Virus record (IMG/VR): IMGVR_UViG_3300032218_003909
Coordinates: 1-50,679 of that record
Source of the DNA: a virus
Lineage: Duplodnaviria > Caudoviricetes
DNA: 50,679 nt
Reading direction: 5' to 3' (one strand)
Part shown: one piece after another, positions 1-50,679 of the stretch
How positions within the stretch are numbered: the first letter of the stretch is position 1
Layout of the letters: every line of letters starts with the position of its first letter
The notes under the pieces: generated by a model
The model's database searches: none
The model's input: the letters and a program-made list of their open reading frames with translations, nothing else
What the model was told of the DNA's origin: nothing
Translations under genes and position numbers: made by a program

Positions 1-414
1 AACATGCCATTCACCGCCATCTTGTAAATACAAATGACTGGCAGATGTATAAGCTTCAAATCCTGTGCTAGACAGTTCAGCTCGCAAGCAACCATTGGCA
101 TCATTTGTCCAAATTGTTCCTGCTCCGCCTGAATTGTTGTCATTTGCCCAGGCCAGCGTTGAGCCACTTGCGGGCCATTTGAGTACTTGACCAGTTGTGC
201 CCAAGGAGTTGGGCAATGCAAATGCAGGTAACACCAGGATGCCGTGTTCGTCAACTTGTACGGTGAATTCATTGTTCTGTATGCTGTTGGTGCCAACTGC
301 TCCGCCTGCCGAGTGTCCAACCCATTTGATGCCGTCCCAAATATAAGTTGTGCCCAGATCACTAGTATACTGTGTGCCTACTGTAGGATTTGGTGGAAAG
401 TTTAATGCAGCCAT
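1..414 (-). CDS. Tail fibre/virion structural protein, N-terminal part (runs off window edge)
   Basis: Not in ORF track. ATG at 414, open to base 1: MAALNFPPNPTVGTQYTSDLGTTYIWDGIKWVG...GTTGQVLKW. FP.NP..G..Y....YxWDG and GQVL motifs are typical of phage fibre proteins. AAGGA RBS upstream. Confidence 0.75.
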   Translation of the reverse strand, partial: MAALNFPPNPTVGTQYTSDLGTTYIWDGIKWVGHSAGGAVGTNSIQNNEFTVQVDEHGILVLPAFALPNSLGTTGQVLKWPASGSTLAWANDNNSGGAGTIWTNDANGCLRAELSSTGFEAYTSASHLYLQDGGEWHV

Positions 415-450
415 TTTTGTTTGTCCTTATTCTTGTATTTACCGTTTATG

Positions 451-1911
451 TTAATCGTAGTAGTTCTGAAAGATATAGCTCTGTCCATTGGGGGTTGTGT
501 TCACAGTATCTCCCACGCATTGTCCTTGTACCAACCATGTTCCTACACCATCAAATGCCACGGCTTTGAACTTAATATAACTGCCAGCCTTGGCATGATG
601 CTGTCCCAGAAACAGATAGTTTGCATCTGCTACCCCTGCGGTGGCAGTGTGTAATCTTCCTTGGGTGCTGTTGTCCACTCCCACAAATAACGAACCCACA
701 AACTGATCAGTTGTGCCCCTGCTGCCAGTGTAGAATGCCTGTATGTAGATCTGCCCCGAATCCCCAGAGAAATAAAACTCAAATTCCATACCCAGTGAGT
801 TTACAGTTATCTGGGGCAATCTAAATAGGCTATTACCGCCCGCAACGGTGATCAATTTGCCTTCGTCATGTGCTATAGTCAACTGCTGGAAAGCACCCGA
901 TGGATAGGTATCACCTATACGAGTTTTTAATACACTGATGTTAGAAACAGAATCTCTTATATCGCCACCAGCGGGTAACGTTAGATTACCAGTGTTGCCA
1001 AAGATCCAATCGCCTGCGTCGGTGCTGATCACTACAGCACTATTGGCGTCGGTTGCACTAACAACCAATGGTGCTCCATTTGCGGAATTTGTAGATTTAG
1101 GTATAGTAATAGAACTGTAACTTTCACCGCCAGGCGAGAGAACTATGTCGTAGCCGTCCAGGCCGCCTGCGTCGTTGGTGGTGTTTATAAAGGCACTGGC
1201 GCTGGGAACATCAACATCAAATATAAACTTGCCAAGATCCATAGTCGTGGGGCTAGCGTCAATCCAAGCACCGTTATAGTAAACATACAATCTACCAGTT
1301 TCACTATCATACCATAATGCACCTATATTGCTGATATTTGGCGGTGCAGTATCAACCCAAGCATCACTGGTTGGGCCTGCATTGGCTTCAAATCCTGCTA
1401 TGGTTTCATTGAGTGCATTGATATTGGCATTGATTGTGTTGACTGTGCCAGTGACTGAGGTTTCAAATGTGCCTATGTTGGCGTCTAATACAACAATATG
1501 AGTTTCTACCGCAGCAACATTGCTTTCTAGGCTATTAACAACAGCAGCAAGATTTGCGACATTAGCGTTTAATAATAAATCACCCGAAGGGCTAGCATCT
1601 ATCCATGTGCCATCATAGTATATGTACAATCTACCACCAACATCATCATACCATAATGCACTGGGATTGGGTGTACTTGGTGGTATAGAGCTACTAATAG
1701 TAGCACTGTTAGCCAAGATATTCGCAAATGCTAGGAAGCCTTTTTGCGAATTCATTAAATGTCCGCCTTGTGTCGCTCCATCATGCACACGAACTGAGTT
1801 TAAATCTGTGTCTACTGTGACTTCGCCGGCTGGCCCGGTGTATATACTGCTTACGGCAGTATTTCCACGCTTTAATAATACTGTTCTGACATTTATATTT
1901 GCTACGCTCAT
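451..1911 (-). CDS. Tail fibre-like protein with Mtd_N-type N-terminus
   Basis: N-terminal LKRGNT...YTGPAGEVTVDTDL...VHDG resembles the major tropism determinant N-domain. Two internal ALWYD...GRLY.YY.G.WIDASP repeats flank a coiled coil. Confidence 0.75.
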   Translation of the reverse strand: MSVANINVRTVLLKRGNTAVSSIYTGPAGEVTVDTDLNSVRVHDGATQGGHLMNSQKGFLAFANILANSATISSSIPPSTPNPSALWYDDVGGRLYIYYDGTWIDASPSGDLLLNANVANLAAVVNSLESNVAAVETHIVVLDANIGTFETSVTGTVNTINANINALNETIAGFEANAGPTSDAWVDTAPPNISNIGALWYDSETGRLYVYYNGAWIDASPTTMDLGKFIFDVDVPSASAFINTTNDAGGLDGYDIVLSPGGESYSSITIPKSTNSANGAPLVVSATDANSAVVISTDAGDWIFGNTGNLTLPAGGDIRDSVSNISVLKTRIGDTYPSGAFQQLTIAHDEGKLITVAGGNSLFRLPQITVNSLGMEFEFYFSGDSGQIYIQAFYTGSRGTTDQFVGSLFVGVDNSTQGRLHTATAGVADANYLFLGQHHAKAGSYIKFKAVAFDGVGTWLVQGQCVGDTVNTTPNGQSYIFQNYYD

Positions 1912-2408
1912 AGTGTTATTTCTCCGCCGTCAACCACACTGTTATCAACTGCTGGGCTTGGTTCTACAACTGAATAGTATGCTGGCAATATTTCTAAATC
2001 TATTGGAGCTTGATAATTATCATCAACATATAGTGGACCTTCTTCATTGGTGTCTAGTTTGATTGTTTTGAAAGTCAATTTATAAAATCTTTGTTCTAAA
2101 CTGTTTAAAGTTACTTTGTCCAACATCAATGTACCTTGACCAGCTACTGCATCAAAGAAAGTCACAGCATAACTGTTCACAGTGACTTTGTTCACTGGGT
2201 CTTGTATATCTGCTTGTATAGCATAACCTGTGAGATTTACTTTTTTTTGATCTTGATTCTTTACTATAACTTGTATGGGGTTATTGACTCCCTGGTAAAC
2301 TTTAAGTGGTCTGCTGTACACGATGCGATTCCTTACAGTAAATATTGTCGTGTCCAAAATTTGGACCTCAATTGTATTGGCATATAAATATAGTTTCAAT
2401 GTTTGCAT
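1908..2408 (-). CDS. Hypothetical virion protein (BppU-N/Ig-like)
   Basis: 166-aa beta-rich ORF (KVYQG...N.DQK..NL.G), ATGA-coupled to the fibre gene. Confidence 0.6.
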   Translation of the reverse strand: MQTLKLYLYANTIEVQILDTTIFTVRNRIVYSRPLKVYQGVNNPIQVIVKNQDQKKVNLTGYAIQADIQDPVNKVTVNSYAVTFFDAVAGQGTLMLDKVTLNSLEQRFYKLTFKTIKLDTNEEGPLYVDDNYQAPIDLEILPAYYSVVEPSPAVDNSVVDGGEITL

Positions 2409-2441
2409 ATTTGTATATCTTTTGTATATTTAGCTAGAACC

Positions 2442-2813
2442 GTGGAAGAAATAAAACAGCTTTTAGAAAAATATCCCTATCTTACGTATTTGATATACGG
2501 CGGAAACGAATACGTGGGTATAATTCAGAATTGTGATGAGCAAATCACTACAATTTATGATTTTGGTAGTCTGAAAACTACTGACCAGAAACAAAGATTC
2601 TTGAACCTAGGGGAAGTATGGTGGTGGGAAAGTAATCGAATCATTCCAATCAATGTATTTCTTAAAAATGATTGGTTTGATTTTAAATTTTGTGTTAAAA
2701 CTATGAACAGCAAAGACGTATCAATCAAGATGGGGCCGCAGGTCAGTTTGAAAGATATGGCTGCTAAACGCAGCAAGCGTCGAAGTATAACTCTAGTCCG
2801 AAGAATGCCCTAA
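2442..2813 (+). CDS. Hypothetical phage protein
   Basis: ORF 2403..2813; likely GTG start at 2442. TATAAATA late-type box at 2383-2390. Confidence 0.7.
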   Translation: MEEIKQLLEKYPYLTYLIYGGNEYVGIIQNCDEQITTIYDFGSLKTTDQKQRFLNLGEVWWWESNRIIPINVFLKNDWFDFKFCVKTMNSKDVSIKMGPQVSLKDMAAKRSKRRSITLVRRMP

Positions 2814-3389
2814 TAGATTCATGTTTACCACTACAAGATGGCTGTACGCGATTGCATGCGACCGTTTGAAGTAATATGCGCTATCATTAGGTCTATCCCA
2901 AACAGTTTTAGCTACTTCTTTCCATGTCTCGCCTATTAGATGACGTTTTGCAGGTCTTATCACTGCTAAAAACATAGCCATTCGTGGTATTGAGTTTACA
3001 GCCTCAGGCATCTTGATCAATGTATCATAGTGCTGATTGATATGAATCAATTTACTACAAAATTCTGGATCATAAAGTTTATGCCACTGAGGTTCTTGCT
3101 TCATAAGCTTAACTAAATGCTGTTCATCTTTTATACGTGTATATAATCCAACATTTAAAAAATCTAGTTTGACATATCCCCGTTGTTCAGCAGATTGATA
3201 ATCAATAGCAGCTATGTTAGTGACCGGATCTTTTGGAATAGATGTTACGTATATACCAGTGTTATGTTTGACAATCTTGTTGTCTCGCAGTATGCTGGCA
3301 GGTGTATGCTTGATCAGAGCAAGTGCTGCATCTCTTGATGCGAAATCAATGTCAATGTCTGATCGGAATGTAGTCAAAGCCATCTCCAT
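2793..3389 (-). CDS. dnaE: Minimal/split DNA polymerase III alpha (DnaE)-like catalytic subunit
   Basis: DIDIDF, KHNTGIY (HxxG), VKLDFL and YYFKRSHAIAY match family C palm and fingers motifs in only ~198 aa. Confidence 0.85.
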   Translation of the reverse strand: MEMALTTFRSDIDIDFASRDAALALIKHTPASILRDNKIVKHNTGIYVTSIPKDPVTNIAAIDYQSAEQRGYVKLDFLNVGLYTRIKDEQHLVKLMKQEPQWHKLYDPEFCSKLIHINQHYDTLIKMPEAVNSIPRMAMFLAVIRPAKRHLIGETWKEVAKTVWDRPNDSAYYFKRSHAIAYSHLVVVNMNLLGHSSD

Positions 3390-3595
3390 AAAAACATATT
3401 AGCTAATTTCTGATGTTCTGGTCGAAATATGAACCAGATTCTCTGTAATCGGCTAGATACTCCCCAATCATAGTCTATAAATCTTGTTAACCCTTGCCCA
3501 AGGCACCACTTATGCATTTCTTGTCCATGTGAAAATGGACTTTTTCCCTTAGGGAATTTTATCTTTATCTTTACAGTATATATTTTACTCAACAT
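3374..3595 (-). CDS. Hypothetical protein (73 aa)
   Basis: ATG at 3595 overlaps the upstream TGA (TGATG coupling). Confidence 0.6.
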   Translation of the reverse strand: MLSKIYTVKIKIKFPKGKSPFSHGQEMHKWCLGQGLTRFIDYDWGVSSRLQRIWFIFRPEHQKLANMFLWRWL

Positions 3596-4296
3596 CAAAG
3601 TCCTGCTGCACGTAATATTTCTTTGGCCCACTCAGTGTCCGTAAGGTAATCTTTGAACTTTCTCTGCCAATGATCTGGATCAATTATATGCATAATCAAT
3701 CCTACTTGTTCTTCTGACAGATCACTGAGAAACTCTACACCACTATCACAGTTATACACTACCCAAGGACTAATACGTCCTGTAGTAATATGATGACAGA
3801 TACGATTGTTATTACCATATCTAAAATAATCGACAAAGCCGTTTCTTAGATCTGGATGGTCGTCCGCATATTGCTGCATTTCTTTTAATGCACGCTCTAA
3901 CGCATCTTGAACTGCTTCTTTTTTGAGATAACCAGGCAACCATTCTGTGTATAACTTGTCTGAACACCAATTATCTAACTTCTTGTTATTCTTGAGTATC
4001 CAGTCTAGAAATACAGAAAAGTTCACACAACGAATAGTCTGACAATAGCGACCAAATTTTACAAACGCATTATAATACGGACTATCTGCGAAATCTGCAT
4101 AAGTCTTGGGATTAGTCGATCGTTGGGTTGTTGCATAAAATCTGAGGTATGCTTTGAAACCTAGTTGAACTCCTGTCTCATGCTCCTGCTGCCAACGACG
4201 CTTGCCTTCACACAAATGTGCAGCTAGTGTCTTTTCGCGTTTGAAGATCTTATCGCAATATTGGCACTTAAAATTCGTCTCGGATTCGCTTGTCAT
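3595..4296 (-). CDS. C2H2-like zinc-finger hypothetical protein
   Basis: FKCQYCDKIFKREKTLAAHLC near the N-terminus; probable ATG at 4296. Confidence 0.75.
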   Translation of the reverse strand: MTSESETNFKCQYCDKIFKREKTLAAHLCEGKRRWQQEHETGVQLGFKAYLRFYATTQRSTNPKTYADFADSPYYNAFVKFGRYCQTIRCVNFSVFLDWILKNNKKLDNWCSDKLYTEWLPGYLKKEAVQDALERALKEMQQYADDHPDLRNGFVDYFRYGNNNRICHHITTGRISPWVVYNCDSGVEFLSDLSEEQVGLIMHIIDPDHWQRKFKDYLTDTEWAKEILRAAGL

Positions 4297-4744
4297 CCCA
4301 TCCGTGTTTTCTTGCCATATCTTTAAGAGATTCTTTATCATTCAGTTGTGCCAATAAAGTTATGTCGTAGGGCTTAAGTTCAGGAAACAAAGTCTTGAGA
4401 AATTTCTCTGCTTTGTTATTATTTTCTCTTTTCTTAGCTGATATCCAGTTGTGTCGTTGTTTGCCCATGCCAGGACTAACTGTACTAGCTAACAACCATT
4501 GCATCTTCTTATGATCTCGTGTAGAGATGTCAAAGAAATTACGATTCAGCTTTTCATTTACGCTGATCAGATAGTAAGCCTGCAGTTCAACAGGACCTTC
4601 TACACAAGAACCCCATCTGATCATGAGATAGGGACTAAATTTCTTGCGCTCCTCATCCGTGAGGTCATCGTAAAATGCTCGATCCTTGAGATCGAAGCGC
4701 GTCATTTCATAGCCTATGCTGAGCTTATCTACACTGGATGCCAC
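4268..4744 (-). CDS. Clamp loader small subunit (T4 gp62-like)
   Basis: FSPYLMIRW...NE.LN...MQW...RHNWI pattern and ~158-aa size resemble gp62-family proteins; replication context. Confidence 0.6.
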   Translation of the reverse strand: MASSVDKLSIGYEMTRFDLKDRAFYDDLTDEERKKFSPYLMIRWGSCVEGPVELQAYYLISVNEKLNRNFFDISTRDHKKMQWLLASTVSPGMGKQRHNWISAKKRENNNKAEKFLKTLFPELKPYDITLLAQLNDKESLKDMARKHGWDDKRIRDEF

Positions 4745-5022
4745 ATTAGACTCCTGTCGTTTTCTTGGGCCTGTAGTTCAAAAAGCATTATAGCGCGATC
4801 AACAGCTTCTTGCAACGCTGGACTTCGATTACTCATCCGATAGATATCCATCCATGCAGCTTCACGATGAACTTCAGAAAGGGTCTGTTCGTAATTTTGA
4901 TAATGTTCTTTTGCTAAAGGAGATACCTCTTTACCGTCTACCTTCATGTAGGTACAACTAGAACCATTCTGAAAATCAAATCTAGTTATCTCAGTTGTTT
5001 TGTTTATGATTGTCATATTCAT
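4729..5022 (-). CDS. Hypothetical protein
   Basis: ~97-aa ORF overlapping neighbours in the operon; start at ATG 5022 or 5016. Confidence 0.6.
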   Translation of the reverse strand: MNMTIINKTTEITRFDFQNGSSCTYMKVDGKEVSPLAKEHYQNYEQTLSEVHREAAWMDIYRMSNRSPALQEAVDRAIMLFELQAQENDRSLMWHPV

Positions 5023-5149
5023 ATCCAAATTGTCTGTGTGCCCAAAGAGAAAAATGCTCTAGACCTTCTTTATTATCAGGAAATGATTCTGAATAAATCC
5101 TGATTAATCTACGTAACAATTCAAACACTTGTGTTTCTGAATAATTCAT
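4991..5149 (-). CDS. Small hypothetical protein (52 aa)
   Basis: Below ORF-track cutoff: MNYSETQVFELLRRLIRIYSESFPDNKEGLEHFSLWAHRQFGYEYDNHKQNN; fills the operon gap exactly. Confidence 0.65.
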   Translation of the reverse strand: MNYSETQVFELLRRLIRIYSESFPDNKEGLEHFSLWAHRQFGYEYDNHKQNN

Positions 5150-5153
5150 TTTA

Positions 5154-5666
5154 TCACCATATTTTATTATAGTCTATTACTTCACTTTGCCGACTAATGT
5201 CTTTTACAAAAAAAGCACAGCGAGGCCCTTCGGCTTTTTCTTCCAATGGAACTGCTAGTAGCTGGCCAGGTTTGAGCTTAGGGAAATACCATTTTACATC
5301 TTGATAAATATCAATAATCTCTACTGAATAGAATTCAGGGCGAAAGCTACTGCGTGGATTATATGCAAATGCGCTAAATCCGCGATCATTGATCGAAGTC
5401 AAAGGCACTACTTCTAGATCTCCTACTTCACTCTCACCGATCAATAGCTGCCAATCCACTGGCATTTTGATAGTGTGTTCACCTATCTTTAGGACTAGTG
5501 CTGGGCTATTAAAGCTCTCCATAAAGATCAATGGTATATAAAAATAGTCAGGCTCCTTAGGATTGCTGTTGTCAAGTACGCAAAAGCTAAGTTCTTCTAT
5601 TTCGTTGGGTATGTTGTCCATTTCATATGAACGATTAGGATCTAGGGTCAAAACTCTCATTGCCAA
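5154..5666 (-). CDS. Hypothetical protein downstream of helicase
   Basis: 170-aa ORF overlapping the helicase stop. Confidence 0.75.
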   Translation of the reverse strand: MAMRVLTLDPNRSYEMDNIPNEIEELSFCVLDNSNPKEPDYFYIPLIFMESFNSPALVLKIGEHTIKMPVDWQLLIGESEVGDLEVVPLTSINDRGFSAFAYNPRSSFRPEFYSVEIIDIYQDVKWYFPKLKPGQLLAVPLEEKAEGPRCAFFVKDISRQSEVIDYNKIW

Positions 5667-7111
5667 TCTGCCTTTTCTATAGTGTATGGATACTGAGCTT
5701 CAGTATAATATTTTTTACGTTCTGTGAGATGTCTTTTGGCAAATTTGCAATTGCTAGTGATATCCCAAATCAATACGTTGTCTTTGTCAGCGGCTTTTCT
5801 AATACCGCGCCCAATAGATTGTATAACCCTAACAAAGCTCTTTCCGGGTTCCACAAGAACCAGATTAAAGATCCGAGGAATATTAATCCCCACAGCGGCC
5901 ACACCGTAAGTCGCCACAATAACTTTGCTGTCGCTGATAGCAACTTCATCATACTCTGCTTTTCTATCTTTAGCTTTAGTAGATCCTGAGACAAATACTG
6001 CATCTGTTAACCTCTCTATTAATGCATTACCAGTTGCGATCCTATCGATCAATACCAATGTATTGCCTTTGTCCTTGATCTTGGTGATCATGCCGGCAAT
6101 GTAATCTAGTCTGCCAGCATCCTCAGTGAGGAAACGCAGTTCGCTTTGATAATCTTTGTATTCTCGATGATCCATCAACTGAACGATATTTACATGACAG
6201 TTGGCTAGATGCCCAGATTCTTGTAGTTCAGCAGCACTGAGTTGTCCTACTACCTGTCCAATGCTGCAAAAGATACTGTGCCTAGCGTAATCTTCTTTTG
6301 GTAGTGTGCCAGTGAGTCCCCATCGAATAGGCACTCTCGGGAAAACTATGCTGAGCAGACTTTTCAATGCTTCAGCCTTGGCGACATGCACTTCATCAAC
6401 CATCACACAGATTACGCCGTCAATGAATTCGCCAATAGGAATGTCTGCTTCCCCCTCTTTGCTGCCTTTCATGAGATTATTCAAACTTTGCCACGTACAT
6501 ATAGTATGCGTCCTACCAAACTCTTTTCGATCACCGAAAAACACACCTACATTCAAACCAAGATTAATGTAATCAGCTTCAGTTTGAGTGACCAAGCTCT
6601 TGTTGGGTACAATCACAATACTGCGGCCATACTTTTCGACACTTTTGCTTAGAGCAGCAGTCATGATTGTTTTGCCTGCGCCGGTAGCTACAATCTGTAC
6701 ACTCTGAGGATTGCTCAGAAAGTTGTTGATTATTCCTACCTGATAGTCACGGAATTTAATAGGTTTCCCTTGATCAACGTGACCTGATGGCCATGTACTG
6801 TCAGCAAACGTATCTTGATGAAACTCATCAAACTTGAAATCCGTGGTATAAGTACGCAGGTCCCTAAGATGAATATCATATCCTTCTTCAGCAATGATAG
6901 GCATAATTTCTGGCAGCAAATTAATATACGTGGTGCCGCTCAGTTGAAAGAAGCTTACCTTGCCATCCCATCTGCCCAATCGCACTGCTGGAGTATATCG
7001 AACTCCTGGAATTTCAAACTTGAACTTTTCAACCAGTCGCTTACGGGTCTTTAATTCTAGCCCGTCTATTTTACAGTTTATTTCATCATAAACGATTACG
7101 CTAGCTTGCAA
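5657..7111 (-). CDS. uvsW: SF2 DNA helicase, UvsW-like
   Basis: FRDYQ (Q motif), ATGAGKT, DEVH, LTGT, QSIGRGIR; N-terminal WDGK as in UvsW. TTG start at 7111 preferred. Confidence 0.9.
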   Translation of the reverse strand: MQASVIVYDEINCKIDGLELKTRKRLVEKFKFEIPGVRYTPAVRLGRWDGKVSFFQLSGTTYINLLPEIMPIIAEEGYDIHLRDLRTYTTDFKFDEFHQDTFADSTWPSGHVDQGKPIKFRDYQVGIINNFLSNPQSVQIVATGAGKTIMTAALSKSVEKYGRSIVIVPNKSLVTQTEADYINLGLNVGVFFGDRKEFGRTHTICTWQSLNNLMKGSKEGEADIPIGEFIDGVICVMVDEVHVAKAEALKSLLSIVFPRVPIRWGLTGTLPKEDYARHSIFCSIGQVVGQLSAAELQESGHLANCHVNIVQLMDHREYKDYQSELRFLTEDAGRLDYIAGMITKIKDKGNTLVLIDRIATGNALIERLTDAVFVSGSTKAKDRKAEYDEVAISDSKVIVATYGVAAVGINIPRIFNLVLVEPGKSFVRVIQSIGRGIRKAADKDNVLIWDITSNCKFAKRHLTERKKYYTEAQYPYTIEKADWQ

Positions 7112-8297
7112 TGTTTTGCACCTTTCTTGGTTTATTCGTACTGTTTGTAGCATACACTTGGCTGACGTTGAACACAACTCGTTCGGCTCTTTGAAACATG
7201 ATTTGTCTTTGACTGCCGAACGAAACAGCAGCTGCAGTGACCAAGATGGGAATAGAAGCAATGTCCAGCACTGGTTTAACTGCGTGAATATAACGAGTGT
7301 TTTCTGTGCGAGGATATTTATAATCTGTAGTAATGTTCAGCAAGTCTGACGAATAGCGTTGCTTTAGAAAGTCTGCCATATGCCCGTTAAGATCAGGCTC
7401 GTAGAAAACTGCGGGCCATCTTTCACATTGATCGATATAGTTAAGTACTTGTTCAAACTCATGCCATTGGCTAGGTCTGTTGGCATTTAACTTGAGTTCT
7501 CTGTTGCTTATCAAAAAATAAAAAGATGGGCCGTACTCAGCTACAATTGCATTTGATATATCGTCAGAGAGTGTGTAGCCTAAAATTGGTGAATAATCTA
7601 CTAATTTCAAAAGATTTGATTCGTTAAATCCACCTAGATTTTTCTCTACATAATCGTATAGCTGAGTTGGACAATTTTGAATTAATAACTTATTTCCTTC
7701 AAACATTAATCGAATTTGATAATTTTGGTTTTCTACAGCCAATATTTGTTCAAATAACACATGCACTTCGGGGTCGATCTCAAATGGTTCAGAGTCGAAT
7801 ACAAAACCTTTAGCCCACGTATATAACCAATTCAAATTATATTCAGTTAGATCAGCTTTCCATACTCTTGCATCTTTGTCCCAAAAACAGCGGCCGCGAC
7901 TTTCTTTACTGAACTTACGTAAGTCTTCGATTAATGAAGTACGATAAGGAAATTGAATCACCAACATATCATCTTGAATCTTTAAACAACGGCTGTAATC
8001 AATTTCACGAAGAGGCGTACGCCATTTAGGCGTTTTTACTGGTGATACGTCAATTCCCTTGGAAGACAATTGTCTTTCATATTTGAGTATAATTTTGCAG
8101 GCGAGTTCAGCTTGTCGAACAGTAAAAGCTGTGCTTGTTGCAATCTGATAAGCCATGTTTTCTATAACAGAAACATCATATCTGGCTAGACTAATGAGTT
8201 TGTAGTACTGTACGAATCCTGATCTATAGAAACCAGTTGCATCCTTATGGCCTGCAATAACTTCAATATAATCTTCTACAAAGGGAAACTGAATCAT
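7101..8297 (-). CDS. Hypothetical protein (398 aa)
   Basis: Long ORF coupled to the helicase. FPY...L...WD...W motif is HARP-like (weak). Confidence 0.75.
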   Translation of the reverse strand: MIQFPFVEDYIEVIAGHKDATGFYRSGFVQYYKLISLARYDVSVIENMAYQIATSTAFTVRQAELACKIILKYERQLSSKGIDVSPVKTPKWRTPLREIDYSRCLKIQDDMLVIQFPYRTSLIEDLRKFSKESRGRCFWDKDARVWKADLTEYNLNWLYTWAKGFVFDSEPFEIDPEVHVLFEQILAVENQNYQIRLMFEGNKLLIQNCPTQLYDYVEKNLGGFNESNLLKLVDYSPILGYTLSDDISNAIVAEYGPSFYFLISNRELKLNANRPSQWHEFEQVLNYIDQCERWPAVFYEPDLNGHMADFLKQRYSSDLLNITTDYKYPRTENTRYIHAVKPVLDIASIPILVTAAAVSFGSQRQIMFQRAERVVFNVSQVYATNSTNKPRKVQNIAS

Positions 8298-8312
8298 ATG
8301 TTGTTTATTAAG

Positions 8313-8347
8313 AAAAAAAGAGCCCTAGGAAAAAATACCCTAGGGCT
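8313..8347 (-). terminator. Intrinsic terminator
   Basis: 9-bp stem AGCCCTAGG/CCTAGGGCT (8321-8329, 8339-8347) followed on the minus strand by CTTTTTTT. Confidence 0.8.
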
Positions 8348-8440
8348 ATTTAAAGTTTGCAATTCAGGAGCTAGAGAGAATTGCAAATACCTACTCGCAT
8401 AATTGCTATGCGACATAGCATTCCGCTAAGCGGAATTCGG
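8313..8440 (-). ncRNA. Candidate small regulatory RNA (stacked hairpins ending in a terminator)
   Basis: Hairpins at 8420-8436, 8395-8413 (alternative 8404-8420) and 8356-8387 (10-bp stem, loop UCUCUAGCUCCU), then the terminator. Confidence 0.5.
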
Positions 8441-8476
8441 TTAAAATTCTATTGATTACGACAACAGCAATCTGTG

Positions 8477-8575
8477 TCACGGACGTATACCTTGCTCTGC
8501 ACCGTTGATGCACATTGTGTGAAAGAAATTGCTGCCATCAAGTATAATTTCATATTTGAAATTCTCAGAACTCAT
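8477..8575 (-). CDS. Possible 32-aa peptide
   Basis: MSSENFKYEIILDGSNFFHTMCINGAEQGIRP with AAGG and a TAAATA box upstream. An overlapping 34-aa frame (8449-8553) is an alternative. Confidence 0.3.
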   Translation of the reverse strand: MSSENFKYEIILDGSNFFHTMCINGAEQGIRP

Positions 8576-8599
8576 CGAAAAGAACCTTTAATATTTATT

Positions 8600-8911
8600 C
8601 TAGCCTACAGTGTATTCAACTAAATTTATTCCGGCTTCTTTAATAGCTAGCTCGCACACAGGACAAGGCCTAGCTAATTTTGGATTACCCTTTGAGTCGT
8701 ATCGTTCGATCTTGATCTTATAAGCATCGCCACTTTTGCACTTGACCAATGCACTGATTTCAGCGTGCAAGAACATTCGGTGAGGCATATTAGCACGAGC
8801 TGCATATCGAGCCTGAGTTGGATGAGTCTTGGTATAATGATTGCGTCCTATGCTCAAAATACGTCCTCGTCTATCGTAAACCGTCGCAATCAATTCTTGG
8901 CGTGTTTTCAT
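8600..8911 (-). CDS. Cytidine/deoxycytidylate deaminase-like Zn protein
   Basis: HAE...PCPVC motif, 103 aa. Confidence 0.85.
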   Translation of the reverse strand: MKTRQELIATVYDRRGRILSIGRNHYTKTHPTQARYAARANMPHRMFLHAEISALVKCKSGDAYKIKIERYDSKGNPKLARPCPVCELAIKEAGINLVEYTVG

Positions 8912-8922
8912 TAGAATCCTTC

Positions 8923-8956
8923 AGAATGAAGAGGCAGTGTAATACAACACTGCCTC
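8923..8956 (-). terminator. Hairpin/terminator after the AAA gene
   Basis: 10-bp stem GAGGCAGTGT/ACACTGCCTC followed by TTCATTCT on the minus strand. Confidence 0.6.
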
Positions 8957-8963
8957 AGTTCAA

Positions 8964-10001
8964 TCAAGCAGACTTCATGCAAGTAACACGAGCCATTTCT
9001 TTCCACTTCAGCGGAAAGGACTTGGCAAGGTCAGCAATCTTGACTGCCATACGCAGGCTCATTTCGCGCAGGTGTTCCTTGTTATCCGACATGAACTCAA
9101 TGATGTCATTCTGCTGAACATCATTAAAGTTATAATCATCAAACAACACGCCATCAGTGGCGATCTGCTTGATACGCAGGATCTTGTCGCGCATGGTGTC
9201 CAGAGTAAGGTCGAGGTAGTGACAACGACTCTGAAGAGCTTCCAAATGATCCTTGAGCTTTTGACTCTTGAAGCTGTCGAACTTGAGGTTAGTGATAAAC
9301 ACCACCGACCCACGGAACTCAAAGCTGTCAGGAATGCCCTCACGACGCAGAGTGCTGGATTCAGCTAACCAGCTGATCTTACGTTTTTTGCCCGAGTCCA
9401 GCGCACCCTTCAGAAGGTTCAGCGAAACGTCATCCATCAGAATGCTATCGCAGTCATCGAATACCACCATGCAGTTCGTATCGCTGAACTTGTACAAGGT
9501 CTGATACAAGCCGATAGGGGTCGCTGAGCCCTTGACCACTTCTGCACGCAAACGCTTGCCGCTGATTTGATCGAACAGACACGCCTTCTCAACAATTCGC
9601 TCCACACCAAAAGACTTACCGACTCCAGGAGGTCCACTGACGATAAGGGCACGGATATCACCGTTCACCGCAGCTTGCGTCATTTCATCGAGGATTTCAA
9701 ATCGCGAACGAATCCGTGACATAACTTCTTCATCCGATTCCATCACAGCTTCAGCTACTGCTTTTCCAACTTGATTAGACTTCACAATTACCTCACCGTC
9801 GTTTACAAATTCATAGCTACGAATACCAGCCACCTTGATGCGAATAGCATCAGCTCGACCAGGAAACTGACCGTCATTTACTACGGTCACAAAACCACCC
9901 TTGCGGCCCGGCTGGTACTGCTTTACCAACTCAAACACCATGCCTGAACATTCAGCGTTACGATAATTGCCATTAATGATGCGGATGAAAGATTTCGACA
10001 T
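8964..10001 (-). CDS. AAA+ ATPase (early gene)
   Basis: Walker A GPPGVGKS, Walker B VVFDDCD, sensor ITN, Arg finger ALQSR; GC-richer codon usage; GGAG RBS. Confidence 0.9.
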   Translation of the reverse strand: MSKSFIRIINGNYRNAECSGMVFELVKQYQPGRKGGFVTVVNDGQFPGRADAIRIKVAGIRSYEFVNDGEVIVKSNQVGKAVAEAVMESDEEVMSRIRSRFEILDEMTQAAVNGDIRALIVSGPPGVGKSFGVERIVEKACLFDQISGKRLRAEVVKGSATPIGLYQTLYKFSDTNCMVVFDDCDSILMDDVSLNLLKGALDSGKKRKISWLAESSTLRREGIPDSFEFRGSVVFITNLKFDSFKSQKLKDHLEALQSRCHYLDLTLDTMRDKILRIKQIATDGVLFDDYNFNDVQQNDIIEFMSDNKEHLREMSLRMAVKIADLAKSFPLKWKEMARVTCMKSA

Positions 10002-10035
10002 ATTTACTAGCTCCGTTCTTTGACGTTATGTGTGT

Positions 10036-10064
10036 ATTTTACAGACTCAACCACCGTTTGTCAA
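10036..10064 (-). promoter_or_regulatory. Sigma70-type early promoter of the AAA gene
   Basis: TTGACA-N17-TAAAAT; IHF-consensus AATCAATAACTTG at 10094-10106. Confidence 0.85.
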
Positions 10065-10108
10065 CCGTCTAGTGCCAACTAAAACTTGTGTAAAATCAAT
10101 AACTTGTA

Positions 10109-10627
10109 TTAAAACCACAAATCTTTTGTATTCAATGACTTACGAGCTAGCTTTAAGTAGGTATTGGCTCGACTGTGACGCATTTCGTCATCATCTAGTG
10201 CTGCCAGTGCATCAACCAACTGAGATTTGGGCATTCCGCACTCTGCGTAGCCTTCCATTAGCATGTTTAGATAACTGTTATCTGGATACGCATCCGGCTC
10301 GTTCTGCGCCATGTAATATATCCATGAATTGGACCTCAAACCAGCAGGATAATATCTACTCGGAGTTGGCACTAGCTTACGCTGGTAGTATCCAGGATAC
10401 CCTTCGAGGATGTCCAAGCTAGCTAAATCCTCATCAGAGATTTGCCATAGTGCACACCAGACTGATGACCCGCGTTCATAAACTACGTCAGCGTGATAAG
10501 CAAACCGTAGTCTATAATCGGATAGTCTAACTGCATTAATAAAAACAGCATCAGGACAACGATAGCGCATGCTGTCGATGTTAGTGTTCATGCCGTAGCC
10601 CAAATATAAATGAGTTTTAGTATTCAT
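10109..10627 (-). CDS. Gamma-glutamylcyclotransferase (AIG2/GGACT-like)
   Basis: YLGYGMN...LD.LEGYPGYY.R...W.YYM...P...YL..L.EGY; ATG at 10627. Confidence 0.85.
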   Translation of the reverse strand: MNTKTHLYLGYGMNTNIDSMRYRCPDAVFINAVRLSDYRLRFAYHADVVYERGSSVWCALWQISDEDLASLDILEGYPGYYQRKLVPTPSRYYPAGLRSNSWIYYMAQNEPDAYPDNSYLNMLMEGYAECGMPKSQLVDALAALDDDEMRHSRANTYLKLARKSLNTKDLWF

Positions 10628-10662
10628 TGTGTTATGGTAACACAATGAATACAATTTGTCAA
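10620..10662 (-). promoter_or_regulatory. Sigma70 promoter inside a 15-bp perfect inverted repeat; leaderless start
   Basis: TTGACA(10657-62)-N17-TACCAT(10634-39)-6 nt-ATG; repeat arms at 10620-10634 and 10638-10652. Confidence 0.7.
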
Positions 10663-10663
10663 G

Positions 10664-11428
10664 TTAAAAGTAAGTGATATTAGACCGAGGGAAATAGCAT
10701 TCGTTCTGCACCAATGGCTTTATTTTGATTGTTTCAAGTACTGCAGATTTTCCTAAGCCCATCGCTAGGCTGTATACGAAATTTTGATTAGCCATCACTA
10801 AATCTGCGCCGTCTACAATATTGGCTAGTTCCAAAAAATCTCTGACTTGATAAAAAGGTATGTCTACGCCAGTGACAGCCAAGAAATCTTGATGTTCATC
10901 TACACTGCCTACGAATATACCATTCTTATCTAGTTGACCGCTGTGTGCCATTTCACGCCATACTGCGTCGCCGTTTGGGCAGCGATAACGAAAGGTTCTA
11001 CTAACCACAATAGAACGAACTGTGTTAGCATCAGCTGTTAACCAGGTAGTTTGATAATCACTTTCGTCGAACGGCAGTCTAAATGCTAAGTGATATGCTT
11101 GCACGTAGTTGCCCTCAAATCCTCGAAACAAAGTACCACGAAATCGATCTAGATCAATATCAGGTTCTGTGTCACCTTGCTGCCAAGTTCCGGTCTCTAA
11201 AATATAGTCCTGTCGATCGAGCAACGGCTTTAGCCATTTGTAATCCTGCAGAGTAAAACGACCTTTATGTGCGGTCGCCACTTCATCTGGTCGATAACCA
11301 TACTGACTCACACAGTTTTCAATGTTATTCAGCGCCACAAGAAATTTTCCTGGTTCCATTTTCTTTGCTAATGCTAATGAGTAGATCAGATCTCCTAAGG
11401 TACCTGAATGTCGATATGTTTTCATCAA
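10664..11428 (-). CDS. GT9-like glycosyltransferase
   Basis: G.LGDLIYSL N-terminus and FLELA.I..GA...NQ...LAMGLGK C-terminus, as in heptosyltransferase-fold enzymes. Confidence 0.65.
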   Translation of the reverse strand: MMKTYRHSGTLGDLIYSLALAKKMEPGKFLVALNNIENCVSQYGYRPDEVATAHKGRFTLQDYKWLKPLLDRQDYILETGTWQQGDTEPDIDLDRFRGTLFRGFEGNYVQAYHLAFRLPFDESDYQTTWLTADANTVRSIVVSRTFRYRCPNGDAVWREMAHSGQLDKNGIFVGSVDEHQDFLAVTGVDIPFYQVRDFLELANIVDGADLVMANQNFVYSLAMGLGKSAVLETIKIKPLVQNECYFPRSNITYF

Positions 11429-12324
11429 TCCCCCAAGGTTTTTAGTATAGCATCAGTGATCGCTTGAACATTCCAATTGGCAGTACAAGGAAATGTATCT
11501 TTGATACAGTTTAGTGCACGCACAGGTCTTAACTGATTATCATTACAACCGCGGCAGTCTTCTAATGTCTGGATAGCAGTACAATCACTGCCAAAATCTG
11601 ATTGTCCTTTGCGATAAGGTAAAATAATCTCTGGCCGAAGATGCGTTAGCAAAGCAATAATGTGAGTCTTGCTGGCTGCTGCGCACCAATATGGACCTGA
11701 GTCGATTCCGACAAAACAACGAGAATGATCCATAAGATACTTCAATTGTTGCATGTTGTAGATATTTCTAGCATCAAAAATCAACGGATGATCTACATAT
11801 AAATCAGATTCTGTACCTACACACACAATATTAAAATCAGTGCGTACAGCAAAGCATCTGCTGAATACTTCCAACCAAGTATCAGTACTGATATTCTTTG
11901 CTCCCCAATGCCAGTTTCTCATATGAACTACAATAAACTTATCGGCAAGCTCAGTAAGATCAGAATCCACTAAAACTTGATCTTCTGCAGTTGAAAACAG
12001 TTCTACTGAATGATCATGCAGATTATGTCCAAACGCTCGATAATGATAGTTTTCAACATAATGTTTAGTTGGATTCGTCTCATATGCATCATCTAGATTA
12101 ATGTACATTTGATAATCATTGATATCTGGAGGACTATTCACATGCCACATATACCTGATATGCGGATTGTTGCGATAGACTTCCGGAACACCTGTTAAAA
12201 CATCTATAATTGCGTTGTCTTTATAAGCATTCTTCAGTTCGCGAACTATGCTAGTACTCATAATTACGTCACCGACCGCAGCTTCTCGACGTAATAATAT
12301 ACTAATAGGTTTTTCTAATTTCAC
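11425..12324 (-). CDS. GT9 ADP-heptose:LPS heptosyltransferase-like
   Basis: R..AVGDVIMST, NNPHI, FVGIDSGP..AAA motifs. Confidence 0.85.
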   Translation of the reverse strand: MKLEKPISILLRREAAVGDVIMSTSIVRELKNAYKDNAIIDVLTGVPEVYRNNPHIRYMWHVNSPPDINDYQMYINLDDAYETNPTKHYVENYHYRAFGHNLHDHSVELFSTAEDQVLVDSDLTELADKFIVVHMRNWHWGAKNISTDTWLEVFSRCFAVRTDFNIVCVGTESDLYVDHPLIFDARNIYNMQQLKYLMDHSRCFVGIDSGPYWCAAASKTHIIALLTHLRPEIILPYRKGQSDFGSDCTAIQTLEDCRGCNDNQLRPVRALNCIKDTFPCTANWNVQAITDAILKTLGD

Positions 12325-13526
12325 TGTATCTCCATCCTAGGAAAGTATTTCATAAATTTGTCATTGGGATTATTTCGTCGGCCACGAATTTGTCGTTTGA
12401 TTTCCAAGAACAAATTCCATGCCAGTGGTATAAACAAGATCTTTTTATAATTGTAATCAGTTAAATAATCACTTGATACTATTTGTATGTCAACTCCTGG
12501 GCACCACTTATTTTGTTTCAACGGATTGTCATCGATGATCCAATCAATGTCCAGCTTGCCAGCAGTGATCAAGGTCATTCCTTTTGCTGCAGCACCATAG
12601 CCAATCACTGTATAACCCTGTACTCGATGTTCTGCAATTACTTGCTGAATATCTTGTAGAGTTTTATCAACTCCGCTAGCCCAATTGGTATATGTTGCTG
12701 CAGTTTGCAAGCCTTCATTTCTCTCTACATCTAGAATGTTGTCGAGATTATATTGATCACAACATTCGTGTGCCAATACAAAAATGTAACTTGTACCATG
12801 GATCGGTGTCTTGACCACATCGATCAAGCATAGTCCTGCACGTTCGGCTAGTCTTCGCATACTTTCAGCATTATAGAAACTGATGTGTTCGTGATAGATA
12901 GTATCAAATTCACCATTTTGAATCATTTCAGCCTGGCTAGTGCTGATAAACATCCTACCATTAGGTTTTAGATATTTCTTTACTAACTTCAAGTAACTCA
13001 AAGGATCTGGTATGTGAGCAAAAGCGTTTTGACTAGTGATAATATCAAAACGTTCATGCAATTTGTCAGCAGTGGTGGTGTTCCAGTATCCCAAAGTAAC
13101 ATTGTGATTTGTGCTGCTAACAGGAAAAATATTTTCTGCTGGGTCTACGCCATAAGTTTGAAATCCAAGTTCCTTAAATGCATCAAGCTGACTGCCATCA
13201 TTGCATCCAATATCCAACACTGTCTCACCAGAGTAATCTAGCTTTTCTAAACAGAAGTTAGCATACCATTTCATATAGCGAAGATATGTCGCACTAGTAC
13301 CAGATACATACAAATAATTCTTATAAAGAATATCAGGATTAACTACATGAGTGAGCTGTAAATGATTGCATGCAGTGCAACGATTTACAGTTAACGGATA
13401 ACTGTTGTAGCTATCATCTTTGCTATTACGAAGATTATTAGCTGGAGCTTGAATGCCTAAATCTAACGTGAGACTGAGGTCATTATTGCCGCAGGCTACA
13501 CATTCTTTTAACTTTACACAATCCAT
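12321..13526 (-). CDS. NDP-sugar C-methyltransferase
   Basis: Zn-binding CxxC...CxxC, LDIGCNDG, FDTIYHEH, GYGAAAKG. Confidence 0.9.
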   Translation of the reverse strand: MDCVKLKECVACGNNDLSLTLDLGIQAPANNLRNSKDDSYNSYPLTVNRCTACNHLQLTHVVNPDILYKNYLYVSGTSATYLRYMKWYANFCLEKLDYSGETVLDIGCNDGSQLDAFKELGFQTYGVDPAENIFPVSSTNHNVTLGYWNTTTADKLHERFDIITSQNAFAHIPDPLSYLKLVKKYLKPNGRMFISTSQAEMIQNGEFDTIYHEHISFYNAESMRRLAERAGLCLIDVVKTPIHGTSYIFVLAHECCDQYNLDNILDVERNEGLQTAATYTNWASGVDKTLQDIQQVIAEHRVQGYTVIGYGAAAKGMTLITAGKLDIDWIIDDNPLKQNKWCPGVDIQIVSSDYLTDYNYKKILFIPLAWNLFLEIKRQIRGRRNNPNDKFMKYFPRMEIQ

Positions 13527-13527
13527 T

Positions 13528-14247
13528 TTAATTCCTTATTGCACCGCCATTTGGAGCGATAAAACCCTCTACGCCCAACAGTGGCACTTCGGTGACTAGT
13601 TCTGTCGGAAGAAATTTATACAGTACATGTTCAATATCAGCGTATCCGCCAACGGCTACTCGTTCTCCGATATAAGCTAGACTTTGATTGTAAACATCAA
13701 TCACTGTAGGCGTATTAACAGCTGGCCAGGACCACAATCTAGCCATATACTGCAAGTCAATGCCAGTCAGTTTAAAAGGAAATTGACTTGAATGCTTTGG
13801 GCCGATCAAAATACGATCTTTTTTCTGTTCGTAAAGTTCTAGATTGAAATCATCATTCAACAAGTAACGACCACTCATTTTGTGGATTCGATCTACGTCT
13901 GAAAAGTCGCCGTCATCCCAGCATTGCTGTAAAACGCGAGCAAAGCACATTATCTCAGTAGTGTTCTTTACCACATCCCAATTATCGCTCTGATAGATAG
14001 CTTGAACATCAGGATCATCTGTGAAATCAAACATAATATCTGAAGCCACATCCAATGCGTCCGTCTGTGCTTGATTGAGTGGCACACCTGTGCATTCCAT
14101 TAATATAATCTGGCAGCCAGGCACACGAGTTCGCAAACTGTTAATAGTAGCCAATGTTTGCTTTAGTCTATCAGTAGAATTGTATACGCCAAATTTGCTG
14201 TTGATGGCGCTAGTAACTATAAATGCGTGTTTTATTTTCGTAACCAA
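13528..14247 (-). CDS. Hypothetical protein, possible glycosyltransferase
   Basis: IVTSAI...RL.QTL.TI.S...KMSGRY.L; probable TTG start at 14247; glycan-locus context. Confidence 0.6.
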   Translation of the reverse strand: MVTKIKHAFIVTSAINSKFGVYNSTDRLKQTLATINSLRTRVPGCQIILMECTGVPLNQAQTDALDVASDIMFDFTDDPDVQAIYQSDNWDVVKNTTEIMCFARVLQQCWDDGDFSDVDRIHKMSGRYLLNDDFNLELYEQKKDRILIGPKHSSQFPFKLTGIDLQYMARLWSWPAVNTPTVIDVYNQSLAYIGERVAVGGYADIEHVLYKFLPTELVTEVPLLGVEGFIAPNGGAIRN

Positions 14248-15266
14248 CGTTCGTTCTCCAATGTCCAATGCACCATATCGCGGATGCGTTCGCTAAGTTT
14301 AATCTCTGGTTTCCAACCTAAGCTGGCTAGTAATCCACCGTCTAATGCATATCGTAGATCATGACCTGGACGACTGGTATGAAAATCAGTCATTTCATAT
14401 ATCAATTCTTTATCTTGAGCATCAGCAATCATCTGCGCCAGTGTAAGATTATCAATCTCCTCAGTGCCTACCAAATTAAACTTAGGACAATGAGCGCCAC
14501 CAAAATCATTAGTATGCTTGTAATCTTCTAGATTAAGAATAAACATTAATCCCTCTGCAACATCTCGTGCGTGTATGTACATACGAGTACCTGCGACAGT
14601 ACGTGTGGGGTCAGCATGAATAATTACCTTTTCTCCATCACGAACTTTTTGAATTGTAGCAGGAATGAACTTTTCAGGATGCTGTCGTTCACCAAACACG
14701 TTCATAGTGTGTGTGACGATTATAGGCATCTTATAAGTATTTTCATATGCTACACAGAATTCTTCTGCTGCTGCTTTGCTAGCACTATAGGGATTAGTGC
14801 TGTTATAGCGATCATATTCTTTATAGCTTACACCTCGTGGTGCTACACCAAAAATTTCATCGGTGCTGAAGTATACAAATTTCTCTAGGTTCGGCAAATG
14901 CTTACGAGCATAGTCTAGCGTATTCACTGTACCCACTACGTTGTCTTGGACAAACTCCATTGGATAAGTGATACTGCGATCAACATGACTGCCAGCAGCT
15001 AGATGTAATACAATATCAACGTGTCCGATGTCCTGTACAATTTGACTATTAATTTCAGCTTTTAAATCATGAAAGATGATACGTATGCGACGACTGACCA
15101 TCACAGGGTCATGGTCAATTAACATATCATGTAGTCTATTCAAATTACCAGAAATATCTAGCCTATCTAGACTAACAATCTTCCAATCCGTATCTCTTAA
15201 TATTTTATCTATAACATGGTGCGCGATAAATCCTGCGCCGCCAGTGATTAGGACAGTTTTTGACAT
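14232..15266 (-). CDS. rfbB: dTDP-glucose 4,6-dehydratase-like
   Basis: TGGAGFI, HLAAGSHVDRSI, STDE, PYSASK, RPGHDLRY. Confidence 0.9.
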   Translation of the reverse strand: MSKTVLITGGAGFIAHHVIDKILRDTDWKIVSLDRLDISGNLNRLHDMLIDHDPVMVSRRIRIIFHDLKAEINSQIVQDIGHVDIVLHLAAGSHVDRSITYPMEFVQDNVVGTVNTLDYARKHLPNLEKFVYFSTDEIFGVAPRGVSYKEYDRYNSTNPYSASKAAAEEFCVAYENTYKMPIIVTHTMNVFGERQHPEKFIPATIQKVRDGEKVIIHADPTRTVAGTRMYIHARDVAEGLMFILNLEDYKHTNDFGGAHCPKFNLVGTEEIDNLTLAQMIADAQDKELIYEMTDFHTSRPGHDLRYALDGGLLASLGWKPEIKLSERIRDMVHWTLENERWLRK

Positions 15267-15321
15267 AAATCCTCATATATAATCGAATGTCCAATATTTA
15301 TTGTGACATACATGTCGAGCT

Positions 15322-15395
15322 AGATTATTGCAAGGCGTTAGATCTGTCAAGCGGTTTAATAACCGCTTGACTACTACCAGAACTAAGTATACAGT
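15322..15395. promoter_or_regulatory. Divergent promoter pair with -35 boxes in an 11-bp inverted repeat
   Basis: GTCAAGCGGTT-taat-AACCGCTTGAC (15346-15371). Minus: TTGACA-N17-TAATCT. Plus: TTGACT-N17-TACAGT. Confidence 0.6.
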
Positions 15396-15423
15396 GATCA
15401 ATCAATTATGAGTGTCAATTAAT

Positions 15424-16743
15424 ATGAAAGAAATTTTAGAACAAGTAAAGACTTACATAGAACAACAACAAAATGAAAAAGAATGGGTAGCAGGACGCGA
15501 TTTCGTGAATTACGCCGGGCCTTATTTCAACTCTGATGAATATGTTGCAGCAGTTGAAAGCCTTTTGAAAGGCTGGTTAGTTTTAGGTACCGATGGTCTT
15601 AAATTTGAACGTAAATTTTCAAGGTTATTGGGGCATGCTAGCGGCGTTCTTACTAACAGTGGCAGTAGCAGCAATCTATTAATGATGGCAGCTTTGACTA
15701 GTAAGCGAGGATATAATCTTTTACCTGGAACAAAAGTTCTCACTCCGATTGCAGGATTTCCAACTACACTAAATCCTACCTTGCAAGTGGGCTTCACGCC
15801 AGTGTTTGTTGACATTGAATTGGACACGTTAAACCTGGACCTAGATCATGTTGAACGTATCCTTGCATTTAATTCTGACATTCGTGTGATAACATTCGCG
15901 CACGTACTTGGAAATCCACCTGCAATGGACAAGCTGATGGATCTAGTCCGCGCACATGATTTAATCTTGCTTGAAGATTGTTGTGATGCATTGGGCAGTA
16001 CGTATGATAATAAACCATTGGGCAGTTTTGGCTTAATGTCTAGCTGTAGTTTTTATCCGGCCCATCACATGACAATGGGTGAGGGCGGCTTCGTTGCTAC
16101 CAGCGATCACACATATGAGACTATTTTACGTAATCTTCGAGAATGGGGACGAGGCTGTTATTGTGCTGGGCCAGAAGCCAATAAGTTAAAATGTGGTACT
16201 TGCAAAGAACGATTTAAAAACTGGATTCCCACATTGCCTAATGAAATCTTTGACCACAAGTACGTGTATGATGAAATAGGTTTTAATCTTAAACCTGTTG
16301 AACTACAAGCTAGCATGGGCTTAGTTCAATTAAACAAACTCGATGAAATACATTCGTTACGTCGCAGAAATTATAGATTGTTATTTGATATCTATCAAAA
16401 ATATGAACAGTTCTTTCATCTTCCCCGAGCGACAAGTAACAGTGATCCGAGTTGGTTTGCTTTTCCTCTTACTATCAGAAATGATGCACCGTTCACTCGT
16501 TCCGAACTTGTAGATTTCTTAGAAGAAAATCTGATTCAAACTCGCCCATATTTTGCTGGCAATATTATGTTGCAACCTGCGTACAGCCATCTGATGGATC
16601 CCGACAAGGCTAAAACAGGATTTCCCAATGCTACTTATGCAATGACTCACACGTTTTTCCATGGCACTAGTCCTGTAATCACACCTGGACAGATTGATTA
16701 TATTAAGCATGTGGTAGATAAGTTTATAAAAGAACGTATTTAA
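15424..16743 (+). CDS. rfbH: NDP-4-keto-6-deoxyglucose 3-dehydrase (RfbH/E1, DegT family)
   Basis: NSGSSSNLL, GFPTT, EDCCDALGS, SFYPAHH (His in place of the PLP Lys), WGRGCYC Cys motif, DHKY.Y. Confidence 0.9.
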   Translation: MKEILEQVKTYIEQQQNEKEWVAGRDFVNYAGPYFNSDEYVAAVESLLKGWLVLGTDGLKFERKFSRLLGHASGVLTNSGSSSNLLMMAALTSKRGYNLLPGTKVLTPIAGFPTTLNPTLQVGFTPVFVDIELDTLNLDLDHVERILAFNSDIRVITFAHVLGNPPAMDKLMDLVRAHDLILLEDCCDALGSTYDNKPLGSFGLMSSCSFYPAHHMTMGEGGFVATSDHTYETILRNLREWGRGCYCAGPEANKLKCGTCKERFKNWIPTLPNEIFDHKYVYDEIGFNLKPVELQASMGLVQLNKLDEIHSLRRRNYRLLFDIYQKYEQFFHLPRATSNSDPSWFAFPLTIRNDAPFTRSELVDFLEENLIQTRPYFAGNIMLQPAYSHLMDPDKAKTGFPNATYAMTHTFFHGTSPVITPGQIDYIKHVVDKFIKERI

Positions 16744-16780
16744 ATTCTATAAATATTCAACATTTGATTTTCGAGGTTTC

Positions 16781-17437
16781 ATGTACGCTATAGCAACAAT
16801 GCACGACAGTCAGTATAATGAACTGGCTTCAATCACCTATAATCAAAATAAAATACCGTATTGTCGAAAACATGGCTATAAATTGTTTGCCAAAGTAGAT
16901 AAATTCAGCGAAGGAAAAAAAATTTATTTTGATAAGATGCGTCATATTTTAGATGTATTGCGTTCTAATCCTGATATTCAATGGCTATGGTGGCTAGATT
17001 GTGATGCTGTGATTACAAATTTTGATATAGCTTTAAGCCAGTGGTGCGACGATGATTTTCACATTATTATCTGTTTAGATAGATATAACCTGAATAATGG
17101 AAGTTTTTTTATTCGTAATAGCGCTGAAGCAATTGGTTATATTGAACATATTATACGATTAGAAGATCAGTATCTGGATACTGCATGGCCAGAACAACAA
17201 CCAATGATTGATTTAATTGATCAATATTCAGAAATAATGAAATTTCATCCCCAAAGAGATTTCAATAGTTATGATTATGACTATTATTATAAAGATCACG
17301 GAAACACACATGATTGGGATCTATTCGGCTACAATGGAAATTGGAAAGAAGGCGATTTTGTATGTCACTATCCAGGAATAAAATACGAAGAAAAAATACG
17401 ACTAGCAAATGATATAGTAAAAAAGGTAATAACATGA
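16781..17437 (+). CDS. GT34 (GMA12/MNN10)-like glycosyltransferase
   Basis: YC.KHGY, WWLDCDA, LNNGSF.IRN, EQ, GDFVCHYPG; TATAAATA at 16748-16755. Confidence 0.85.
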   Translation: MYAIATMHDSQYNELASITYNQNKIPYCRKHGYKLFAKVDKFSEGKKIYFDKMRHILDVLRSNPDIQWLWWLDCDAVITNFDIALSQWCDDDFHIIICLDRYNLNNGSFFIRNSAEAIGYIEHIIRLEDQYLDTAWPEQQPMIDLIDQYSEIMKFHPQRDFNSYDYDYYYKDHGNTHDWDLFGYNGNWKEGDFVCHYPGIKYEEKIRLANDIVKKVIT

Positions 17438-18186
17438 CAATATTCACTGAAGCATTTCATCAGTTCAAGCATTGGGCAGAAGTGCGTCGTACAGAACTAA
17501 CACCGATAATAGGTGAACGAGCAAATTATACGGTTTTATACGGTCCATATAAAGACATGATCATATGGCCTAAGTGGCTGTGGAGCGATGGTGATTATGT
17601 TAACAAACTCCTCGGCCTTTATGAAAACGAATTGTATCCTGCTATCGAATCAGAACTTGCAAAATCACCGGACCTGATCATAAATGTTGGCAGTGCAGAG
17701 GGCTTTCATGGACTCGGCTGTGCATTACGTACAAATGTCTGTACAATATTAATCGACACTGATGCAAACGTACTTGAGATCGCTAAGGAAAACAGTTTAA
17801 TTAACAATCTTGATAACGTAGAATTCGATACCACCAGTTCAGCAGAACACATAAATTCTTTACTTGAAGGCAGTAAAAATCCTTTTATCATCATGGACTG
17901 CGAAGGCGCCGAACGTGAATTGATTAACCTAGATATTGCACCAAATTTAAAGAAAGCAGCAATGATTATTGAAACTCATGACTGCTTTATCGCTGACTTG
18001 ACTGATTATCTAACCGATATTCTGCGATCCACACATGATGTTACGATAATCTGCCAAGGCGCAAAAAATCCATATCTAGAACCGATTAATGATCTATGTG
18101 ATATTGATAAAATGATAATTTGCAGTGAGAATCGACCAATTACTAGTTGCTGGATATACGCAGTACCAAAAAAGGAAACTATATGA
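17434..18186 (+). CDS. SAM-dependent methyltransferase (FkbM-like)
   Basis: LGLYE.EL, INVGSAEG, IMDCEGAE, IETHD. Confidence 0.8.
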   Translation: MTIFTEAFHQFKHWAEVRRTELTPIIGERANYTVLYGPYKDMIIWPKWLWSDGDYVNKLLGLYENELYPAIESELAKSPDLIINVGSAEGFHGLGCALRTNVCTILIDTDANVLEIAKENSLINNLDNVEFDTTSSAEHINSLLEGSKNPFIIMDCEGAERELINLDIAPNLKKAAMIIETHDCFIADLTDYLTDILRSTHDVTIICQGAKNPYLEPINDLCDIDKMIICSENRPITSCWIYAVPKKETI

Positions 18187-19061
18187 CTGTATACGACTGT
18201 TGCATGTTTTTTAATGAAAACGATCTATATGAAATACGTTTAAATCAACATTGGGATTTTATAGATAAATTCGTTGTTGTTGAGGCAGGAGAAACACATA
18301 CTGGTCTGAAGAAACCTCTGAATTTTGACCATTCTCGGTTTAAGCCATGGGCTAGTAAAATAGAATATCGAAGTTTTAATAGCTTTGAAGAGGCTATGAA
18401 ACAGCATCCTGAACTTATAGATCAACACACCCTCATGGATAGAGGACCAAATAAGTCGTCTGCTGATTGGTCTAGAGATCATTTTCAAGGAAACTACATG
18501 TTGAAAGTTCTTCGAGATCTACAAGCAAAAAACGATGATATTGTTTTTATGTCTTGTTGCGACGAAATTTTAAGAAAACAAGCGTTTGATGCATGCAAAG
18601 ATATGCTACAAAAACATCCGGAGGGTGATGAGCTAATTTTTATGTTTAGACTTTGGCTCTATGCATATAAGTTTAATTTGCTGAGTAAAAGCTGTCATGA
18701 ATCTGATCCAACAGCAATGTTGGCTAAGTTTTCTGTTTTTGACAAAGCATTGCCTGCCACGCTGAGAGAATTTAGAATTTGTAATAGATTGATAGAAAAC
18801 GCAGGCTGGCATTTTACTTATTTGGACAACAGTGGTGGCCTGCAGGTGCTTGCTAAGCATCGTAGTTGGGCACATTCTAAAGATATCATAGATGGAGAAA
18901 AAGTAAAATTTGATTATGATGAAGAACATTTAGCAGATGCGGTTAATCATGTTATTAAGGGATACAATGTAAAATTAGTAGATTTATTGCCGCATACGCA
19001 TCCACAATATATACTAGATAATCTAGAGAAATTTAAAGACTACATATTGGAATCGGAGTAA
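18183..19061 (+). CDS. GT17-like glycosyltransferase
   Basis: YDCCMFFNE, FVVVE..ETHTG..K, SCCDEI, GWHFTY. Confidence 0.85.
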   Translation: MTVYDCCMFFNENDLYEIRLNQHWDFIDKFVVVEAGETHTGLKKPLNFDHSRFKPWASKIEYRSFNSFEEAMKQHPELIDQHTLMDRGPNKSSADWSRDHFQGNYMLKVLRDLQAKNDDIVFMSCCDEILRKQAFDACKDMLQKHPEGDELIFMFRLWLYAYKFNLLSKSCHESDPTAMLAKFSVFDKALPATLREFRICNRLIENAGWHFTYLDNSGGLQVLAKHRSWAHSKDIIDGEKVKFDYDEEHLADAVNHVIKGYNVKLVDLLPHTHPQYILDNLEKFKDYILESE

Positions 19062-19068
19062 AATATTC

Positions 19069-19872
19069 ATGAATATAAAAGAACATCGAATGCTTGATAT
19101 CCTCAAAAGAGGAAAACAAGAATACGGCTATGTCGCTGTTAAAGCTGAGTTTGAGGCAGAAGGCACCAGAACTGATGAACTATTAAGGCTAATTGATCTT
19201 ACCAAACGTGCAGATCTAAAGTTTGCGCTTAAGATCGGTGGCTGCGAAGCTATGCGAGATTTGATGGAAGCTAAGCAGCTTGGAGTAGAATATGTTATCG
19301 CACCAATGGTAGAAACAGACTATGCATTGTGGAAATTCATTGACGCAAAGAATAAAGTCTATGACGAAGATGATCGTCGAGATGTCAAGTTTTTAACCAA
19401 TCTTGAAACAATCACCGGCTATAATAACCTTGTTAGCTTGATTGCCAAGGCTAAGATAGACAATGGCTTAGACGGATTGGTGTTTGGTCGTGTAGATTTT
19501 GTGATGAGCATGGGTCTAAACGGTCGTGAAGACATCAATCGTGAAGATATCACCGAAATGGCGAAAATTGTAGCTGGCACATGTTCGGCTGCTGGCTTAG
19601 AAATGGTGATGGGAGGTGGAATTTCTACCGATGCACTTTCAGCAGTGCGTGCGGTCAGACAAGTTCACTTAAATCGCTATGAGACGCGCAAGATAGTATT
19701 TGATGGCAATGCAGCAAACTTGCCGGACGCTGAACGAGCACTATTGTCAGCAGTTGAATTTGAATTGCTTTGGCTAAAGAATAAGCGGGACTATTATGGC
19801 AATATTTTCCGTGAAGATAATAAGCGCATAGACATGCTTGAAGCTCGTTGGAAAGCTAAGATCGAAAGTTAA
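19069..19872 (+). CDS. HpcH/HpaI aldolase/citrate-lyase family protein
   Basis: K.EFEAEG, KIGGCEA, APMVET, NLET, FGRVDF, GGG. Confidence 0.8.
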   Translation: MNIKEHRMLDILKRGKQEYGYVAVKAEFEAEGTRTDELLRLIDLTKRADLKFALKIGGCEAMRDLMEAKQLGVEYVIAPMVETDYALWKFIDAKNKVYDEDDRRDVKFLTNLETITGYNNLVSLIAKAKIDNGLDGLVFGRVDFVMSMGLNGREDINREDITEMAKIVAGTCSAAGLEMVMGGGISTDALSAVRAVRQVHLNRYETRKIVFDGNAANLPDAERALLSAVEFELLWLKNKRDYYGNIFREDNKRIDMLEARWKAKIES

Positions 19873-20881
19873 TACCGCTCTGCATCAGTGAAGAAATTAA
19901 TTTTTTCCAAAATGATGCAGAATTCTCAAACCCTTTCTTGACAAATTGAAGATCAACGGGCAGTATGAGATTTATCTCACTGCTCGTGTTTTTCTTATCA
20001 TGCGTCAGCGCAGCTATTGCAAGATTGATATCTATAACCACATCTTTGTATAAAGAGTAATTGGTTATAAGAACATTATGCATATCTAAGAATCTTTGTT
20101 TCTCAATCATGCCTTCACCAAAAGCAAATAGATTTGCAGCGTCCATTCCCATGCTCACAGCAATACCATGAGGAATTTCAAAGTTAGTCGCACTTTCTAT
20201 AGCATGACCGATGCAATGCCCGTAATTTAAAATATTACGTATACCTTTGTCGAATTCATCTATTTCAATAAACTTTTTTTTGATTTGTAAAGTCTGATAC
20301 AGATGGTAATCTAGATCATCGCGGATAGTGTCACTGTCTACTAATTTTCCGTCTATTAGATAGAGTTTAATGATCTCTCCTATACCTGACCGAATATCTT
20401 TGTCTTCAAGAGTATTAAGAAACTTATTGCAAATTAGTACACTTGAGGGCGGTGTAAACGAACCCAGTAGATTTTTGTACTGACCAAAGTTAATGCTACT
20501 CTTACTTCCAATGCAACTATCAGCCTGAGCCAACAGTGTTGTAGGAACAAAGTGCCACCTAACACCTCGCATAAAGTTGTTTGCAATAAAACAGGTTATA
20601 TCTTGAATGATGCCTCCGCCTATTGCTACTAATGTGCTGCTGCGTTTTAGATTCTGCGCTATAAGCTGTTCGATTACCGGCACTATGCCAAGATAGCTTT
20701 TGTTTTCTTCGTTAGCATCAATAAGTACATATGGTTTGTCAACTGTGCCAAGTAATTCAAAAACATTGCGATCGATAATATAATGTGTACCTAGTGAGTA
20801 TAACGAATTGGAATCGATCAATTGATCATCGAATACAACCTGATATGAGCCACTGTGACTTTGAATCTCAAAATTACGCAC
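19856..20881 (-). CDS. 3-dehydroquinate synthase-like sugar-phosphate cyclase
   Basis: GGGIIQD, PTTLLAQADS.IG.K, KNLLG.F, LNYGH..GHAIE, PHG.AV; GGAGG RBS before GTG at 20881. Confidence 0.9.
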   Translation of the reverse strand: MRNFEIQSHSGSYQVVFDDQLIDSNSLYSLGTHYIIDRNVFELLGTVDKPYVLIDANEENKSYLGIVPVIEQLIAQNLKRSSTLVAIGGGIIQDITCFIANNFMRGVRWHFVPTTLLAQADSCIGSKSSINFGQYKNLLGSFTPPSSVLICNKFLNTLEDKDIRSGIGEIIKLYLIDGKLVDSDTIRDDLDYHLYQTLQIKKKFIEIDEFDKGIRNILNYGHCIGHAIESATNFEIPHGIAVSMGMDAANLFAFGEGMIEKQRFLDMHNVLITNYSLYKDVVIDINLAIAALTHDKKNTSSEINLILPVDLQFVKKGFENSASFWKKLISSLMQSGINFRS

Positions 20882-21569
20882 GAGTAAATCCTCCATCAAT
20901 AGCAATATTTTGTCCTGATATATATGTATTCTGTTCACTGCCCAACCAACATACAAAATTTGCAACTTCTTCAACAGAAGCCAGTCTATTGATAGGTACT
21001 TGAGCTAGAATCTGTGCGATACCCGATGGTCCTAGGTTACGTTGAGTCATTTCTGTATTAATGAATCCTGGTGCTACACTATTAGCTAAAATACCTTGTG
21101 CAGCATATTCATTTGCTATAGCTAGCGTCATTCCGTCTAGCGCAAATTTACTGGCACTATAGCTGCCTCTGCCCGAGCGACTGATCTTTCCCCATATTGA
21201 ACTGATATTAACAATGCGACCCCAGGCTGTTTGAGCCATATGCGGCAAAACAGCCTGACATAAACGAAACGGAGCGTAAACGTTTATCTTTTGTATTTTT
21301 TGAAAATCGTCAGGATCTATTTCACAGAAAGGTGAGATTTTGTTTATGCCGGCGTTATTGATTAGCATATCAATATTCATTTGGGCGACTAAGTTACAAA
21401 GCGTATCCAGTTGTGTGTCGTCAGATAGATCACATTGAATGTATTCATTTACATAATCTGGTTTAATATCAGTGGTTGCTACGCCTATAACATATGAATC
21501 TGATGCGTATGCAGTGGCGATAGCTTTGCCAATTCCACGACTGACGCCAGTTATTAGAACTCGTTTCAT
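20874..21569 (-). CDS. Short-chain dehydrogenase/reductase (FabG-like)
   Basis: TG.SRGIG, NNAG, YSASK, PGFI.T, DGG. Confidence 0.9.
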   Translation of the reverse strand: MKRVLITGVSRGIGKAIATAYASDSYVIGVATTDIKPDYVNEYIQCDLSDDTQLDTLCNLVAQMNIDMLINNAGINKISPFCEIDPDDFQKIQKINVYAPFRLCQAVLPHMAQTAWGRIVNISSIWGKISRSGRGSYSASKFALDGMTLAIANEYAAQGILANSVAPGFINTEMTQRNLGPSGIAQILAQVPINRLASVEEVANFVCWLGSEQNTYISGQNIAIDGGFTRA

Positions 21570-21674
21570 TTGACCTCTCGTCTAGAATATTTAATGGTCA
21601 AATAATAGCATATAAATATTCGACTATCAAATATTTTTCATGTATACTATTGCCACTTATTAGAGGATAAATTA

Positions 21675-23453
21675 ATGAGAGTTTGCGATTACATAGCCAA
21701 TAAATTAAATCAACTAGGCGTTAAACAAGTATACGGACTGGTAGGCGGAGGAACATCTGGACTAAATGACGGATTTATTTGTCATCCTGATATAGAATTT
21801 GTATGTTTCCATCATGAACAGGGAGCAGGACATGCTGCAGTTGGTGCTGCACGAACTAATCAAAATCTAAGCGTGGTAAATGTTACCACTGGCTGCGGCG
21901 GAACTAATGTATTGACCAGCTGTTTAAATGCATGGCAGGAAAGTGTTCCTGTTTTATTTCTCAGCGGAAACACTAAAATTACAAATATGGCTGCCTGGAT
22001 AAACCAGCAAAAAGGAATAGAATTACGTCGGTATGGTCTGCAAGAACATAATATCACCGAAACTGTAAAAAATCTAACCAAATACGCAGTATTGATTACT
22101 AGCGTAGATGATGTTGCATATGAGCTAGATAAAGCAATTGATATTGCGACCACAGGACGACCTGGCCCAGTTTGGATTGATGTGCCAGGCAATATTCAAA
22201 CTGCACAGATGCCTGACTCTTACAAAAAATATATTTCAGTCGATAACAGCGCCTCAGTGCCTGTTAATGTCATGAAACAAGCGTTTAATGACCTAATTCT
22301 TCCAGCTGTGCGACCATTAATAGTCGCAGGTGCCGGTATATCTATGAGTCAGAGTGAAAATCTTTTCTTAGAATTCGCTGAAAAATACAATATACCGTTT
22401 GTTACAACTTTCCGAACACGAGATCTAGTTGAATCAGAACATTACCTGAATGTAGGTATGATCGGCATAAAAGGAAATCGTGCTGCAAATTTTGCAATGC
22501 AAAACGCAGATCTATTATTGATTTTAGGCAGTTCAATGAACGTTTCCCATATTGGCTATGACGATAAAACATTTAGTCCGCATAGCAAAAAAATAATGGT
22601 AGACATAGATTCAAGTGAACTCAAAAAAGATATCATAACAGTTGATGCACCGATTAAAGCAAATGTTAGAGATTTCTTGAACATATGTTTACCGCTCGGA
22701 GGACATATCGCTTCTGATGAATGGCTGAATAAGATTCTTCATTGGCGAAAGATGTGGCCTACTTACGATCCATTGATTCATCGTCCAGACGAATCTGGAA
22801 TAAACCTATATGAAATAGTTGAGTCAATGAATAGAAACATGATGCCCGGCGATGTAGTCATCACAGATGCTGGTCAACCATGTTATATCTGCTCAACTAA
22901 TTTGAAATTTAGAAAAAATCAACGTTATATGGGCCAGGCTGCTCAAGGCGATATGGGATACGCTATTCCTGCAATGGTAGGTGTTTATAAAACTAATCCA
23001 GATTTAAATGTCATCTCTTGTATAGGCGAAGGTAGTTTTTATACTAATATGCAAGAACTTGCAGTAATCAAGCAGCATAATATACCTGCTAAAATATTAG
23101 TCATTAACAACGACGGCTATTTAAGTATCAAACAAACACAGACCAAGTTCTTTGATGGCAGGCTTTACGGAGTGAGTAACAGTACAGGAATCTATTTTGC
23201 AAATATAGCTAAAGTAGCTGATTCTTTTGAAATAGAGTATATAAAGATCAACAATAATCAAGAATTAGATGAACTTATGCCGAAGATATTATCGCGCAAA
23301 AATGCTGTTATAGTTGAAATTATGAGCCAAGACACAATGGACGTATTACCAGCCCAGGCAATAAAGCCTGATGGTACACAAGGTGGACTACATGATATGG
23401 CTCCATTTTTAACTCAAGAAGAACTTGCTGCTGAAATGATAGTAAAAATATGA
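21675..23453 (+). CDS. Thiamine-diphosphate enzyme (acetolactate synthase/YerE-like)
   Basis: HHEQ, GRPGPVWID.P, MGY.IPA, GEGS...NNDGY; TATAAATA at 21611-21618. Confidence 0.9.
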   Translation: MRVCDYIANKLNQLGVKQVYGLVGGGTSGLNDGFICHPDIEFVCFHHEQGAGHAAVGAARTNQNLSVVNVTTGCGGTNVLTSCLNAWQESVPVLFLSGNTKITNMAAWINQQKGIELRRYGLQEHNITETVKNLTKYAVLITSVDDVAYELDKAIDIATTGRPGPVWIDVPGNIQTAQMPDSYKKYISVDNSASVPVNVMKQAFNDLILPAVRPLIVAGAGISMSQSENLFLEFAEKYNIPFVTTFRTRDLVESEHYLNVGMIGIKGNRAANFAMQNADLLLILGSSMNVSHIGYDDKTFSPHSKKIMVDIDSSELKKDIITVDAPIKANVRDFLNICLPLGGHIASDEWLNKILHWRKMWPTYDPLIHRPDESGINLYEIVESMNRNMMPGDVVITDAGQPCYICSTNLKFRKNQRYMGQAAQGDMGYAIPAMVGVYKTNPDLNVISCIGEGSFYTNMQELAVIKQHNIPAKILVINNDGYLSIKQTQTKFFDGRLYGVSNSTGIYFANIAKVADSFEIEYIKINNNQELDELMPKILSRKNAVIVEIMSQDTMDVLPAQAIKPDGTQGGLHDMAPFLTQEELAAEMIVKI

Positions 23454-24271
23454 AAATAGCTGTTTTGGGTGCACGAGGATTTATAGGACGTAATATAAGT
23501 TTGGATCTATCACAAGATCACGTTGTTCATTCAATAACACGAGATATATTAGATTTGCTAGATCCAACAGAAGTGCGTAGTCATTTCATGAGGCAAAAAT
23601 ATGATGTGGTAATCAATGCTGCAGCAACAATGACTACTGATAGTTCATTGCATGACAGCCGAAATAATCTAGGTTTGTTTATGAATATTCACGCATGTCG
23701 AGGACAATTTGGAAAATTTATAAACTTAGGTTCTGGCGCAGAATTCGATCGAACACGAAATATAGATAACGCAAACGAGTGTGAGATATTCGATGTCATT
23801 CCGTCAGATAGCTATGGATTTGGTCAGAATATAAAGAGCCGAATCTGCTATGCTACTGATAATTTTTACACCATACGCATATTCAACTGCTTTGGTTCTG
23901 GAGAAATGCCCACTCGATTGTTTGCACGATATCTCAATAAGTCACAACCATTTGTTATTACTAACGATAGATACTTTGATTATTTCAGTATTCAAGACTT
24001 ATGTACAGTGGTAAGACACTGCGCCGAGACTTCTTGGACAATAAAAGACGTAAATGCAGTCTATCAAGAAAAAATACGCATCAGTGAAGCACTGTCTAGA
24101 TTCTGTGAAATTAATACTCTGGAAAAAGACTTTATAGTTGGTTCTAAATCAGAAAATAATTATACAGGAAACGCTTATTTACTATCATCTGTGAATCTAC
24201 CGTTGACAGGAATAGCTGAAGGCTTTAAATTGTACGGAAATTTTTCGATTAAAAAGGATATCGCACTGTGA
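23450..24271 (+). CDS. NAD-dependent sugar epimerase/reductase
   Basis: LGARGFIG, GSGAEFD, R.FNCFG. Confidence 0.85.
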   Translation: MKIAVLGARGFIGRNISLDLSQDHVVHSITRDILDLLDPTEVRSHFMRQKYDVVINAAATMTTDSSLHDSRNNLGLFMNIHACRGQFGKFINLGSGAEFDRTRNIDNANECEIFDVIPSDSYGFGQNIKSRICYATDNFYTIRIFNCFGSGEMPTRLFARYLNKSQPFVITNDRYFDYFSIQDLCTVVRHCAETSWTIKDVNAVYQEKIRISEALSRFCEINTLEKDFIVGSKSENNYTGNAYLLSSVNLPLTGIAEGFKLYGNFSIKKDIAL

Positions 24272-25023
24272 TGAAAAATCTATATCATGAATTAAAATAC
24301 TTATCAAAAGAGCATGGTATAATCGGTATGAAGCACTCTTTTGAAGACGAAGGCGCTTCATTGGATGATGTAATTCTTATGAGAAGACTTACTGATTTAT
24401 GTGGTATTTTAGGTTTTATCAAGATTGGCGGTTGTGAAGCCAAGAGTGATATCAATACTTGTATCAAATATAATATAGATGCAGTCATTGCTCCAATGGT
24501 AGAAACTAAATTTGCTGTGTCTAAATTTATTTCTACAGTAAGCGATCATTCTTCTGATATACAACCTTATATTGTCTTAGAAAGCAAGACAGCATATAAA
24601 AATTTAGATGAAATATTAGAATATAGCGACGGTAAGCTAAAAGGTGTGATCGTAGGAAGATCTGATTTTACTAATTCGTATGATTTGAATAAATCAGAGA
24701 CTGATAGCGATTTCATTTATAGTAAAGTAGAAAAAATACTCGTCAAGTGTAAGAAATATAACTTATACACGACCTTAGGCGGCAATATTTCAAAAAAAAG
24801 TGTTGAATTCATTAAGCATATGTTTTTTAAAAAAATATTGAATAGGGTAGAAACGCGAAATATAGTTATTGAACTTTCTGACGACAACATTAAAAATCTT
24901 GAAAGTATTATTACAAAAGCTCTGAGATTTGAATCGCTACTTATAGAGCAAAAGCATAAAATTCTAACAATTGAAACTGAAGCATATGCAAATAGAATTC
25001 AAACTTTAGCAACCAGGATATAA
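24268..25023 (+). CDS. HpcH/HpaI aldolase family protein (paralog 2)
   Basis: FEDEG, KIGGCEA, APMVET, GRSDF, ETR shared with 19069..19872. Confidence 0.8.
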   Translation: MMKNLYHELKYLSKEHGIIGMKHSFEDEGASLDDVILMRRLTDLCGILGFIKIGGCEAKSDINTCIKYNIDAVIAPMVETKFAVSKFISTVSDHSSDIQPYIVLESKTAYKNLDEILEYSDGKLKGVIVGRSDFTNSYDLNKSETDSDFIYSKVEKILVKCKKYNLYTTLGGNISKKSVEFIKHMFFKKILNRVETRNIVIELSDDNIKNLESIITKALRFESLLIEQKHKILTIETEAYANRIQTLATRI

Positions 25024-26195
25024 TGAACACCCGTTATACTGAATTAAAAAAAATCATCAACGATCAAAAATGTTTCAAAATGATCTGCGGTGCTGGCAAT
25101 GAAAATAAACTCCAAATAAAAAAATTAGCATTTGTTTATACATTGGCTGGAGCTTCTATATTAGATGTTTCAGCTAATATAGAAATAGTGAATGCTGCAG
25201 TTGAAGGTATTGACCTTGCATATTCATATGCAGATAGACTAGGAGTATTCATTAACGTCCGACCATTCATTATGGTAAGCGTAGGCATGCCCGGAGATCA
25301 TCATGTAAGAAAATCTTACATAGATCCCCAAAAGTGTATCGGCTGTAATTTATGCATTCCAGTATGTCCAACTGATGCTATTCCTAAGGATTTTGTAAAA
25401 GACTTAGAATACTACCAAAATTTAAACAGTAGCTTAGTTATAGAAGATCAATCTAAAGAAATAGTTATTAAAGACTTATGCATAGGCTGCGGTAAATGCA
25501 GCAACATATGTCCTAAACCAGACATTATTTCATATCGCCATAATTCTTCTGAACTAGAAGAGTTGTTGCCAAAATGCATACAAGCCGGTGCAGAATTATT
25601 TGAATTACATTCTGCTGTTGGGGAAGATGATGTTACTATAAAAGAATGGCAACTAATTACTAAGATAAATCCTACAAACTATAATTCTATGTGCTTGGAT
25701 CGATTGAACTTAGGAAATCTAAAACTAGAACATCGTATTACAGAAATACAAAAAATATCCAAAGATAAATTGATCATTCAGACAGATGGACTTCCAATGA
25801 GTGGTGGAGAAAATGATTACAATACTACGTTACAAGCTGTTGCTTGCGCTGATGTAGTAAACAAAAAATTTAACATGAAGGTTAATAAAAAAATAGAGGT
25901 CGATTCTTTAGGAAATGACAAAATATCGTCAAAGAAAATATATAAAGCTATAGATGATAAGTCCAATATTCCAATTATATTATCTGGCGGCACGAATCAT
26001 TTTAGCAAAGAGCTTTCTATAAAAGCCAACGTAAGAGTAAACGGAATTGCTGTTGGAACTTATGCTCGTGATATAATTCAGAGTTATATTTCTACCGATG
26101 ATTTTTATGAAAATTTCAACAACATTTCATTGGCTTTGAAGCACGCCAAGGACTTAGTGGATGTTAGCAATAGCGAAATAAACTATGAAAAATAA
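25023..26195 (+). CDS. LdpA-like 2x[4Fe-4S] protein
   Basis: KMICGA, YTLAGA..LD, MVS...D.H.RK, two CxxCxxCxxxCP motifs, ELH, QTDG.PMSG, SGGTN, G.A.GTYAR follow the LdpA layout. Confidence 0.8.
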   Translation: MNTRYTELKKIINDQKCFKMICGAGNENKLQIKKLAFVYTLAGASILDVSANIEIVNAAVEGIDLAYSYADRLGVFINVRPFIMVSVGMPGDHHVRKSYIDPQKCIGCNLCIPVCPTDAIPKDFVKDLEYYQNLNSSLVIEDQSKEIVIKDLCIGCGKCSNICPKPDIISYRHNSSELEELLPKCIQAGAELFELHSAVGEDDVTIKEWQLITKINPTNYNSMCLDRLNLGNLKLEHRITEIQKISKDKLIIQTDGLPMSGGENDYNTTLQAVACADVVNKKFNMKVNKKIEVDSLGNDKISSKKIYKAIDDKSNIPIILSGGTNHFSKELSIKANVRVNGIAVGTYARDIIQSYISTDDFYENFNNISLALKHAKDLVDVSNSEINYEK

Positions 26196-26571
26196 ATTGA
26201 CATTTGCAGTAGATTTTGATGGAACATTATGTGCTTATGCATTTCCTGGCATTGGTGAGCAAACAGAGCAACAAAAACTGTTATTAAACACTCTTATTGA
26301 ATTACGTAAAACTGGCCATAAATTAATCCTATGGACAAATCGCGGAGACAACGAATCATATCAATGCTTGTCTGAAGCAATTAATTGGTGTAAGATGCAA
26401 GGATTAGAATTTGATTCAGTTAATAAAAATTTACCAGAAACAGAAAAGAAGAAAATTTCAGGATATAGCCCAAAGATTATGGCAGATTATTACATTGATG
26501 ATAAAGCACTGGCGTTCAGTACAAACAATTCTAAATTAGAAACCCTTTCTTTTTTAGCGAATTTAAAATAA
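26185..26571 (+). CDS. HAD-superfamily hydrolase
   Basis: AVDFDGT, LILWT.R, K..ADYYIDD. Confidence 0.85.
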   Translation: MKNKLTFAVDFDGTLCAYAFPGIGEQTEQQKLLLNTLIELRKTGHKLILWTNRGDNESYQCLSEAINWCKMQGLEFDSVNKNLPETEKKKISGYSPKIMADYYIDDKALAFSTNNSKLETLSFLANLK

Positions 26572-26583
26572 AACGAGAAATAT

Positions 26584-27549
26584 ATGATGCAAAAAGTTTA
26601 CGATTGCTGTGGTTTTTGGCAAGAAAATGATGTATATGAGATACGTATTAATGAACATTGGGACTGGGTTGATAAGTTCATTGTTGTTGAAGCAGGCGAA
26701 ACTCATTCGGGTATAAAAAAGCCTTACAATTTTGATAAACAGCGATTTAAGAAATATAAAGAAAAACTCATCTATGTAAAGTTTGATAGCTTTAAGGAAG
26801 AAATTCACAAGCATCCTGAATTAGACTGTAGTATTCATAGTATGAATGTTGGTCATCAAATGACTTATAGAAGCGATGGATTTCAAGCTGCATATTGTGT
26901 AAAGATACTGCGAGATTTAGGCGTAAATGATACTGACCTTGTGTATATTTCATGTGCAGATGAAATAGTTAAGAAGTCAGCATTTTATCAAGCACTAAAT
27001 TATTTTGAAGATTCTTCTGCATTGTATGACGCAAGAGCATTTGCAGATTATCATTCTATGCATGGAGTGACACCAAAAAATAGTATAATATTAGAAAATA
27101 CAAGACCTATTATCTGGTTTGAAATGCAGATGTTCATATATAAAATGAATCTAGCATACATTGAAAATCTGAACGAGGATAAATGGGCGGCTGGTATTTT
27201 GACTGAATTTTCAACTCTTAATCGAATGTTGCCTGCTACTCTTCGCGCACCAGGTGCTATCACTCATCCTAAGATAAAGAATGGAGGCTGGCATCTATCA
27301 TATATGGATGATACTGATACTGGTGAAAAGTTACTACGTAAGATGCATAGTTGGGCTCATGCCAATGATATGCTACCCAATGGTAGACGGCGCGCAGACC
27401 TAGACAATTTAAATGATGCAGTCATCCAGATAGTTCAAGAATTTCGTCTACGAATTCCTGAGTCAATTATACCTATTTCATATGACACTCATCCAGGTTA
27501 TCTGGTAGAAAACGTTGATAAATTTTCAAACTATATCCTTAAGGTATAA
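26584..27549 (+). CDS. GT17-like glycosyltransferase (paralog 2)
   Basis: YDCC..W.E, VVEAGETHSG.KK, SCADEI, GGWHLSY, HSWAH shared with 18183..19061. Confidence 0.85.
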   Translation: MMQKVYDCCGFWQENDVYEIRINEHWDWVDKFIVVEAGETHSGIKKPYNFDKQRFKKYKEKLIYVKFDSFKEEIHKHPELDCSIHSMNVGHQMTYRSDGFQAAYCVKILRDLGVNDTDLVYISCADEIVKKSAFYQALNYFEDSSALYDARAFADYHSMHGVTPKNSIILENTRPIIWFEMQMFIYKMNLAYIENLNEDKWAAGILTEFSTLNRMLPATLRAPGAITHPKIKNGGWHLSYMDDTDTGEKLLRKMHSWAHANDMLPNGRRRADLDNLNDAVIQIVQEFRLRIPESIIPISYDTHPGYLVENVDKFSNYILKV

Positions 27550-27552
27550 CAC

Positions 27553-28650
27553 ATGATTAACATATTGGTACCAATGGCTGGGTTGGGCAGTAGATTTACT
27601 AAAGTCGGCATCAATGAACCTAAGCCACTTATTAAAGTTTTAGGAAAAACACTAATTGAACATAGTATAAGCAGTTTCAATGTTGAAGGTCGCTTTATCT
27701 TTCTTACAAGAGAATTTGACAACATTGATTACAATACAGAATTAAGTGCGTTACTAACACACCTCAGACCAGAAAGTATTGAAATCCGTATTAAAAATGT
27801 CACTAGCGGAGCCACTGAGACTGCTTTACTAGCAATTGAGCACATCGATAACGATGATCCGTTAGTCATTTACAATTGCGATCAGTTAATTACCTGGAAT
27901 GCAGAAGATTTTGTAAAATGGATTAAGAAAAAAAATCCAGATGGTGCGTTAGTACTTTATAACAGTACAGATCCTAAAAATAGTTTTGCAGATGTTAATT
28001 CAGGGCGTATTACCAAAGTGGTAGAAAAGCGTGCTATCAGCAACCATGCACTGATTGGATTTCATTACTGGAAACGAGGCAGTGATTTTGTCAAGAGTGC
28101 TCAAATGCTTATGGACAATTTCAGAATCAATGGTCAGCCCGAATGTTATGTCAGCGAAACATACAACTACTTAAACGATGCCAAGATTCTGCCATATCAC
28201 GTTGCAGATCATGTATATGTGCCGTTAGGAACTCCAGAGGATGTTTCTCGTTATATTGGTAAAGTCAAGGAGTTTAAGACAGCTAAACCAAAAACACTGT
28301 TCATTGATATAGATGGAACTATACTAAAGCATCAACATACTATAAGTGATGTTTATAAGAATTCACCACAAGTGCTACCTGAGGTTGTTTCCAAGATTAA
28401 CGAATGGGATAGTCAAGGACATAAAATCATATTAGTCACTGCTCGTAAAGAAAGCACACGAGCAATTACTGAACAACACTTGCGTGGATTTGGTATTGCA
28501 TGGGATCAATTAGTGATGGGCGTCGGTGGCGGTGCTAGAGTACTTATTAATGACAAATTAAACAAAAACGATGCAGACAGAGCCATTGGTGTCAATGTTG
28601 TCACTGACAGTGGGTTTGGTACTATAAGTTGGGAGGATTACGATTTATGA
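27553..28650 (+). CDS. Sugar nucleotidyltransferase fused to a HAD phosphatase domain
   Basis: PMAG.GSRF...PKPLI, NCDQ, EK..IS, LGTPED; C-terminal FIDIDGT...TAR...IND. Confidence 0.85.
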   Translation: MINILVPMAGLGSRFTKVGINEPKPLIKVLGKTLIEHSISSFNVEGRFIFLTREFDNIDYNTELSALLTHLRPESIEIRIKNVTSGATETALLAIEHIDNDDPLVIYNCDQLITWNAEDFVKWIKKKNPDGALVLYNSTDPKNSFADVNSGRITKVVEKRAISNHALIGFHYWKRGSDFVKSAQMLMDNFRINGQPECYVSETYNYLNDAKILPYHVADHVYVPLGTPEDVSRYIGKVKEFKTAKPKTLFIDIDGTILKHQHTISDVYKNSPQVLPEVVSKINEWDSQGHKIILVTARKESTRAITEQHLRGFGIAWDQLVMGVGGGARVLINDKLNKNDADRAIGVNVVTDSGFGTISWEDYDL

Positions 28651-28982
28651 TTATTAAAAGAATCGAAGACATGAAGAGTGGATGGTTTGTAGGAGGTTTT
28701 GAACCTACTGCGTATTATACCAAAGAATTTGAAGTAAACTATAGGGTGCATCCAGCCGGTCAGAACTGGGATATGCATTATCATTCGAAGGTTACAGAAA
28801 TCAATTTGTTGATCAAAGGTAAAATGACTATGCAAGGGAAAGAATTAAACTCTGGCGACATATTCATTATAGAGCCTTGGGAAATTACTGATCCTATTTT
28901 TATAGAAGACTGTGAGTTGATCTGTGTTAAACTGCCAAGCGAAAACGATAAGAAGGTTATAGTACATGCCGATTCTAATTAG
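28647..28982 (+). CDS. Cupin-domain protein
   Basis: GWFVG.FEP, HYH...E...G; ATGA-coupled. Confidence 0.8.
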   Translation: MIIKRIEDMKSGWFVGGFEPTAYYTKEFEVNYRVHPAGQNWDMHYHSKVTEINLLIKGKMTMQGKELNSGDIFIIEPWEITDPIFIEDCELICVKLPSENDKKVIVHADSN

Positions 28983-29415
28983 TCACAGAGGGCTTTTCAA
29001 TGGACCAGACGTTTCTACAGAGAATACGTACCATCAAATATATACTGCTTTAGATTTAGGCTATGAAGTAGAAACCGATGTAAGATTCATCGACGACCAG
29101 TGGTGGATTGGGCACGACTACCCACAGTGGAAAACAGACGAAAATTTTCTCAAGACCAATAATCTGTGGCTGCACGCTAAAAATGTTGAGGCCTTGCGCA
29201 GACTAATTGACTTGGGTACTAATTGCTTTTGGCATCAATCTGACGATTACACCGTGACCAATCACGGATTCATTTGGGCGTATCCAGGAAAAGAGCGTAG
29301 TTGTCCTAAAACAATAATGGTAATGCCGGAATGGATTGATAAGACTCTTGATCACTGCAAAAATATAGACTGTTATGGCATCTGCAGTGATTATGTTGGC
29401 ATGCTAACTCTGTAA
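28966..29415 (+). CDS. GDPD/PLC-like phosphodiesterase
   Basis: ISHRG...EN...VE.DV...GHD...W.H.KN...GICSD. Confidence 0.8.
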   Translation: MPILISHRGLFNGPDVSTENTYHQIYTALDLGYEVETDVRFIDDQWWIGHDYPQWKTDENFLKTNNLWLHAKNVEALRRLIDLGTNCFWHQSDDYTVTNHGFIWAYPGKERSCPKTIMVMPEWIDKTLDHCKNIDCYGICSDYVGMLTL

Positions 29416-29452
29416 GAGTAAGTAATAAAAATCGCAAGTTAATGAGGCTTCA

Positions 29453-30397
29453 ATGAAAAAGATTGTTTATGTAACCGGTTGCTTAGGATTCATAGGACTG
29501 CATGTGACACGCAGGTGTCTAGAATTAGGTTGGTATGTAATAGGCGTAGATAAAATGACTTATGCCAGTAATGTGCTATTTTTAGATGAACTACAGCAAA
29601 ATAATAATTTTAAGTTTATCAACTGTGACATTAATGAATTAGATCGCTTGTATGACTGTGACTATGTAATAAACACCGCAGCAGAAACCCATGTTGATAA
29701 CAGTATAGAAGATAGCGATCAGTTTCTTCATAGCAATGTAAACGGAGTACATAACTTACTAAAGCTAATCAAGCAAAAAGTATCTTTTCGTATGCCAACA
29801 CTACTACATTTTAGCACAGATGAAGTTTACGGAGACATATTAGAAGGCTCGCACACAGAAAATGATTTGCTACGTCCAAGTAATCCTTATAGTGCCACTA
29901 AGGCTGCTGCAGATATGCTAGTACTAGCTTGGGCAAGAACGCATAATGTACCGTATGTAATAGTAAGACCTACTAATAACTACGGTATAGGACAATATAC
30001 TGAAAAATTGATTCCAAAAACAGTGAAGTATATGAGCTTAGGGAAACCAGTTCATGTTCATGACAAAGGAACACCTGTGCGAACTTGGTTACATGTAAGT
30101 GATACTGTTGAAGCAGTAGTGAAAATTATACAGAATGGTGCTCGAAATGAGATATTTAATATCTCAGGCAATTATGAATTGAGTAACAGGGAAGTGATAT
30201 CAAAGATAATACATCTTATCAAAGGAAGTGTCACGGATATTGAGTCATATTTATATCACACTGTGCGTGCAGGCGGCGACGTAAGATATTCTATTAATGA
30301 CGATAAATTAAAAGCCTTAGGTTGGGAGCCTAAGGCTATTTTCGACGTTGAACTTTCTAAAATAGTTGATTACTATTTGAAAAATTTTGTCTGGTAG
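29453..30397 (+). CDS. rfbB: dTDP-glucose 4,6-dehydratase-like (paralog 2)
   Basis: TGCLGFIG, DKMTYA, AAETHVDNSI, STDEVYG, PYSATK, NNYG. Confidence 0.9.
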   Translation: MKKIVYVTGCLGFIGLHVTRRCLELGWYVIGVDKMTYASNVLFLDELQQNNNFKFINCDINELDRLYDCDYVINTAAETHVDNSIEDSDQFLHSNVNGVHNLLKLIKQKVSFRMPTLLHFSTDEVYGDILEGSHTENDLLRPSNPYSATKAAADMLVLAWARTHNVPYVIVRPTNNYGIGQYTEKLIPKTVKYMSLGKPVHVHDKGTPVRTWLHVSDTVEAVVKIIQNGARNEIFNISGNYELSNREVISKIIHLIKGSVTDIESYLYHTVRAGGDVRYSINDDKLKALGWEPKAIFDVELSKIVDYYLKNFVW

Positions 30398-30404
30398 TTA
30401 ATAA

Positions 30405-30560
30405 TCAATCATCAGCAGTGATCTTTTGATTAAGATACTGCTTGATTGTTTTAATTAATTTACGTTCTGTATCATAAACATATTCTTTTGTATCACTTTC
30501 AGTGCTGACAATAAGAATAAATCCATTGCATGCTTTGCGAATTTCTAGATTTTCAAACAT
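30405..30560 (-). CDS. Small hypothetical protein (51 aa)
   Basis: Below cutoff: MFENLEIRKACNGFILIVSTESDTKEYVYDTERKLIKTIKQYLNQKITADD. Confidence 0.7.
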   Translation of the reverse strand: MFENLEIRKACNGFILIVSTESDTKEYVYDTERKLIKTIKQYLNQKITADD

Positions 30561-30584
30561 AATGATTACTCGATTTTTTAAGGG

Positions 30585-31694
30585 TTAAATGAACTTAGTA
30601 TTTGGATTTATACTAACTATAGATTCTTTGATCTCGTCAGTATAAGATCCGCCGCGCACTATCACAACAGGTGCAGCAACATCAGAGAGGCACAGCGGAG
30701 ATTTCACAGTAAGATTGGTGCCGTACAACCTTTTACCATGTTTGTTTGGATCATTGTCTAGAAGACAAATAATCCTAGATTCAGAAAGTCCCATATTCAA
30801 TAGGACTTGTGCGAAGATATGTGCGCCAAATAAATAGACCTTCTTTCCTTCAGTGAGTCTAATAATGTTCTCAGTGTCTTCTGATATCTTGAGTTTATAC
30901 TCGTCAAACAGTCTTTTCACGTATGAAAAATCTTTGTGCACAGGAGTACAATTTCCTTCTTTGCGAGCTTTGAAAAAAATAGAATGATCTGTTATGATAG
31001 AGTCTAGCAAACGGAATCCAGACCTAGACAAAAAATAACTTACTACATCGTAGTCAACATAGAACGTATGTTCAAAACTAAGTGTATTTGTAAATCCTTG
31101 TGTTAACCAATGACGCATATTAGGTATAGAGATATAGTGAAGTCCACCGTCCTCTAACACAGAGTTAATTTTATTTAAAAAATTAATAGGATCGTATGCA
31201 TGTTCAAAGCAATGAGAATGTACAACAATATCGTATTTTTTTGTAAATTCATGCGTTTCAAAATAACTATTGATAGTCTTGATTCGATGATCACTAAATG
31301 TTTTGCGAATTGAAGGCTCAATCAAAGTCCAAGTGAAACCATTATAAGATTCAGAAATTTTATTAGCAAGTACACCTGATCCACCACCTATCTCTAATGC
31401 ATTAATAAAAGTATCTTCATTGATAAATTCTGAAAATTTTTGATGATGTTCTTGCCAAATCTTACCTGTCAGACCAGGGCTATGATAGTTTTTATAAATC
31501 AAATCAGGATCCAGCATTTCCAATAGCTGTACATATCCAGATTCTGATACACTCCAGTTCATATCTTCAAAGATATCTTCTTCCGAAGAAAAATCTACAC
31601 AAGACATAATTATTGGGAAATTGCGTAGAGTGTATATAGTATTCACATTAGTACTACCTGATACTAAACATTTACTTCTATTGATTTTTTGCAT
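30585..31694 (-). CDS. SAM-dependent sugar methyltransferase (C-MTase-like)
   Basis: LEIGGGSG, HCFEH..P, FEH..Y, LFGAH, LDNDPNK.G. Confidence 0.85.
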   Translation of the reverse strand: MQKINRSKCLVSGSTNVNTIYTLRNFPIIMSCVDFSSEEDIFEDMNWSVSESGYVQLLEMLDPDLIYKNYHSPGLTGKIWQEHHQKFSEFINEDTFINALEIGGGSGVLANKISESYNGFTWTLIEPSIRKTFSDHRIKTINSYFETHEFTKKYDIVVHSHCFEHAYDPINFLNKINSVLEDGGLHYISIPNMRHWLTQGFTNTLSFEHTFYVDYDVVSYFLSRSGFRLLDSIITDHSIFFKARKEGNCTPVHKDFSYVKRLFDEYKLKISEDTENIIRLTEGKKVYLFGAHIFAQVLLNMGLSESRIICLLDNDPNKHGKRLYGTNLTVKSPLCLSDVAAPVVIVRGGSYTDEIKESIVSINPNTKFI

Positions 31695-32134
31695 TATGCA
31701 TCAAATCTCATGACATCAATATTGGATGCTCGGAGAAACTTAACGCCCTTTTCGTCACGATAATCTTGCGCATAGAATACTCGTGCGATACCTGCCTGGT
31801 ATATACCTTTACTACATTCCATACAAGGACTATGAGTAACAAATAACGTGGCACCTAGTCCTGACTCGGTGCTTTTAGCTAATTTCATTAATGCATTCAT
31901 TTCTGCATGGAGAACTTCAGCTCTAGTAGTCAAAGTAATGCCGCCATCTTCGTAGCGAGTTTCAATTTCACAATCATTATTCCAGCCAGAAGGCATACCA
32001 TTATAACCCATGCTAATAATGCGATCATCTTTAACAACGATTGCGCCCACTTTTAATCGGCGAGCATAGCTCATATTAGCTACTTCTTGCGCGATGTTCA
32101 TGTATAATTGTTGAAATCTAGGTTTCATATTCAT
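31694..32134 (-). CDS. dCMP deaminase
   Basis: VGAIVVKD..IIS.GYNG, HAE.NA, SPCMEC. The track's N-terminal extension runs into tRNA-Gly, so the start is moved to 32134. Confidence 0.9.
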   Translation of the reverse strand: MNMKPRFQQLYMNIAQEVANMSYARRLKVGAIVVKDDRIISMGYNGMPSGWNNDCEIETRYEDGGITLTTRAEVLHAEMNALMKLAKSTESGLGATLFVTHSPCMECSKGIYQAGIARVFYAQDYRDEKGVKFLRASNIDVMRFDA

Positions 32135-32141
32135 TAAAATT

Positions 32142-32216
32142 TGGAGCGGGTGACAGGATTTGAACCTGCGACGAACAGCTTGGAAGGCTGACACTCTACC
32201 ACTGAGTTACACCCGC
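32142..32216 (-). tRNA. tRNA-Gly(TCC)
   Basis: GCGGGTG...CT-TCC-AA...TTCAAAT...CACCCGC-T-CCA cloverleaf. Confidence 0.95.
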
Positions 32217-32227
32217 TATGTTTATTG

Positions 32228-32995
32228 TTACCATCTACCAAAATTAGGCTCGTAGTATTTTTGACCTTCTACATAATTTGGCACTAGGTATTTTCCATCG
32301 CGACGTAAAAAAGCCATATAGCCATCATCTTGCCATACTAGTCCATTTTCGCGAGAAATATTTGATAGCATGTTTTCAGTATGCATCACCAGTCCTTTGT
32401 TAAAATAAAAATCGTTAATACAGTCAACGGTTTTTGCATAGGTCGATAATGCTTCAGGTCTGCCTATAACAAACAAGTCTACAAAATTTTCCTGTCTAAA
32501 GCATGAAGAGATTATTATGCGATTTGGTTGATCTACAAGTCTCTGATATATTTTATCAAAATAAATAGGAATGTCAAGTCCTACGTCTGATCTAGTTCTA
32601 AAAAATAAATCATATGTGTCTGCTTTAAACGCAGCATCAACTGTTTTCTGCAACAGCCAATATTGACGGAAAAATCTATTAACATCTATAGTTATCTGTC
32701 GTGGATATTCACCCCGAATCAAATCTGATGGAAAATCATTCCAATCTATGAATTCGATGTGTTTTAATTTATGATTTTGTGGCACTCTTGATTCAATGTA
32801 ATCACGAGCTTGGTCTTCATTACTAACTGATTTCAACCAAGTTGGTGTAGAAATTTCACTAAGTGGATATTCTTCTGGAATATTCTTCCAAAGTAATACT
32901 ATCCATTCAAAATTACTACCGTGAATATTAGACAGCTGATAATCAAAATCTTGACAAAATCTAGGAAATCCACTGATAAGCATAGCAGTTTTCAT
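32228..32995 (-). CDS. Hypothetical glycan-locus protein (putative GT-A)
   Basis: KTA..ISG.PR...YDL..RTRSD; paralog of 33792..34496. Confidence 0.65.
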   Translation of the reverse strand: MKTAMLISGFPRFCQDFDYQLSNIHGSNFEWIVLLWKNIPEEYPLSEISTPTWLKSVSNEDQARDYIESRVPQNHKLKHIEFIDWNDFPSDLIRGEYPRQITIDVNRFFRQYWLLQKTVDAAFKADTYDLFFRTRSDVGLDIPIYFDKIYQRLVDQPNRIIISSCFRQENFVDLFVIGRPEALSTYAKTVDCINDFYFNKGLVMHTENMLSNISRENGLVWQDDGYMAFLRRDGKYLVPNYVEGQKYYEPNFGRW

Positions 32996-32997
32996 AA

Positions 32998-33735
32998 TTA
33001 TTCCTTTATATACACAGCGTTGCCTTCGTATTGAAATGAATATTCAAATAGATGTGGTATCTCTTTGAATCCGCACTCGTTGAGAAACGCATCAATTTCT
33101 GGCTTCAAACTTTGGCCTTCATAATATGAGCCAAGACCAACCTCTGTCATAATCAGTTTAACATCTTGCAAAGTTTCTCGGGCGCCTCTGAACACATCAA
33201 GCTCGCCTCCCTGGACATCTACCCACAGCATATCAATAGGCCCGACTTGATTTTTTTCACGCCAACTGTCAAGTGTAATTTGCTCTACTTGAATTTCATC
33301 TTGATTCCAAGTCTTGTTAAAAAAACTGCCATTTAAACCTGGCACAAACTTATACTTGCTGCTTGCGCCAACATTGAATTCTGAACCAGTGTCATTCACT
33401 GGATAAAAAGGTATAACTGAATTTTTATCGCCAACCGCGCAGTTGTATAACTTTATTCTATCCTTGAACTTCGACTCAAGTTGTTCATGATTTTCGTGAC
33501 AAATTTTAAAACTGCCGGGAACCGGTTCAAATGCATAGAATTTTGCATCTGTAAAAATATGACTCATCTCAATTGTTTGTTCGAGAAATCTTGAACCTAT
33601 ATCACATACTTGTTTGATTTGATCAAAATCAAAAAGATCATACAATAGCATTAATCTGCTAGCTGCTACCATATCGCAGTCCAGCAAAGGTATGGATGCA
33701 TGATCTACTAAACTTATTGCGTATTTCTCGTTCAT
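32998..33735 (-). CDS. FkbM-family methyltransferase
   Basis: DIGS, FEP.P, AVG, TLD, W.DVQGGEL.V..GA, TEV. Confidence 0.9.
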   Translation of the reverse strand: MNEKYAISLVDHASIPLLDCDMVAASRLMLLYDLFDFDQIKQVCDIGSRFLEQTIEMSHIFTDAKFYAFEPVPGSFKICHENHEQLESKFKDRIKLYNCAVGDKNSVIPFYPVNDTGSEFNVGASSKYKFVPGLNGSFFNKTWNQDEIQVEQITLDSWREKNQVGPIDMLWVDVQGGELDVFRGARETLQDVKLIMTEVGLGSYYEGQSLKPEIDAFLNECGFKEIPHLFEYSFQYEGNAVYIKE

Positions 33736-33791
33736 TGAATTCTCCGTGTAAACTTGATTTACTTATAGTAAAAAGCTGTGTCTGTTAAAAT

Positions 33792-34496
33792 TTACCAATT
33801 TCCTGGTCTAACACCATATTCTCTACCAGTTCTGTGCGGAGAAATCCATAATGGAACTCGACCACAAGGGATACCAGCTACTTTGTAGTAATTTTCTAAA
33901 GAATCTTCGGGATGAACGAATTCCCATCGCAGACTCATGCTTTTGAGATGGTTCCAATAATTAATAAACTTATCATACATCTGTGGACTGCCAAATTGAA
34001 ATAAATCACTGAAATTGGTGCTAGTAAACATTGTTGTTTTAGCACGCTCCGAATAGTCTAAGAGATCAACTACATCAACTGTTTCATTTTCTTGGCCAGT
34101 CTTAGAAGTATACGCATCTGTGCGTAAACGAAAAACTAAATCATAATCTGCGCCTGTTGATTCTTGATATTTTACTCGCAGCTCGTTTGATTTTATAATA
34201 CCCCACCACATTGTCAGGAAATTAGGAGCCCATTCTGCAAGATTCAATGGCAAATAAGGAGGATGATGAGGCGGTTTATCTTCTAAAATTTCAACTACTC
34301 TGAAATTCCAATGTTTAGGAATTCCATTATTGTGCCAAAAATTTATCAGTTGTTCTGGAGTTTCAGGTTGGCCGGGACTTTTCCATAGTCTGATAAAAAA
34401 ATCAACATCTCCCCAATTAGAAAATTTTTCTATAGTTTGGAATATACCACGGTGGGTATATCGTTGAGCGCCGCTGACTGTTATTGCTGTTTTCAT
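33792..34496 (-). CDS. Hypothetical glycan-locus protein (putative GT-A)
   Basis: KTA..VSG.QR...YDLVFRLRTD...D.F.FG...HPE. Confidence 0.65.
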   Translation of the reverse strand: MKTAITVSGAQRYTHRGIFQTIEKFSNWGDVDFFIRLWKSPGQPETPEQLINFWHNNGIPKHWNFRVVEILEDKPPHHPPYLPLNLAEWAPNFLTMWWGIIKSNELRVKYQESTGADYDLVFRLRTDAYTSKTGQENETVDVVDLLDYSERAKTTMFTSTNFSDLFQFGSPQMYDKFINYWNHLKSMSLRWEFVHPEDSLENYYKVAGIPCGRVPLWISPHRTGREYGVRPGNW

Positions 34497-34516
34497 TGTT
34501 GTTTAAGTTTATTGAT

Positions 34517-34591
34517 TGGTGCCCCCACTCTGAATTGAACAGAGATTTGATGATTACAAGTCAACTGTAATAGCCATTATACGATAGGGGC
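34517..34591 (-). tRNA. tRNA-Thr(TGT)
   Basis: GCCCCTA/TGGGGGC-A-CCA; loop CT-TGT-AA. Confidence 0.9.
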
Positions 34592-34602
34592 TTTTTAAGC
34601 AG

Positions 34603-34676
34603 TCGGGGTGGAGAGATTTGAACTCCCATGTTGTCCTGCTCCCAAAGCAGGAGGCTTGCTATTAGCCCACACTCCG
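34603..34676 (-). tRNA. tRNA-Pro(TGG), atypical D-arm, no encoded CCA
   Basis: CGGAGTG/CACCCCG-A; CCTGC-TT-TGG-GA-GCAGG; TTCAAAT loop. Confidence 0.8.
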
Positions 34677-34689
34677 TATTTTTAAAATT

Positions 34690-34765
34690 TGGCTCCAGTG
34701 GCTGGTTCTGCCCCAGCATATGACGGATTAACAGTCCGCTCTCCTTACTATTTGAGTACACTGGA
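34690..34765 (-). tRNA. tRNA-Asn(GTT), non-canonical T-loop
   Basis: TCCAGTG/CACTGGA-G-CCA; CT-GTT-AA; T-arm GCTGG-GGCAGAA-CCAGC. Confidence 0.85.
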
Positions 34766-34789
34766 ATATTCTTTACTTACCTATACTTA

Positions 34790-35080
34790 TCAAGTTCAAA
34801 GATTGGGCACATAAAATCTGCTTTCCAACTGTGGACCATTGACAATGTGAACGTCTTCACATATATAGTCTTATGCTGCTTTATTGTTGCACATCTTAAC
34901 TTTCAACAACAGCATAAGATTTTCCCGGCATAGCTAATACTTTTTAGACTTTAAAATCTCTAGAACGCCTCGGAAGTATCCGATACTATTTTTTTAGGGC
35001 GCAATGATGTGATTGTCTGTACTCGTACTACCACTAGTAGCAAATGTCTGCCTTGGACTGTGCCCAATCTCTGAATTTAA
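34790..35080 (-). ncRNA. Unknown ~290-nt structured RNA
   Basis: Terminal 17-bp stem UUCAGAGAUUGGGCACA/UGUGCCCAAUCUUUGAA (one G-U pair on the minus strand) encloses several internal helices. No plausible ORF. Confidence 0.7.
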
Positions 35081-35113
35081 ATTTTTGCATATATTGTATG
35101 TATTTGCAATAGT

Positions 35114-35383
35114 CTATAATGCCAAAAGAAACGCAGTGAGTTCAGTTTCTTGCATAAATCCAATATACAAACACCAACTAATATTAGGTCTTTTATTAGA
35201 GTTTCTTGGTGAGAATGTTACGTAATGATCATTTTTATTGGGCCATTCTCTGCCATATAATTTTTCCAATCTTTTTTTTGCAGTGAGGGCTTCTTTGCTC
35301 CACATATCTTCAAAATATATAGCTTTGCTAATTCCATGATTTTTGCGTAGGTTAAATCGTAGATCTAGTTCTTTTACTTTCAC
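35114..35383 (-). CDS. Hypothetical protein
   Basis: 89-aa ORF, GTG start with AGGAG upstream. Confidence 0.65.
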   Translation of the reverse strand: MKVKELDLRFNLRKNHGISKAIYFEDMWSKEALTAKKRLEKLYGREWPNKNDHYVTFSPRNSNKRPNISWCLYIGFMQETELTAFLLAL

Positions 35384-35384
35384 G

Positions 35385-36284
35385 TTATGCTCCTAGAAAA
35401 TCTCGTATCCATGACAAACGCATCTGTTCGTCCATCGCGGTGTACTGATGAATGTTGTCACGAATCGCATCAATCAGCGGATAATATTCTTCATCTATCT
35501 TCTGCTTGACATTGCAATTCATTAGCTTATCCGTCTTCGGTGCCCGCGCCACAAACTTGCTTACCAGGTAGTACGGAGTTTTGATTTTGGTTGCTAGTCC
35601 ATCTTGCGTATAGATTACAAATCCTTCATGATGTACCATCCTGGTCATCACTTGCACTTCATCCATGGTTGTTTGAAATGATTCAGGCTTATAACAACCT
35701 AACTTTACAGCCAAGTCTTGCCATTGAATCAATTCTGCATATCCGTCAACCACTGAATTCCATGAGTTTTCTCGTTGCCCGAGAAAGTACATACCAGACT
35801 TTTCAGACACGATATGGGGATCCCGGGGATGCACACATTCAAACATCAGGGTATAGCCTTCTGCTGCACGAATATTTTCTTGCCACCCAGACCACGGCTG
35901 GTGCGTCAACATCATTTCTCTTGCCATATCAACATATTCAGAATCAATTGAGCCGGTGGTAGATACCAGGATATCATCCTGATACCAAGTCATGGCTACC
36001 ATAAATCCATTGATTTTTCGATATGCAGTTACTATCTGCTTGCTATCAATTTTAGGTGCACGCAGTTCGATTCCATAGTTATAAATCTTGGTGAACGGAC
36101 GAGATATTACATTAAAATGCTTGTCTACTATAGTACCTCGACACTCTTCAAGAAAATCGTTCCACAAGTTATCAAAAAACACTCGTTTCTTGTACTTGAG
36201 TACAAAAATATCCTCTTTTGCGGGCTTCATGGACACTAATTTGGGGTTGTCCTGCACAAACCGTGCTAACGCCTGCTTATCCAT
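35385..36284 (-). CDS. RNA ligase (T4 Rnl1-like)
   Basis: ECRG, PF.KI.N, motif I KINGF, TLMFE, EGFVI, KIK. Confidence 0.85.
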   Translation of the reverse strand: MDKQALARFVQDNPKLVSMKPAKEDIFVLKYKKRVFFDNLWNDFLEECRGTIVDKHFNVISRPFTKIYNYGIELRAPKIDSKQIVTAYRKINGFMVAMTWYQDDILVSTTGSIDSEYVDMAREMMLTHQPWSGWQENIRAAEGYTLMFECVHPRDPHIVSEKSGMYFLGQRENSWNSVVDGYAELIQWQDLAVKLGCYKPESFQTTMDEVQVMTRMVHHEGFVIYTQDGLATKIKTPYYLVSKFVARAPKTDKLMNCNVKQKIDEEYYPLIDAIRDNIHQYTAMDEQMRLSWIRDFLGA

Positions 36285-36294
36285 GTATATTTCC

Positions 36295-36501
36295 TCAGAG
36301 TTGTGCTTCTGATAAATCCCGTTTGCGATCTGCTTCGATTTCAGCCTGAGCTTCTTTCAGTGTCTTGCCAGTGGTGCCCACATAGTAGACACCGTCTTTT
36401 AGATACGCAAATCGCCACACGCCTTCTCGAAGTCCGTCATAATACGCATTAATATAACCCATCGGAGTTTCATTGTTTGTCACGCAGGCTTTCTCCTTCA
36501 T
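36295..36501 (-). CDS. Hypothetical protein
   Basis: Small ORF in the operon; the true start may be GTG at 36483. Confidence 0.6.
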   Translation of the reverse strand: MKEKACVTNNETPMGYINAYYDGLREGVWRFAYLKDGVYYVGTTGKTLKEAQAEIEADRKRDLSEAQL

Positions 36502-37042
36502 GATGAGATTTAATTGAACCTTTCATAGCATCTGCAATCATATCACGCATCAGCGTAACAACTTTGCCAGTGGCATCTACACCCACATCACGCACACGAT
36601 ATTTTTCAAGTCCACTAGAATTGCCGTGACGATGACCGTGAAAATGTACTGAACCTCGAGCACACTCTTCGTGATCGAGAATAGGATAGTGAAACATCAC
36701 TACCTTGGTGCCTTCAAATCCAATAGTCAAATACTGATGTATCTCAGCAAAGCAAGCGCGATATGCTTCATTCTTCAATGCTTTTCTATCGTGATTGCCT
36801 TCAATCAAAATCTTCTTGCCTTGCAGGCGATTCACTGTTTCAATTAGCTTTTCTAAAGTCATGAAACCTACATCACCGAGGATGTAAACCGTGTCATTTT
36901 CATCAACCTGACTATTCCATTCAGCAATCATACTTTCAGTCATATGCTGTCCGTCGCGATATTGACCACGAGTCTTGGGGCAATACTTGATGATATTGGA
37001 ATGTCCGAGATGTAGATCCGATGCGATCCATGTGCTAGACAT
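36470..37042 (-). CDS. Calcineurin-like metallophosphoesterase
   Basis: SDLH, LGD, GNHD, H.P, HGHRH, DVGVD. Confidence 0.9.
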   Translation of the reverse strand: MSSTWIASDLHLGHSNIIKYCPKTRGQYRDGQHMTESMIAEWNSQVDENDTVYILGDVGFMTLEKLIETVNRLQGKKILIEGNHDRKALKNEAYRACFAEIHQYLTIGFEGTKVVMFHYPILDHEECARGSVHFHGHRHGNSSGLEKYRVRDVGVDATGKVVTLMRDMIADAMKGSIKSHHEGESLRDKQ

Positions 37043-37051
37043 TGTATATCC

Positions 37052-37246
37052 TTACTTGATGACGGTGATGGCGTAGCGAACACCGTCGATGTACTGGTTG
37101 ACGCTCTCGCCTTCCAGGTGAAGGACCGCCGACAGGTTCAGCATGTCCTTGAGGATGGTGGCGTCCTCCTGGCTGAAGCAACGACCCAGGGCCTGGGGCG
37201 TGGTGTTCATCGAGAAATCGTCGCCAATAGCAACTTGCAGCTTCAT
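37052..37246 (-). CDS. Small early hypothetical protein
   Basis: 64 aa, TAAGGAGA RBS, GC-rich codons. Confidence 0.75.
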   Translation of the reverse strand: MKLQVAIGDDFSMNTTPQALGRCFSQEDATILKDMLNLSAVLHLEGESVNQYIDGVRYAITVIK

Positions 37247-37256
37247 GATGTTCTCC

Positions 37257-37355
37257 TTAGATGCGGTTGGTCAGAAAACAGAACAGCGCATACAGGTTCG
37301 TAGCGATGAGACCAATGATACAGGTAACCATATAAACGCTGCCGAAAGTTTCCAT
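37257..37355 (-). CDS. 32-aa single-transmembrane peptide
   Basis: METFGSVYMVTCIIGLIATNLYALFCFLTNRI; AAAGGA RBS; own promoter. Confidence 0.65.
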   Translation of the reverse strand: METFGSVYMVTCIIGLIATNLYALFCFLTNRI

Positions 37356-37384
37356 GATGTAGTTCCTTTGTTTAATGTAGAGTA

Positions 37385-37413
37385 ATCTTATACTTTATGC
37401 GAATTAATGTACA
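37385..37413 (-). promoter_or_regulatory. Early promoter
   Basis: (G)TGTACA-N17-TAAGAT. Confidence 0.6.
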
Positions 37414-37421
37414 CAGGCCTC

Positions 37422-37634
37422 CTAGTCCGGAAGGACGGTACAAGAAACTTTCACCAGGGTGTAGGTGTTAGTAGGCGCCGTCTTGCGGTGCTCTGCAAGT
37501 TCCTTGACCGCCTTGGCGTATGACTTGATGTCCGGTCCGTGGGTAAACGTTCCGTAGGTGGAATTCTTACCAATGATGCGGTACTCGACCATCTTGTCAG
37601 CCATCTTCTGAGTGATACCCTTGCTCACATTCAT
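37422..37634 (-). CDS. Small early hypothetical protein
   Basis: 70 aa, GGGAG RBS, directly behind promoter repeat copy 1. Confidence 0.7.
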   Translation of the reverse strand: MNVSKGITQKMADKMVEYRIIGKNSTYGTFTHGPDIKSYAKAVKELAEHRKTAPTNTYTLVKVSCTVLPD

Positions 37635-37656
37635 CTCCCGTTTAACTCAACTGTGC

Positions 37657-37732
37657 AGATAGTATAGCAAAACGGTCAGATATTGTCAACCGTTTTTGAA
37701 AAAATATTTTGTTCTTATAAATCAATCACTTA
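37657..37732 (-). repeat. Promoter-module direct repeat, copy 1
   Basis: Near-identical to 37901-37978. TTGACA-N17-TATACT, AAAACGGT/ACCGTTTT inverted repeat, IHF-consensus box at 37720-37732. Confidence 0.9.
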
Positions 37733-37875
37733 CGATTCTGTTTAGGGACAAAGCGGCAGCTCGGAGTTTTACGCAAAAAATCAAGCATAGCGCCGTCCTT
37801 AAACAGTCTCGCCATCTGTATGGCAGTCTTTTTGATGTACAAGGTCTTGATTCCGTTGACTGTGGTGTACTTCAT
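37726..37875 (-). CDS. Small basic early protein (49 aa)
   Basis: MKYTTVNGIKTLYIKKTAIQMARLFKDGAMLDFLRKTPSCRFVPKQNRK, between the two promoter repeats. Confidence 0.6.
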   Translation of the reverse strand: MKYTTVNGIKTLYIKKTAIQMARLFKDGAMLDFLRKTPSCRFVPKQNRK

Positions 37876-37900
37876 ATCAGTGTTTCTCTATTCAGTATAG

Positions 37901-37978
37901 AGATAGTATAGCAAAACGGTCAGATATTTGTCAACCGTTTTTGAAAAAAATATTTTGTTCTTATAAATCAATCACTTA
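37901..37978 (-). repeat. Promoter-module direct repeat, copy 2
   Basis: TTGACA-N18-TATACT; differs from copy 1 by two single-base insertions; IHF-consensus box at 37966-37978. Confidence 0.9.
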
Positions 37979-38494
37979 GCGACGCTTTTGCTCTTGGACT
38001 GGTCGAGTTTTGCCTGAGCCGGATGGAATCTGTTGGAAATTAGCAGGATCTTGAATATTACCTAATTGCTTAGCCATGCTTTTTTGTCTGTTTCTATTCT
38101 GCGTATCGCCTGTTCCCAGTGTGTGATGATTGAAGACGCCAAACAAATAAAACTTTCTAGGATTTTTACCCTCGAAACGATAAACCAATGATTCATCAGC
38201 GGACAAATGCGCTTTTCGTAAATCAGGGATTTGTTTGGTGTAATGCAGGCCGCTCAAAAAAGCTTTGTCATTAGAACCAAAAGACGCATCATATTTTTGC
38301 TGCTTCAGATCCATGAACTGTCTAATCTTGTCATGCAATCCTGGAAATTGCGCAATCGTTTCATCGTATATCGGGCTTTTAAAAAACACTGTATCGTTAA
38401 CTGATCCAGCATTTTCCATTAAGCTCCACGAATCTGCTTCGTGGATTGCTAGAATCTGTTCTAGCACTGTTTCTGTGAATTCTCTGAGTCTCAT
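37976..38494 (-). CDS. Putative RelE/YafQ-fold ribonuclease-like protein
   Basis: LRKAHLSADESLVYR...LFGVFNHH.L resembles YafQ R.CH...D.LLIY...GSH; N-terminal MRLREFTE. Confidence 0.55.
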   Translation of the reverse strand: MRLREFTETVLEQILAIHEADSWSLMENAGSVNDTVFFKSPIYDETIAQFPGLHDKIRQFMDLKQQKYDASFGSNDKAFLSGLHYTKQIPDLRKAHLSADESLVYRFEGKNPRKFYLFGVFNHHTLGTGDTQNRNRQKSMAKQLGNIQDPANFQQIPSGSGKTRPVQEQKRR

Positions 38495-38504
38495 TCACTG
38501 AATC

Positions 38505-39176
38505 TCATATTAACCCCCAAGACAATGGATCAGTGAGTACCAGTTGAACGCCGGTGGAAGTCCGACGAAACATAATGTTCTGATCATGAATATCTTGGTC
38601 AAAATAAGGAGTTAGTCTGTGTATCAAGATAGCAGCTTTTTGAAAGTTGGAATCTGTGATTTCAATTGTTTTGTTTCTGACTTTTACTTTTGTTTTAAGA
38701 GGATTTTGAATAAAAACATCAACTATATCAATCAAATCTTTTTTTTTGAATTTTTCACGTTCAAGCTGAGTTTGAGTTATTTTTTCCAGTACAGATATTA
38801 CTTCTTCAGTATTGAGATTTTGATAAGAATACAATTTTTCCATTGTAACTTCTAAATATCGTTTATTATTTTTTGTTTGAAATGCTTTGACATTGTATAT
38901 CTGCGGCAGATATGGATTCATTTTAGCTTGTTTAGCAAGACGACGTATTGCATCGATATATGCAAAATAACCGTCACTGTTCCATTTGTTATCACCTAAC
39001 TTACTAATTTTTTTGACTTTTTCAACATCACCGGGTTCAATAAATACACTACCAAAAGCGCCATGACCTAGTTCTACAGCGCCAGGTTTAGCCAATTGTT
39101 GTTTCTTTGCAGAATCAATTCCTATACCCGAACGGACTGTTAGATCACTGGCTTCTGTTATATCTGAAATTCTCAT
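38505..39176 (-). CDS. Protein-kinase-like enzyme
   Basis: LGHGAFGSVF, V.K, MEKL, DIHDQNIM, LTDP; TATAAATA at 39184-39191. Confidence 0.8.
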   Translation of the reverse strand: MRISDITEASDLTVRSGIGIDSAKKQQLAKPGAVELGHGAFGSVFIEPGDVEKVKKISKLGDNKWNSDGYFAYIDAIRRLAKQAKMNPYLPQIYNVKAFQTKNNKRYLEVTMEKLYSYQNLNTEEVISVLEKITQTQLEREKFKKKDLIDIVDVFIQNPLKTKVKVRNKTIEITDSNFQKAAILIHRLTPYFDQDIHDQNIMFRRTSTGVQLVLTDPLSWGLI

Positions 39177-39209
39177 GATTGTGTATTTATAACATAATGC
39201 GAGATTGTA

Positions 39210-39286
39210 TGGAGGAAGAGGTGGGTTTCGAACCGACGGATCCGTTAGGATCGCTGTTTGTCAAGACCAGAGCCATCAGCCACTCT
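39210..39286 (-). pseudogene. 5'-truncated, decayed tRNA-Ser(TGA)
   Basis: D-loop, CT-TGA-CA loop, long variable arm GATCC-TAAC-GGATC, TTCGAAA and CTCTTCC-T-CCA are present. The 5' acceptor strand is absent and stems have mismatches. Confidence 0.75.
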
Positions 39287-39289
39287 TAC

Positions 39290-39658
39290 TTATATATGCA
39301 GCAAACCTCGAGTTATTTCATTGATACTATAACTACGTGGCTGAAATAGATCTCGCATGAACTTCAGTGTTTTCTTAGGATCACAATCACCACACATGAA
39401 TACATCAATCGCAGCGTAGCCATACTCAGGCCATGTGTGAATACTCATATGACTCTCAGCTAACATAACCACGCCAGTGATACCGTTGCCCGGACCAAAA
39501 TGATGCCACTGATGATTCAACACCGTAGCACCAGCATACTCTGCTGCTGCGACAAACTGTTCTTCAATCTTGTCCAGATCTCCCAGTACTTCGGAACCTA
39601 TTTCAGTCCATAAATCCAATATCAAGTGGCGTCCACAGTAACGTATCGTATCAGGCAT
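39290..39658 (-). CDS. speD: S-adenosylmethionine decarboxylase proenzyme
   Basis: G.HLILD, GITG...LAESH.SIHTWPE.GYAAIDVF.CG. Confidence 0.95.
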   Translation of the reverse strand: MPDTIRYCGRHLILDLWTEIGSEVLGDLDKIEEQFVAAAEYAGATVLNHQWHHFGPGNGITGVVMLAESHMSIHTWPEYGYAAIDVFMCGDCDPKKTLKFMRDLFQPRSYSINEITRGLLHI

Positions 39659-39661
39659 AAT

Positions 39662-40024
39662 TTATTCTCTTTGTTGACTATCACCAGGGCGGATGCGGTA
39701 GTTATCTTCTACACTGTCCGGAGTACTAACCTCAATAATGGTGCCTTCCTCTATACAAAATACCTGATGTGGCAACAATGGCGGATTATGCCAGGTGCTG
39801 CCTGCGTTTAATATTTCTTCATGTTCAGAAGAATCTTTTGTATCAATCCATACTACTCGAAACATGCCATCAAGCACGTACCAGCTTTCGTCTTTTTCAC
39901 TGTGAAAATGCATGCTAAAACATGCACCTTTAGTGAACTTCATCATTTTTCCACAATATCGATCATTAGTAGCCCAGATTAATTCATGACCCCAGCCTTT
40001 TTTTACGAATCCTTCTAATCTCAT
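39662..40024 (-). CDS. Cupin (mannose-6-P isomerase-like)
   Basis: K.WG.E, SMHFH..KDE.WY, P...H, EVST. Confidence 0.85.
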   Translation of the reverse strand: MRLEGFVKKGWGHELIWATNDRYCGKMMKFTKGACFSMHFHSEKDESWYVLDGMFRVVWIDTKDSSEHEEILNAGSTWHNPPLLPHQVFCIEEGTIIEVSTPDSVEDNYRIRPGDSQQRE

Positions 40025-40752
40025 CTTATCTCTTCTAATGTTGGTGCGTATACGCCGACATGTTGAACTGTAACTGCTGAAGCTCGTATTGCAAAAGGTA
40101 TAGCTGTATAAATATCGCGATTCAACAGATAGTCATATGCTAATGCAGACAAAAACGTATCGCCTGCGCCAGTCACATCCACAATTTCAATTTCTTCTGC
40201 TGGCCATGTACTGTTCATATATCGTGCACCTTGATCGCCACTGGTCACGATCAATTCAGATGGGTAGCTTTTAGCTGCACGAAATTCTTTCGCATTGATT
40301 TTAACAATACATCCCTCAAGTCGGGACAGATCTGTTTTTTTCGTATCCACAAATATAGGACCAGCATATACTTGTCGTAATTGTTCAATCAAACCGTAAC
40401 TGACTGTGCCTTTATCATAATCAGAAATCACGATTGCTTCAAAATCCAGCGGCAGCAATTCTTCTATTTTTAATGATTCTGAAATATAATCTTCGTCAAC
40501 TCGCACAATATGCTGTCCACTGCGTTGGTCTATCAAGCGAGTTTTACGACTTGTTCCCTGACTGACAAACTTAACATAGACACCCAATGCTTCTAAATTA
40601 ATCTTGACATTAGCTGCCATACCCGGTCTGCTTTCCTCTTCTAGATAGCGAAACACTGGCACCGGTGCTTCTGGACTGATTCGATCTACAACACCATATC
40701 GATAGATATCAATACAGTTATCACCTATCAGTAATATGTTTAGTTTTTTCAT
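40021..40752 (-). CDS. rfaE: Heptose-7-phosphate kinase (HldE/RfaE kinase domain, PfkB)
   Basis: RISPEAPVPV, G.AANV..NL, SDYDKG, DVTGAGDT. Confidence 0.9.
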   Translation of the reverse strand: MKKLNILLIGDNCIDIYRYGVVDRISPEAPVPVFRYLEEESRPGMAANVKINLEALGVYVKFVSQGTSRKTRLIDQRSGQHIVRVDEDYISESLKIEELLPLDFEAIVISDYDKGTVSYGLIEQLRQVYAGPIFVDTKKTDLSRLEGCIVKINAKEFRAAKSYPSELIVTSGDQGARYMNSTWPAEEIEIVDVTGAGDTFLSALAYDYLLNRDIYTAIPFAIRASAVTVQHVGVYAPTLEEIR

Positions 40753-40796
40753 AGTACTATATATTCTTTTTTACCAATGTGTGAAATAAAAGCAGA

Positions 40797-41195
40797 TTAT
40801 GGTTTAGATTTTTGAGATAACTCTACATATCCCTGATATGTAGGATGAACTTTATCTTTTGATAAGTGTTCTATCTTCAAAACAGTATCTTGATTTTCAT
40901 AGGCTATATATTCAACAATGTCTTGGATTTGTAGTTTTATTGCAGGCAATATCCAGAATACTTTATTCGCGGAAATCTTGTTTCTGAGATTGGATAGTTC
41001 TACTTCAGTGTTAATACCTGATAGATCGTTTGAACCTAAACTGATTATTACAATATCAGACGGTTCAATTCTCTGCCCCCATCTGAGGTTCCAAGCATGA
41101 CTATTGATTCCACTTTTGACATAAGCAACGCATTCAGTACGTATTTGACTTATGCCGTACGCAATACTATCACCAAGAATAAGACACTCTAACAT
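40797..41195 (-). CDS. SGNH/GDSL hydrolase-like protein
   Basis: GDS, SLGSND, D.VHP...GY. Confidence 0.8.
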   Translation of the reverse strand: MLECLILGDSIAYGISQIRTECVAYVKSGINSHAWNLRWGQRIEPSDIVIISLGSNDLSGINTEVELSNLRNKISANKVFWILPAIKLQIQDIVEYIAYENQDTVLKIEHLSKDKVHPTYQGYVELSQKSKP

Positions 41196-41204
41196 ATCTT
41201 ACCT

Positions 41205-41345
41205 TTATACCAGCCATTGGTACATTGCTGTGCAAGTTCCGAGGCTAGGATTTTTTATTAGTCCTGAATCCATATATGTGTCATCAACATTGTTGGTCTT
41301 ATGTAATCCTATATAGATCTTGTCATTATAAATTGTATAGTGCAT
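41205..41345 (-). pseudogene. Remnant of a Seg-type GIY-YIG homing endonuclease
   Basis: MHYTIY-NDKIYIGLHKTNNVDDTYMDSG, 46 aa; internally deleted relative to the IY..TN..N.K.YIG.H....D.YMGSG pattern. Confidence 0.65.
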
Positions 41346-41398
41346 AAAAAGCTTCTACAATTACTTATAAGGTTCAAGTCTTGACTAAAATTTAAATG

Positions 41399-41470
41399 CC
41401 CGGCGTGCAGGAGTCGAACCTACATTCTGGGAGTAGAAATCCCATGTCCTATCCGTTGGACGAACGCCAG
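41399..41470 (-). tRNA. tRNA-Arg(TCT)
   Basis: CTGGCGT/ACGCCGG-G; TGGGA-TT-TCT-AC-TCCCA; no CCA. Confidence 0.9.
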
Positions 41471-41475
41471 AATCT

Positions 41476-41649
41476 TTATCGACCGACCTTTTCCAGAGCT
41501 TCCTTACGCATAAGGAAACGTCGAGGACTGTCAAGTTCATGTACAAAATAATATTCAACGCCATCAATGTATTTGGTGTCTTTCTTTACATCATCACAGA
41601 CGACTTGATCGCCAGTGAATCGATTACGAAACTTAGTTGGGTTTAGCAT
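41476..41649 (-). CDS. Small hypothetical protein (57 aa)
   Basis: MLNPTKFRNRFTGDQVVCDDVKKDTKYIDGVEYYFVHELDSPRRFLMRKEALEKVGR; AAGGAGA RBS. Confidence 0.8.
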   Translation of the reverse strand: MLNPTKFRNRFTGDQVVCDDVKKDTKYIDGVEYYFVHELDSPRRFLMRKEALEKVGR

Positions 41650-41733
41650 TGTTGTTCTCCTTTATTTAAAATGGTGTTTTCTGCTCAGCAATTATCCGAT
41701 TAGTCATAACCAATGTAATCTATGAAACAATAA

Positions 41734-41807
41734 TGGCAGGGTTATCTGGTTACGATCCAGATCCGAGAGTTTCAAAGACTCTAGTGCTACCAGTACACCA
41801 TAACCCT
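41734..41807 (-). tRNA. tRNA-Gln(TTG)
   Basis: AGGGTTA/TAACCCT-G-CCA; CT-TTG-AA; T-loop ATCGTAA. Confidence 0.9.
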
Positions 41808-41834
41808 ATATTCTTATATTGTAACTTTACTAAA

Positions 41835-41911
41835 TGGTCGGAGTAGCCAGATTCGAACTGACGACCCTCTGGTCCCAAACCAGATGCTCTACCAAACTGA
41901 GCTACACTCCG
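41835..41911 (-). tRNA. tRNA-Pro(TGG)
   Basis: Canonical cloverleaf, TT-TGG-GA, CCA. Confidence 0.95.
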
Positions 41912-41917
41912 AATAAA

Positions 41918-41993
41918 TGGTGGGTCGTGAGAGACTTGAACTCTCGACCACAGGATTAAAAGTCCCGTGCTCTACCAACTGAGCTAACGACCC
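41918..41993 (-). tRNA. tRNA-Lys(TTT)
   Basis: Canonical cloverleaf, CT-TTT-AA, CCA. Confidence 0.95.
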
Positions 41994-41998
41994 GTAAT

Positions 41999-42088
41999 TG
42001 GTGGATCCTGAAGGAGTTGAACCTAACTGCCAGCCGCCCTACATGTTTATGGCAACGGTTTTACAGACCGTCGTAGGGAACAGGATCC
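41999..42088 (-). ncRNA. tRNA-like RNA (GTA/Tyr anticodon) lacking a D-arm
   Basis: 8-bp acceptor GGATCCTG/CAGGATCC-A-CCA; anticodon arm GACGGT-CTGTAAA-ACCGTT; CCCTAC/GTAGGG pseudoknot; T-loop TTCAACT. Confidence 0.8.
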
Positions 42089-42111
42089 AATATCTATTTT
42101 TCTCAAAAAAT

Positions 42112-42201
42112 TGGCGGAATGACTGGGACTCGAACCCAGAAGACGAATCACTTCGTCCGACGGTTTAGCAAACCGCTCCAATACCATTATGGGACCATTC
42201 C
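42112..42201 (-). tRNA. tRNA-Ser(GCT)
   Basis: TT-GCT-AA, long variable arm GACGAA-GTGA-TTCGTC, G-CCA. Confidence 0.95.
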
Positions 42202-42206
42202 AATTT

Positions 42207-42282
42207 TGGGGTGTCATATGAGGATTGAACTCATGCTTCTGCAGTCACAACACAGTGTGCAAACCACTACACCAACAACACC
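42207..42282 (-). tRNA. tRNA-His(GTG)
   Basis: G-1:C73, TT-GTG-AC, CCA. Confidence 0.9.
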
Positions 42283-42288
42283 ATCGTT

Positions 42289-42331
42289 TGGCCTGGGAGC
42301 AAGGAATCGAACTCTCAATTCCGTGTTACAG
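42289..42331 (-). pseudogene. tRNA 3'-half fragment
   Basis: GAGAG-TTCGATT-CCTTG-CTCCCAG-G-CCA with no 5' half; abuts the CCA of tRNA-Leu. Confidence 0.7.
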
Positions 42332-42332
42332 C

Positions 42333-42409
42333 TGGTACGAGTGGTGGGATTCGAACCCACACTTTAGGGATTTTAAGTCCCTTATCTCTACCGATTGGAT
42401 TACACTCGC
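42333..42409 (-). tRNA. tRNA-Leu(TAA), short variable loop
   Basis: AGGGA-CT-TAA-AA-TCCCT, A-CCA, 77 nt. Confidence 0.92.
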
Positions 42410-42466
42410 ATTATACATGCTACCCACTGGTCAGGTAGTTATTTTTTTAACAATGATTTTTAAATA

Positions 42467-43162
42467 TCAACACATATTCCATTTTACCAAAAGCGGATCC
42501 TCTAACCCTAGTTCTGCGAAGCACTTGATTCTGAGCAAGCATGGATCACAATGACCACATGGCTGACCTGAGTCTGCAGGATCGTAGCAACTGCTGGTGT
42601 TGCTGTAGTCCATGCCCAGTGCGTTCCCGGTGCGAATAATATCTGTTTTTGTCATGTTCATCAATGGTGTGTGAATCTTTAATCTTTCACCTTCAAATCC
42701 AGCTCTGGTAGCCAGATTAGCCATGTTTTCATATGCTGCAATATATTCTGGGCGACAATCTGGGTATCGTGTCATGCCTTCAGGAGCATTGACACCAATG
42801 AAAATATCATTTGCATTTAATGTTTCTGCCCATGCCACAGCAAAACTCAAAAATACCGTGTTGCGGGCCGGCACATATGTCACTGGAATCACACTGACCA
42901 AATCAGGTGCCAGTTCATTTTTGGGCACTTCAATATCACTGGTCAGTGCAGATCCGCCGAATGCTCTTAAATCAATCTTTTGAATCACATGCTGTTCAAC
43001 ATTTGCTTGCTGAGCTAATGCGCGGGCACAATTTAATTCATGAGCGTGTCGTTGCCCGTAATCAAAACTCAGTGCGTACACTCGAAAATCCTGTGATGCC
43101 AAAGCCAGCATTGTTGCTGAGTCTAGTCCACCACTTAATAAGACTACTGCTGCGTTTTTCAT
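42467..43162 (-). CDS. queC: 7-cyano-7-deazaguanine synthase
   Basis: SGGLDS, YGQRH..E, TYVPARN, YPDCR, SCY, CGHCDPC. Confidence 0.95.
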
Positions 43163-43176
43163 AATTTTCCTTGTAT

Positions 43177-43250
43177 TGGTGGCTCCAACGAGAATCGAAC
43201 TCGTAACTATCAGATATCAGCCGATTATTATACCATTTAACTACAGAGCA
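43177..43250 (-). tRNA. tRNA-Ile(GAT)
   Basis: ATCGG-CT-GAT-AT-CTGAT, TTCGATT, A-CCA; 1:72 mismatch. Confidence 0.85.
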
Positions 43251-43259
43251 ATTATAATA

Positions 43260-43348
43260 GATCTCCTAGTGCATGGTCAAGCGGAAAGTTGACCATGAGA
43301 CTGTAGACGCATTCCTACGCCTTCCGTGTCAGATTCATCTAGGAGATC
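43260..43348 (-). ncRNA. Unknown ~89-nt pseudoknotted RNA
   Basis: 10-bp closing stem, 9-bp hairpin CATGGTCAA/TTGACCATG, 7-bp loop-bulge pairing. Confidence 0.65.
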
Positions 43349-43354
43349 AAATCA

Positions 43355-43473
43355 ATAAAACATAGTATCCTGGGCATAAGATACTATGTTTTATAGACTT
43401 TACAAGATTCAAAAATCATAAACTAGTATCTAGGTGTATTTCATACTGAGTCGTCCAAGATACTAGGCTATGA
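43355..43473 (-). ncRNA. Two long hairpins sharing a TAGTATC/GATACTA core
   Basis: 15-bp perfect stem at 43355-43394; interrupted stem at 43416-43473. Confidence 0.55.
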
Positions 43474-43482
43474 AAAATTCTT

Positions 43483-43596
43483 CTGGGTTTTTACCACCAT
43501 TGCTGGCTTATCATCCCCCAGGCCGCCCACATTTGCGAGTTTTTATAGTGCTTCGCAGGATCGCGTTCCCTATTTGCACTTTCAGATACTATAAAC
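43483..43596 (-). ncRNA. Unknown pseudoknot plus GNRA-hairpin RNA
   Basis: AGTGC/GCACT, AGGG/TCCT, pseudoknot TGCGA/TCGCA via an A-rich linker; CTGGG/CCCAG encloses GCCA-GCAA-TGGT. Confidence 0.55.
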
Positions 43597-43597
43597 T

Positions 43598-43628
43598 AAA
43601 AACCCCAGGGTGTCTAGTCCTGGGGTTT
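43598..43628 (-). terminator. Intrinsic terminator (putative attenuator)
   Basis: AAACCCCAGG/CCTGGGGTTT stem with TTTTTAGTTT tail, ~160 nt after the promoter and ahead of the tRNA array. Confidence 0.85.
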
Positions 43629-43656
43629 CGATTCGGTATAATCTGTTGATTATATT

Positions 43657-43764
43657 CTAATCGAAACTGCCTCCTGGTTCACTAATATATAATGAACCAG
43701 GTTGACCCAACCAGGCTAATCCTAGTTCAATTTTTTTAACGATATGTTCATTTATTTGTTTCAT
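43657..43764 (-). CDS. Putative 35-aa leader peptide
   Basis: MKQINEHIVKKIELGLAWLGQPGSLYISEPGGSFD with AGGA RBS, between promoter and terminator. Confidence 0.6.
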   Translation of the reverse strand: MKQINEHIVKKIELGLAWLGQPGSLYISEPGGSFD

Positions 43765-43786
43765 GAATTTATTTATCCTATCGTAA

Positions 43787-43814
43787 ATTATACATGTTTT
43801 TTTGAGTTTGTCAA
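43787..43814 (-). promoter_or_regulatory. Sigma70 promoter of the tRNA operon
   Basis: TTGACA-N16-TATAAT; GATAAATA late-like box just downstream. Confidence 0.8.
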
Positions 43815-43849
43815 TCTTGAGCTTTGCCGTTTTTCTAGATAAATATCTG

Positions 43850-44851
43850 ATGCGATATCATGAAATTTTACCTGAAACCTCGGATATTCTGACTCTTAAC
43901 CCTGGCGAAACTAGGCCTGCTCCAATAGCTGCTCGACCAGAGGACCAAAATAAAGCACTGGATTTAGTAAGTCAAATCACAGACCTCAAGCAAGAACTAA
44001 AAAATCTAGCCAGACTGAGGGATGAGATGTATTACAAAACTGATAAATGGTTACGTGATAATCAATATCGTTATGAATCAGACACTGTAAAAAATTTTCA
44101 AAAAGAAATTGATGATATCTCAGCCAAGCATATAGCAACTTCCGATAAAATAGATTCACTATCTAAAGACTACACTTTTTTAATAAAAGGCTATGATGAT
44201 TCTGATGCTGGTGCACTAAGAGCTTACGAGCATCTTAAAAAACACTGCAGCGATTTCTTGAATAACTCCGCTCAGGCACAAAAACTGCTTTATCGCGGCC
44301 TTCAGAATTATCCTAGTTCATTCAGAGGTTTTTCTTTTATCGGTAGATCGTGGGATAAACGACACACCAAAGATACTCCCCGTCAGACACACGAAAAATT
44401 AAGTGCAGTAATGCGAGAAAATGGTTTTACTGCTACACGAGAAAACAGTATCATGTGCACATCTTCATATCCAACTGCTGAAGAATATGGTGAAGTTTAT
44501 ATGATATTTCCTATAAATGGATTCTCTTTTACTTGGAGTAGAACCTACGCTGACATGTTTACTGATTTATTTGATAAGCTTCCGTACTACCCTGCATACA
44601 GTGGCCACTGGAGTGCATTAATGAATCATTTTGATGATACCTACGGAGGAGCCCAAGGCGATGAACAACAAAAGCGCAGCATTGAGTCTAATTTTATCAA
44701 AAATGAATTGAAATTAAATCGCACTGACTTTCATGCAGCATTGCTGTCAGGGCATGAGATATATATTCACGGTCAATACTATGCGTTACACTTACGTGCT
44801 TATTGGCAATTAAATCAGCTACTCAAATCAAACTTTGGTGTAGGATATTGA
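43850..44851 (+). CDS. ADP-ribosyltransferase-like paralog 1
   Basis: LYRG...SIMCTSS...A..YG...HEIYI; ATG at 43850 after GATAAATA; N-terminal coiled coil. Confidence 0.6.
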   Translation: MRYHEILPETSDILTLNPGETRPAPIAARPEDQNKALDLVSQITDLKQELKNLARLRDEMYYKTDKWLRDNQYRYESDTVKNFQKEIDDISAKHIATSDKIDSLSKDYTFLIKGYDDSDAGALRAYEHLKKHCSDFLNNSAQAQKLLYRGLQNYPSSFRGFSFIGRSWDKRHTKDTPRQTHEKLSAVMRENGFTATRENSIMCTSSYPTAEEYGEVYMIFPINGFSFTWSRTYADMFTDLFDKLPYYPAYSGHWSALMNHFDDTYGGAQGDEQQKRSIESNFIKNELKLNRTDFHAALLSGHEIYIHGQYYALHLRAYWQLNQLLKSNFGVGY

Positions 44852-44855
44852 TTGT

Positions 44856-45761
44856 TTAATTCCGTCCTCTGATCAGATCAATTAAAGGCCGATAATAATC
44901 ATAAGAAAATGCGTAATATTTTCCCTTGATGTATATTTCATGCTCAGATTTCAATGCTTGTTCAAGATTTTTATCATCGAATTGTGCGTATTCTATAAAT
45001 GCTTTTTCAATATTTTCAGTTCCAGGTTGTAGCCTAGAAATAAGCTCTTTAAACGACGCAACAGTTTGGGCTGGCGTCATAGATAAAAGACTAGCCCATA
45101 AATCCTTGTACTTATGACTCCACGTATATTTAAATCCGTCAAAAGGCACTATGATGTATGTGTTTTTAGATACACCTGAGGCATAATAATAAGCCATACC
45201 TAAATCACTGGTACACATGATACTGTTTCCACGAGTCGCAGAAAAGCCGTTTGATTTCAGTGCATTATTTACAAATTTATGTATTTCTGGTACTGTATCT
45301 GTTGGATGACGCTTTGCATGTGCAGTGCCGATAAAAGCAGAACTTCTGTGAGGGTTTAAAAAATTTGAAGATCCACGATATAAACAACCGCCATATGCAC
45401 GAGTAACTGATAAAAATTCACCGCAAGTTTTAGTCAACTCGGTATATATGCGATTTGTGCAAGCATTGGCTAGTTCTTGGAAATCTTGTTGAAGATATCT
45501 TAAACGATTTTCTTTTTCCAAAATTTGTGAGTTAAGTTCTTGAATTTTTGTACCATGATCTGCGACTTGACTGGCATTTTGTGTAACATAATCTAACGTA
45601 GTTCGTGCTTTTGATATGTCTTGAGTGATCGTTTGACATTCTTGTTCAATTTGTTTTGCTTGATTTTGGACACTACGTGGTACACTAGCTATGTCTAAAA
45701 TAAAAGGTACTTTCTCACCTGGTTTTAGTTGATTTTCAGATAAAAATTCTTGAAGACGCAT
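44856..45761 (-). CDS. ADP-ribosyltransferase-like paralog 2
   Basis: LYRG...SIMCTSD...A..Y...EHEIYI; GATAAATA four nt before the ATG. Confidence 0.6.
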   Translation of the reverse strand: MRLQEFLSENQLKPGEKVPFILDIASVPRSVQNQAKQIEQECQTITQDISKARTTLDYVTQNASQVADHGTKIQELNSQILEKENRLRYLQQDFQELANACTNRIYTELTKTCGEFLSVTRAYGGCLYRGSSNFLNPHRSSAFIGTAHAKRHPTDTVPEIHKFVNNALKSNGFSATRGNSIMCTSDLGMAYYYASGVSKNTYIIVPFDGFKYTWSHKYKDLWASLLSMTPAQTVASFKELISRLQPGTENIEKAFIEYAQFDDKNLEQALKSEHEIYIKGKYYAFSYDYYRPLIDLIRGRN

Positions 45762-45829
45762 GCAGTATTTATCAGATCAGTTTTTTTAACCAATAAGCTA
45801 GTTTAATCCAGGCAGATATTGAATGTTAA

Positions 45830-46594
45830 CTAAAGATATTTTGCCAATGTCGTCTGGACTTTAGCCATGTCTGCACAGGTATAAGCCTGATAACTGGCTT
45901 TGAGTTTTTCAGGCATTGGTATTTTCACAATAGGCACACGGAAACCTTGCGCTACTTCCAGGAAACTTTTTGTACTGCCTGTGCCAATATTCCAAATACC
46001 ACTTTCAGGTATATTCAAAAACTTTTTATGTAGATCTATCACAGTGCTGACAGGCACAAAATCTCGATGATAATTCTCACTGCCTTCGAATACTCGTATT
46101 TCTCCCACCCTCTCAGCCTGCAATCTAAACTGTGTAAACGGACTGGCTTGAGTTCCCTTGTGTTCTTCATTTGAGCCATATACGTTAAAATAACGGAACC
46201 CTTGAACAACAATATGTTCAAAACATTTTTTTTGAGCATATCTTTCAAACATATATTTGCTCCAGGCATACGGTGTTCGTGGATCAGGCGCAGTATTTTC
46301 ATTAAAATCTTGACCTAGCCCGTATATACTAGCTGAACTTGAATATTGTAGGTTTACTTTGTGTCTAATACATTCATCTAAAATCCAACAACTGAAATCA
46401 TAGTTTTGGCGCATGATTTTGTTTACATCATGCTCAGTTGTAGAACTGATGGCACCTATGTGAATTACCCAATCTAAGCCTTGAATGTTGGGCACCTTCT
46501 CTCCCCATTCATAAGTGCTGACTTCATGTTCTGATAAAGCAGTCAACATGTGACTACCGATAAAACCTTTATAACCTGTGAGAAGTATTTTCAT
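45830..46594 (-). CDS. hldD: ADP-L-glycero-D-manno-heptose 6-epimerase
   Basis: TG..GFIG, H.GAISSTTE, YSSSAS.YG, YAWSK, RYFNVYG..E.HKG..AS, YQ..TCAD. Confidence 0.9.
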   Translation of the reverse strand: MKILLTGYKGFIGSHMLTALSEHEVSTYEWGEKVPNIQGLDWVIHIGAISSTTEHDVNKIMRQNYDFSCWILDECIRHKVNLQYSSSASIYGLGQDFNENTAPDPRTPYAWSKYMFERYAQKKCFEHIVVQGFRYFNVYGSNEEHKGTQASPFTQFRLQAERVGEIRVFEGSENYHRDFVPVSTVIDLHKKFLNIPESGIWNIGTGSTKSFLEVAQGFRVPIVKIPMPEKLKASYQAYTCADMAKVQTTLAKYL

Positions 46595-46667
46595 AATTTT
46601 AGTGCTATTTGTGCACGGTATTTAACATAAATACCAGATATTATTATAACTTTTTACGGAAACCAGC

Positions 46668-47717
46668 ATGCAAATCAATGAAATAATAAGCCGAGAATTG
46701 TCACGAGCAGCATCTAAACAAAAAATTGAGGTCGGTGGGTTCTTAAACAAACACCTACTCGTCAGAACAATAAAACAAGACTGCAGTGATTTTTTGTCTA
46801 AAGCCAAAGGCACAGCTGGTGTTTTTCGTGGTATTGCAGATTATGCAGGATTCCCAGAGGCATATCAATCTCAATCACGCACTAGAAATGCCAGAGATAC
46901 GTCGCAAGAAATACAAAAAAAATTCGATGAACTGTTGATTTCCCAGGGCTTTTCTGCTGTTCGAGGCAACAGTATATTTGTGTCCGGCAGTTTGCCGATG
47001 GCAATTGGTTACGGAGAACCATATTTTATCATACCTAAAAATGGTTTTACGTTCACTTGGAGTCCTGAGATAAAAGATTTTTACACAGGTGGATTAGCTT
47101 TGAATAACAAAAGTTGGGCAGGATTTGTTAGTAAATGGTCTATTTCGCCTGACCACAACCAATTGATTCACAAGATCAAAAATATTATTGACCCACTAAT
47201 TACTGATGTTAATGCAATATGGTCAGCAACAGTTAATCGAAATTCAGAACCAGTTCTTGGTGTCAATTGGAATCAAGAATTTGGAAAACGATGGGCAATG
47301 GACAGCCAGTGGATCGAATCGATTTCACGGATACTCGACTTTATTCGAGAGTCTTTGAAAAGTCCAGATTTAATCTGGATTTTCAATGATTATGGTGGAA
47401 AACAATTAAGACAAAAACTAGAAAATAGTGTAAATCATTTTGAAGCTATCAAAAACATTTTTGCACCAAGAAAAGACTATCAAGAACTTTTAAATTTATT
47501 GTCAAATCAAGTATCATTTAATACACCGGCTTCTGAAATAAATACACCAGAACAAGCACAACGTATTATACAAAATTTAGAAATGAAAAATAATATCGAT
47601 TTACATTCTGCGATATTATCTGAAAATGAGATACTGATAAATGGTTCGTATTACGCATTCGACTATCATAAGTATCAAGATTTGCATGATAAATTATTTG
47701 CAGTCAAACCAGGGTGA
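46668..47717 (+). CDS. ADP-ribosyltransferase-like paralog 3
   Basis: VFRG...SIFVSGS...A.GYG...ENEILI. Confidence 0.6.
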   Translation: MQINEIISRELSRAASKQKIEVGGFLNKHLLVRTIKQDCSDFLSKAKGTAGVFRGIADYAGFPEAYQSQSRTRNARDTSQEIQKKFDELLISQGFSAVRGNSIFVSGSLPMAIGYGEPYFIIPKNGFTFTWSPEIKDFYTGGLALNNKSWAGFVSKWSISPDHNQLIHKIKNIIDPLITDVNAIWSATVNRNSEPVLGVNWNQEFGKRWAMDSQWIESISRILDFIRESLKSPDLIWIFNDYGGKQLRQKLENSVNHFEAIKNIFAPRKDYQELLNLLSNQVSFNTPASEINTPEQAQRIIQNLEMKNNIDLHSAILSENEILINGSYYAFDYHKYQDLHDKLFAVKPG

Positions 47718-47732
47718 TCAGGAAAATAACAT

Positions 47733-48857
47733 ATGCCAGCTAAAAAAACCAATGTATTGAAGCCAGGTGATAGATCACCAATTAATATTGATATGCTAAA
47801 TATCGATCCTGCTTTATTAAGCAAAGCTGCTGAATTAAAAGCTAGAATAGCTGAAATATATAAAGAATTGAATCGACTTGAAAAAGAAAAAAACAAACAA
47901 GTAAAGCAATCTGAAAAAACTCAGCAAGAAATCAATAAAGCGTCATTTTCTAATTATGCTAAAATAATACAAAAGGACTGTTCAGAGTATATACAAGCAG
48001 TTGCTGCTGCTAAAAAAGTTTTATTCAGAGGTATAGATCCAGGTTGGAATCGTCCTTTGGCAGCATATGTGGGTCGAAGTCATAAGAAAAGAGAAACCAA
48101 AGATACAGGGTCAGAAATACAGACAGGCGTTGATAAAATATTAGCAAGCAAAGGATTTACTGCTCTCAGACACAACAGTATATTCACTTCAAGTGATTTA
48201 AACACAGCGTCGGGCTACGGAATACCATTCATAATATTTCCAAAAAATGGCTTTAGTTTTACGTGGAGTCCTAAGATTGCCGATTTTTATCAAGAAATGG
48301 TACAGGACGAAGAAATTTATGATTGGTCAGAATTTGTTAATATACATGGTGCTAGCACTTTAGACTATACAATTTTAAATATGTTTCCACGTGTAGGCTA
48401 TTATCTTGGAATATTTGAAGTTAGTCTTGAAAAGCATCCAAAACTCAAGAGTTTATACCTTTCTATTAAAAATCTCAATGAAAACATCGACGAGATGCTC
48501 GGGGACATCGACTATGATTATCCTGTCATCAACGGAGCAGATATAAATCGTTATATTTCTCAGGTGATGGAAATTATTCGAGCATTGGAAACGGAACCTA
48601 AAATCCAGGATATTCTAAAAAGTAAACCTGAATTAGCAAAAGATTTTAAAAAAATGAAGAGTGAAGTTGGTGAGTTTACAGCTGAATGGCAGAAAAATAA
48701 AAATTTAAACAGATCTGACATTATATTTCAGAAACTCGGATACACTAACCAAAATCTCGTGGCTGCATTAAAATCAGATCATGAAGTCATGATCAATGGC
48801 GAATATTATGCATTGGAATATAGTATATACAAAAATATACTAAAATACTTTAAATAA
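47733..48857 (+). CDS. ADP-ribosyltransferase-like paralog 4
   Basis: LFRG...SIFTSS...A.GYG...DHEVMI. Confidence 0.6.
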   Translation: MPAKKTNVLKPGDRSPINIDMLNIDPALLSKAAELKARIAEIYKELNRLEKEKNKQVKQSEKTQQEINKASFSNYAKIIQKDCSEYIQAVAAAKKVLFRGIDPGWNRPLAAYVGRSHKKRETKDTGSEIQTGVDKILASKGFTALRHNSIFTSSDLNTASGYGIPFIIFPKNGFSFTWSPKIADFYQEMVQDEEIYDWSEFVNIHGASTLDYTILNMFPRVGYYLGIFEVSLEKHPKLKSLYLSIKNLNENIDEMLGDIDYDYPVINGADINRYISQVMEIIRALETEPKIQDILKSKPELAKDFKKMKSEVGEFTAEWQKNKNLNRSDIIFQKLGYTNQNLVAALKSDHEVMINGEYYALEYSIYKNILKYFK

Positions 48858-48876
48858 AATCTTGGAACAATAACAA

Positions 48877-50052
48877 ATGCCACCGAAAAAAACCAATGTA
48901 TTAAAACCAGGCAGTAAATCACCCTTTGAGGTAGATACATCAAACTTGGATCCAGAATTATTAGCTAGGGCAAACACAATAAAGGCTAAGATAGCTGAAA
49001 TTGAAGCTCAGATAGCCAGTCTTCGAGCAGAAGAAAAAAAATCAAAAACAGCTTCCCAAAAAGCTGAAAAAAAGATTGGTGCTCCGTCAATGGTTCGCTA
49101 TGTTGAATTAATACAAAAAGACTGTTCAGAATATGCACAAGCAGTTATAGCAACTGGCAAAGTATTATATCGTGGCAGCGGCAATACAAGCATGCCAGCG
49201 TATGTTGCTCGCAGTCGTAGCAACCGGTCACCAGATAATACACCGTTATCTATCCAGAAAGGTTTTGACAAGTTATTGTCAAGTCAGGGCTTTACTGCTC
49301 TTAGAAAAAACAGTATATTCACTACGAGTAGACAACTACAGGCTGCACGTTACGGAGAACCATACATAATATTTCCAAAAAACGGCTTTAGTTTTACATG
49401 GAGTCCAGAAGTACCAGATTTTTATCGTGGGTTGATAGAGGAACATGAAATACCCACATGGTCTGAATTTGTAAGCCATTATAGCCAAGATACTTCTTCG
49501 ATTTATGTAGATCTAGAGATTCTAAGTGACACTCTTAATTCTATAATCTATGCTCTTCAAGGGATTAGATTTGAATTTCCTATACACCAGAAACAAACTG
49601 AAAAAATCGAGGATGAGATTTACAATCTACAAGAACTGCTAGAGGAAGACCACGAAATCTCACCATATCCAAGTGTAGCGATTAAACAAGCAAATAATTA
49701 TATTAAACGTTTGACAAAAATTATTCAGGGGATAGAAATTTCTCCTGAAATCAAATCTATTTTTTATAAAGATAAAGATGCTAAAGATTATCTAAACAGT
49801 ATAAAGAACTATCAGAATACATTACAGAAAATAAGCAAAGAATTAAAAATTCCAGAATTAGCTGACACTGCAGTACTTCGCAATCTTGCATATACTAACC
49901 AAAATCTTGAAGCAGCATTAAAATCAGACAACGAAGTCATGATCAATGGCGAGTATTATGCGTTCAAATATGATTTATACTATGACATACTAAAATACCT
50001 CCGACAGGATAATAGAAAAAAACCAATGTCTGAAAAGAAATCTAATAAGTAG
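48877..50052 (+). CDS. ADP-ribosyltransferase-like paralog 5
   Basis: LYRG...SIFTTS...A.RYG...DNEVMI; tandem duplicate of paralog 4. Confidence 0.6.
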   Translation: MPPKKTNVLKPGSKSPFEVDTSNLDPELLARANTIKAKIAEIEAQIASLRAEEKKSKTASQKAEKKIGAPSMVRYVELIQKDCSEYAQAVIATGKVLYRGSGNTSMPAYVARSRSNRSPDNTPLSIQKGFDKLLSSQGFTALRKNSIFTTSRQLQAARYGEPYIIFPKNGFSFTWSPEVPDFYRGLIEEHEIPTWSEFVSHYSQDTSSIYVDLEILSDTLNSIIYALQGIRFEFPIHQKQTEKIEDEIYNLQELLEEDHEISPYPSVAIKQANNYIKRLTKIIQGIEISPEIKSIFYKDKDAKDYLNSIKNYQNTLQKISKELKIPELADTAVLRNLAYTNQNLEAALKSDNEVMINGEYYAFKYDLYYDILKYLRQDNRKKPMSEKKSNK

Positions 50053-50058
50053 CTGAGT

Positions 50059-50490
50059 ATGTCAATCATCAAAGCCGGAATAATCCCTTGCATCAAAAAA
50101 GACAAACAACTGTTCATGTTATTCATGAAACCCAGTGACCCTAAGTTTGGCGGTCCTGATTATCAAATTGCCAAAGGTCACATAGACAAAGATGAATCAC
50201 CACTGCAAGCAGCAATTCGTGAAGGGTACGAAGAACTAGGCTTGAAACCTACCAACATAGACCATGTGTGGCCTGTGGGGATTGTGAAAAATACCAAGGT
50301 CTATGCATGTGAGGTTTACAGTATGAAAGACTTTGACCAGCCCGATTATGAAACTGGCAGCACACGATGGATGACACCAAATGAGTTTTTAGAAACTGGT
50401 CGTCACATGCATCGAGGCATCGTCAGAGCAGCAGCCAGAAAATTAAAATTGTTAGAATCGTTTCCTGAACTGCGCACTGTTATTTGGTGA
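50059..50490 (+). CDS. Nudix hydrolase
   Basis: Nudix box KGHIDKDESPLQAAIREGYEELGL. Confidence 0.9.
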   Translation: MSIIKAGIIPCIKKDKQLFMLFMKPSDPKFGGPDYQIAKGHIDKDESPLQAAIREGYEELGLKPTNIDHVWPVGIVKNTKVYACEVYSMKDFDQPDYETGSTRWMTPNEFLETGRHMHRGIVRAAARKLKLLESFPELRTVIW

Positions 50491-50492
50491 TT

Positions 50493-50567
50493 TGGTGGGC
50501 CTTGCCAGACTTGCACTGACAGCCAAATGATTATGAGTCATCTGCTCTACTATTGAGCTAAAGGCCC
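50493..50567 (-). tRNA. tRNA with CAT anticodon (Ile2 or Met)
   Basis: GGGCCTT/AAGGCCC-A-CCA (Ile-like acceptor); CT-CAT-AA; T-loop TGCAAGT. Confidence 0.88.
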
Positions 50568-50573
50568 GAGATT

Positions 50574-50649
50574 TGGTGCTCCGTGATGGATTTGAACCAC
50601 CGACAACCGGAATATAAGTCCGACGTTCTGACCACTGAACTAACGGAGC
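50574..50649 (-). tRNA. tRNA-Ile(TAT)
   Basis: GCTCCGT/ACGGAGC-A-CCA; TCGGA-CT-TAT-AT-TCCGG; TTCAAAT. Confidence 0.92.
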
Positions 50650-50679
50650 GTTGTTTAACTGATGTTGTGCATTATACAG

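Follow-up and report, generated by a model that had tools for sequence, protein, structure and literature searches.

The tail hairpin of an AAA+ ATPase operon in large phages likely pairs with the ribosome-binding site of the operon's first gene

The DNA analyzed here, called the window, is a 50.7-kb fragment (50,679 nt) of a large uncultured phage that carries tail, helicase and sugar-modifying genes and 13 tRNAs. The results presented here reveal that a minus-strand operon headed by an AAA+ ATPase gene ends in a hairpin whose loop complements the ATPase ribosome-binding site (RBS), and that loop and RBS covary among related phages. The two sites have been kept matched through many sequence changes and, therefore, the tail hairpin loop and the AAA RBS likely pair as RNA. 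Comparison of the sequences makes it probable that the 3' end of the operon, intact or clipped, pairs with the RBS, which would block ribosome loading and exert a delayed negative self-control of the ATPase.

Results

Operon organization and the loop-to-RBS match in the window

The operon runs on the minus strand from its promoter through the AAA ATPase gene, a hairpin (8956-8931), a deaminase-like gene, a TAAATA box and approximately 280 non-coding bases to the seed hairpin and the terminator (Table 1). The seed hairpin has stem arms at 8356-8365 and 8378-8387 and a loop at 8366-8377. The seed CUAGCUCC (minus strand, 8374-8367) is the exact complement of GGAGCUAG (minus strand, 10014-10007), 1633 nt away, and is fully unpaired in the predicted ensemble. 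The fold of 8310-8445 has a z-score of -5.7, equaled by 0 of 200 shuffles. The first-pass annotation had described a 10-bp hairpin with a minus-strand loop and a terminator behind it, and an exact 8-nt complement in the AAA gene's Shine-Dalgarno (SD) region 1.6 kb away; the coordinates check out and the complement matches to the base. The TAAATA box that it had reported near the hairpin lies at 8597-8592, one base from where it was first placed. A further TAAATA is found at 8352-8347, ahead of the terminator stem.

Table 1. Features of the AAA ATPase operon in the window, listed from promoter to terminator
Feature	Position	Strand	Basis or remark
Sigma70-type early promoter of the AAA operon, TTGACA-17-TAAAAT	10036..10064	-	11/12 consensus
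Target of the loop, RBS GGAGCUAG of the AAA gene; comprises the SD core and four bases of spacer	10007..10014	-	Covaries with the loop
AAA+ ATPase, 345 aa, heads the operon; T4-like nrdC.10 homolog	8964..10001	-	PF00004 above cut-off, phrog_1250
10-bp hairpin directly after the AAA stop, weak U-tract	8931..8956	-	Paired changes in L001, hairpin kept
Cargo gene, dCMP/cytidine-deaminase-like, 103 aa	8600..8911	-	phrog_174; PF00383 just under cut-off
TAAATA late-type box	8592..8597	-	Sequence; box kept in L001
bL12 C-terminal-domain-like gene remnant, 32 codons	8477..8575	-	Local alignment to L001 5424-5816
Three short overlapping hairpins	8395..8436	-	Lineage-specific, outside the conserved element
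Seed hairpin, 10-bp stem and 12-nt pyrimidine-rich loop	8356..8387	-	Anti-RBS seed at 8367-8374
Rho-independent terminator closing the operon	8312..8347	-	Stem 8347-8321 plus U-tract; position kept in relatives

By itself the 8-mer is not striking, with 0.76 copies expected on both strands of the window, and the concern was raised at the outset that eight nucleotides can match by chance. That concern is fair for the 8-mer alone, but chance is all but excluded because the element is conserved and covaries in relatives. The loop-to-RBS observation is thus confirmed as real and far beyond chance. Two checks proposed in the first-pass annotation also bear it out. When the start regions of the window were ranked for pairing with the loop, the AAA start came first of 73, and a scan for the same RBS elsewhere found GGAGCTA in only two copies, at the AAA RBS and opposite the loop. 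Binding of loop to leader is predicted at -14.7 kcal/mol, versus -5.8 kcal/mol for what we take to be the 16S-tail motif. The minimum-energy nested fold of the 1718-nt transcript pairs the RBS with the seed, although long-range folds are unreliable. The plus strand of the hairpin folds as well as the minus strand.

The target protein shows full-length homology to the nrdC.10-like phage ATPases, including their P-loop AAA+ core, and is 32-37% identical to the products of genes annotated nrdC.10 (tblastn). Its predicted model (pLDDT 83) matched generic AAA+ folds and singled out no family. In 56 of 57 representatives a -10 hexamer lies less than 70 nt from the AAA start, at a median distance of 32 nt. 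The hairpin behind the AAA stop codon is possibly a partial terminator or a stabiliser. Among the first 80 loci, a deaminase-like cargo gene occupies this operon position only in the window and in its close relative L001. One contig of run X1 is identical to the window over 7900-10300 without a gap and is possibly the window's own source.

The first-pass annotation had also described stacked hairpins ending in the terminator. These are present, but the upstream ones (8395-8436) are not conserved, and the 5' part of the candidate RNA (8392-8440) falls outside the conserved element. In L001 a bL12-like gene is intact behind the same TAAATA (130 aa, L001:5424-5816). In the window, the upstream hairpins occupy the place of the missing rest of this gene; L001 has the gene there and lacks the hairpins. 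The bL12-like protein matched a PF00542 cluster in the Atlas structure search (TM 0.72), and had no match in Pfam or PHROG. A 17-mer from 8395-8436 has matches in four viral contigs, in unrelated contexts.

Other features of the window were recorded. In most relatives a sigma70 promoter overlaps the U-tract, but in the window the 398-aa gene that lies below the terminator has none (8298-8320). A perfect 15-bp inverted repeat (10620-10652) overlaps a sigma70-type promoter (10662-10634) at the start of a gamma-glutamyl cyclotransferase-like gene. A large sugar-nucleotide and surface-modification block extends over 10664-30397 and 43802-50052, and five paralogs matching phrog_11975 were noted as well. 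The 13 tRNA genes lie between 32142 and 50649.

Conservation of the element at the operon terminator

When the stem of the window or the region around it served as a DNA query, no homolog was returned because the stem sequence varies; homologs were reached through the AAA protein. The first set comprised the best 80 of 597 viral and the best 80 of 557 metagenome ATPase loci plus the window, 161 in all. Thirty-five were dropped (31 without a called terminator, mostly on cut contigs, 3 without an RBS and 1 with a cut gene), and the remaining 126 collapsed to 107 distinct loci. In a second set of 126 loci, 58 were kept, 35 were removed as repeats of the first set, and 34 were distinct.

A GCUCC-type seed is located within 65 nt before the operon terminator in 94 of the 107 distinct loci of the first set; by more stringent criteria, a hairpin enclosing the seed forms in 87 of the 94. 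The conserved element consists of a variable stem, the anti-RBS loop and then the operon terminator, and the segment from stem to terminator end is about 75 nt long (median, 73). In the first set it lies on the AAA strand directly before the operon terminator, whatever cargo intervenes. The seed is found from 9 to approximately 3500 nt past the AAA stop, at less than 110 nt in 17 of 48 representatives, and a terminator separates gene and element in only 3 of 94 loci. The 13 loci without the pattern include one variant that it missed (L151) and two in another register (L045 and L141), and the seed is present in the dropped loci L002, L080 and L155 too. An extra hairpin upstream of the element is not enriched (9/48 versus 5.9). 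No loop-plus-terminator element was found within 4-5 kb downstream of the nrdC.10 homolog in RB14 or PA5oct.

The stem sequence varies freely among loci. Among the 20 hairpins most like that of the window, both partners have changed at 8 of 10 stem pairs; the nine inner pairs contain 0 unpaired cells of 180 and 8 G·U pairs. Kinship can beat the shuffle control in this comparison; pairing drops to 20-37% when the arms are slid. The 20-hairpin count is preferred to a count of 60 G·U versus 2 A·C, which is biased because the program that located the stems admits G·U and tolerates a single mismatch. The stem covariation and the G·U wobbles on the sense strand therefore indicate, from sequence comparison, that the hairpin is an RNA structure on the AAA strand.

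Several loci carry further motifs. In Pseudomonas phage PA5oct (L229), the RBS of the nrdC.10 homolog sits inside a mini-hairpin (4985-5003), and a GGA-loop hairpin past the stop (6165-6190) has a 3' arm complementary to the gene's own RBS; the latter hairpin may resemble a CsrA/RsmA site. In the 3' part of the AAA operon, upstream of the seed hairpin or terminator, L016, L033 and L047 share a second motif (~CCCTGC-GTGTG...GGCAATGTCAATAAGTCC), for which Rfam gave no match at gathering score. In L103, L056 and L057 another pyrimidine-rich stretch that resembles an anti-RBS adjoins the hairpin on its 5' side; in L103 this stretch is a better fit than the loop to the RBS variant of that locus.

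Covariation of loop and RBS

A motif-blind test revealed that the 65 nt before the terminator bind their own RBS at -16.4 kcal/mol and foreign RBSs at -14.1 kcal/mol (permutation p 1/20001, n = 107). The difference persists after clustering at 90% (n = 57; p 1/20001) and at 80% (n = 27; p 105/20001). Swapping the partners in 37 pairs with disjoint tree paths favoured the own partner in 25 cases and the swapped one in 5 (p at most 3.2e-4), on a FastTree tree with some unsupported branches. At the second position after GGAG, U in the RBS occurs with A in the loop in 58 of 93 loci and C with G in 24; at the fourth, 42 of 93 loci have A:U and 25 have G:C. Watson-Crick pairs number 83 of 93 at +2 (48.9 expected) and 72 of 93 at +4 (39.1 expected). 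On independent pairs, +4 is supported (6.8 versus 0.1 of 9; median p 0.016), +2 is not significant (2 versus 0 of 5) and +5 has no support. The RBS lacks GGAGC in 14 loci, and the GCUCC loop is missing as well in 10 of these; on independent pairs, presence or absence of loop and RBS motif gave p 0.5.

The permutation result was replicated in the 34 loci of the second set (p 1/20001); the pair test was not, with tree-independent swaps at 7 versus 4 of 14 (p 0.55). New matching sequences occur in L130, L167, L299, L312, L404 and L406. Among the second-set loci, the match is fully different in L299 (GCCAACUCC with GGAGUUGGC) and L406 (UGUUGCUCCA with UGGAGCAACA), and in L292 it joins UGUGGAUUAAC with GUUAAUCCACA, upstream of the SD, a register shift also seen in L045 and L141. 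Control segments downstream and upstream were flat (p 0.40 and 0.73), as were cargo-gene starts (p 0.95), where GGAGCYA was found at 0 of 27. The reverse-complement control gave p 0.04. Independent variation of loop and RBS in related phages, which the first-pass annotation had named as refuting, was not seen.

These data bear on whether the match is chance or a feature of the DNA or the opposite strand, such as an inverted repeat, a leftover opposite-strand RBS or a protein site in a GGA loop. The expected number of 8-mer copies, the equal folding of the plus strand and the value of the reverse-complement control are in keeping with such an origin. However, the stem covaries, the loop covaries with the RBS, the G·U wobbles would turn into A·C mismatches if the other strand were the one that folds, and only 19 of 48 representatives have a start codon following on the opposite strand. 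A chance or DNA-level explanation is largely refuted and retains only a very slight probability.

Specificity for the AAA start

Start regions were ranked genome-wide over the full stretches of seven large relatives. The AAA start ranked first of 517 for its own loop in G004 and among the top few in G002, G007 and G008; in G002 it was 5th of 597, the top match being the element's own opposite strand. It fell outside the top 12 of 529 in G003 and outside the top 7 of 121 in G001. In each large relative a few other early genes have 8-11-bp matches (G002:69790, G003:271483 and G008:99769), as would be expected if a general anti-Shine-Dalgarno RNA lowered the output of many early genes of the phage or the host, with the AAA gene as one target. 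However, start regions with at least 8 bp are no more frequent in genomes scored with their own loop than in G005, where the element was not found by a filter that is weak, since it missed known copies in G004 and the window. In addition, homologs of the other matching early genes do not track the loop variant, and cargo starts avoid the match. A general damping RNA is therefore quite improbable, and the selected partner is, as judged from these comparisons, the gene that heads the operon.

Loss of the loop in the closest relative

L001 and L098 (95% AAA identity) have an identical RBS and have kept the stem arms and terminator, and the loop is missing (L001:5817-5895). The loop was apparently lost by deletion between short repeats that the stem arms contain. 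No substitute anti-RBS site was found in these loci, the best candidate reaching -10.6 versus -14.7 kcal/mol. Since they keep the RBS without the loop, at least one lineage can do without the element. These loci represent a natural null for the element.

The TAAATA box and a separate late RNA

TAAATA is read here, by our assumption, as a T4-type late promoter. It is approximately 3-fold enriched before genes in three relatives (37/514 versus 12, 54/595 versus 17 and 44/528 versus 13) and, on this count, behaves like a promoter motif in the clade. The first-pass annotation had proposed a late antisense RNA that shuts off an early gene. The part of this proposal concerning the match has held, since the match is of functional grade and AAA-specific; a late-promoter sRNA as the rule has not. 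In 2 of 48 representatives the 150 nt upstream of the seed contain TAAATA, with 3.1 expected by shuffle, so that a conserved late promoter directly upstream of the element is not found. It occurs within 400 nt in 4 of 48 and anywhere between AAA stop and seed in only 10 of 94 loci. The many seeds located close behind the AAA stop, and the rarity of a terminator between gene and element, likewise argue against a separate late transcript, started at TAAATA 8597-8592, that ends in the hairpin and shuts off AAA in trans. In the window, moreover, the box precedes the gene remnant and probably served the decayed bL12-like gene. The evidence on the other side is the enrichment of TAAATA, the retention of the box in L001, five of 94 loci in which a TAAATA 28-49 nt ahead of the seed is so positioned that a discrete RNA could begin there, and L008, in which a T6 terminator at the AAA stop splits the gene from a matched element 576 nt later. 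L008 and these five loci favour trans action in some lineages, and a late transcript over the hairpin is possible in this genome and in the five. As a general account, a separate late transcript is unlikely.

Discussion

The preferred reading is that the operon tail masks the RBS of the operon's own first gene. Transcription by host sigma70 polymerase would start at approximately 10030, cross the AAA gene and its cargo and end at 8312. The RBS would be free before the tail is made, allowing an early burst of ATPase from each transcript. In the finished tail, the unpaired loop would nucleate a helix of 8 bp (8-11 bp in relatives) that covers both SD core and spacer; 30S binding would be blocked, and decay may follow. 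Repression, as the sign of the effect, is read from this geometry only. Two further points against masking are that the duplex in the window has only 8 bp and that the hairpin at 8931-8956 may stop transcripts early. Within the masking reading, a released 3' fragment of about 75 nt that acts in trans, like CarZ, has a slightly better than even chance, and fold-back inside one molecule, like icaR, a slightly less than even one. The RNase E motif RN|WUU was found 5' of the RNA in 16 of 45 cases versus 10.7 by shuffle, and in 28 of 45 at a control position. AGTTT precedes the element in 16 of 48 representatives versus 4.0 and is often formed with a stop codon.

Alternatively, the pairing could be real and not repressive, closing mRNA ends for stability or ribosome recycling, or coupling the leader to 3'-end decay or termination. 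Covariation shows pairing and not its sign, the element always adjoins the terminator, and the nested fold of the transcript, unreliable as such long-range folds are, pairs RBS with seed. However, the helix covers the SD core, a geometry that represses in icaR and CarZ (PMC3868564, PMC7398697), and the loop-leader energy is below that of the 16S-tail motif. A non-repressive role is therefore improbable.

An extension of the masking reading can be put forward tentatively. The element might act throughout the clade as a transcription-length timer, in which the mRNA is translated until polymerase reaches the tail, which seals the first RBS; the ATPase dose per transcript would therefore be set by operon length. 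The operon tail past the AAA stop measures 0.01-3.5 kb. Some lineages would have rewired the module to a stand-alone late sRNA, with TAAATA just upstream, or dropped it. If true, large phages would possess a feedback device that needs no protein and for which compensatory, shifted-register and knockout variants exist in nature.

The element would be a compact (~75 nt), retargetable self-limiting module, and its target, an uncharacterised nrdC.10-type ATPase, is marked as a protein whose dose or timing these phages must limit. The T4-like nrdC.10 AAA ATPase (PMC1524935) is homologous to the target protein at the identity given above; in RB14 and PA5oct the element was not seen in the 4-5 kb downstream. 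Rfam 15 at gathering score, which includes C4-type antisense RNAs, identified only the 13 tRNAs in the window and returned 0 matches for 12 related loci. No paper on the element was found in the literature; supplements 3-6 of PMC10690425 contain no match, and its remaining supplements may list the motif.

Comparison with known systems

The phage antisense RNAs OOP, aQ and sas overlap their targets. Like the element described here, lambda OOP, aQ and the lambda/P22-type sas are phage RNAs that pair with phage mRNA and lower expression (PMC12197685). They are opposite-strand antisense RNAs of temperate phages, whereas the present element is on the same strand, 1.6 kb downstream, and uses a short seed.

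Closer parallels are found in bacteria. In CarZ and OppZ of Vibrio cholerae (Hoyos et al. 2020, PMC7398697; PMC9438474), an element at the 3' end of an operon pairs with a translation start of its own operon, and CarZ targets the first gene, like the phage element (PMC7398697). Both are 3'UTR-derived autoregulatory sRNAs, with release by RNase E and dependence on Hfq. The phage element shares the position at the operon 3' end with a common terminator (94 of 107 loci), co-transcription being deduced from the arrangement, and by computation, through covariation, the pairing with its own operon's start. It differs in being phage-encoded, in displaying its seed in a hairpin loop and in having no demonstrated sequence relation to CarZ or OppZ, and the evidence for it is covariation. 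In icaR mRNA of Staphylococcus aureus, the 3' UTR carries a short C-rich anti-SD motif that pairs with the SD of the same mRNA; the report leaves cis versus trans action undecided (PMC3868564). The window likewise has an anti-SD motif in the 3' UTR of the same mRNA, provided that the hairpin at 8931-8956 does not split the transcript. As described there, icaR is one bacterial gene with a duplex cut by RNase III (PMC3868564), whereas the phage element has a loop-displayed seed at the end of an operon of variable length, covaries across about 100 loci and sometimes uses a shifted register.

By analogy, the phage element appears to work like CarZ/OppZ and icaR, and membership in either is not claimed. 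Control of an RBS by the tail of its own transcript was known before, so far from a few bacterial cases proven gene by gene. As comparative evidence for an mRNA interaction over a kilobase range, the clade-wide compensatory series reported here is unusually strong, and the phage element, conserved and covarying, extends that kind of control.

Follow-up and report, generated by a model that had tools for sequence, protein, structure and literature searches.

The tRNA cluster of phage T4 also contains RNAC and RNAD. Both are described as small RNAs of the late class (PMC9697503). Two other RNAs of phage tRNA islands, GOLLD and ROOL, form nanocages as seen by cryo-EM, and in GOLLD the intermolecular L21a bridge is marked by GC/CG covariation of adjacent bases (bioRxiv 10.1101/2024.12.08.627333). 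According to the same preprint, OLE is a dimer with a kissing loop in which the palindrome switches. On a smaller scale, GACG loops in SL2 of MoMuSV homodimerise through two base pairs (PMC7357161), described for MoMuLV/MoMuSV as two C-G pairs with a stacked A (PMC7357161; PMC516450).

Here we describe a structured RNA encoded in a 50.7-kb virus record, the whole of which was analysed and is called the window below. Like GOLLD and ROOL, the RNA is phage-encoded, lies near tRNA islands and is richly covarying, and in a structure-based register it shows the adjacent-base covariation by which their symmetric kissing loops are recognised (bioRxiv 10.1101/2024.12.08.627333). GOLLD is far longer, with many members above 800 nt according to this source; GOLLD and ROOL also have five or more bridges, whereas one is predicted for the phage RNA. 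The likeness to OLE lies in the palindrome-switching kissing loop, which belongs to a dimer in OLE and is predicted in our RNA; OLE is however cellular, while the present family is phage-borne and without Rfam match. The GACG tetraloop of MoMuLV/MoMuSV SL-C and SL-D recurs identically in the clade of the window, but the context is unrelated, GACG is found in only the six window-clade members of the family, and any likeness is convergent. To judge from these comparisons, the family may work like OLE or GOLLD.

The gene-like RNA element, its neighbours and its phages

The element was first noticed as an unannotated RNA of a phage tRNA region, large, orphan and possibly of a new class, and strong covariation together with the missing Rfam match bears this description out. 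Its ends had been said to pair over 17 bp with a 12-bp core (34800-34811/35059-35070). The core pairs perfectly, and the whole helix amounts to 17 contiguous pairs, one of them G-U, on the minus strand. This strand (35075-34795) folds with a minimum free energy of -85.3 kcal/mol (z -5.06), equalled by none of 200 shuffles. Both strands fold well (plus strand z -5.29), and the minus strand was assigned because of G-U pairs across homologs and the orientation shared with the tRNAs. Among 31 sampled 291-nt stretches of the window, each compared with 12 shuffles, the element has the lowest z (-6.9); the others range from -2.9 to +3.2. Rfam gave no match to the element at the gathering threshold and two chance matches only at E<=10. 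Rfam 15, applied as the first-pass annotation had proposed, was likewise negative for the window, where only tRNAs match, and for 10 homolog loci. RNA run X1 (share 0.04) has one contig, 34706-34784 (tRNA-Asn), and none on the RNA or on L144, which weighs neither way.

Two 78%-identical copies of the RNA came from the RNA-ligase neighbourhood. Scanning viral and metagenome contigs for motifs gave 77, 20, at least 118 and at least 120 loci; nhmmer came next, where 73 of the 263 fetched loci reached E<1e-20 among the matches listed. Once two truncated loci and duplicates had been dropped, at least 37 distinct sequences remained, and L373 and L403 brought the number to at least 39. The RNAs measure 250-290 nt, and identity within the family spans 47-100%. 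The window is 48-75% identical to the other members and falls into a six-member clade (support 99/99), separate from the major clade of 33; judged by these values, its RNA is a divergent member of the family.

Several features of the element are gene-like. A sigma70-type match of at least 9/12, ending no more than 22 nt upstream, is found in 21 of 38 members, compared with 30 of 870 control sites, and nine further members begin 1-18 nt after the 3´ end of a tRNA. The site in the window is under this threshold and uncertain; the same site also scores 8/12 in L002. In L064, a terminator-like hairpin with a U-run follows directly after the terminal helix P1. Fetched flanks of 29 of the 37 members contain tRNA genes, which often abut the RNA, and the downstream neighbours differ among members (tRNA-Thr, -Leu, -Asn and several ORFs). 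The tRNA-Pro and tRNA-Thr of the window are likely co-transcribed. The tRNA-Asn of the window has an atypical T arm, escaped both ARAGORN and the Rfam scan of the whole window, and has arms widely different from those of the L002 copy. The initial description of the locus had leaned on an RNA-ligase operon. The ligase gene does adjoin the RNA in the window, but this is so in only 2 of 37 distinct members; as the gene is also absent from all three near-complete carriers, we rejected it as a partner of the family. Between the two lies an 89-aa ORF (35114-35383, minus strand) that ends 39 nt upstream of the RNA, belongs to no Pfam family and has no tblastn match in other fetched loci.

The window, with an estimated completeness of 9%, carries 14 tRNAs, many sugar-modifying genes and genes for UvsW and an Rnl1 RNA ligase. 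Its UvsW shares 72-73% identity with those of three near-complete genomes (G001, G002 and G015; 354-374 kb), the first two of which contain the T4 gp23 capsid gene, and 46-54% with those of the nearest cultured phages (the Phosso, Atu_ph07 and GAP32 group). By these protein comparisons, the source is an uncultured T4-like jumbo phage. G001 and G002, both near-complete T4-like jumbo genomes, carry one copy of the RNA each. They have genes for bS21 and IF1 in common (scan of 150 of 268 shared proteins), and an omega-like RNA polymerase subunit is encoded in the tRNA region of G001 (L287:6770-6991). Separately from the structured RNA, G002 encodes a permuted tmRNA of betaproteobacterial type (RF01850, 144.5 bits, L293:11983-12400), which hints at a betaproteobacterial host group.

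Several further observations concern the tRNAs and other gaps. Among bacteria, tRNAs with A34 anticodons are rare. In the clade of carrier phages they recur, as tRNA-Ser ACT (L135, L142, L130, L127, L145), tRNA-Thr AGT (L002) and tRNA-Phe AAA (L127). The window has a tRNA-Ile with anticodon TAT (50574-50649, minus strand). Upstream of its tRNA-Ile(GAT) lies a hairpin-rich gap (43251-43801, minus strand; z -9.06) with a near-perfect stem of ~22 bp; this gap, unmatched in Rfam and without homolog among the fetched loci, possibly holds one or more further ncRNAs. At 37635-37975 (minus strand), a direct repeat of ~93 bp, 93% conserved in L002/L003, flanks a 49-aa ORF, and each copy has a strong sigma70-type promoter. 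Terminator-like hairpins occur in the intergenic gaps 8298-8600 (minus strand; z ~-4.1) and 15267-15411 (plus strand; z ~-3.4), both of which fold better than their 12 shuffles.

The covarying fold and a likely distant variant

Covariation supports a branched fold of 13 helices (Table 1). In the 37-row alignment, the share of cells that pair is 93.5%, while shuffles give 81.7% and slid controls 35-41%; changes on both sides are seen in 48 of 72 pairs. Compared with a tree-aware null of 40 alignments simulated on the tree, seven pairs located in P1, P1a, P3, P4a, P6 and P7 stand out with E~0, and the model contains all of the 14 pairs that score highest.

Starting from the end closure by P1, where both partners vary in 17 of 19 pairs, the chain passes through hairpin P1a (weakly paired in the window itself), P2, a 5-nt YGAAA bulge that we take to be T-loop-like, and P3 to a three-way junction. 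A single base of P3 is bulged, and one P3 pair occurs as all four Watson-Crick types. The first arm of the junction is the P4 domain with P4a, an AGUA/GAA internal loop (presumably loop-E-like), P4b, P5, an optional P6, P7 and a U/A joiner; the second is the P8 domain with P9 and P10. The closing pair of P7 swaps between A-U and G-C. Invariant bases are concentrated in P2/P3, the bulge, P7 and the joiner, and this invariance is partly a matter of ascertainment, because members were found by the very motifs in question.

Table 1. Positions of the structured RNA, its parts and adjacent features in the window
Feature	Position	Strand	Description
Structured RNA	34795..35075	-	~281 nt, from ~35075 (5´) to ~34795 (3´)
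P1, 5´ arm	35059..35075	-	terminal helix with 34795-34811 as partner; most members have 16-27 bp
P1, 3´ arm	34795..34811	-	partner of 35059-35075
P1a	35046..35058	-	3-bp hairpin, conserved 6-nt loop; pair 24-31 covaries (E~0)
P2 and P3, 5´ strands	35031..35045	-	partners 34816-34822 and 34828-34834
P2/P3 bulge	34823..34827	-	5 nt, YGAAA in the family
P4 domain	34936..35029	-	P4a, AGUA/GAA loop, P4b, P5, P7, joiner
P4b	35015-18/34946-49	-	helix of P4 domain
P5	34998-35002/34965-69	-	helix of P4 domain
U/A-rich joiner	34950-57	-	conserved, P4 domain
P7	34970..34983	-	near-invariant 5-bp hairpin, UACU loop
3´ domain	34835..34929	-	P8, P9, P10
P8	34926-29/34835-38	-	helix of 3´ domain
P9	34869-34919	-	long, lineage-specific
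P10 hairpin	34845..34862	-	GACG loop at 34852-34855, predicted symmetric kissing loop
Weak sigma70-like site	35081..35109	-	8/12; -35 at 35104-35109, 17-nt spacer, start ~35074
tRNA-Asn (GTT)	34693..34765	-	30 nt downstream of the RNA; 43.5 bits
tRNA-Pro (TGG) and tRNA-Thr (TGT)	34517..34676	-	downstream of the RNA
T4 Rnl1-type RNA ligase	35385..36284	-	local neighbour

Much of what had been read from the window alone recurs in this model. Homologs support the terminal helix, the GCGCC/GGCGU helix (P5), the UCGGA-uacu-UCCGA hairpin and the GACG hairpin AUGUGAA-gacg-UUCACAU. The long hairpin formed by UCUUAUGCUG and CAGCAUAAGA (P9) gains three double changes and is confined to the window and L002/L003. 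Pairing of UCCAA with UUGGA and of GACAAU with AUUGUC has to be given up: in homologs these pairs do not form, and the letters fall into other elements, namely the small 5´ hairpin, the T-loop-like bulge and helix P4b. The core helices P2, P3, P4 and P8, as well as the tRNA-Asn, are additions to the first-pass annotation.

One more RNA resembles this fold from a distance. L051:1334-1645 (minus strand; G012) is an RNA of ~310 nt between tRNA-Tyr and tRNA-Ala of a T4-like phage whose proteins are 26-38% identical to those of G001, and extra hairpins replace its long P1. Comparison with a model of the P4 domain finds a shared P5/P7 module (E 5.7e-4), and by hand comparison the P2/bulge/P3 module and the three-way junction are also present. 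L051 is likely a distant variant of the family; a search for its own relatives found none.

Beyond these loci, the 109-position P4-domain model matched neither six cultured relatives (Atu_ph07, Phosso, 2.275.O, XbC2, GAP32, PA5oct) nor LR756504.1 and seven records (G006-G011, G013); the best E across all of them was 0.97, for a model of the P4 domain only, which distant members may escape. A blastn match in LR756504.1 and a tandem hairpin in L267 were judged to be chance. In GTDB genomes, a single motif pattern gave 71 matches, none of which extends to the full RNA. When three members were compared by blastn with 50,697 phage records, which served as the sequence comparison with T4 RNAC/RNAD, no match covered more than 14%. 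Exact patterns of the 5´ end (2 matches) and the P9 loop (27 matches) of the window met with chance matches and L002/L003 only, because both parts are lineage-specific. Over 140 kb of G001/G002, Rfam 15 matched none of GOLLD, ROOL, OLE and raiA.

In the literature, with subscription journals outside the coverage, no description of the family was found, and a search with its motifs gave no paper. The IMG/VR RNA candidates of Fremin 2023 reach at most 151 nt, and three of the six supplements listed there hold no match (PMC10690425); a fragment of the family may be present in that catalogue. Having neither an Rfam match nor a description found in print, the family is, on this comparison, new.

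Predicted self-pairing of the P10 loop

The loop of P10 has a central dinucleotide which is GC in 31, CG in 6 and AU in 2 of the 39 members, and thus self-complementary in every one. Three changes are needed on the tree, each of them altering both bases, and single-change intermediates are absent. In ~98% of bootstrap trees the AU members represent two separate events, and the loop of L373 differs from that of L066 by the exchange of GC for AU only. Adjacent bases of one strand cannot pair with each other. Among the 32 unambiguously aligned rows (without L174 and the window clade), one adjacent pair switches, while any switching pair arose in 3 of 200 simulated alignments; none of the other adjacent pairs (of 253) switches like the P10 dinucleotide. 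Within the window clade, the P9/P10 region has a single invariant run, GACG, which sits on four different stems, and the matching loop of L051 has a CAUG palindrome.

The equivalence of GC and CG depends on a structure-based register counted from the closing pair, since MAFFT sets the CG of the window clade one column upstream. L174 needs re-registering, and L373 is the only unambiguous switch of P10. The bases flanking the dinucleotide are often non-complementary, which restricts the contact to 2 bp. One intramolecular site, on the 3´ strand of P5, is pair-compatible in all three dinucleotide groups, and its change is accounted for by the pairing of P5. The UUUAAA joiner was ruled out as a dimer palindrome, as it is not conserved.

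Because adjacent bases of P10 switch together, we predict that the RNA self-dimerises through this loop, as OLE and GOLLD do, a prediction for which we see the chances as evenly balanced.

Possible roles of the RNA

We suggest the following course of events. The RNA would be transcribed from its own promoter or within the tRNA operon, and would be released by the host nucleases responsible for maturation of the flanking tRNAs. Its long P1 would shield both ends, and the invariant P2/P3/P7 core would pack via T-loop-like, loop-E-like and A-minor contacts. Kissing of P10 with P10´ would then give a dimer or a higher oligomer. At the end, by a guess, the assembly would bind and hold, during takeover, a translation or RNA-defence protein of host or phage. 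A conserved, single-copy, multi-helix RNA, likely discrete and stable, which kisses a second copy by two predicted base pairs and likely acts as a scaffold in trans, is the reading that we prefer with a little less than even confidence. That the scaffold binds protein is our best guess; that it holds or sponges proteins of translation or defence is a guess based on the shared bS21, IF1 and omega genes.

A rather unlikely alternative is a compact raiA-like monomer whose P1a loop is engaged in an intramolecular pseudoknot, with either P10 or the linker as partner, and which serves as ligand or decoy of a host protein. The P1a loop is highly conserved, and in 31 of 39 members two Watson-Crick pairs could join it to P10, in 27 to the linker and in 37 to either, and a compensatory P1a-linker change is present in L196. 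Yet no single partner of P1a fits the whole family, and neither of the two fits in L373 and L403. P10 switched to AU twice while P1a stayed GC, and not one P1a pseudoknot pair exceeds the tree-aware null. The raiA motif RNA is similar in size to our family and has a different helix order. Its multi-junction fold contains a T-loop and it is itself a monomer (bioRxiv 10.1101/2024.12.08.627333); it is cellular. The phage family lacks an Rfam match.

The frequent adjacency of tRNA genes may also speak for a new ribozyme, or for an RNA that processes or binds tRNA on behalf of the phage tRNA operon, like an analogue of RNase P or T-box gripping the tRNA elbow with T-loops. Core pairs that never vary and T-loop-like strands, as observed here, are typical of catalytic or tRNA-binding RNAs. 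We still regard this as improbable, for in many members the RNA has its own promoter away from tRNAs, and the motifs of such classes are missing. Consensus motifs were searched in the 39 members, and none was found of RNase P CR-I or CR-V, T-box, hammerhead core or group II domain V (0/39 each; RNase P and group II also unmatched in Rfam). In comparison with RNase P, the gap from P2 to P1 on the 3´ side is only 2-4 nt. The strand following the loop-E-like motif, the candidate specifier, is paired (pair 54-168), which leaves no specifier codon.

Other classes fare similarly. The first-pass annotation had recognised neither RNase P nor SRP nor tmRNA, rightly so with regard to hallmark motifs: the tmRNA T-arm and SRP helix 8 motifs are found in 0/39 members, tmRNA is also negative by ARAGORN and Rfam, and the letters resembling SRP include a base that covaries in P3. 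The Y RNA motif too scores 0/39, and a TROVE gene is found in 0 of 5 carrier records, while 2 of 14 controls gave a positive result. As for group I introns, an R-like motif occurs in 2/39 members and a short S-like motif in 28/39, nearly always without R partner, and the RNA is intergenic; a permuted group I core was rejected, its motifs not being conserved even in L002.

A very improbable reading assigns the RNA a function in cis alone, be it as a processing stem, a leader or a spacer within the tRNA operon, or considers it a selfish relic, in either case without action in trans. The long P1 does resemble an RNase III-type processing stem; against varying downstream neighbours, however, the 13-helix fold and the invariant core are kept at 47% identity, and the fold is found in single copy per genome and also in a distant T4-like lineage. 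Least probable is a 6S or Ms1 analogue that binds RNA polymerase and, together with the omega subunit encoded by the phage, redirects transcription. An omega-like gene is found no farther than ~2 kb away in 12 of 37 loci and occurs in 3 of 5 carrier records, but this co-location could be mere synteny, omega was not detected in the complete carrier G015 or in the window (a fragment), and the covarying fold is branched, not a rod with central bubble, and unmatched by Rfam 6S and Ms1.

Returning to the kissing scaffold in trans, its boldest form, which we put forward only tentatively, would be an oligomeric machine made of RNA only, ~260 nt in size and present in at least two distant T4-like lineages, that joins by a two-bp kiss, has converged on the retroviral GACG motif and holds host factors of translation or defence. 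Natural RNA homo-oligomers are rare. The RNA is small, which makes it easy to transcribe and accessible to cryo-EM, and it offers natural GC, AU and CG loop variants for a direct test of whether it dimerises as predicted and how specifically. What the present analysis adds is the clade of the window, the likely distant variant L051 and the testable prediction of a dimer. The findings bear on the function of the RNAs of phage tRNA islands, such as GOLLD, ROOL and T4 RNAC/D, and its occurrence in phages that also encode bS21, IF1 and an RNA polymerase omega subunit points to a layer of host takeover, made up of RNA, that has gone unrecognised.

Follow-up and report, generated by a model that had tools for sequence, protein, structure and literature searches.

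The tRNA-like structures (TLSs) of plant viruses are the ends of viral genomes, act outside translation, and carry a pseudoknot in the acceptor arm. In the accessible part of PMC9976931, TLS-Tyr of plant viruses is charged by TyrRS, and the determinants of bacterial tyrosine identity are given as G1-C72, A73, and the GUA anticodon. The 8/4 allo-tRNAs, 8/4 tRNA-Ser, and tRNA-His combine an 8-bp acceptor with a 4-bp T-stem; in the available portion of the account by Mukai et al. (PMC5389517), some 8/4 tRNAs come from phage tRNA clusters, and the allo-tRNAs are tRNA-Sec-like cloverleaves with a D hairpin and a long variable hairpin. tRNA-Sec (RF01852) has a 6-bp D-stem closed as a hairpin, a 4-base D-loop, a C16-C59 or U16-U59 contact, an 8-bp acceptor in a 13-bp branch, a UCA anticodon, and a long variable arm (PMC7609411, available sections, for the D-stem, D-loop, acceptor, and 16.59 contact). 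D-arm-less tRNAs lose the D-loop and are short, as in the 62-nt mini HisT, which has been modelled as Y-shaped, while mitochondrial tRNA-Ser(AGN) has a lengthened anticodon helix (PMC4469028, in the part available). Escherichia coli translates with an engineered D-arm-less tRNA, showing that a bacterial ribosome, EF-Tu, and a synthetase can accept a tRNA with no D hairpin (PMC11551756, as far as the accessible text goes).

The window, the 50,679-base stretch of phage DNA analysed here, encodes on its minus strand a 90-nt tRNA-Tyr(GUA)-like RNA with a predicted pseudoknot (41999..42088), which scores 94.2 bits against a covariance model that includes the gene itself. A sequence-only reading had traced this RNA from 42088 to 41999, with an 8-bp acceptor, a CUGUAAA loop, A73, and CCA, and the trace holds as written. 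From the 5′ end, with all parts on the minus strand, the gene starts with the 8-nt 5′ strand of the acceptor stem, G1 first (42081..42088), and a 2-nt UU connector assigned from sequence and alignment (42079..42080). There follow CCCUAC (42073..42078), assigned by pairing and covariation as strand 1 of a 6-bp D-like helix, and an anticodon arm with a 6-bp stem, the loop CUGUAAA, and the anticodon GUA at 42064-42062 (42054..42072). A D hairpin is absent between the acceptor 5′ strand and the anticodon arm, as the earlier reading had claimed, and 22 nt separate the 5′ end from the start of the anticodon loop. Instead, the partner of CCCUAC is located 3′ of the anticodon arm. Specifically, GCCA forms the 5′ strand of the variable-arm stem (42050..42053) and is followed by UAAACAU, an A/U-rich pseudoknot linker whose length varies in the alignment and the homolog scan (42043..42049), by GUAGGG, strand 2 of the D-like helix, positioned within the variable-arm loop (42037..42042), by CGGC (42033..42036), and by UGGC, which is the 3′ strand of the variable-arm stem by alignment pairing (42029..42032). 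The T arm, also placed by alignment pairing, has the loop UUCAACU with C59 (42011..42025), and the 3′ strand of the acceptor, defined by sequence and alignment, ends in A73 (42002) and an encoded CCA (41999..42010). Because CCCUAC abuts the anticodon stem directly, it would play the role of the D-stem 3′ strand, while GUAGGG would be the equivalent of tRNA positions 10-15; the D segment, normally between positions 9 and 22, would thus now lie in the variable region.

Standard tools pass over this gene. ARAGORN does not call it in a scan of the window, and no Rfam family matches it at the gathering score, the RF00005 cut-off included; the TLS and YrlA models also give no match. The gene thus matches no family already described in Rfam, a check that the earlier reading had asked for. 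Its best match at a relaxed threshold is tRNA-Sec, at 25.7 bits versus a cut-off of 47. Folded alone, the gene forms the CCCUAC/GUAGGG helix together with the acceptor and the anticodon arm, with a z-score of −1.94 and an equally good fold in 6 of 200 shuffles. With a single-sequence z-score of just −1.94, the case therefore rests on comparative evidence. That ARAGORN and Rfam miss the gene, and that its lone-sequence z-score is so modest, would suit a decaying tRNA-Tyr pseudogene or a chance complementarity; the covariation described below refutes this explanation and leaves it next to no probability.

To collect homologs, we ran a scan of IMG/VR in which the anticodon loop and the two hexamers were fixed; it returned 54 loci, 51 of which are homologs by eye. 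To avoid circularity, we also used a helix-blind pattern that specifies only the anticodon loop, the T-loop, and ACCA, at a spacing exceeding that of normal tRNA-Tyr. The helix-blind scans matched at least 120 viral, at least 121 genome, and at least 120 metagenome loci; at least 81, at least 20, and at least 59 of these loci, respectively, hold an element whose acceptor pairs 22 nt ahead of the loop, and they yield at least 132 distinct homolog sequences. The homologs are 85-95 nt long and lie in phage records. In cellular bins, other tRNAs lie beside the gene in 11 of the 15 loci examined, placing it mostly among tRNA arrays. Unannotated copies are present in two cultured phages, Pseudomonas phage Rembedalsseter (PQ464593.1, 44629-44716) and Rhizobium phage RHph_N3_2 (MN988526.1); the copy in Rembedalsseter, a 45-kb phage, is an isolated gene with an 11/12 sigma-70 site about 20 nt upstream. 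Members score 66-99 bits with the covariance model, versus at most 35 bits for canonical tRNAs in the same loci, with two intermediates at 47 and 38 bits. tRNA finders miss most of the family; ARAGORN calls two members (L146 and L263) as Tyr, and two members (L025 and L032) have a 7/5 branch. Three loci (L008, L014, and L049) carry one sequence with C1-G72, the archaeal/eukaryal-type tyrosine identity pair, and no encoded CCA. The 'tRNA-OTHER' of Lactobacillus phage 3-521 (H34), whose body follows the normal order, reaches 19 bits and was excluded from the family.

The homologs preserve the D-like helix through sequence change. Among the matches listed, all six pairs form in 120 of the 132 helix-blind homologs and five of six in the other 12, with 50 different hexamers used; all six pairs form in 12.7% of controls with strands crossed between sequences and in 6.5% of best-match searches in shuffled regions. 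For a position-by-position analysis, 79 of 103 candidates were aligned with MAFFT (omitted were 7 non-members, 3 sequences whose ends had been mis-parsed, and 14 near-identical members that came from the hexamer-fixed scan). In this alignment, pairing of the D-like helix stands at 97.5%, compared with 40-58% for controls in which the whole structure is slid, and five of its six pairs show double changes; RNAalifold predicts the helix unprompted. On a tree built without the tested columns, which is a weak tree from a short alignment, changes at five D-like helix pairs are coupled in at least 12/12, 13/14, 19/23, 19/21, and 5/7 cases. The Fisher p-values of this analysis count related sequences as independent and carry no weight here. 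The acceptor helix is 99.4% paired with double changes at seven of eight pairs, and the anticodon stem is 97.0% paired. The pairing of CCCUAC with GUAGGG, proposed from the window alone, is thus kept by homologs with compensatory changes. Furthermore, the argument that perfect helices reflect selection, not decay, is borne out by compensatory change in every helix across 132 distinct homologs (among the matches listed), and the same observation speaks against the pseudogene explanation.

The variable-arm stem, which crosses the D-like helix, has three conserved pairs, formed in 77, 77, and 78 of the 79 aligned sequences, with 2, 21 (middle pair), and 6 double changes; the fourth pair is missing in more than half. 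On the tree, 13 of 14 changes at the middle pair are coupled, compared with a mean of 0.36 and a maximum of 0.71 for non-partner controls. Two crossing helices, both under selection, constitute an H-type pseudoknot, and since both the D-like helix and the crossing stem covary, a pseudoknot is predicted. On this comparative evidence we regard the rearranged pairing as very probably correct. Covariation indicates that both helices are selected, while their simultaneous formation is a prediction. It cannot tell alternate from simultaneous helices, and the two helices may instead alternate in a two-state RNA with no simultaneous pseudoknot, a reading to which the loop of just 3-5 nt after the D-like helix would also lend itself, as would the nested minimum-energy fold, which shows the D-like helix only and comes from programs that cannot draw pseudoknots. 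We consider such a switch highly improbable, as the helices occupy different nucleotides and nothing forces exclusion; moreover, an arginine lineage without the variable stem (described below) keeps the strand order, as expected if the stem is a type II arm.

The T-stem had been described as only 3 bp. It has, in fact, four positions, the outer pair being U.U in the window, and the acceptor branch is therefore 8/4 and not 8/3. Among the matches listed, the T-stem has four of four pairs in 61 and three of four in 71 of 132 homologs, its outer pair is G-C, G.U, or A-U in 77 and unpaired in 53, and the eighth acceptor pair is present in all 132.

The claim that the D-arm is replaced by a pseudoknot is right in that the hairpin is gone and a 6-bp crossing pairing takes its place; the D-loop, however, is not lost, as a D-loop-like GG segment now sits on the 3′ side of the anticodon arm. 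GG lies one base after strand 2 of the helix in 113 of 132 homologs and one base later in most others (among the matches listed). In an unbiased mutual-information ranking, helix pairs take the first 15 places, and rank 16 (z 6.8) goes to the base before GG combined with T-loop position 59. Among the matches listed, this combination is U.U in 80 of 113 and C.C in 20 of 113, with C.C in the window; on the tree the coupling is modest, holding for 6 of 9 changes, a fraction of 0.67 that falls within the range of the controls (maximum 0.71). GG conservation, the covariation with T-loop 59, and the A found after GG in members with a UCU anticodon all point to CGGC as a relocated D-loop, comprising a putative C16, G18, G19, and C20. 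Nine members have AG instead of GG, and all nine have G55. The A after GG occurs in 8 of 9 UCU members, versus 10 of 161 scorable GUA members and 0 of 13 UAU members, and in the part of PMC9976931 available, the chief identity element for E. coli ArgRS is A20, a D-loop base. The AG/G55 set is probably one event; the A20 and AG/G55 sets consist of related sequences, and each may be one event.

Compared with the described systems, the RNA shares with bacterial type II tRNA-Tyr (RF00005) the GUA loop, G1-C72, A73, CCA, a short variable stem, a 12-bp acceptor branch, 7-nt anticodon and T loops, and location in a tRNA cluster. It differs from the tRNA-Tyr cloverleaf in having no D hairpin, in the reversed order of its D strands, in a D-loop placed 3′ of the anticodon arm, in the pseudoknot, in an 8/4 instead of a 7/5 branch, and in its score under the RF00005 cut-off. 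The 8-bp acceptor and 4-bp T-stem are those of the 8/4 tRNAs of Mukai et al., while the absence of a D hairpin sets it apart from the allo-tRNAs; in the available supplement to PMC5389517, 12 rows share the anticodon loop; in each of them a segment the size of a D-arm precedes the anticodon arm, and no row belongs to the family. The word 'pseudoknot' is absent from the searchable text and supplement, figures aside. The 6-bp D helix, short D-loop, pyrimidine 16.59 combination, and 8-bp acceptor resemble tRNA-Sec, unlike the variable arm, the 12-bp branch, the anticodon, and the crossing rather than hairpin D helix. As in D-arm-less tRNAs, the anticodon helix is extended by pairing between the connector and bases on the 3′ side of the arm, a lengthening also seen in mitochondrial tRNA-Ser(AGN); unlike those tRNAs, members have 85-95 nt, a GG elbow segment, a full T-loop, and a crossing second stem. 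They accordingly fall outside the mitochondrial D-arm-less class, which is truncated and organellar and has neither a D-loop nor a D/T elbow. TLS-Tyr and TLS-Val, in the part of PMC9976931 available, and YrlA Y RNAs (RF02553) likewise combine a tRNA shape with another strand order.

The family carries the complete bacterial tyrosine identity set of G1-C72, A73, and GUA. G1-C72 is present in 132 of 132 homologs (among the matches listed), though it is absent from the search pattern. A73 was preset in most search patterns; it is nevertheless found, by eye, in the 51 homologs from the hexamer-fixed scan, which left the 3′ end unspecified. With an anticodon-blind pattern close to the subtype of the window, 49 of 49 members have GUA and none is an amber or ochre version. 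The anticodon loop is a canonical 7-nt loop with a purine at position 37. In 28 member loci with at least ten isotypes, which are related to one another and in part overlap, canonical tRNA-Tyr occurs once, while the other 19 isotypes each occur in 19-28; in a biased control of comparable non-member loci, it occurs in 5 of 8. The window also has no canonical tRNA-Tyr by ARAGORN and Rfam in its 50,679 bases, an absence that covers the window alone, the record being estimated at 9% complete, and whole-record searches of both isolate phages likewise found none. Strict mutual exclusion is ruled out by near-complete IMG/VR records, 3 of 7 of which have a canonical tRNA-Tyr elsewhere (6 of 21 records overall, one by eye). 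Among the matches listed, 12 of 20 cellular bins themselves encode a canonical tRNA-Tyr, the others being incomplete bins, and the idea of the pseudoknotted RNA as the sole cellular tRNA-Tyr is unsupported; a 13th bin match is not tRNA-Tyr by eye. With a canonical gene in these phage records and bins, the pseudoknotted RNA is often not the only tyrosine adaptor. A 424-kb phage record (G021:C1:269510-270346) encodes a class Ic synthetase and, besides the pseudoknotted RNA, two canonical genes for tRNA-Tyr.

A phage-borne synthetase partner was considered and rejected: PF00579 (Tyr or Trp) is present in 1 of 25 records, and no class Ic synthetase was found in the other 24, so charging would rest on the host. 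Overall, the RNA is probably a host-charged phage tRNA-Tyr that takes part in translation, its putative L-shape arising from permuted strands. The order would be acceptor, D 3′ strand, anticodon arm, variable stem, D 5′ strand, D-loop, variable stem, and T arm, with the 6-bp pairing between the connector and the relocated strand, supported by covariation, predicted to cross the variable stem and form the pseudoknot. A 12-bp D/anticodon stack and an 8/4 acceptor/T stack would together build the L-shape around a tRNA-Sec-like core, comprising a 6-bp D helix, a short D-loop, a 16.59 contact, and a G18/G19 elbow. The product would be cut out of the cluster transcript, charged by host TyrRS via G1-C72, A73, and the anticodon, and used to decode UAC and UAU.

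The earlier reading had offered either a re-wired functional tRNA-Tyr or a decoy, that is, a tRNA-Tyr mimic soaking up a tRNA-targeting nuclease, a modifying toxin, or TyrRS/TGT, with no ribosomal use. A decoy would fit an RNA that is accessory in all cell bins in which the host gene was found (12 of 20, among the matches listed), that shares 3 of 7 near-complete records with a canonical tRNA-Tyr of the phage, and that in a 45-kb phage is a lone gene behind a strong promoter; the RNA ligase and phosphoesterase genes of the window also hint at tRNA conflict. However, the family retains the synthetase determinants at both ends, CCA, the 12-bp acceptor branch, and the elbow, A20 was gained together with an Arg anticodon, and the pseudoknotted RNA fills the Tyr slot of otherwise complete tRNA sets. 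Consistent with a translating role, retron-Eco7 PtuAB depletes tRNA-Tyr, and the rescue of phage by T5 tRNA-Tyr is abolished by anticodon or stem mutations, from which the authors infer a need for translation (PMC11555353, in the sections available). A re-wired tRNA-Tyr, with its function deduced from these features, is thus better supported, and we consider a decoy unlikely.

A charged RNA with a non-ribosomal or regulatory job (aminoacyl donor, primer, stringent-response or T-box effector), the core of which avoids EF-Tu, would be in keeping with the 8/4 branch and the weak outer T-stem pair; unpaired in 53 of 132 homologs (among the matches listed), that pair could weaken EF-Tu binding. In its accessible part, the study of Mukai et al. 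(PMC5389517) allows regulatory roles for some 8/4 and 9/3 tRNAs. We nevertheless judge this very unlikely, as the anticodon loop is canonical, with 7 nt and purine 37, and no common partner gene stood out in the loci viewed. Moreover, 8/4 tRNAs reportedly inserted amino acids in E. coli in the work of Mukai et al., which speaks against a non-ribosomal role.

As to why a tRNA-Tyr would keep such a rearrangement, our preferred guess is escape from defences that destroy host tRNA-Tyr; a neutral rearrangement preserving shape is roughly equally probable. The anticodon loop is unaltered and hence gives no sign of escape from loop-cutting nucleases, and neither a cleavage site nor D-arm dependence was found in the available parts of the PtuAB papers.

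The same pseudoknotted fold occurs with other anticodons. A scan with varied anticodons identified 9 distinct UCU (Arg) sequences (L089:7830-7913, L617, L622, L624, L625, L629, L630, L634, and L646) and 13 distinct UAU sequences (L614, L615, L616, L619, L621, L626, L632, L636, L648, L649, L652, L654, and L663), while a narrow scan for U35 with non-A at 36 (His, Asn, Asp, Gln, Lys, and Glu types), which needs A73, CCA, and GGYGG, found none. L089, a close relative of the phage of the window, holds both GUA and UCU versions. The first pair of UAU members is mostly G.U or C-G. In related loci, 8 of 10 genes that ARAGORN calls 'Ile(TAT)' are 90-95-nt long-arm tRNAs, which may be allo-type or Ser-identity tRNAs carrying a UAU anticodon.

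There is also a second, shorter 7/5 lineage with Arg anticodons (ACG, UCG, UCU, and CCU), which has neither a D hairpin nor a variable stem and in which the anticodon arm is followed by a D-loop-like segment with GGA at its end. Five members were found before the GGA-segment motif served as a query and more afterwards (L096:1369-1448, L111:1466-1547 and 7590-7670, L061, L234, and part of L349-L357, and further L508, L515, L553, L556, L569, L596, and L603); a loose Arg scan gave mostly chance matches, of which 8 of 122 passed, and ARAGORN does not call the short members where checked. In 13 sequences, one of them (L089) of the long type, pairing in a D-like helix of three pairs is 91.4%, and double changes occur at two of the three, which in this small sample is suggestive of a short Arg lineage with a D-like helix. 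The relocated D segment would enter the variable-arm loop and create a pseudoknot in a type II body, and would create no pseudoknot in a type I body. A hidden phage class of non-cloverleaf tRNAs (GUA, UCU, and UAU, and the Arg lineage with ACG, UCG, UCU, and CCU) with the D 5′ strand and D-loop relocated past the anticodon arm, members of which are charged, decode on host ribosomes, and through the altered wiring evade bacterial defences directed at the ordinary tRNA body, is a tentative proposal that we hold to be possible and somewhat doubtful.

Searches of the open literature gave no description of the fold; subscription papers, bioRxiv supplements, and large candidate-RNA lists may hold it unnamed; the available parts of PMC4758250 and bioRxiv 10.1101/2025.05.10.653283 contain nothing relevant. 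Its novelty is one of architecture, the likely job, tyrosine carrying, being ordinary. The family breaks the cloverleaf yet, by covariation, retains the elbow, and if this is true the tRNA L-shape has a second natural wiring. Because finders assume a D hairpin, phage tRNA catalogues would lack whole isotypes. The fold is also a candidate new scaffold for orthogonal tRNAs, and the cultured Rembedalsseter and RHph_N3_2 copies make the hypothesis directly testable.

In the window, the gene sits between tRNA-Ser(GCU) and tRNA-Lys(UUU) in a minus-strand cluster (41398..43250; ARAGORN and Rfam) of eight ARAGORN-called tRNAs, in the order Ile, Leu, His, Ser, pseudoknotted RNA, Lys, Pro, Gln, and Arg. 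The window has 13 tRNAs in total by ARAGORN, and the same 13 by Rfam at the gathering score. The first tRNA of the cluster is immediately preceded by an 11/12 match to a sigma-70-like promoter (43251..43280, minus strand), a consensus match only, with 7 such sites in the region versus 5.9 expected. A blastn search of the whole cluster against cultured phages returned canonical tRNA matches only. The gene content of the window is phage-type, including a helicase, an RNA ligase, and a QueC-like gene. tRNAs with a GUA anticodon are queuosine substrates, and the QueC-like gene lies inside the cluster (42467-43162, minus strand; phrog_1550, E 7e-59); it may serve DNA modification instead. The genes for RNA ligase (phrog_562) and phosphoesterase (phrog_547) lie near tRNA-Thr/Pro (35385-37042, minus strand), and together with a polynucleotide-kinase-like domain at 27553-28650 they are a possible tRNA repair kit. 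Five similar-looking ORFs of 300-390 aa run from 43802 to 50052, one of which, when checked, matched phrog_11975, of unknown function. Within the cluster, tRNA-Leu(UAA) (42333-42409, minus strand) has a short variable loop and 77 nt, the Leu genes of related loci being mostly 75-82 nt too, and is followed immediately by a 3′-half tRNA remnant comprising a T arm, an acceptor 3′ strand, and CCA (42287-42332, minus strand).

Follow-up and report, generated by a model that had tools for sequence, protein, structure and literature searches.

The window, by which we mean the whole stretch of 50,679 nt of viral DNA that was analysed, carries on its minus strand a leader consisting of a promoter, a short upstream open reading frame (uORF), an antiterminator hairpin and an intrinsic terminator, followed by two orphan structured RNAs, a tRNA-Ile gene, a queC-like gene and a cluster of further tRNA genes (Table 1). 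A preliminary description of this locus had placed the promoter, a 35-codon ORF and the terminator ahead of the tRNAs, and all three elements are indeed found on the minus strand in the positions given for them.

Table 1. Features of the leader and of the RNA and tRNA genes that follow it
Feature	Position	Strand	Basis or remark
Sigma70-type promoter, TTGACA-16-TATAAT	43787..43814	-	12/12 consensus match
Weak SD-like AGGA	43779-43776	-	sequence
ATAAATA motif	43776-43770	-	sequence
uORF, 35 codons + TAG	43657..43764	-	ATG 43764; TAG 43659-43657
ORF-internal helices	43673..43715	-	CCTGGTT 43715-43709 and 43701-43695; AACCAGG 43679-43673
Antiterminator hairpin	43625..43671	-	GTTTCGATT (43667-43659, last uORF codons) with AATCGAAAC (43633-43625), 9-bp helix; stop codon inside
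Intrinsic terminator, 7-bp GC stem, 9-nt loop, T5	43598..43628	-	stem 43625-43619/43609-43603
Candidate internal promoter, TAGACA-17-TATAGT	43588..43616	-	10/12 match
Orphan structured RNA 1	43480..43583, ends approximate	-	33-sequence alignment; no Rfam match
Two long AU-rich hairpins	43349..43473	-	folding
Orphan structured RNA 2, closing helix and two hairpins	43260..43348	-	no Rfam match
Promoter-like site, TTGACC-18-TATAAT	43251..43280	-	11/12 match
tRNA-Ile(GAT), first tRNA	43177..43250	-	354 nt past terminator stem
queC-like gene, 231 aa	42467..43162	-	phrog_1550, E 6.7e-59
tRNA cluster: Leu(TAA), His(GTG), Ser(GCT), Lys(TTT), Pro(TGG), Gln(TTG), Arg(TCT)	41398..42409	-	seven called tRNAs
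Tyr-like element	42089-42002	-	missed by ARAGORN; weak Rfam tRNA-Sec match, E 0.035

The leader promoter is the sole 12/12 match of the 65 sites found in the scanned region 34000-50679. The ribosome-binding site that had been described stands in part: an SD-like AGGA is present but has to be called weak, because it lies 11 nt from the ATG. The ATAAATA motif close by resembles T4-type late promoters. The uORF encodes 17 of the 20 amino acids, with no Cys, Arg or Thr, no internal Met and a single Trp at codon 18, and it has no match in PHROGs. Asn, His, Tyr and Asp are each specified by one NAU codon, the queuosine-read family, and a queC-like gene lies downstream; this coincidence is likely due to chance in an AT-rich genome. 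Two copies of CCUGGUU and one AACCAGG had been noticed in the ORF and are present, the first CCUGGUU spanning Ala-Trp-Leu codons and the second being buried in a 12-bp hairpin unless opened by the ribosome. The helix across the stop codon, which had been said to overlap the terminator base, was confirmed as well; it captures AAAC, the base of the terminator 5' arm, and its duplex energy in the window is -12.4 kcal/mol (shuffle p 0.005). The terminator itself was absent from our automated scan because the loop limit of the scan was 8 nt and the loop has 9. A free energy of -61.1 kcal/mol (z = -7.97) is computed for the whole leader, and none of 200 shuffles equalled it. The Rfam search over 43260-43814 gave no match at E<=1, and a riboswitch or T-box identity was rejected, as no Rfam cis-regulatory family matches this region at that threshold. 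Among the seven terminators detected in the window, no second arrangement of uORF, antiterminator and terminator was flagged. Five paralogs of phrog_11975, a family of unassigned function, surround the leader (43802-45761 and 46668-50052), and Atu_ph07 is the only cultured phage in the phage collection with a match to them.

Orphan RNA 1 would be the first element transcribed on read-through, and the alignment of 33 sequences shows two-sided changes at 12 of its 15 predicted pairs. Across the 33 loci it measures about 105-120 nt and has an invariant AACGCG loop, a GGGCGG linker and a strongly covarying 3' domain; the terminal hairpin is shortened in the window copy, one locus (L126) has a second copy within an array without leader, and several family leaders contain an extra small ORF between the terminator and this RNA. 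Both hairpins of orphan RNA 2 show compensatory changes relative to L120 and L121, and inspection by eye indicates a possible loop-junction pseudoknot. L120 and L121 are near-identical phages (QueC 99%) that carry a tRNA set unlike that of the window behind an almost identical leader, with Gly, Ala, Val, Glu and Cys tRNAs in L120 versus His, Pro and Arg in the window, and the leader codons thus do not track the array. The Tyr-like element is probably a tRNA-Tyr with a long variable arm, its anticodon loop reading GTA by eye, and a degenerate tRNA fragment apparently lies at about 42327-42285. Elsewhere in the window, a tRNA-Ile(TAT) (50574-50649, minus strand) adjoins a tRNA-Met, and the contig ends within the region upstream of this tRNA-Ile. 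Two copies of a promoter cassette (TTGACA-17/18-TATACT with TG, about 70 nt) lie about 245 nt from each other at 37970-37660 (minus strand); they precede small genes as well as genes for a phosphoesterase and for an RNA ligase. Matches to RNA ligase and phosphoesterase and weak matches to polynucleotide kinase are found at 35385-37042 (minus strand) and 27553-28650 (plus strand), which suggests an RNA-repair kit consistent with tRNA damage.

A separate promoter downstream of the terminator had been named as the observation that would speak against regulation by the leader, and this objection may apply in part. Two promoter-like sites do lie past the terminator in the window, and 31 of 62 relatives have one between the terminator and the first tRNA. 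The 10/12 site has its -35 element within the terminator loop, and its start would coincide with the beginning of orphan RNA 1; it is conserved in L120 and L121, and three further loci (L128, L137 and L162) have stronger sites, TTGACA-17-TATAGT, that are spaced alike relative to the RNA. The 11/12 site lies in an orphan-RNA hairpin, and as it is missing from the near-identical L120 and L121, it was rejected as a conserved promoter.

The check that had been suggested, a search for uORFs with terminators before tRNAs in related phages, yielded a family of leaders. We used three anchors, namely the RNA 3' of the terminator, which left the leader outside the query, an ORF motif, and hairpin/terminator patterns; a 14-mer scan gave mostly chance matches (7 of 119 loci retained, 5 with the layout). 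A terminator with a uORF was found at 164 of 177 anchors, which reduce to 85 unique leaders and, at less than 85% mutual identity, to 67 non-redundant representatives; 33 of these come from the RNA anchor. The 13 anchors without terminator, 9 of them distinct (L012, L126, L170, L179, L197, L200, L219, L224 and L232), were dropped, and variant loci, among them L122, L130 and L135, escaped the RNA pattern. The 67 leaders are not 67 independent origins, because 58 of the 67 peptides join one cluster at 40% identity. With stops permitted up to 90 nt away, the distance from stop codon to terminator stem is 21-34 nt in all 67 leaders, and the uORF tails are distributed over three frames (32/22/4). 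A promoter-like site of at least 10/12 lies within 150 nt of the uORF start in 64 of 66 relatives, as compared with 5.5% of 365 coding windows, and a [CA]TAAATA motif is found no more than 150 nt upstream of the uORF in 57 of 66 relatives, but in only 1.4% of coding windows. In 16 of 66 leaders the ATG is at the predicted transcription start, and many of the uORFs look leaderless. A same-strand tRNA follows downstream in 63 of the 67. The window leader has the family order of promoter, uORF, antiterminator, terminator, orphan RNA 1 and tRNA, its stem begins 31 nt past the uORF stop, and it shares with the family the type of terminator and the RNA that follows.

Further scans added few loci. 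A genome scan with the hairpin-pair pattern returned six, five of which are GC-rich chance matches; the sixth, L275, is a true leader on a 6.2-kb contig of a Polynucleobacter MAG, with an all-20 leader and a downstream RNA at the contig end, and it may be a weak hint at the host or a mis-binned piece of phage. Among the 126 matches listed from metagenome and viral hairpin scans were a relative that had been recognised already (L297/L410/L412) and a single additional leader, L402; no second copy of the window allele was among these matches. L402 is a distant locus that has the hairpin type of the window and a 40-codon uORF with 16 amino acids before a tRNA-Arg. No match was found by blastn with the window leader region and L132 against 50,697 phage records, and tblastn with the peptide of L138, a typical all-20 leader, gave nothing beyond noise at E 2-9.

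The most conspicuous property of the family is the amino acid content of its uORFs. All 20 amino acids are encoded in 57 of the 67, where 2.2 would be expected from neighbouring-gene windows and 2.4 from pooled uORF codons, and among the RNA-anchored leaders in 26 of 33 (1.1 expected); the other frames reach this content in 0, 3 and 5 of 67 cases. The uORFs cover 23.3 of 25 decoding classes, versus about 19 expected. Shared ancestry does not explain the all-20 content, since a column-shuffle null is far lower (9.8±2.7, with a maximum of 21 in 1000 shuffles, versus 57 observed in the set of 66 from which L225 with its truncated start had been excluded). The sole Cys is found in 17 different alignment columns. 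Between nearest neighbours, single-copy residues had changed at 32 of 290 sites without loss of the amino acid in any case, and redundant sites had changed at 671 of 2055. We infer from these sequence comparisons that there is selection for the presence of each amino acid, which would amount to a general decoding test. The likeness to amino-acid operons that the preliminary description had drawn is not borne out in this respect, as tandem control codons are lacking and the longest run of a control codon does not exceed two in 66 of 67 uORFs; likewise, the codon-specific sensing that it implied is at odds with the all-20 uORFs, which point to a test of the whole code. The AUA, CUA, UUA, GGA and AAA codons to which it drew attention are present, but their special meaning is not supported, as codon use in the family is near background. 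Ala makes up 5.7% of the family uORFs versus 6.0% of the background, and the pN/pS of the uORFs is 0.48-0.62, an estimate that includes bases fixed by the ORF-motif search.

The second family-wide feature is the complementarity between the end of the uORF and the terminator. Between the final 36 nt of the ORF and the terminator 5' arm, the mean duplex energy is -17.3 kcal/mol, as compared with -5.6 kcal/mol when the 36 nt before these are used and -8.2 kcal/mol for shuffles. This duplex reaches p<=0.05 in 65 of 67 leaders and in 32 of the 33 RNA-anchored ones, whereas only 1 of 11 control terminators with an upstream stop, taken from the scanned phage regions, does so. A comparison of cognate and non-cognate duplex energies is uninformative, because most members have one and the same arm sequence. 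On alignment A1 the antiterminator helix is 81.8% paired, and its covariation score of 0.182 exceeds that of shuffled alignments (0.133±0.009; 0 of 500) and of slid registers (<=0.109); one pair is G-C in 36 sequences and A-U in 16. The tree-based covariation test gave p 0.25, from only 4 supported independent pairs. As a feature of the sequence, the antiterminator is real.

How a ribosome on the uORF would affect these structures was modelled in two ways. With the full leader folded at equilibrium, the family median of P(terminator) is 0.16 for RNA free of ribosomes. The median is 0.16-0.55 for A-site positions from 30 to 12 codons ahead of the stop and reaches 1.0 when the A site is anywhere in codons -10 to -2. 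In the nascent-RNA model, in which only the RNA made before the terminator 3' arm is folded, 0.78 of the terminator 5' arm is hidden in the family when no ribosome is present, and a ribosome at codons -10 to -2 lowers this to 0.32-0.40. Once the stop codon occupies the A site, the antiterminator partly re-forms behind the assumed footprint of the ribosome (family median 0.71 hidden; in the window 0.33, and 0.69 at codon -1), and timing therefore matters. The CCUGG-type pairings that had been proposed within the leader fit the window model, in which sequestration of the arm rises from 3.7 to about 6 of its 7 bases with the ribosome at codons ~10-12 or ~20-24, counted as a total over any partner. 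Together, the models predict that a ribosome at the end of the ORF leads to termination, and that a lagging or absent ribosome leads to read-through. The earlier proposal of a ribosome-coupled attenuator that gates the RNA and tRNA cluster is thus favoured by the conserved geometry, by the covariation of the antiterminator and by folding of the family and of nascent RNA, but not by the equilibrium model of the window, which predicts termination wherever the ribosome stands. We consider it probable, at roughly 0.7, that the window leader is a working ribosome-coupled transcription attenuator, a judgement based on comparative sequence data and folding models.

By its architecture the window copy belongs to a class of phage tRNA leaders whose all-20 signature it fails. 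The 17 amino acids of its uORF are what chance would give (P 0.36); L021 also has 17 of 20, and its P(terminator) falls to 0.01-0.17 at some stall sites. An unlikely alternative is that the family attenuates but the window copy has decayed to a near-constitutive terminator, with the tRNAs and queC being expressed from the 43616-43588 site, the 43280-43251 site or both. The shortened uORF with its chance-level amino acid diversity would fit such a decay, as would a P(terminator) of about 1.0 at all ribosome positions in the equilibrium model, an antiterminator that is the weakest of 67, and the 11/12 promoter-like site that is present here and missing in L120 and L121. However, the 12/12 promoter, the open frame, the stop-to-stem spacing and the 9-bp antiterminator are intact and common to L120 and L121, from which the window differs at four positions in the ORF, two of which lengthen the antiterminator of these relatives. 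Switching also persists in the nascent-RNA model of the window. Without a ribosome, 52% of the arm is sequestered, the lowest value of the 67; this rises to 76-86% for ribosomes stalled at several sites further upstream and falls to 2-6% at codons -6 to -2. Furthermore, the distant L402 retains the same type of hairpin with a uORF that likewise lacks the full set of amino acids, and transcripts from the 43280-43251 site would start within tRNA-Ile. The window copy may thus be tighter, narrower or partly bypassed, and its switch more probably boosts a basal output than acts as the sole gate.

The sensing of translation itself could also be construed differently. Arrest peptides such as TnaC, SecM and ErmCL provide one comparison, in which the conserved Trp and an NDRTPE-type motif of the uORF would stall the ribosome on a small ligand and not upon tRNA shortage. 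An in-frame Trp is present in 66 of 67 uORFs, at one alignment column in 57 of 59 single copies, and a DR motif is found in 16 of 33 RNA-anchored leaders; yet DR is missing from the other 17 and from the window, mean column identity is 24%, and a C-terminal arrest sequence conserved in one frame is absent, the tails being in three frames. The Thr and Pro codons of the motif show no variation at the third base (ACA in 14 of 14, CCA in 14 of 14), suggesting a constraint at the RNA level, and a fixed arrest sequence does not predict that all 20 amino acids are kept through turnover, so that we regard an arrest peptide as very unlikely. A leader that senses a few specific tRNAs, matching those encoded by the phage or cleaved by the host, is more doubtful still. 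It would be compatible with the three amino acids missing from the window uORF, with several of its codons being read by cluster tRNAs, and with the Asn/Ala-rich leader of phage RsoM2USA, but codon enrichment is absent, the cluster contains a tRNA-Arg with no Arg codon in the leader, and L120 has a tRNA-Cys and no Cys codon. A match between leader codons and tRNA sets was accordingly rejected, as near-identical leaders precede different sets and codon use is near background. We assign an equally slight chance to the uORF encoding a small protein and having a terminator of its own, at which a phage protein or RNA, and not the ribosome, would set read-through. Phage antitermination proteins are well known, and pN/pS is below 1, but this explanation leaves unaccounted for the all-20 content, the constancy of the stop distance in different frames and the location of an antiterminator arm within the ORF tail.

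A ribosome-coupled attenuator before tRNA genes would have both likeness and contrast to known systems. The classical attenuators of trp, his, thr, leu, ilv and phe share with it a leader peptide and mutually exclusive antiterminator and terminator structures. The window leader lacks their tandem control codons and a matching biosynthetic operon, and in the phage family model the state without ribosome favours read-through, whereas classical leaders terminate without a ribosome. Closer is the whiB7/wblC attenuator of Actinobacteria, which comprises a promoter, a short uORF and a Rho-independent terminator, with efficient translation resulting in termination, and stalling or loss of the start codon in antitermination (PMC10274678). 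According to the same article, uORF composition decides which shortages are sensed, and the uORF of M. smegmatis has all amino acids but Cys; the system is chromosomal and controls a transcription factor, and its uORF is rich in Ala, at 25-40% (PMC10274678). The phage leaders, in contrast, are phage-borne, lie before tRNA and orphan RNA genes, show no Ala enrichment and keep all 20 amino acids. By analogy, the window leader would work like a whiB7-type attenuator, yet it is neither the whiB7 locus nor a classical attenuator. In the trn operon of Anabaena, a long tRNA array is also kept low and induced by translational stress, but through the DNA-binding repressor TrcR, which acts at initiation, and on a megaplasmid; the abstract makes no mention of a uORF/terminator switch (PMC10272220). 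In searches of a mostly open-access literature, we came upon no description of phage tRNA genes being controlled by attenuation, and the passages of one further article contained nothing relevant (PMC11242549).

The layout is testable, because it is present before tRNA genes in two cultured phages, Atu_ph07 and RsoM2USA. In Atu_ph07 (MF403008.1, 339246-339118, minus strand) it lies at the head of the main tRNA block, with a tRNA 125 nt on. The uORF there is a 42-codon annotated CDS (AUZ95228.1) with 18 amino acids, the stop is 31 nt before the stem, the antiterminator has -18.8 kcal/mol, and the modelled P(terminator) rises from 0.02-0.38 upstream to 1.0 near the ORF end. RsoM2USA (MG752970.1, 87361-87248, minus strand) has a 37-codon version with 13 amino acids, 19 nt before a tRNA-Met in the tRNA region, and a scan of XacN1 24000-50500 flagged no such leader. 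Both leaders were located by position and not by sequence similarity to that of the window. The passages of the Atu_ph07 paper voice the codon-bias view of phage tRNAs, and neither 'terminator' nor 'leader' nor 'attenuat' occurs in them (PMC6102473).

In the attenuator model that we favour, slow or absent translation of the uORF would allow more read-through into the orphan RNAs, the tRNAs and queC. Folding suggests that a ribosome on the last ~6-10 codons would cover the 5' arm of the antiterminator and thereby free the 5' arm of the terminator, so that transcription would end near 43598, and that with a lagging ribosome the antiterminator would form first. As translation of a typical family uORF would call for every amino acid and for nearly all decoding classes, any shortage of charged tRNA, be it by starvation, tRNA cleavage or phage-driven decay, could turn the tRNA supply on, and the newly made tRNAs would turn the switch off again. 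The window copy would be a shortened and retuned version, blind to shortage of Cys, Arg and Thr and more tightly off by default, which probably supplements the basal output of an internal promoter and is not the sole gate. The chances are about even, in our view, that large phages run such a self-test of the whole genetic code to gate their tRNA arrays, in which tRNA loss, including that by cleavage in host defence, elicits a self-limiting replacement. The sensor range would then evolve per lineage, the window copy being a retuned case that dropped three amino acids and became tighter, and Atu_ph07 would carry a working switch.

The question why phages have tRNA genes is an old one, and the answers under discussion are codon bias and the replacement of damaged tRNAs. 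A switch of this kind would make it a matter for a reporter experiment, and the cultured Atu_ph07 is a direct test case. If the attenuator model is true, attenuation by uORFs, which is known from metabolic and resistance genes, would also operate on tRNA genes and in viruses, and the leader would be a compact genetic reporter of the health of the tRNA pool. A tRNA output that is conditional on ribosome progress, together with a sensor under selection to include all amino acids, would argue that phages keep their tRNA genes for replacement on demand.
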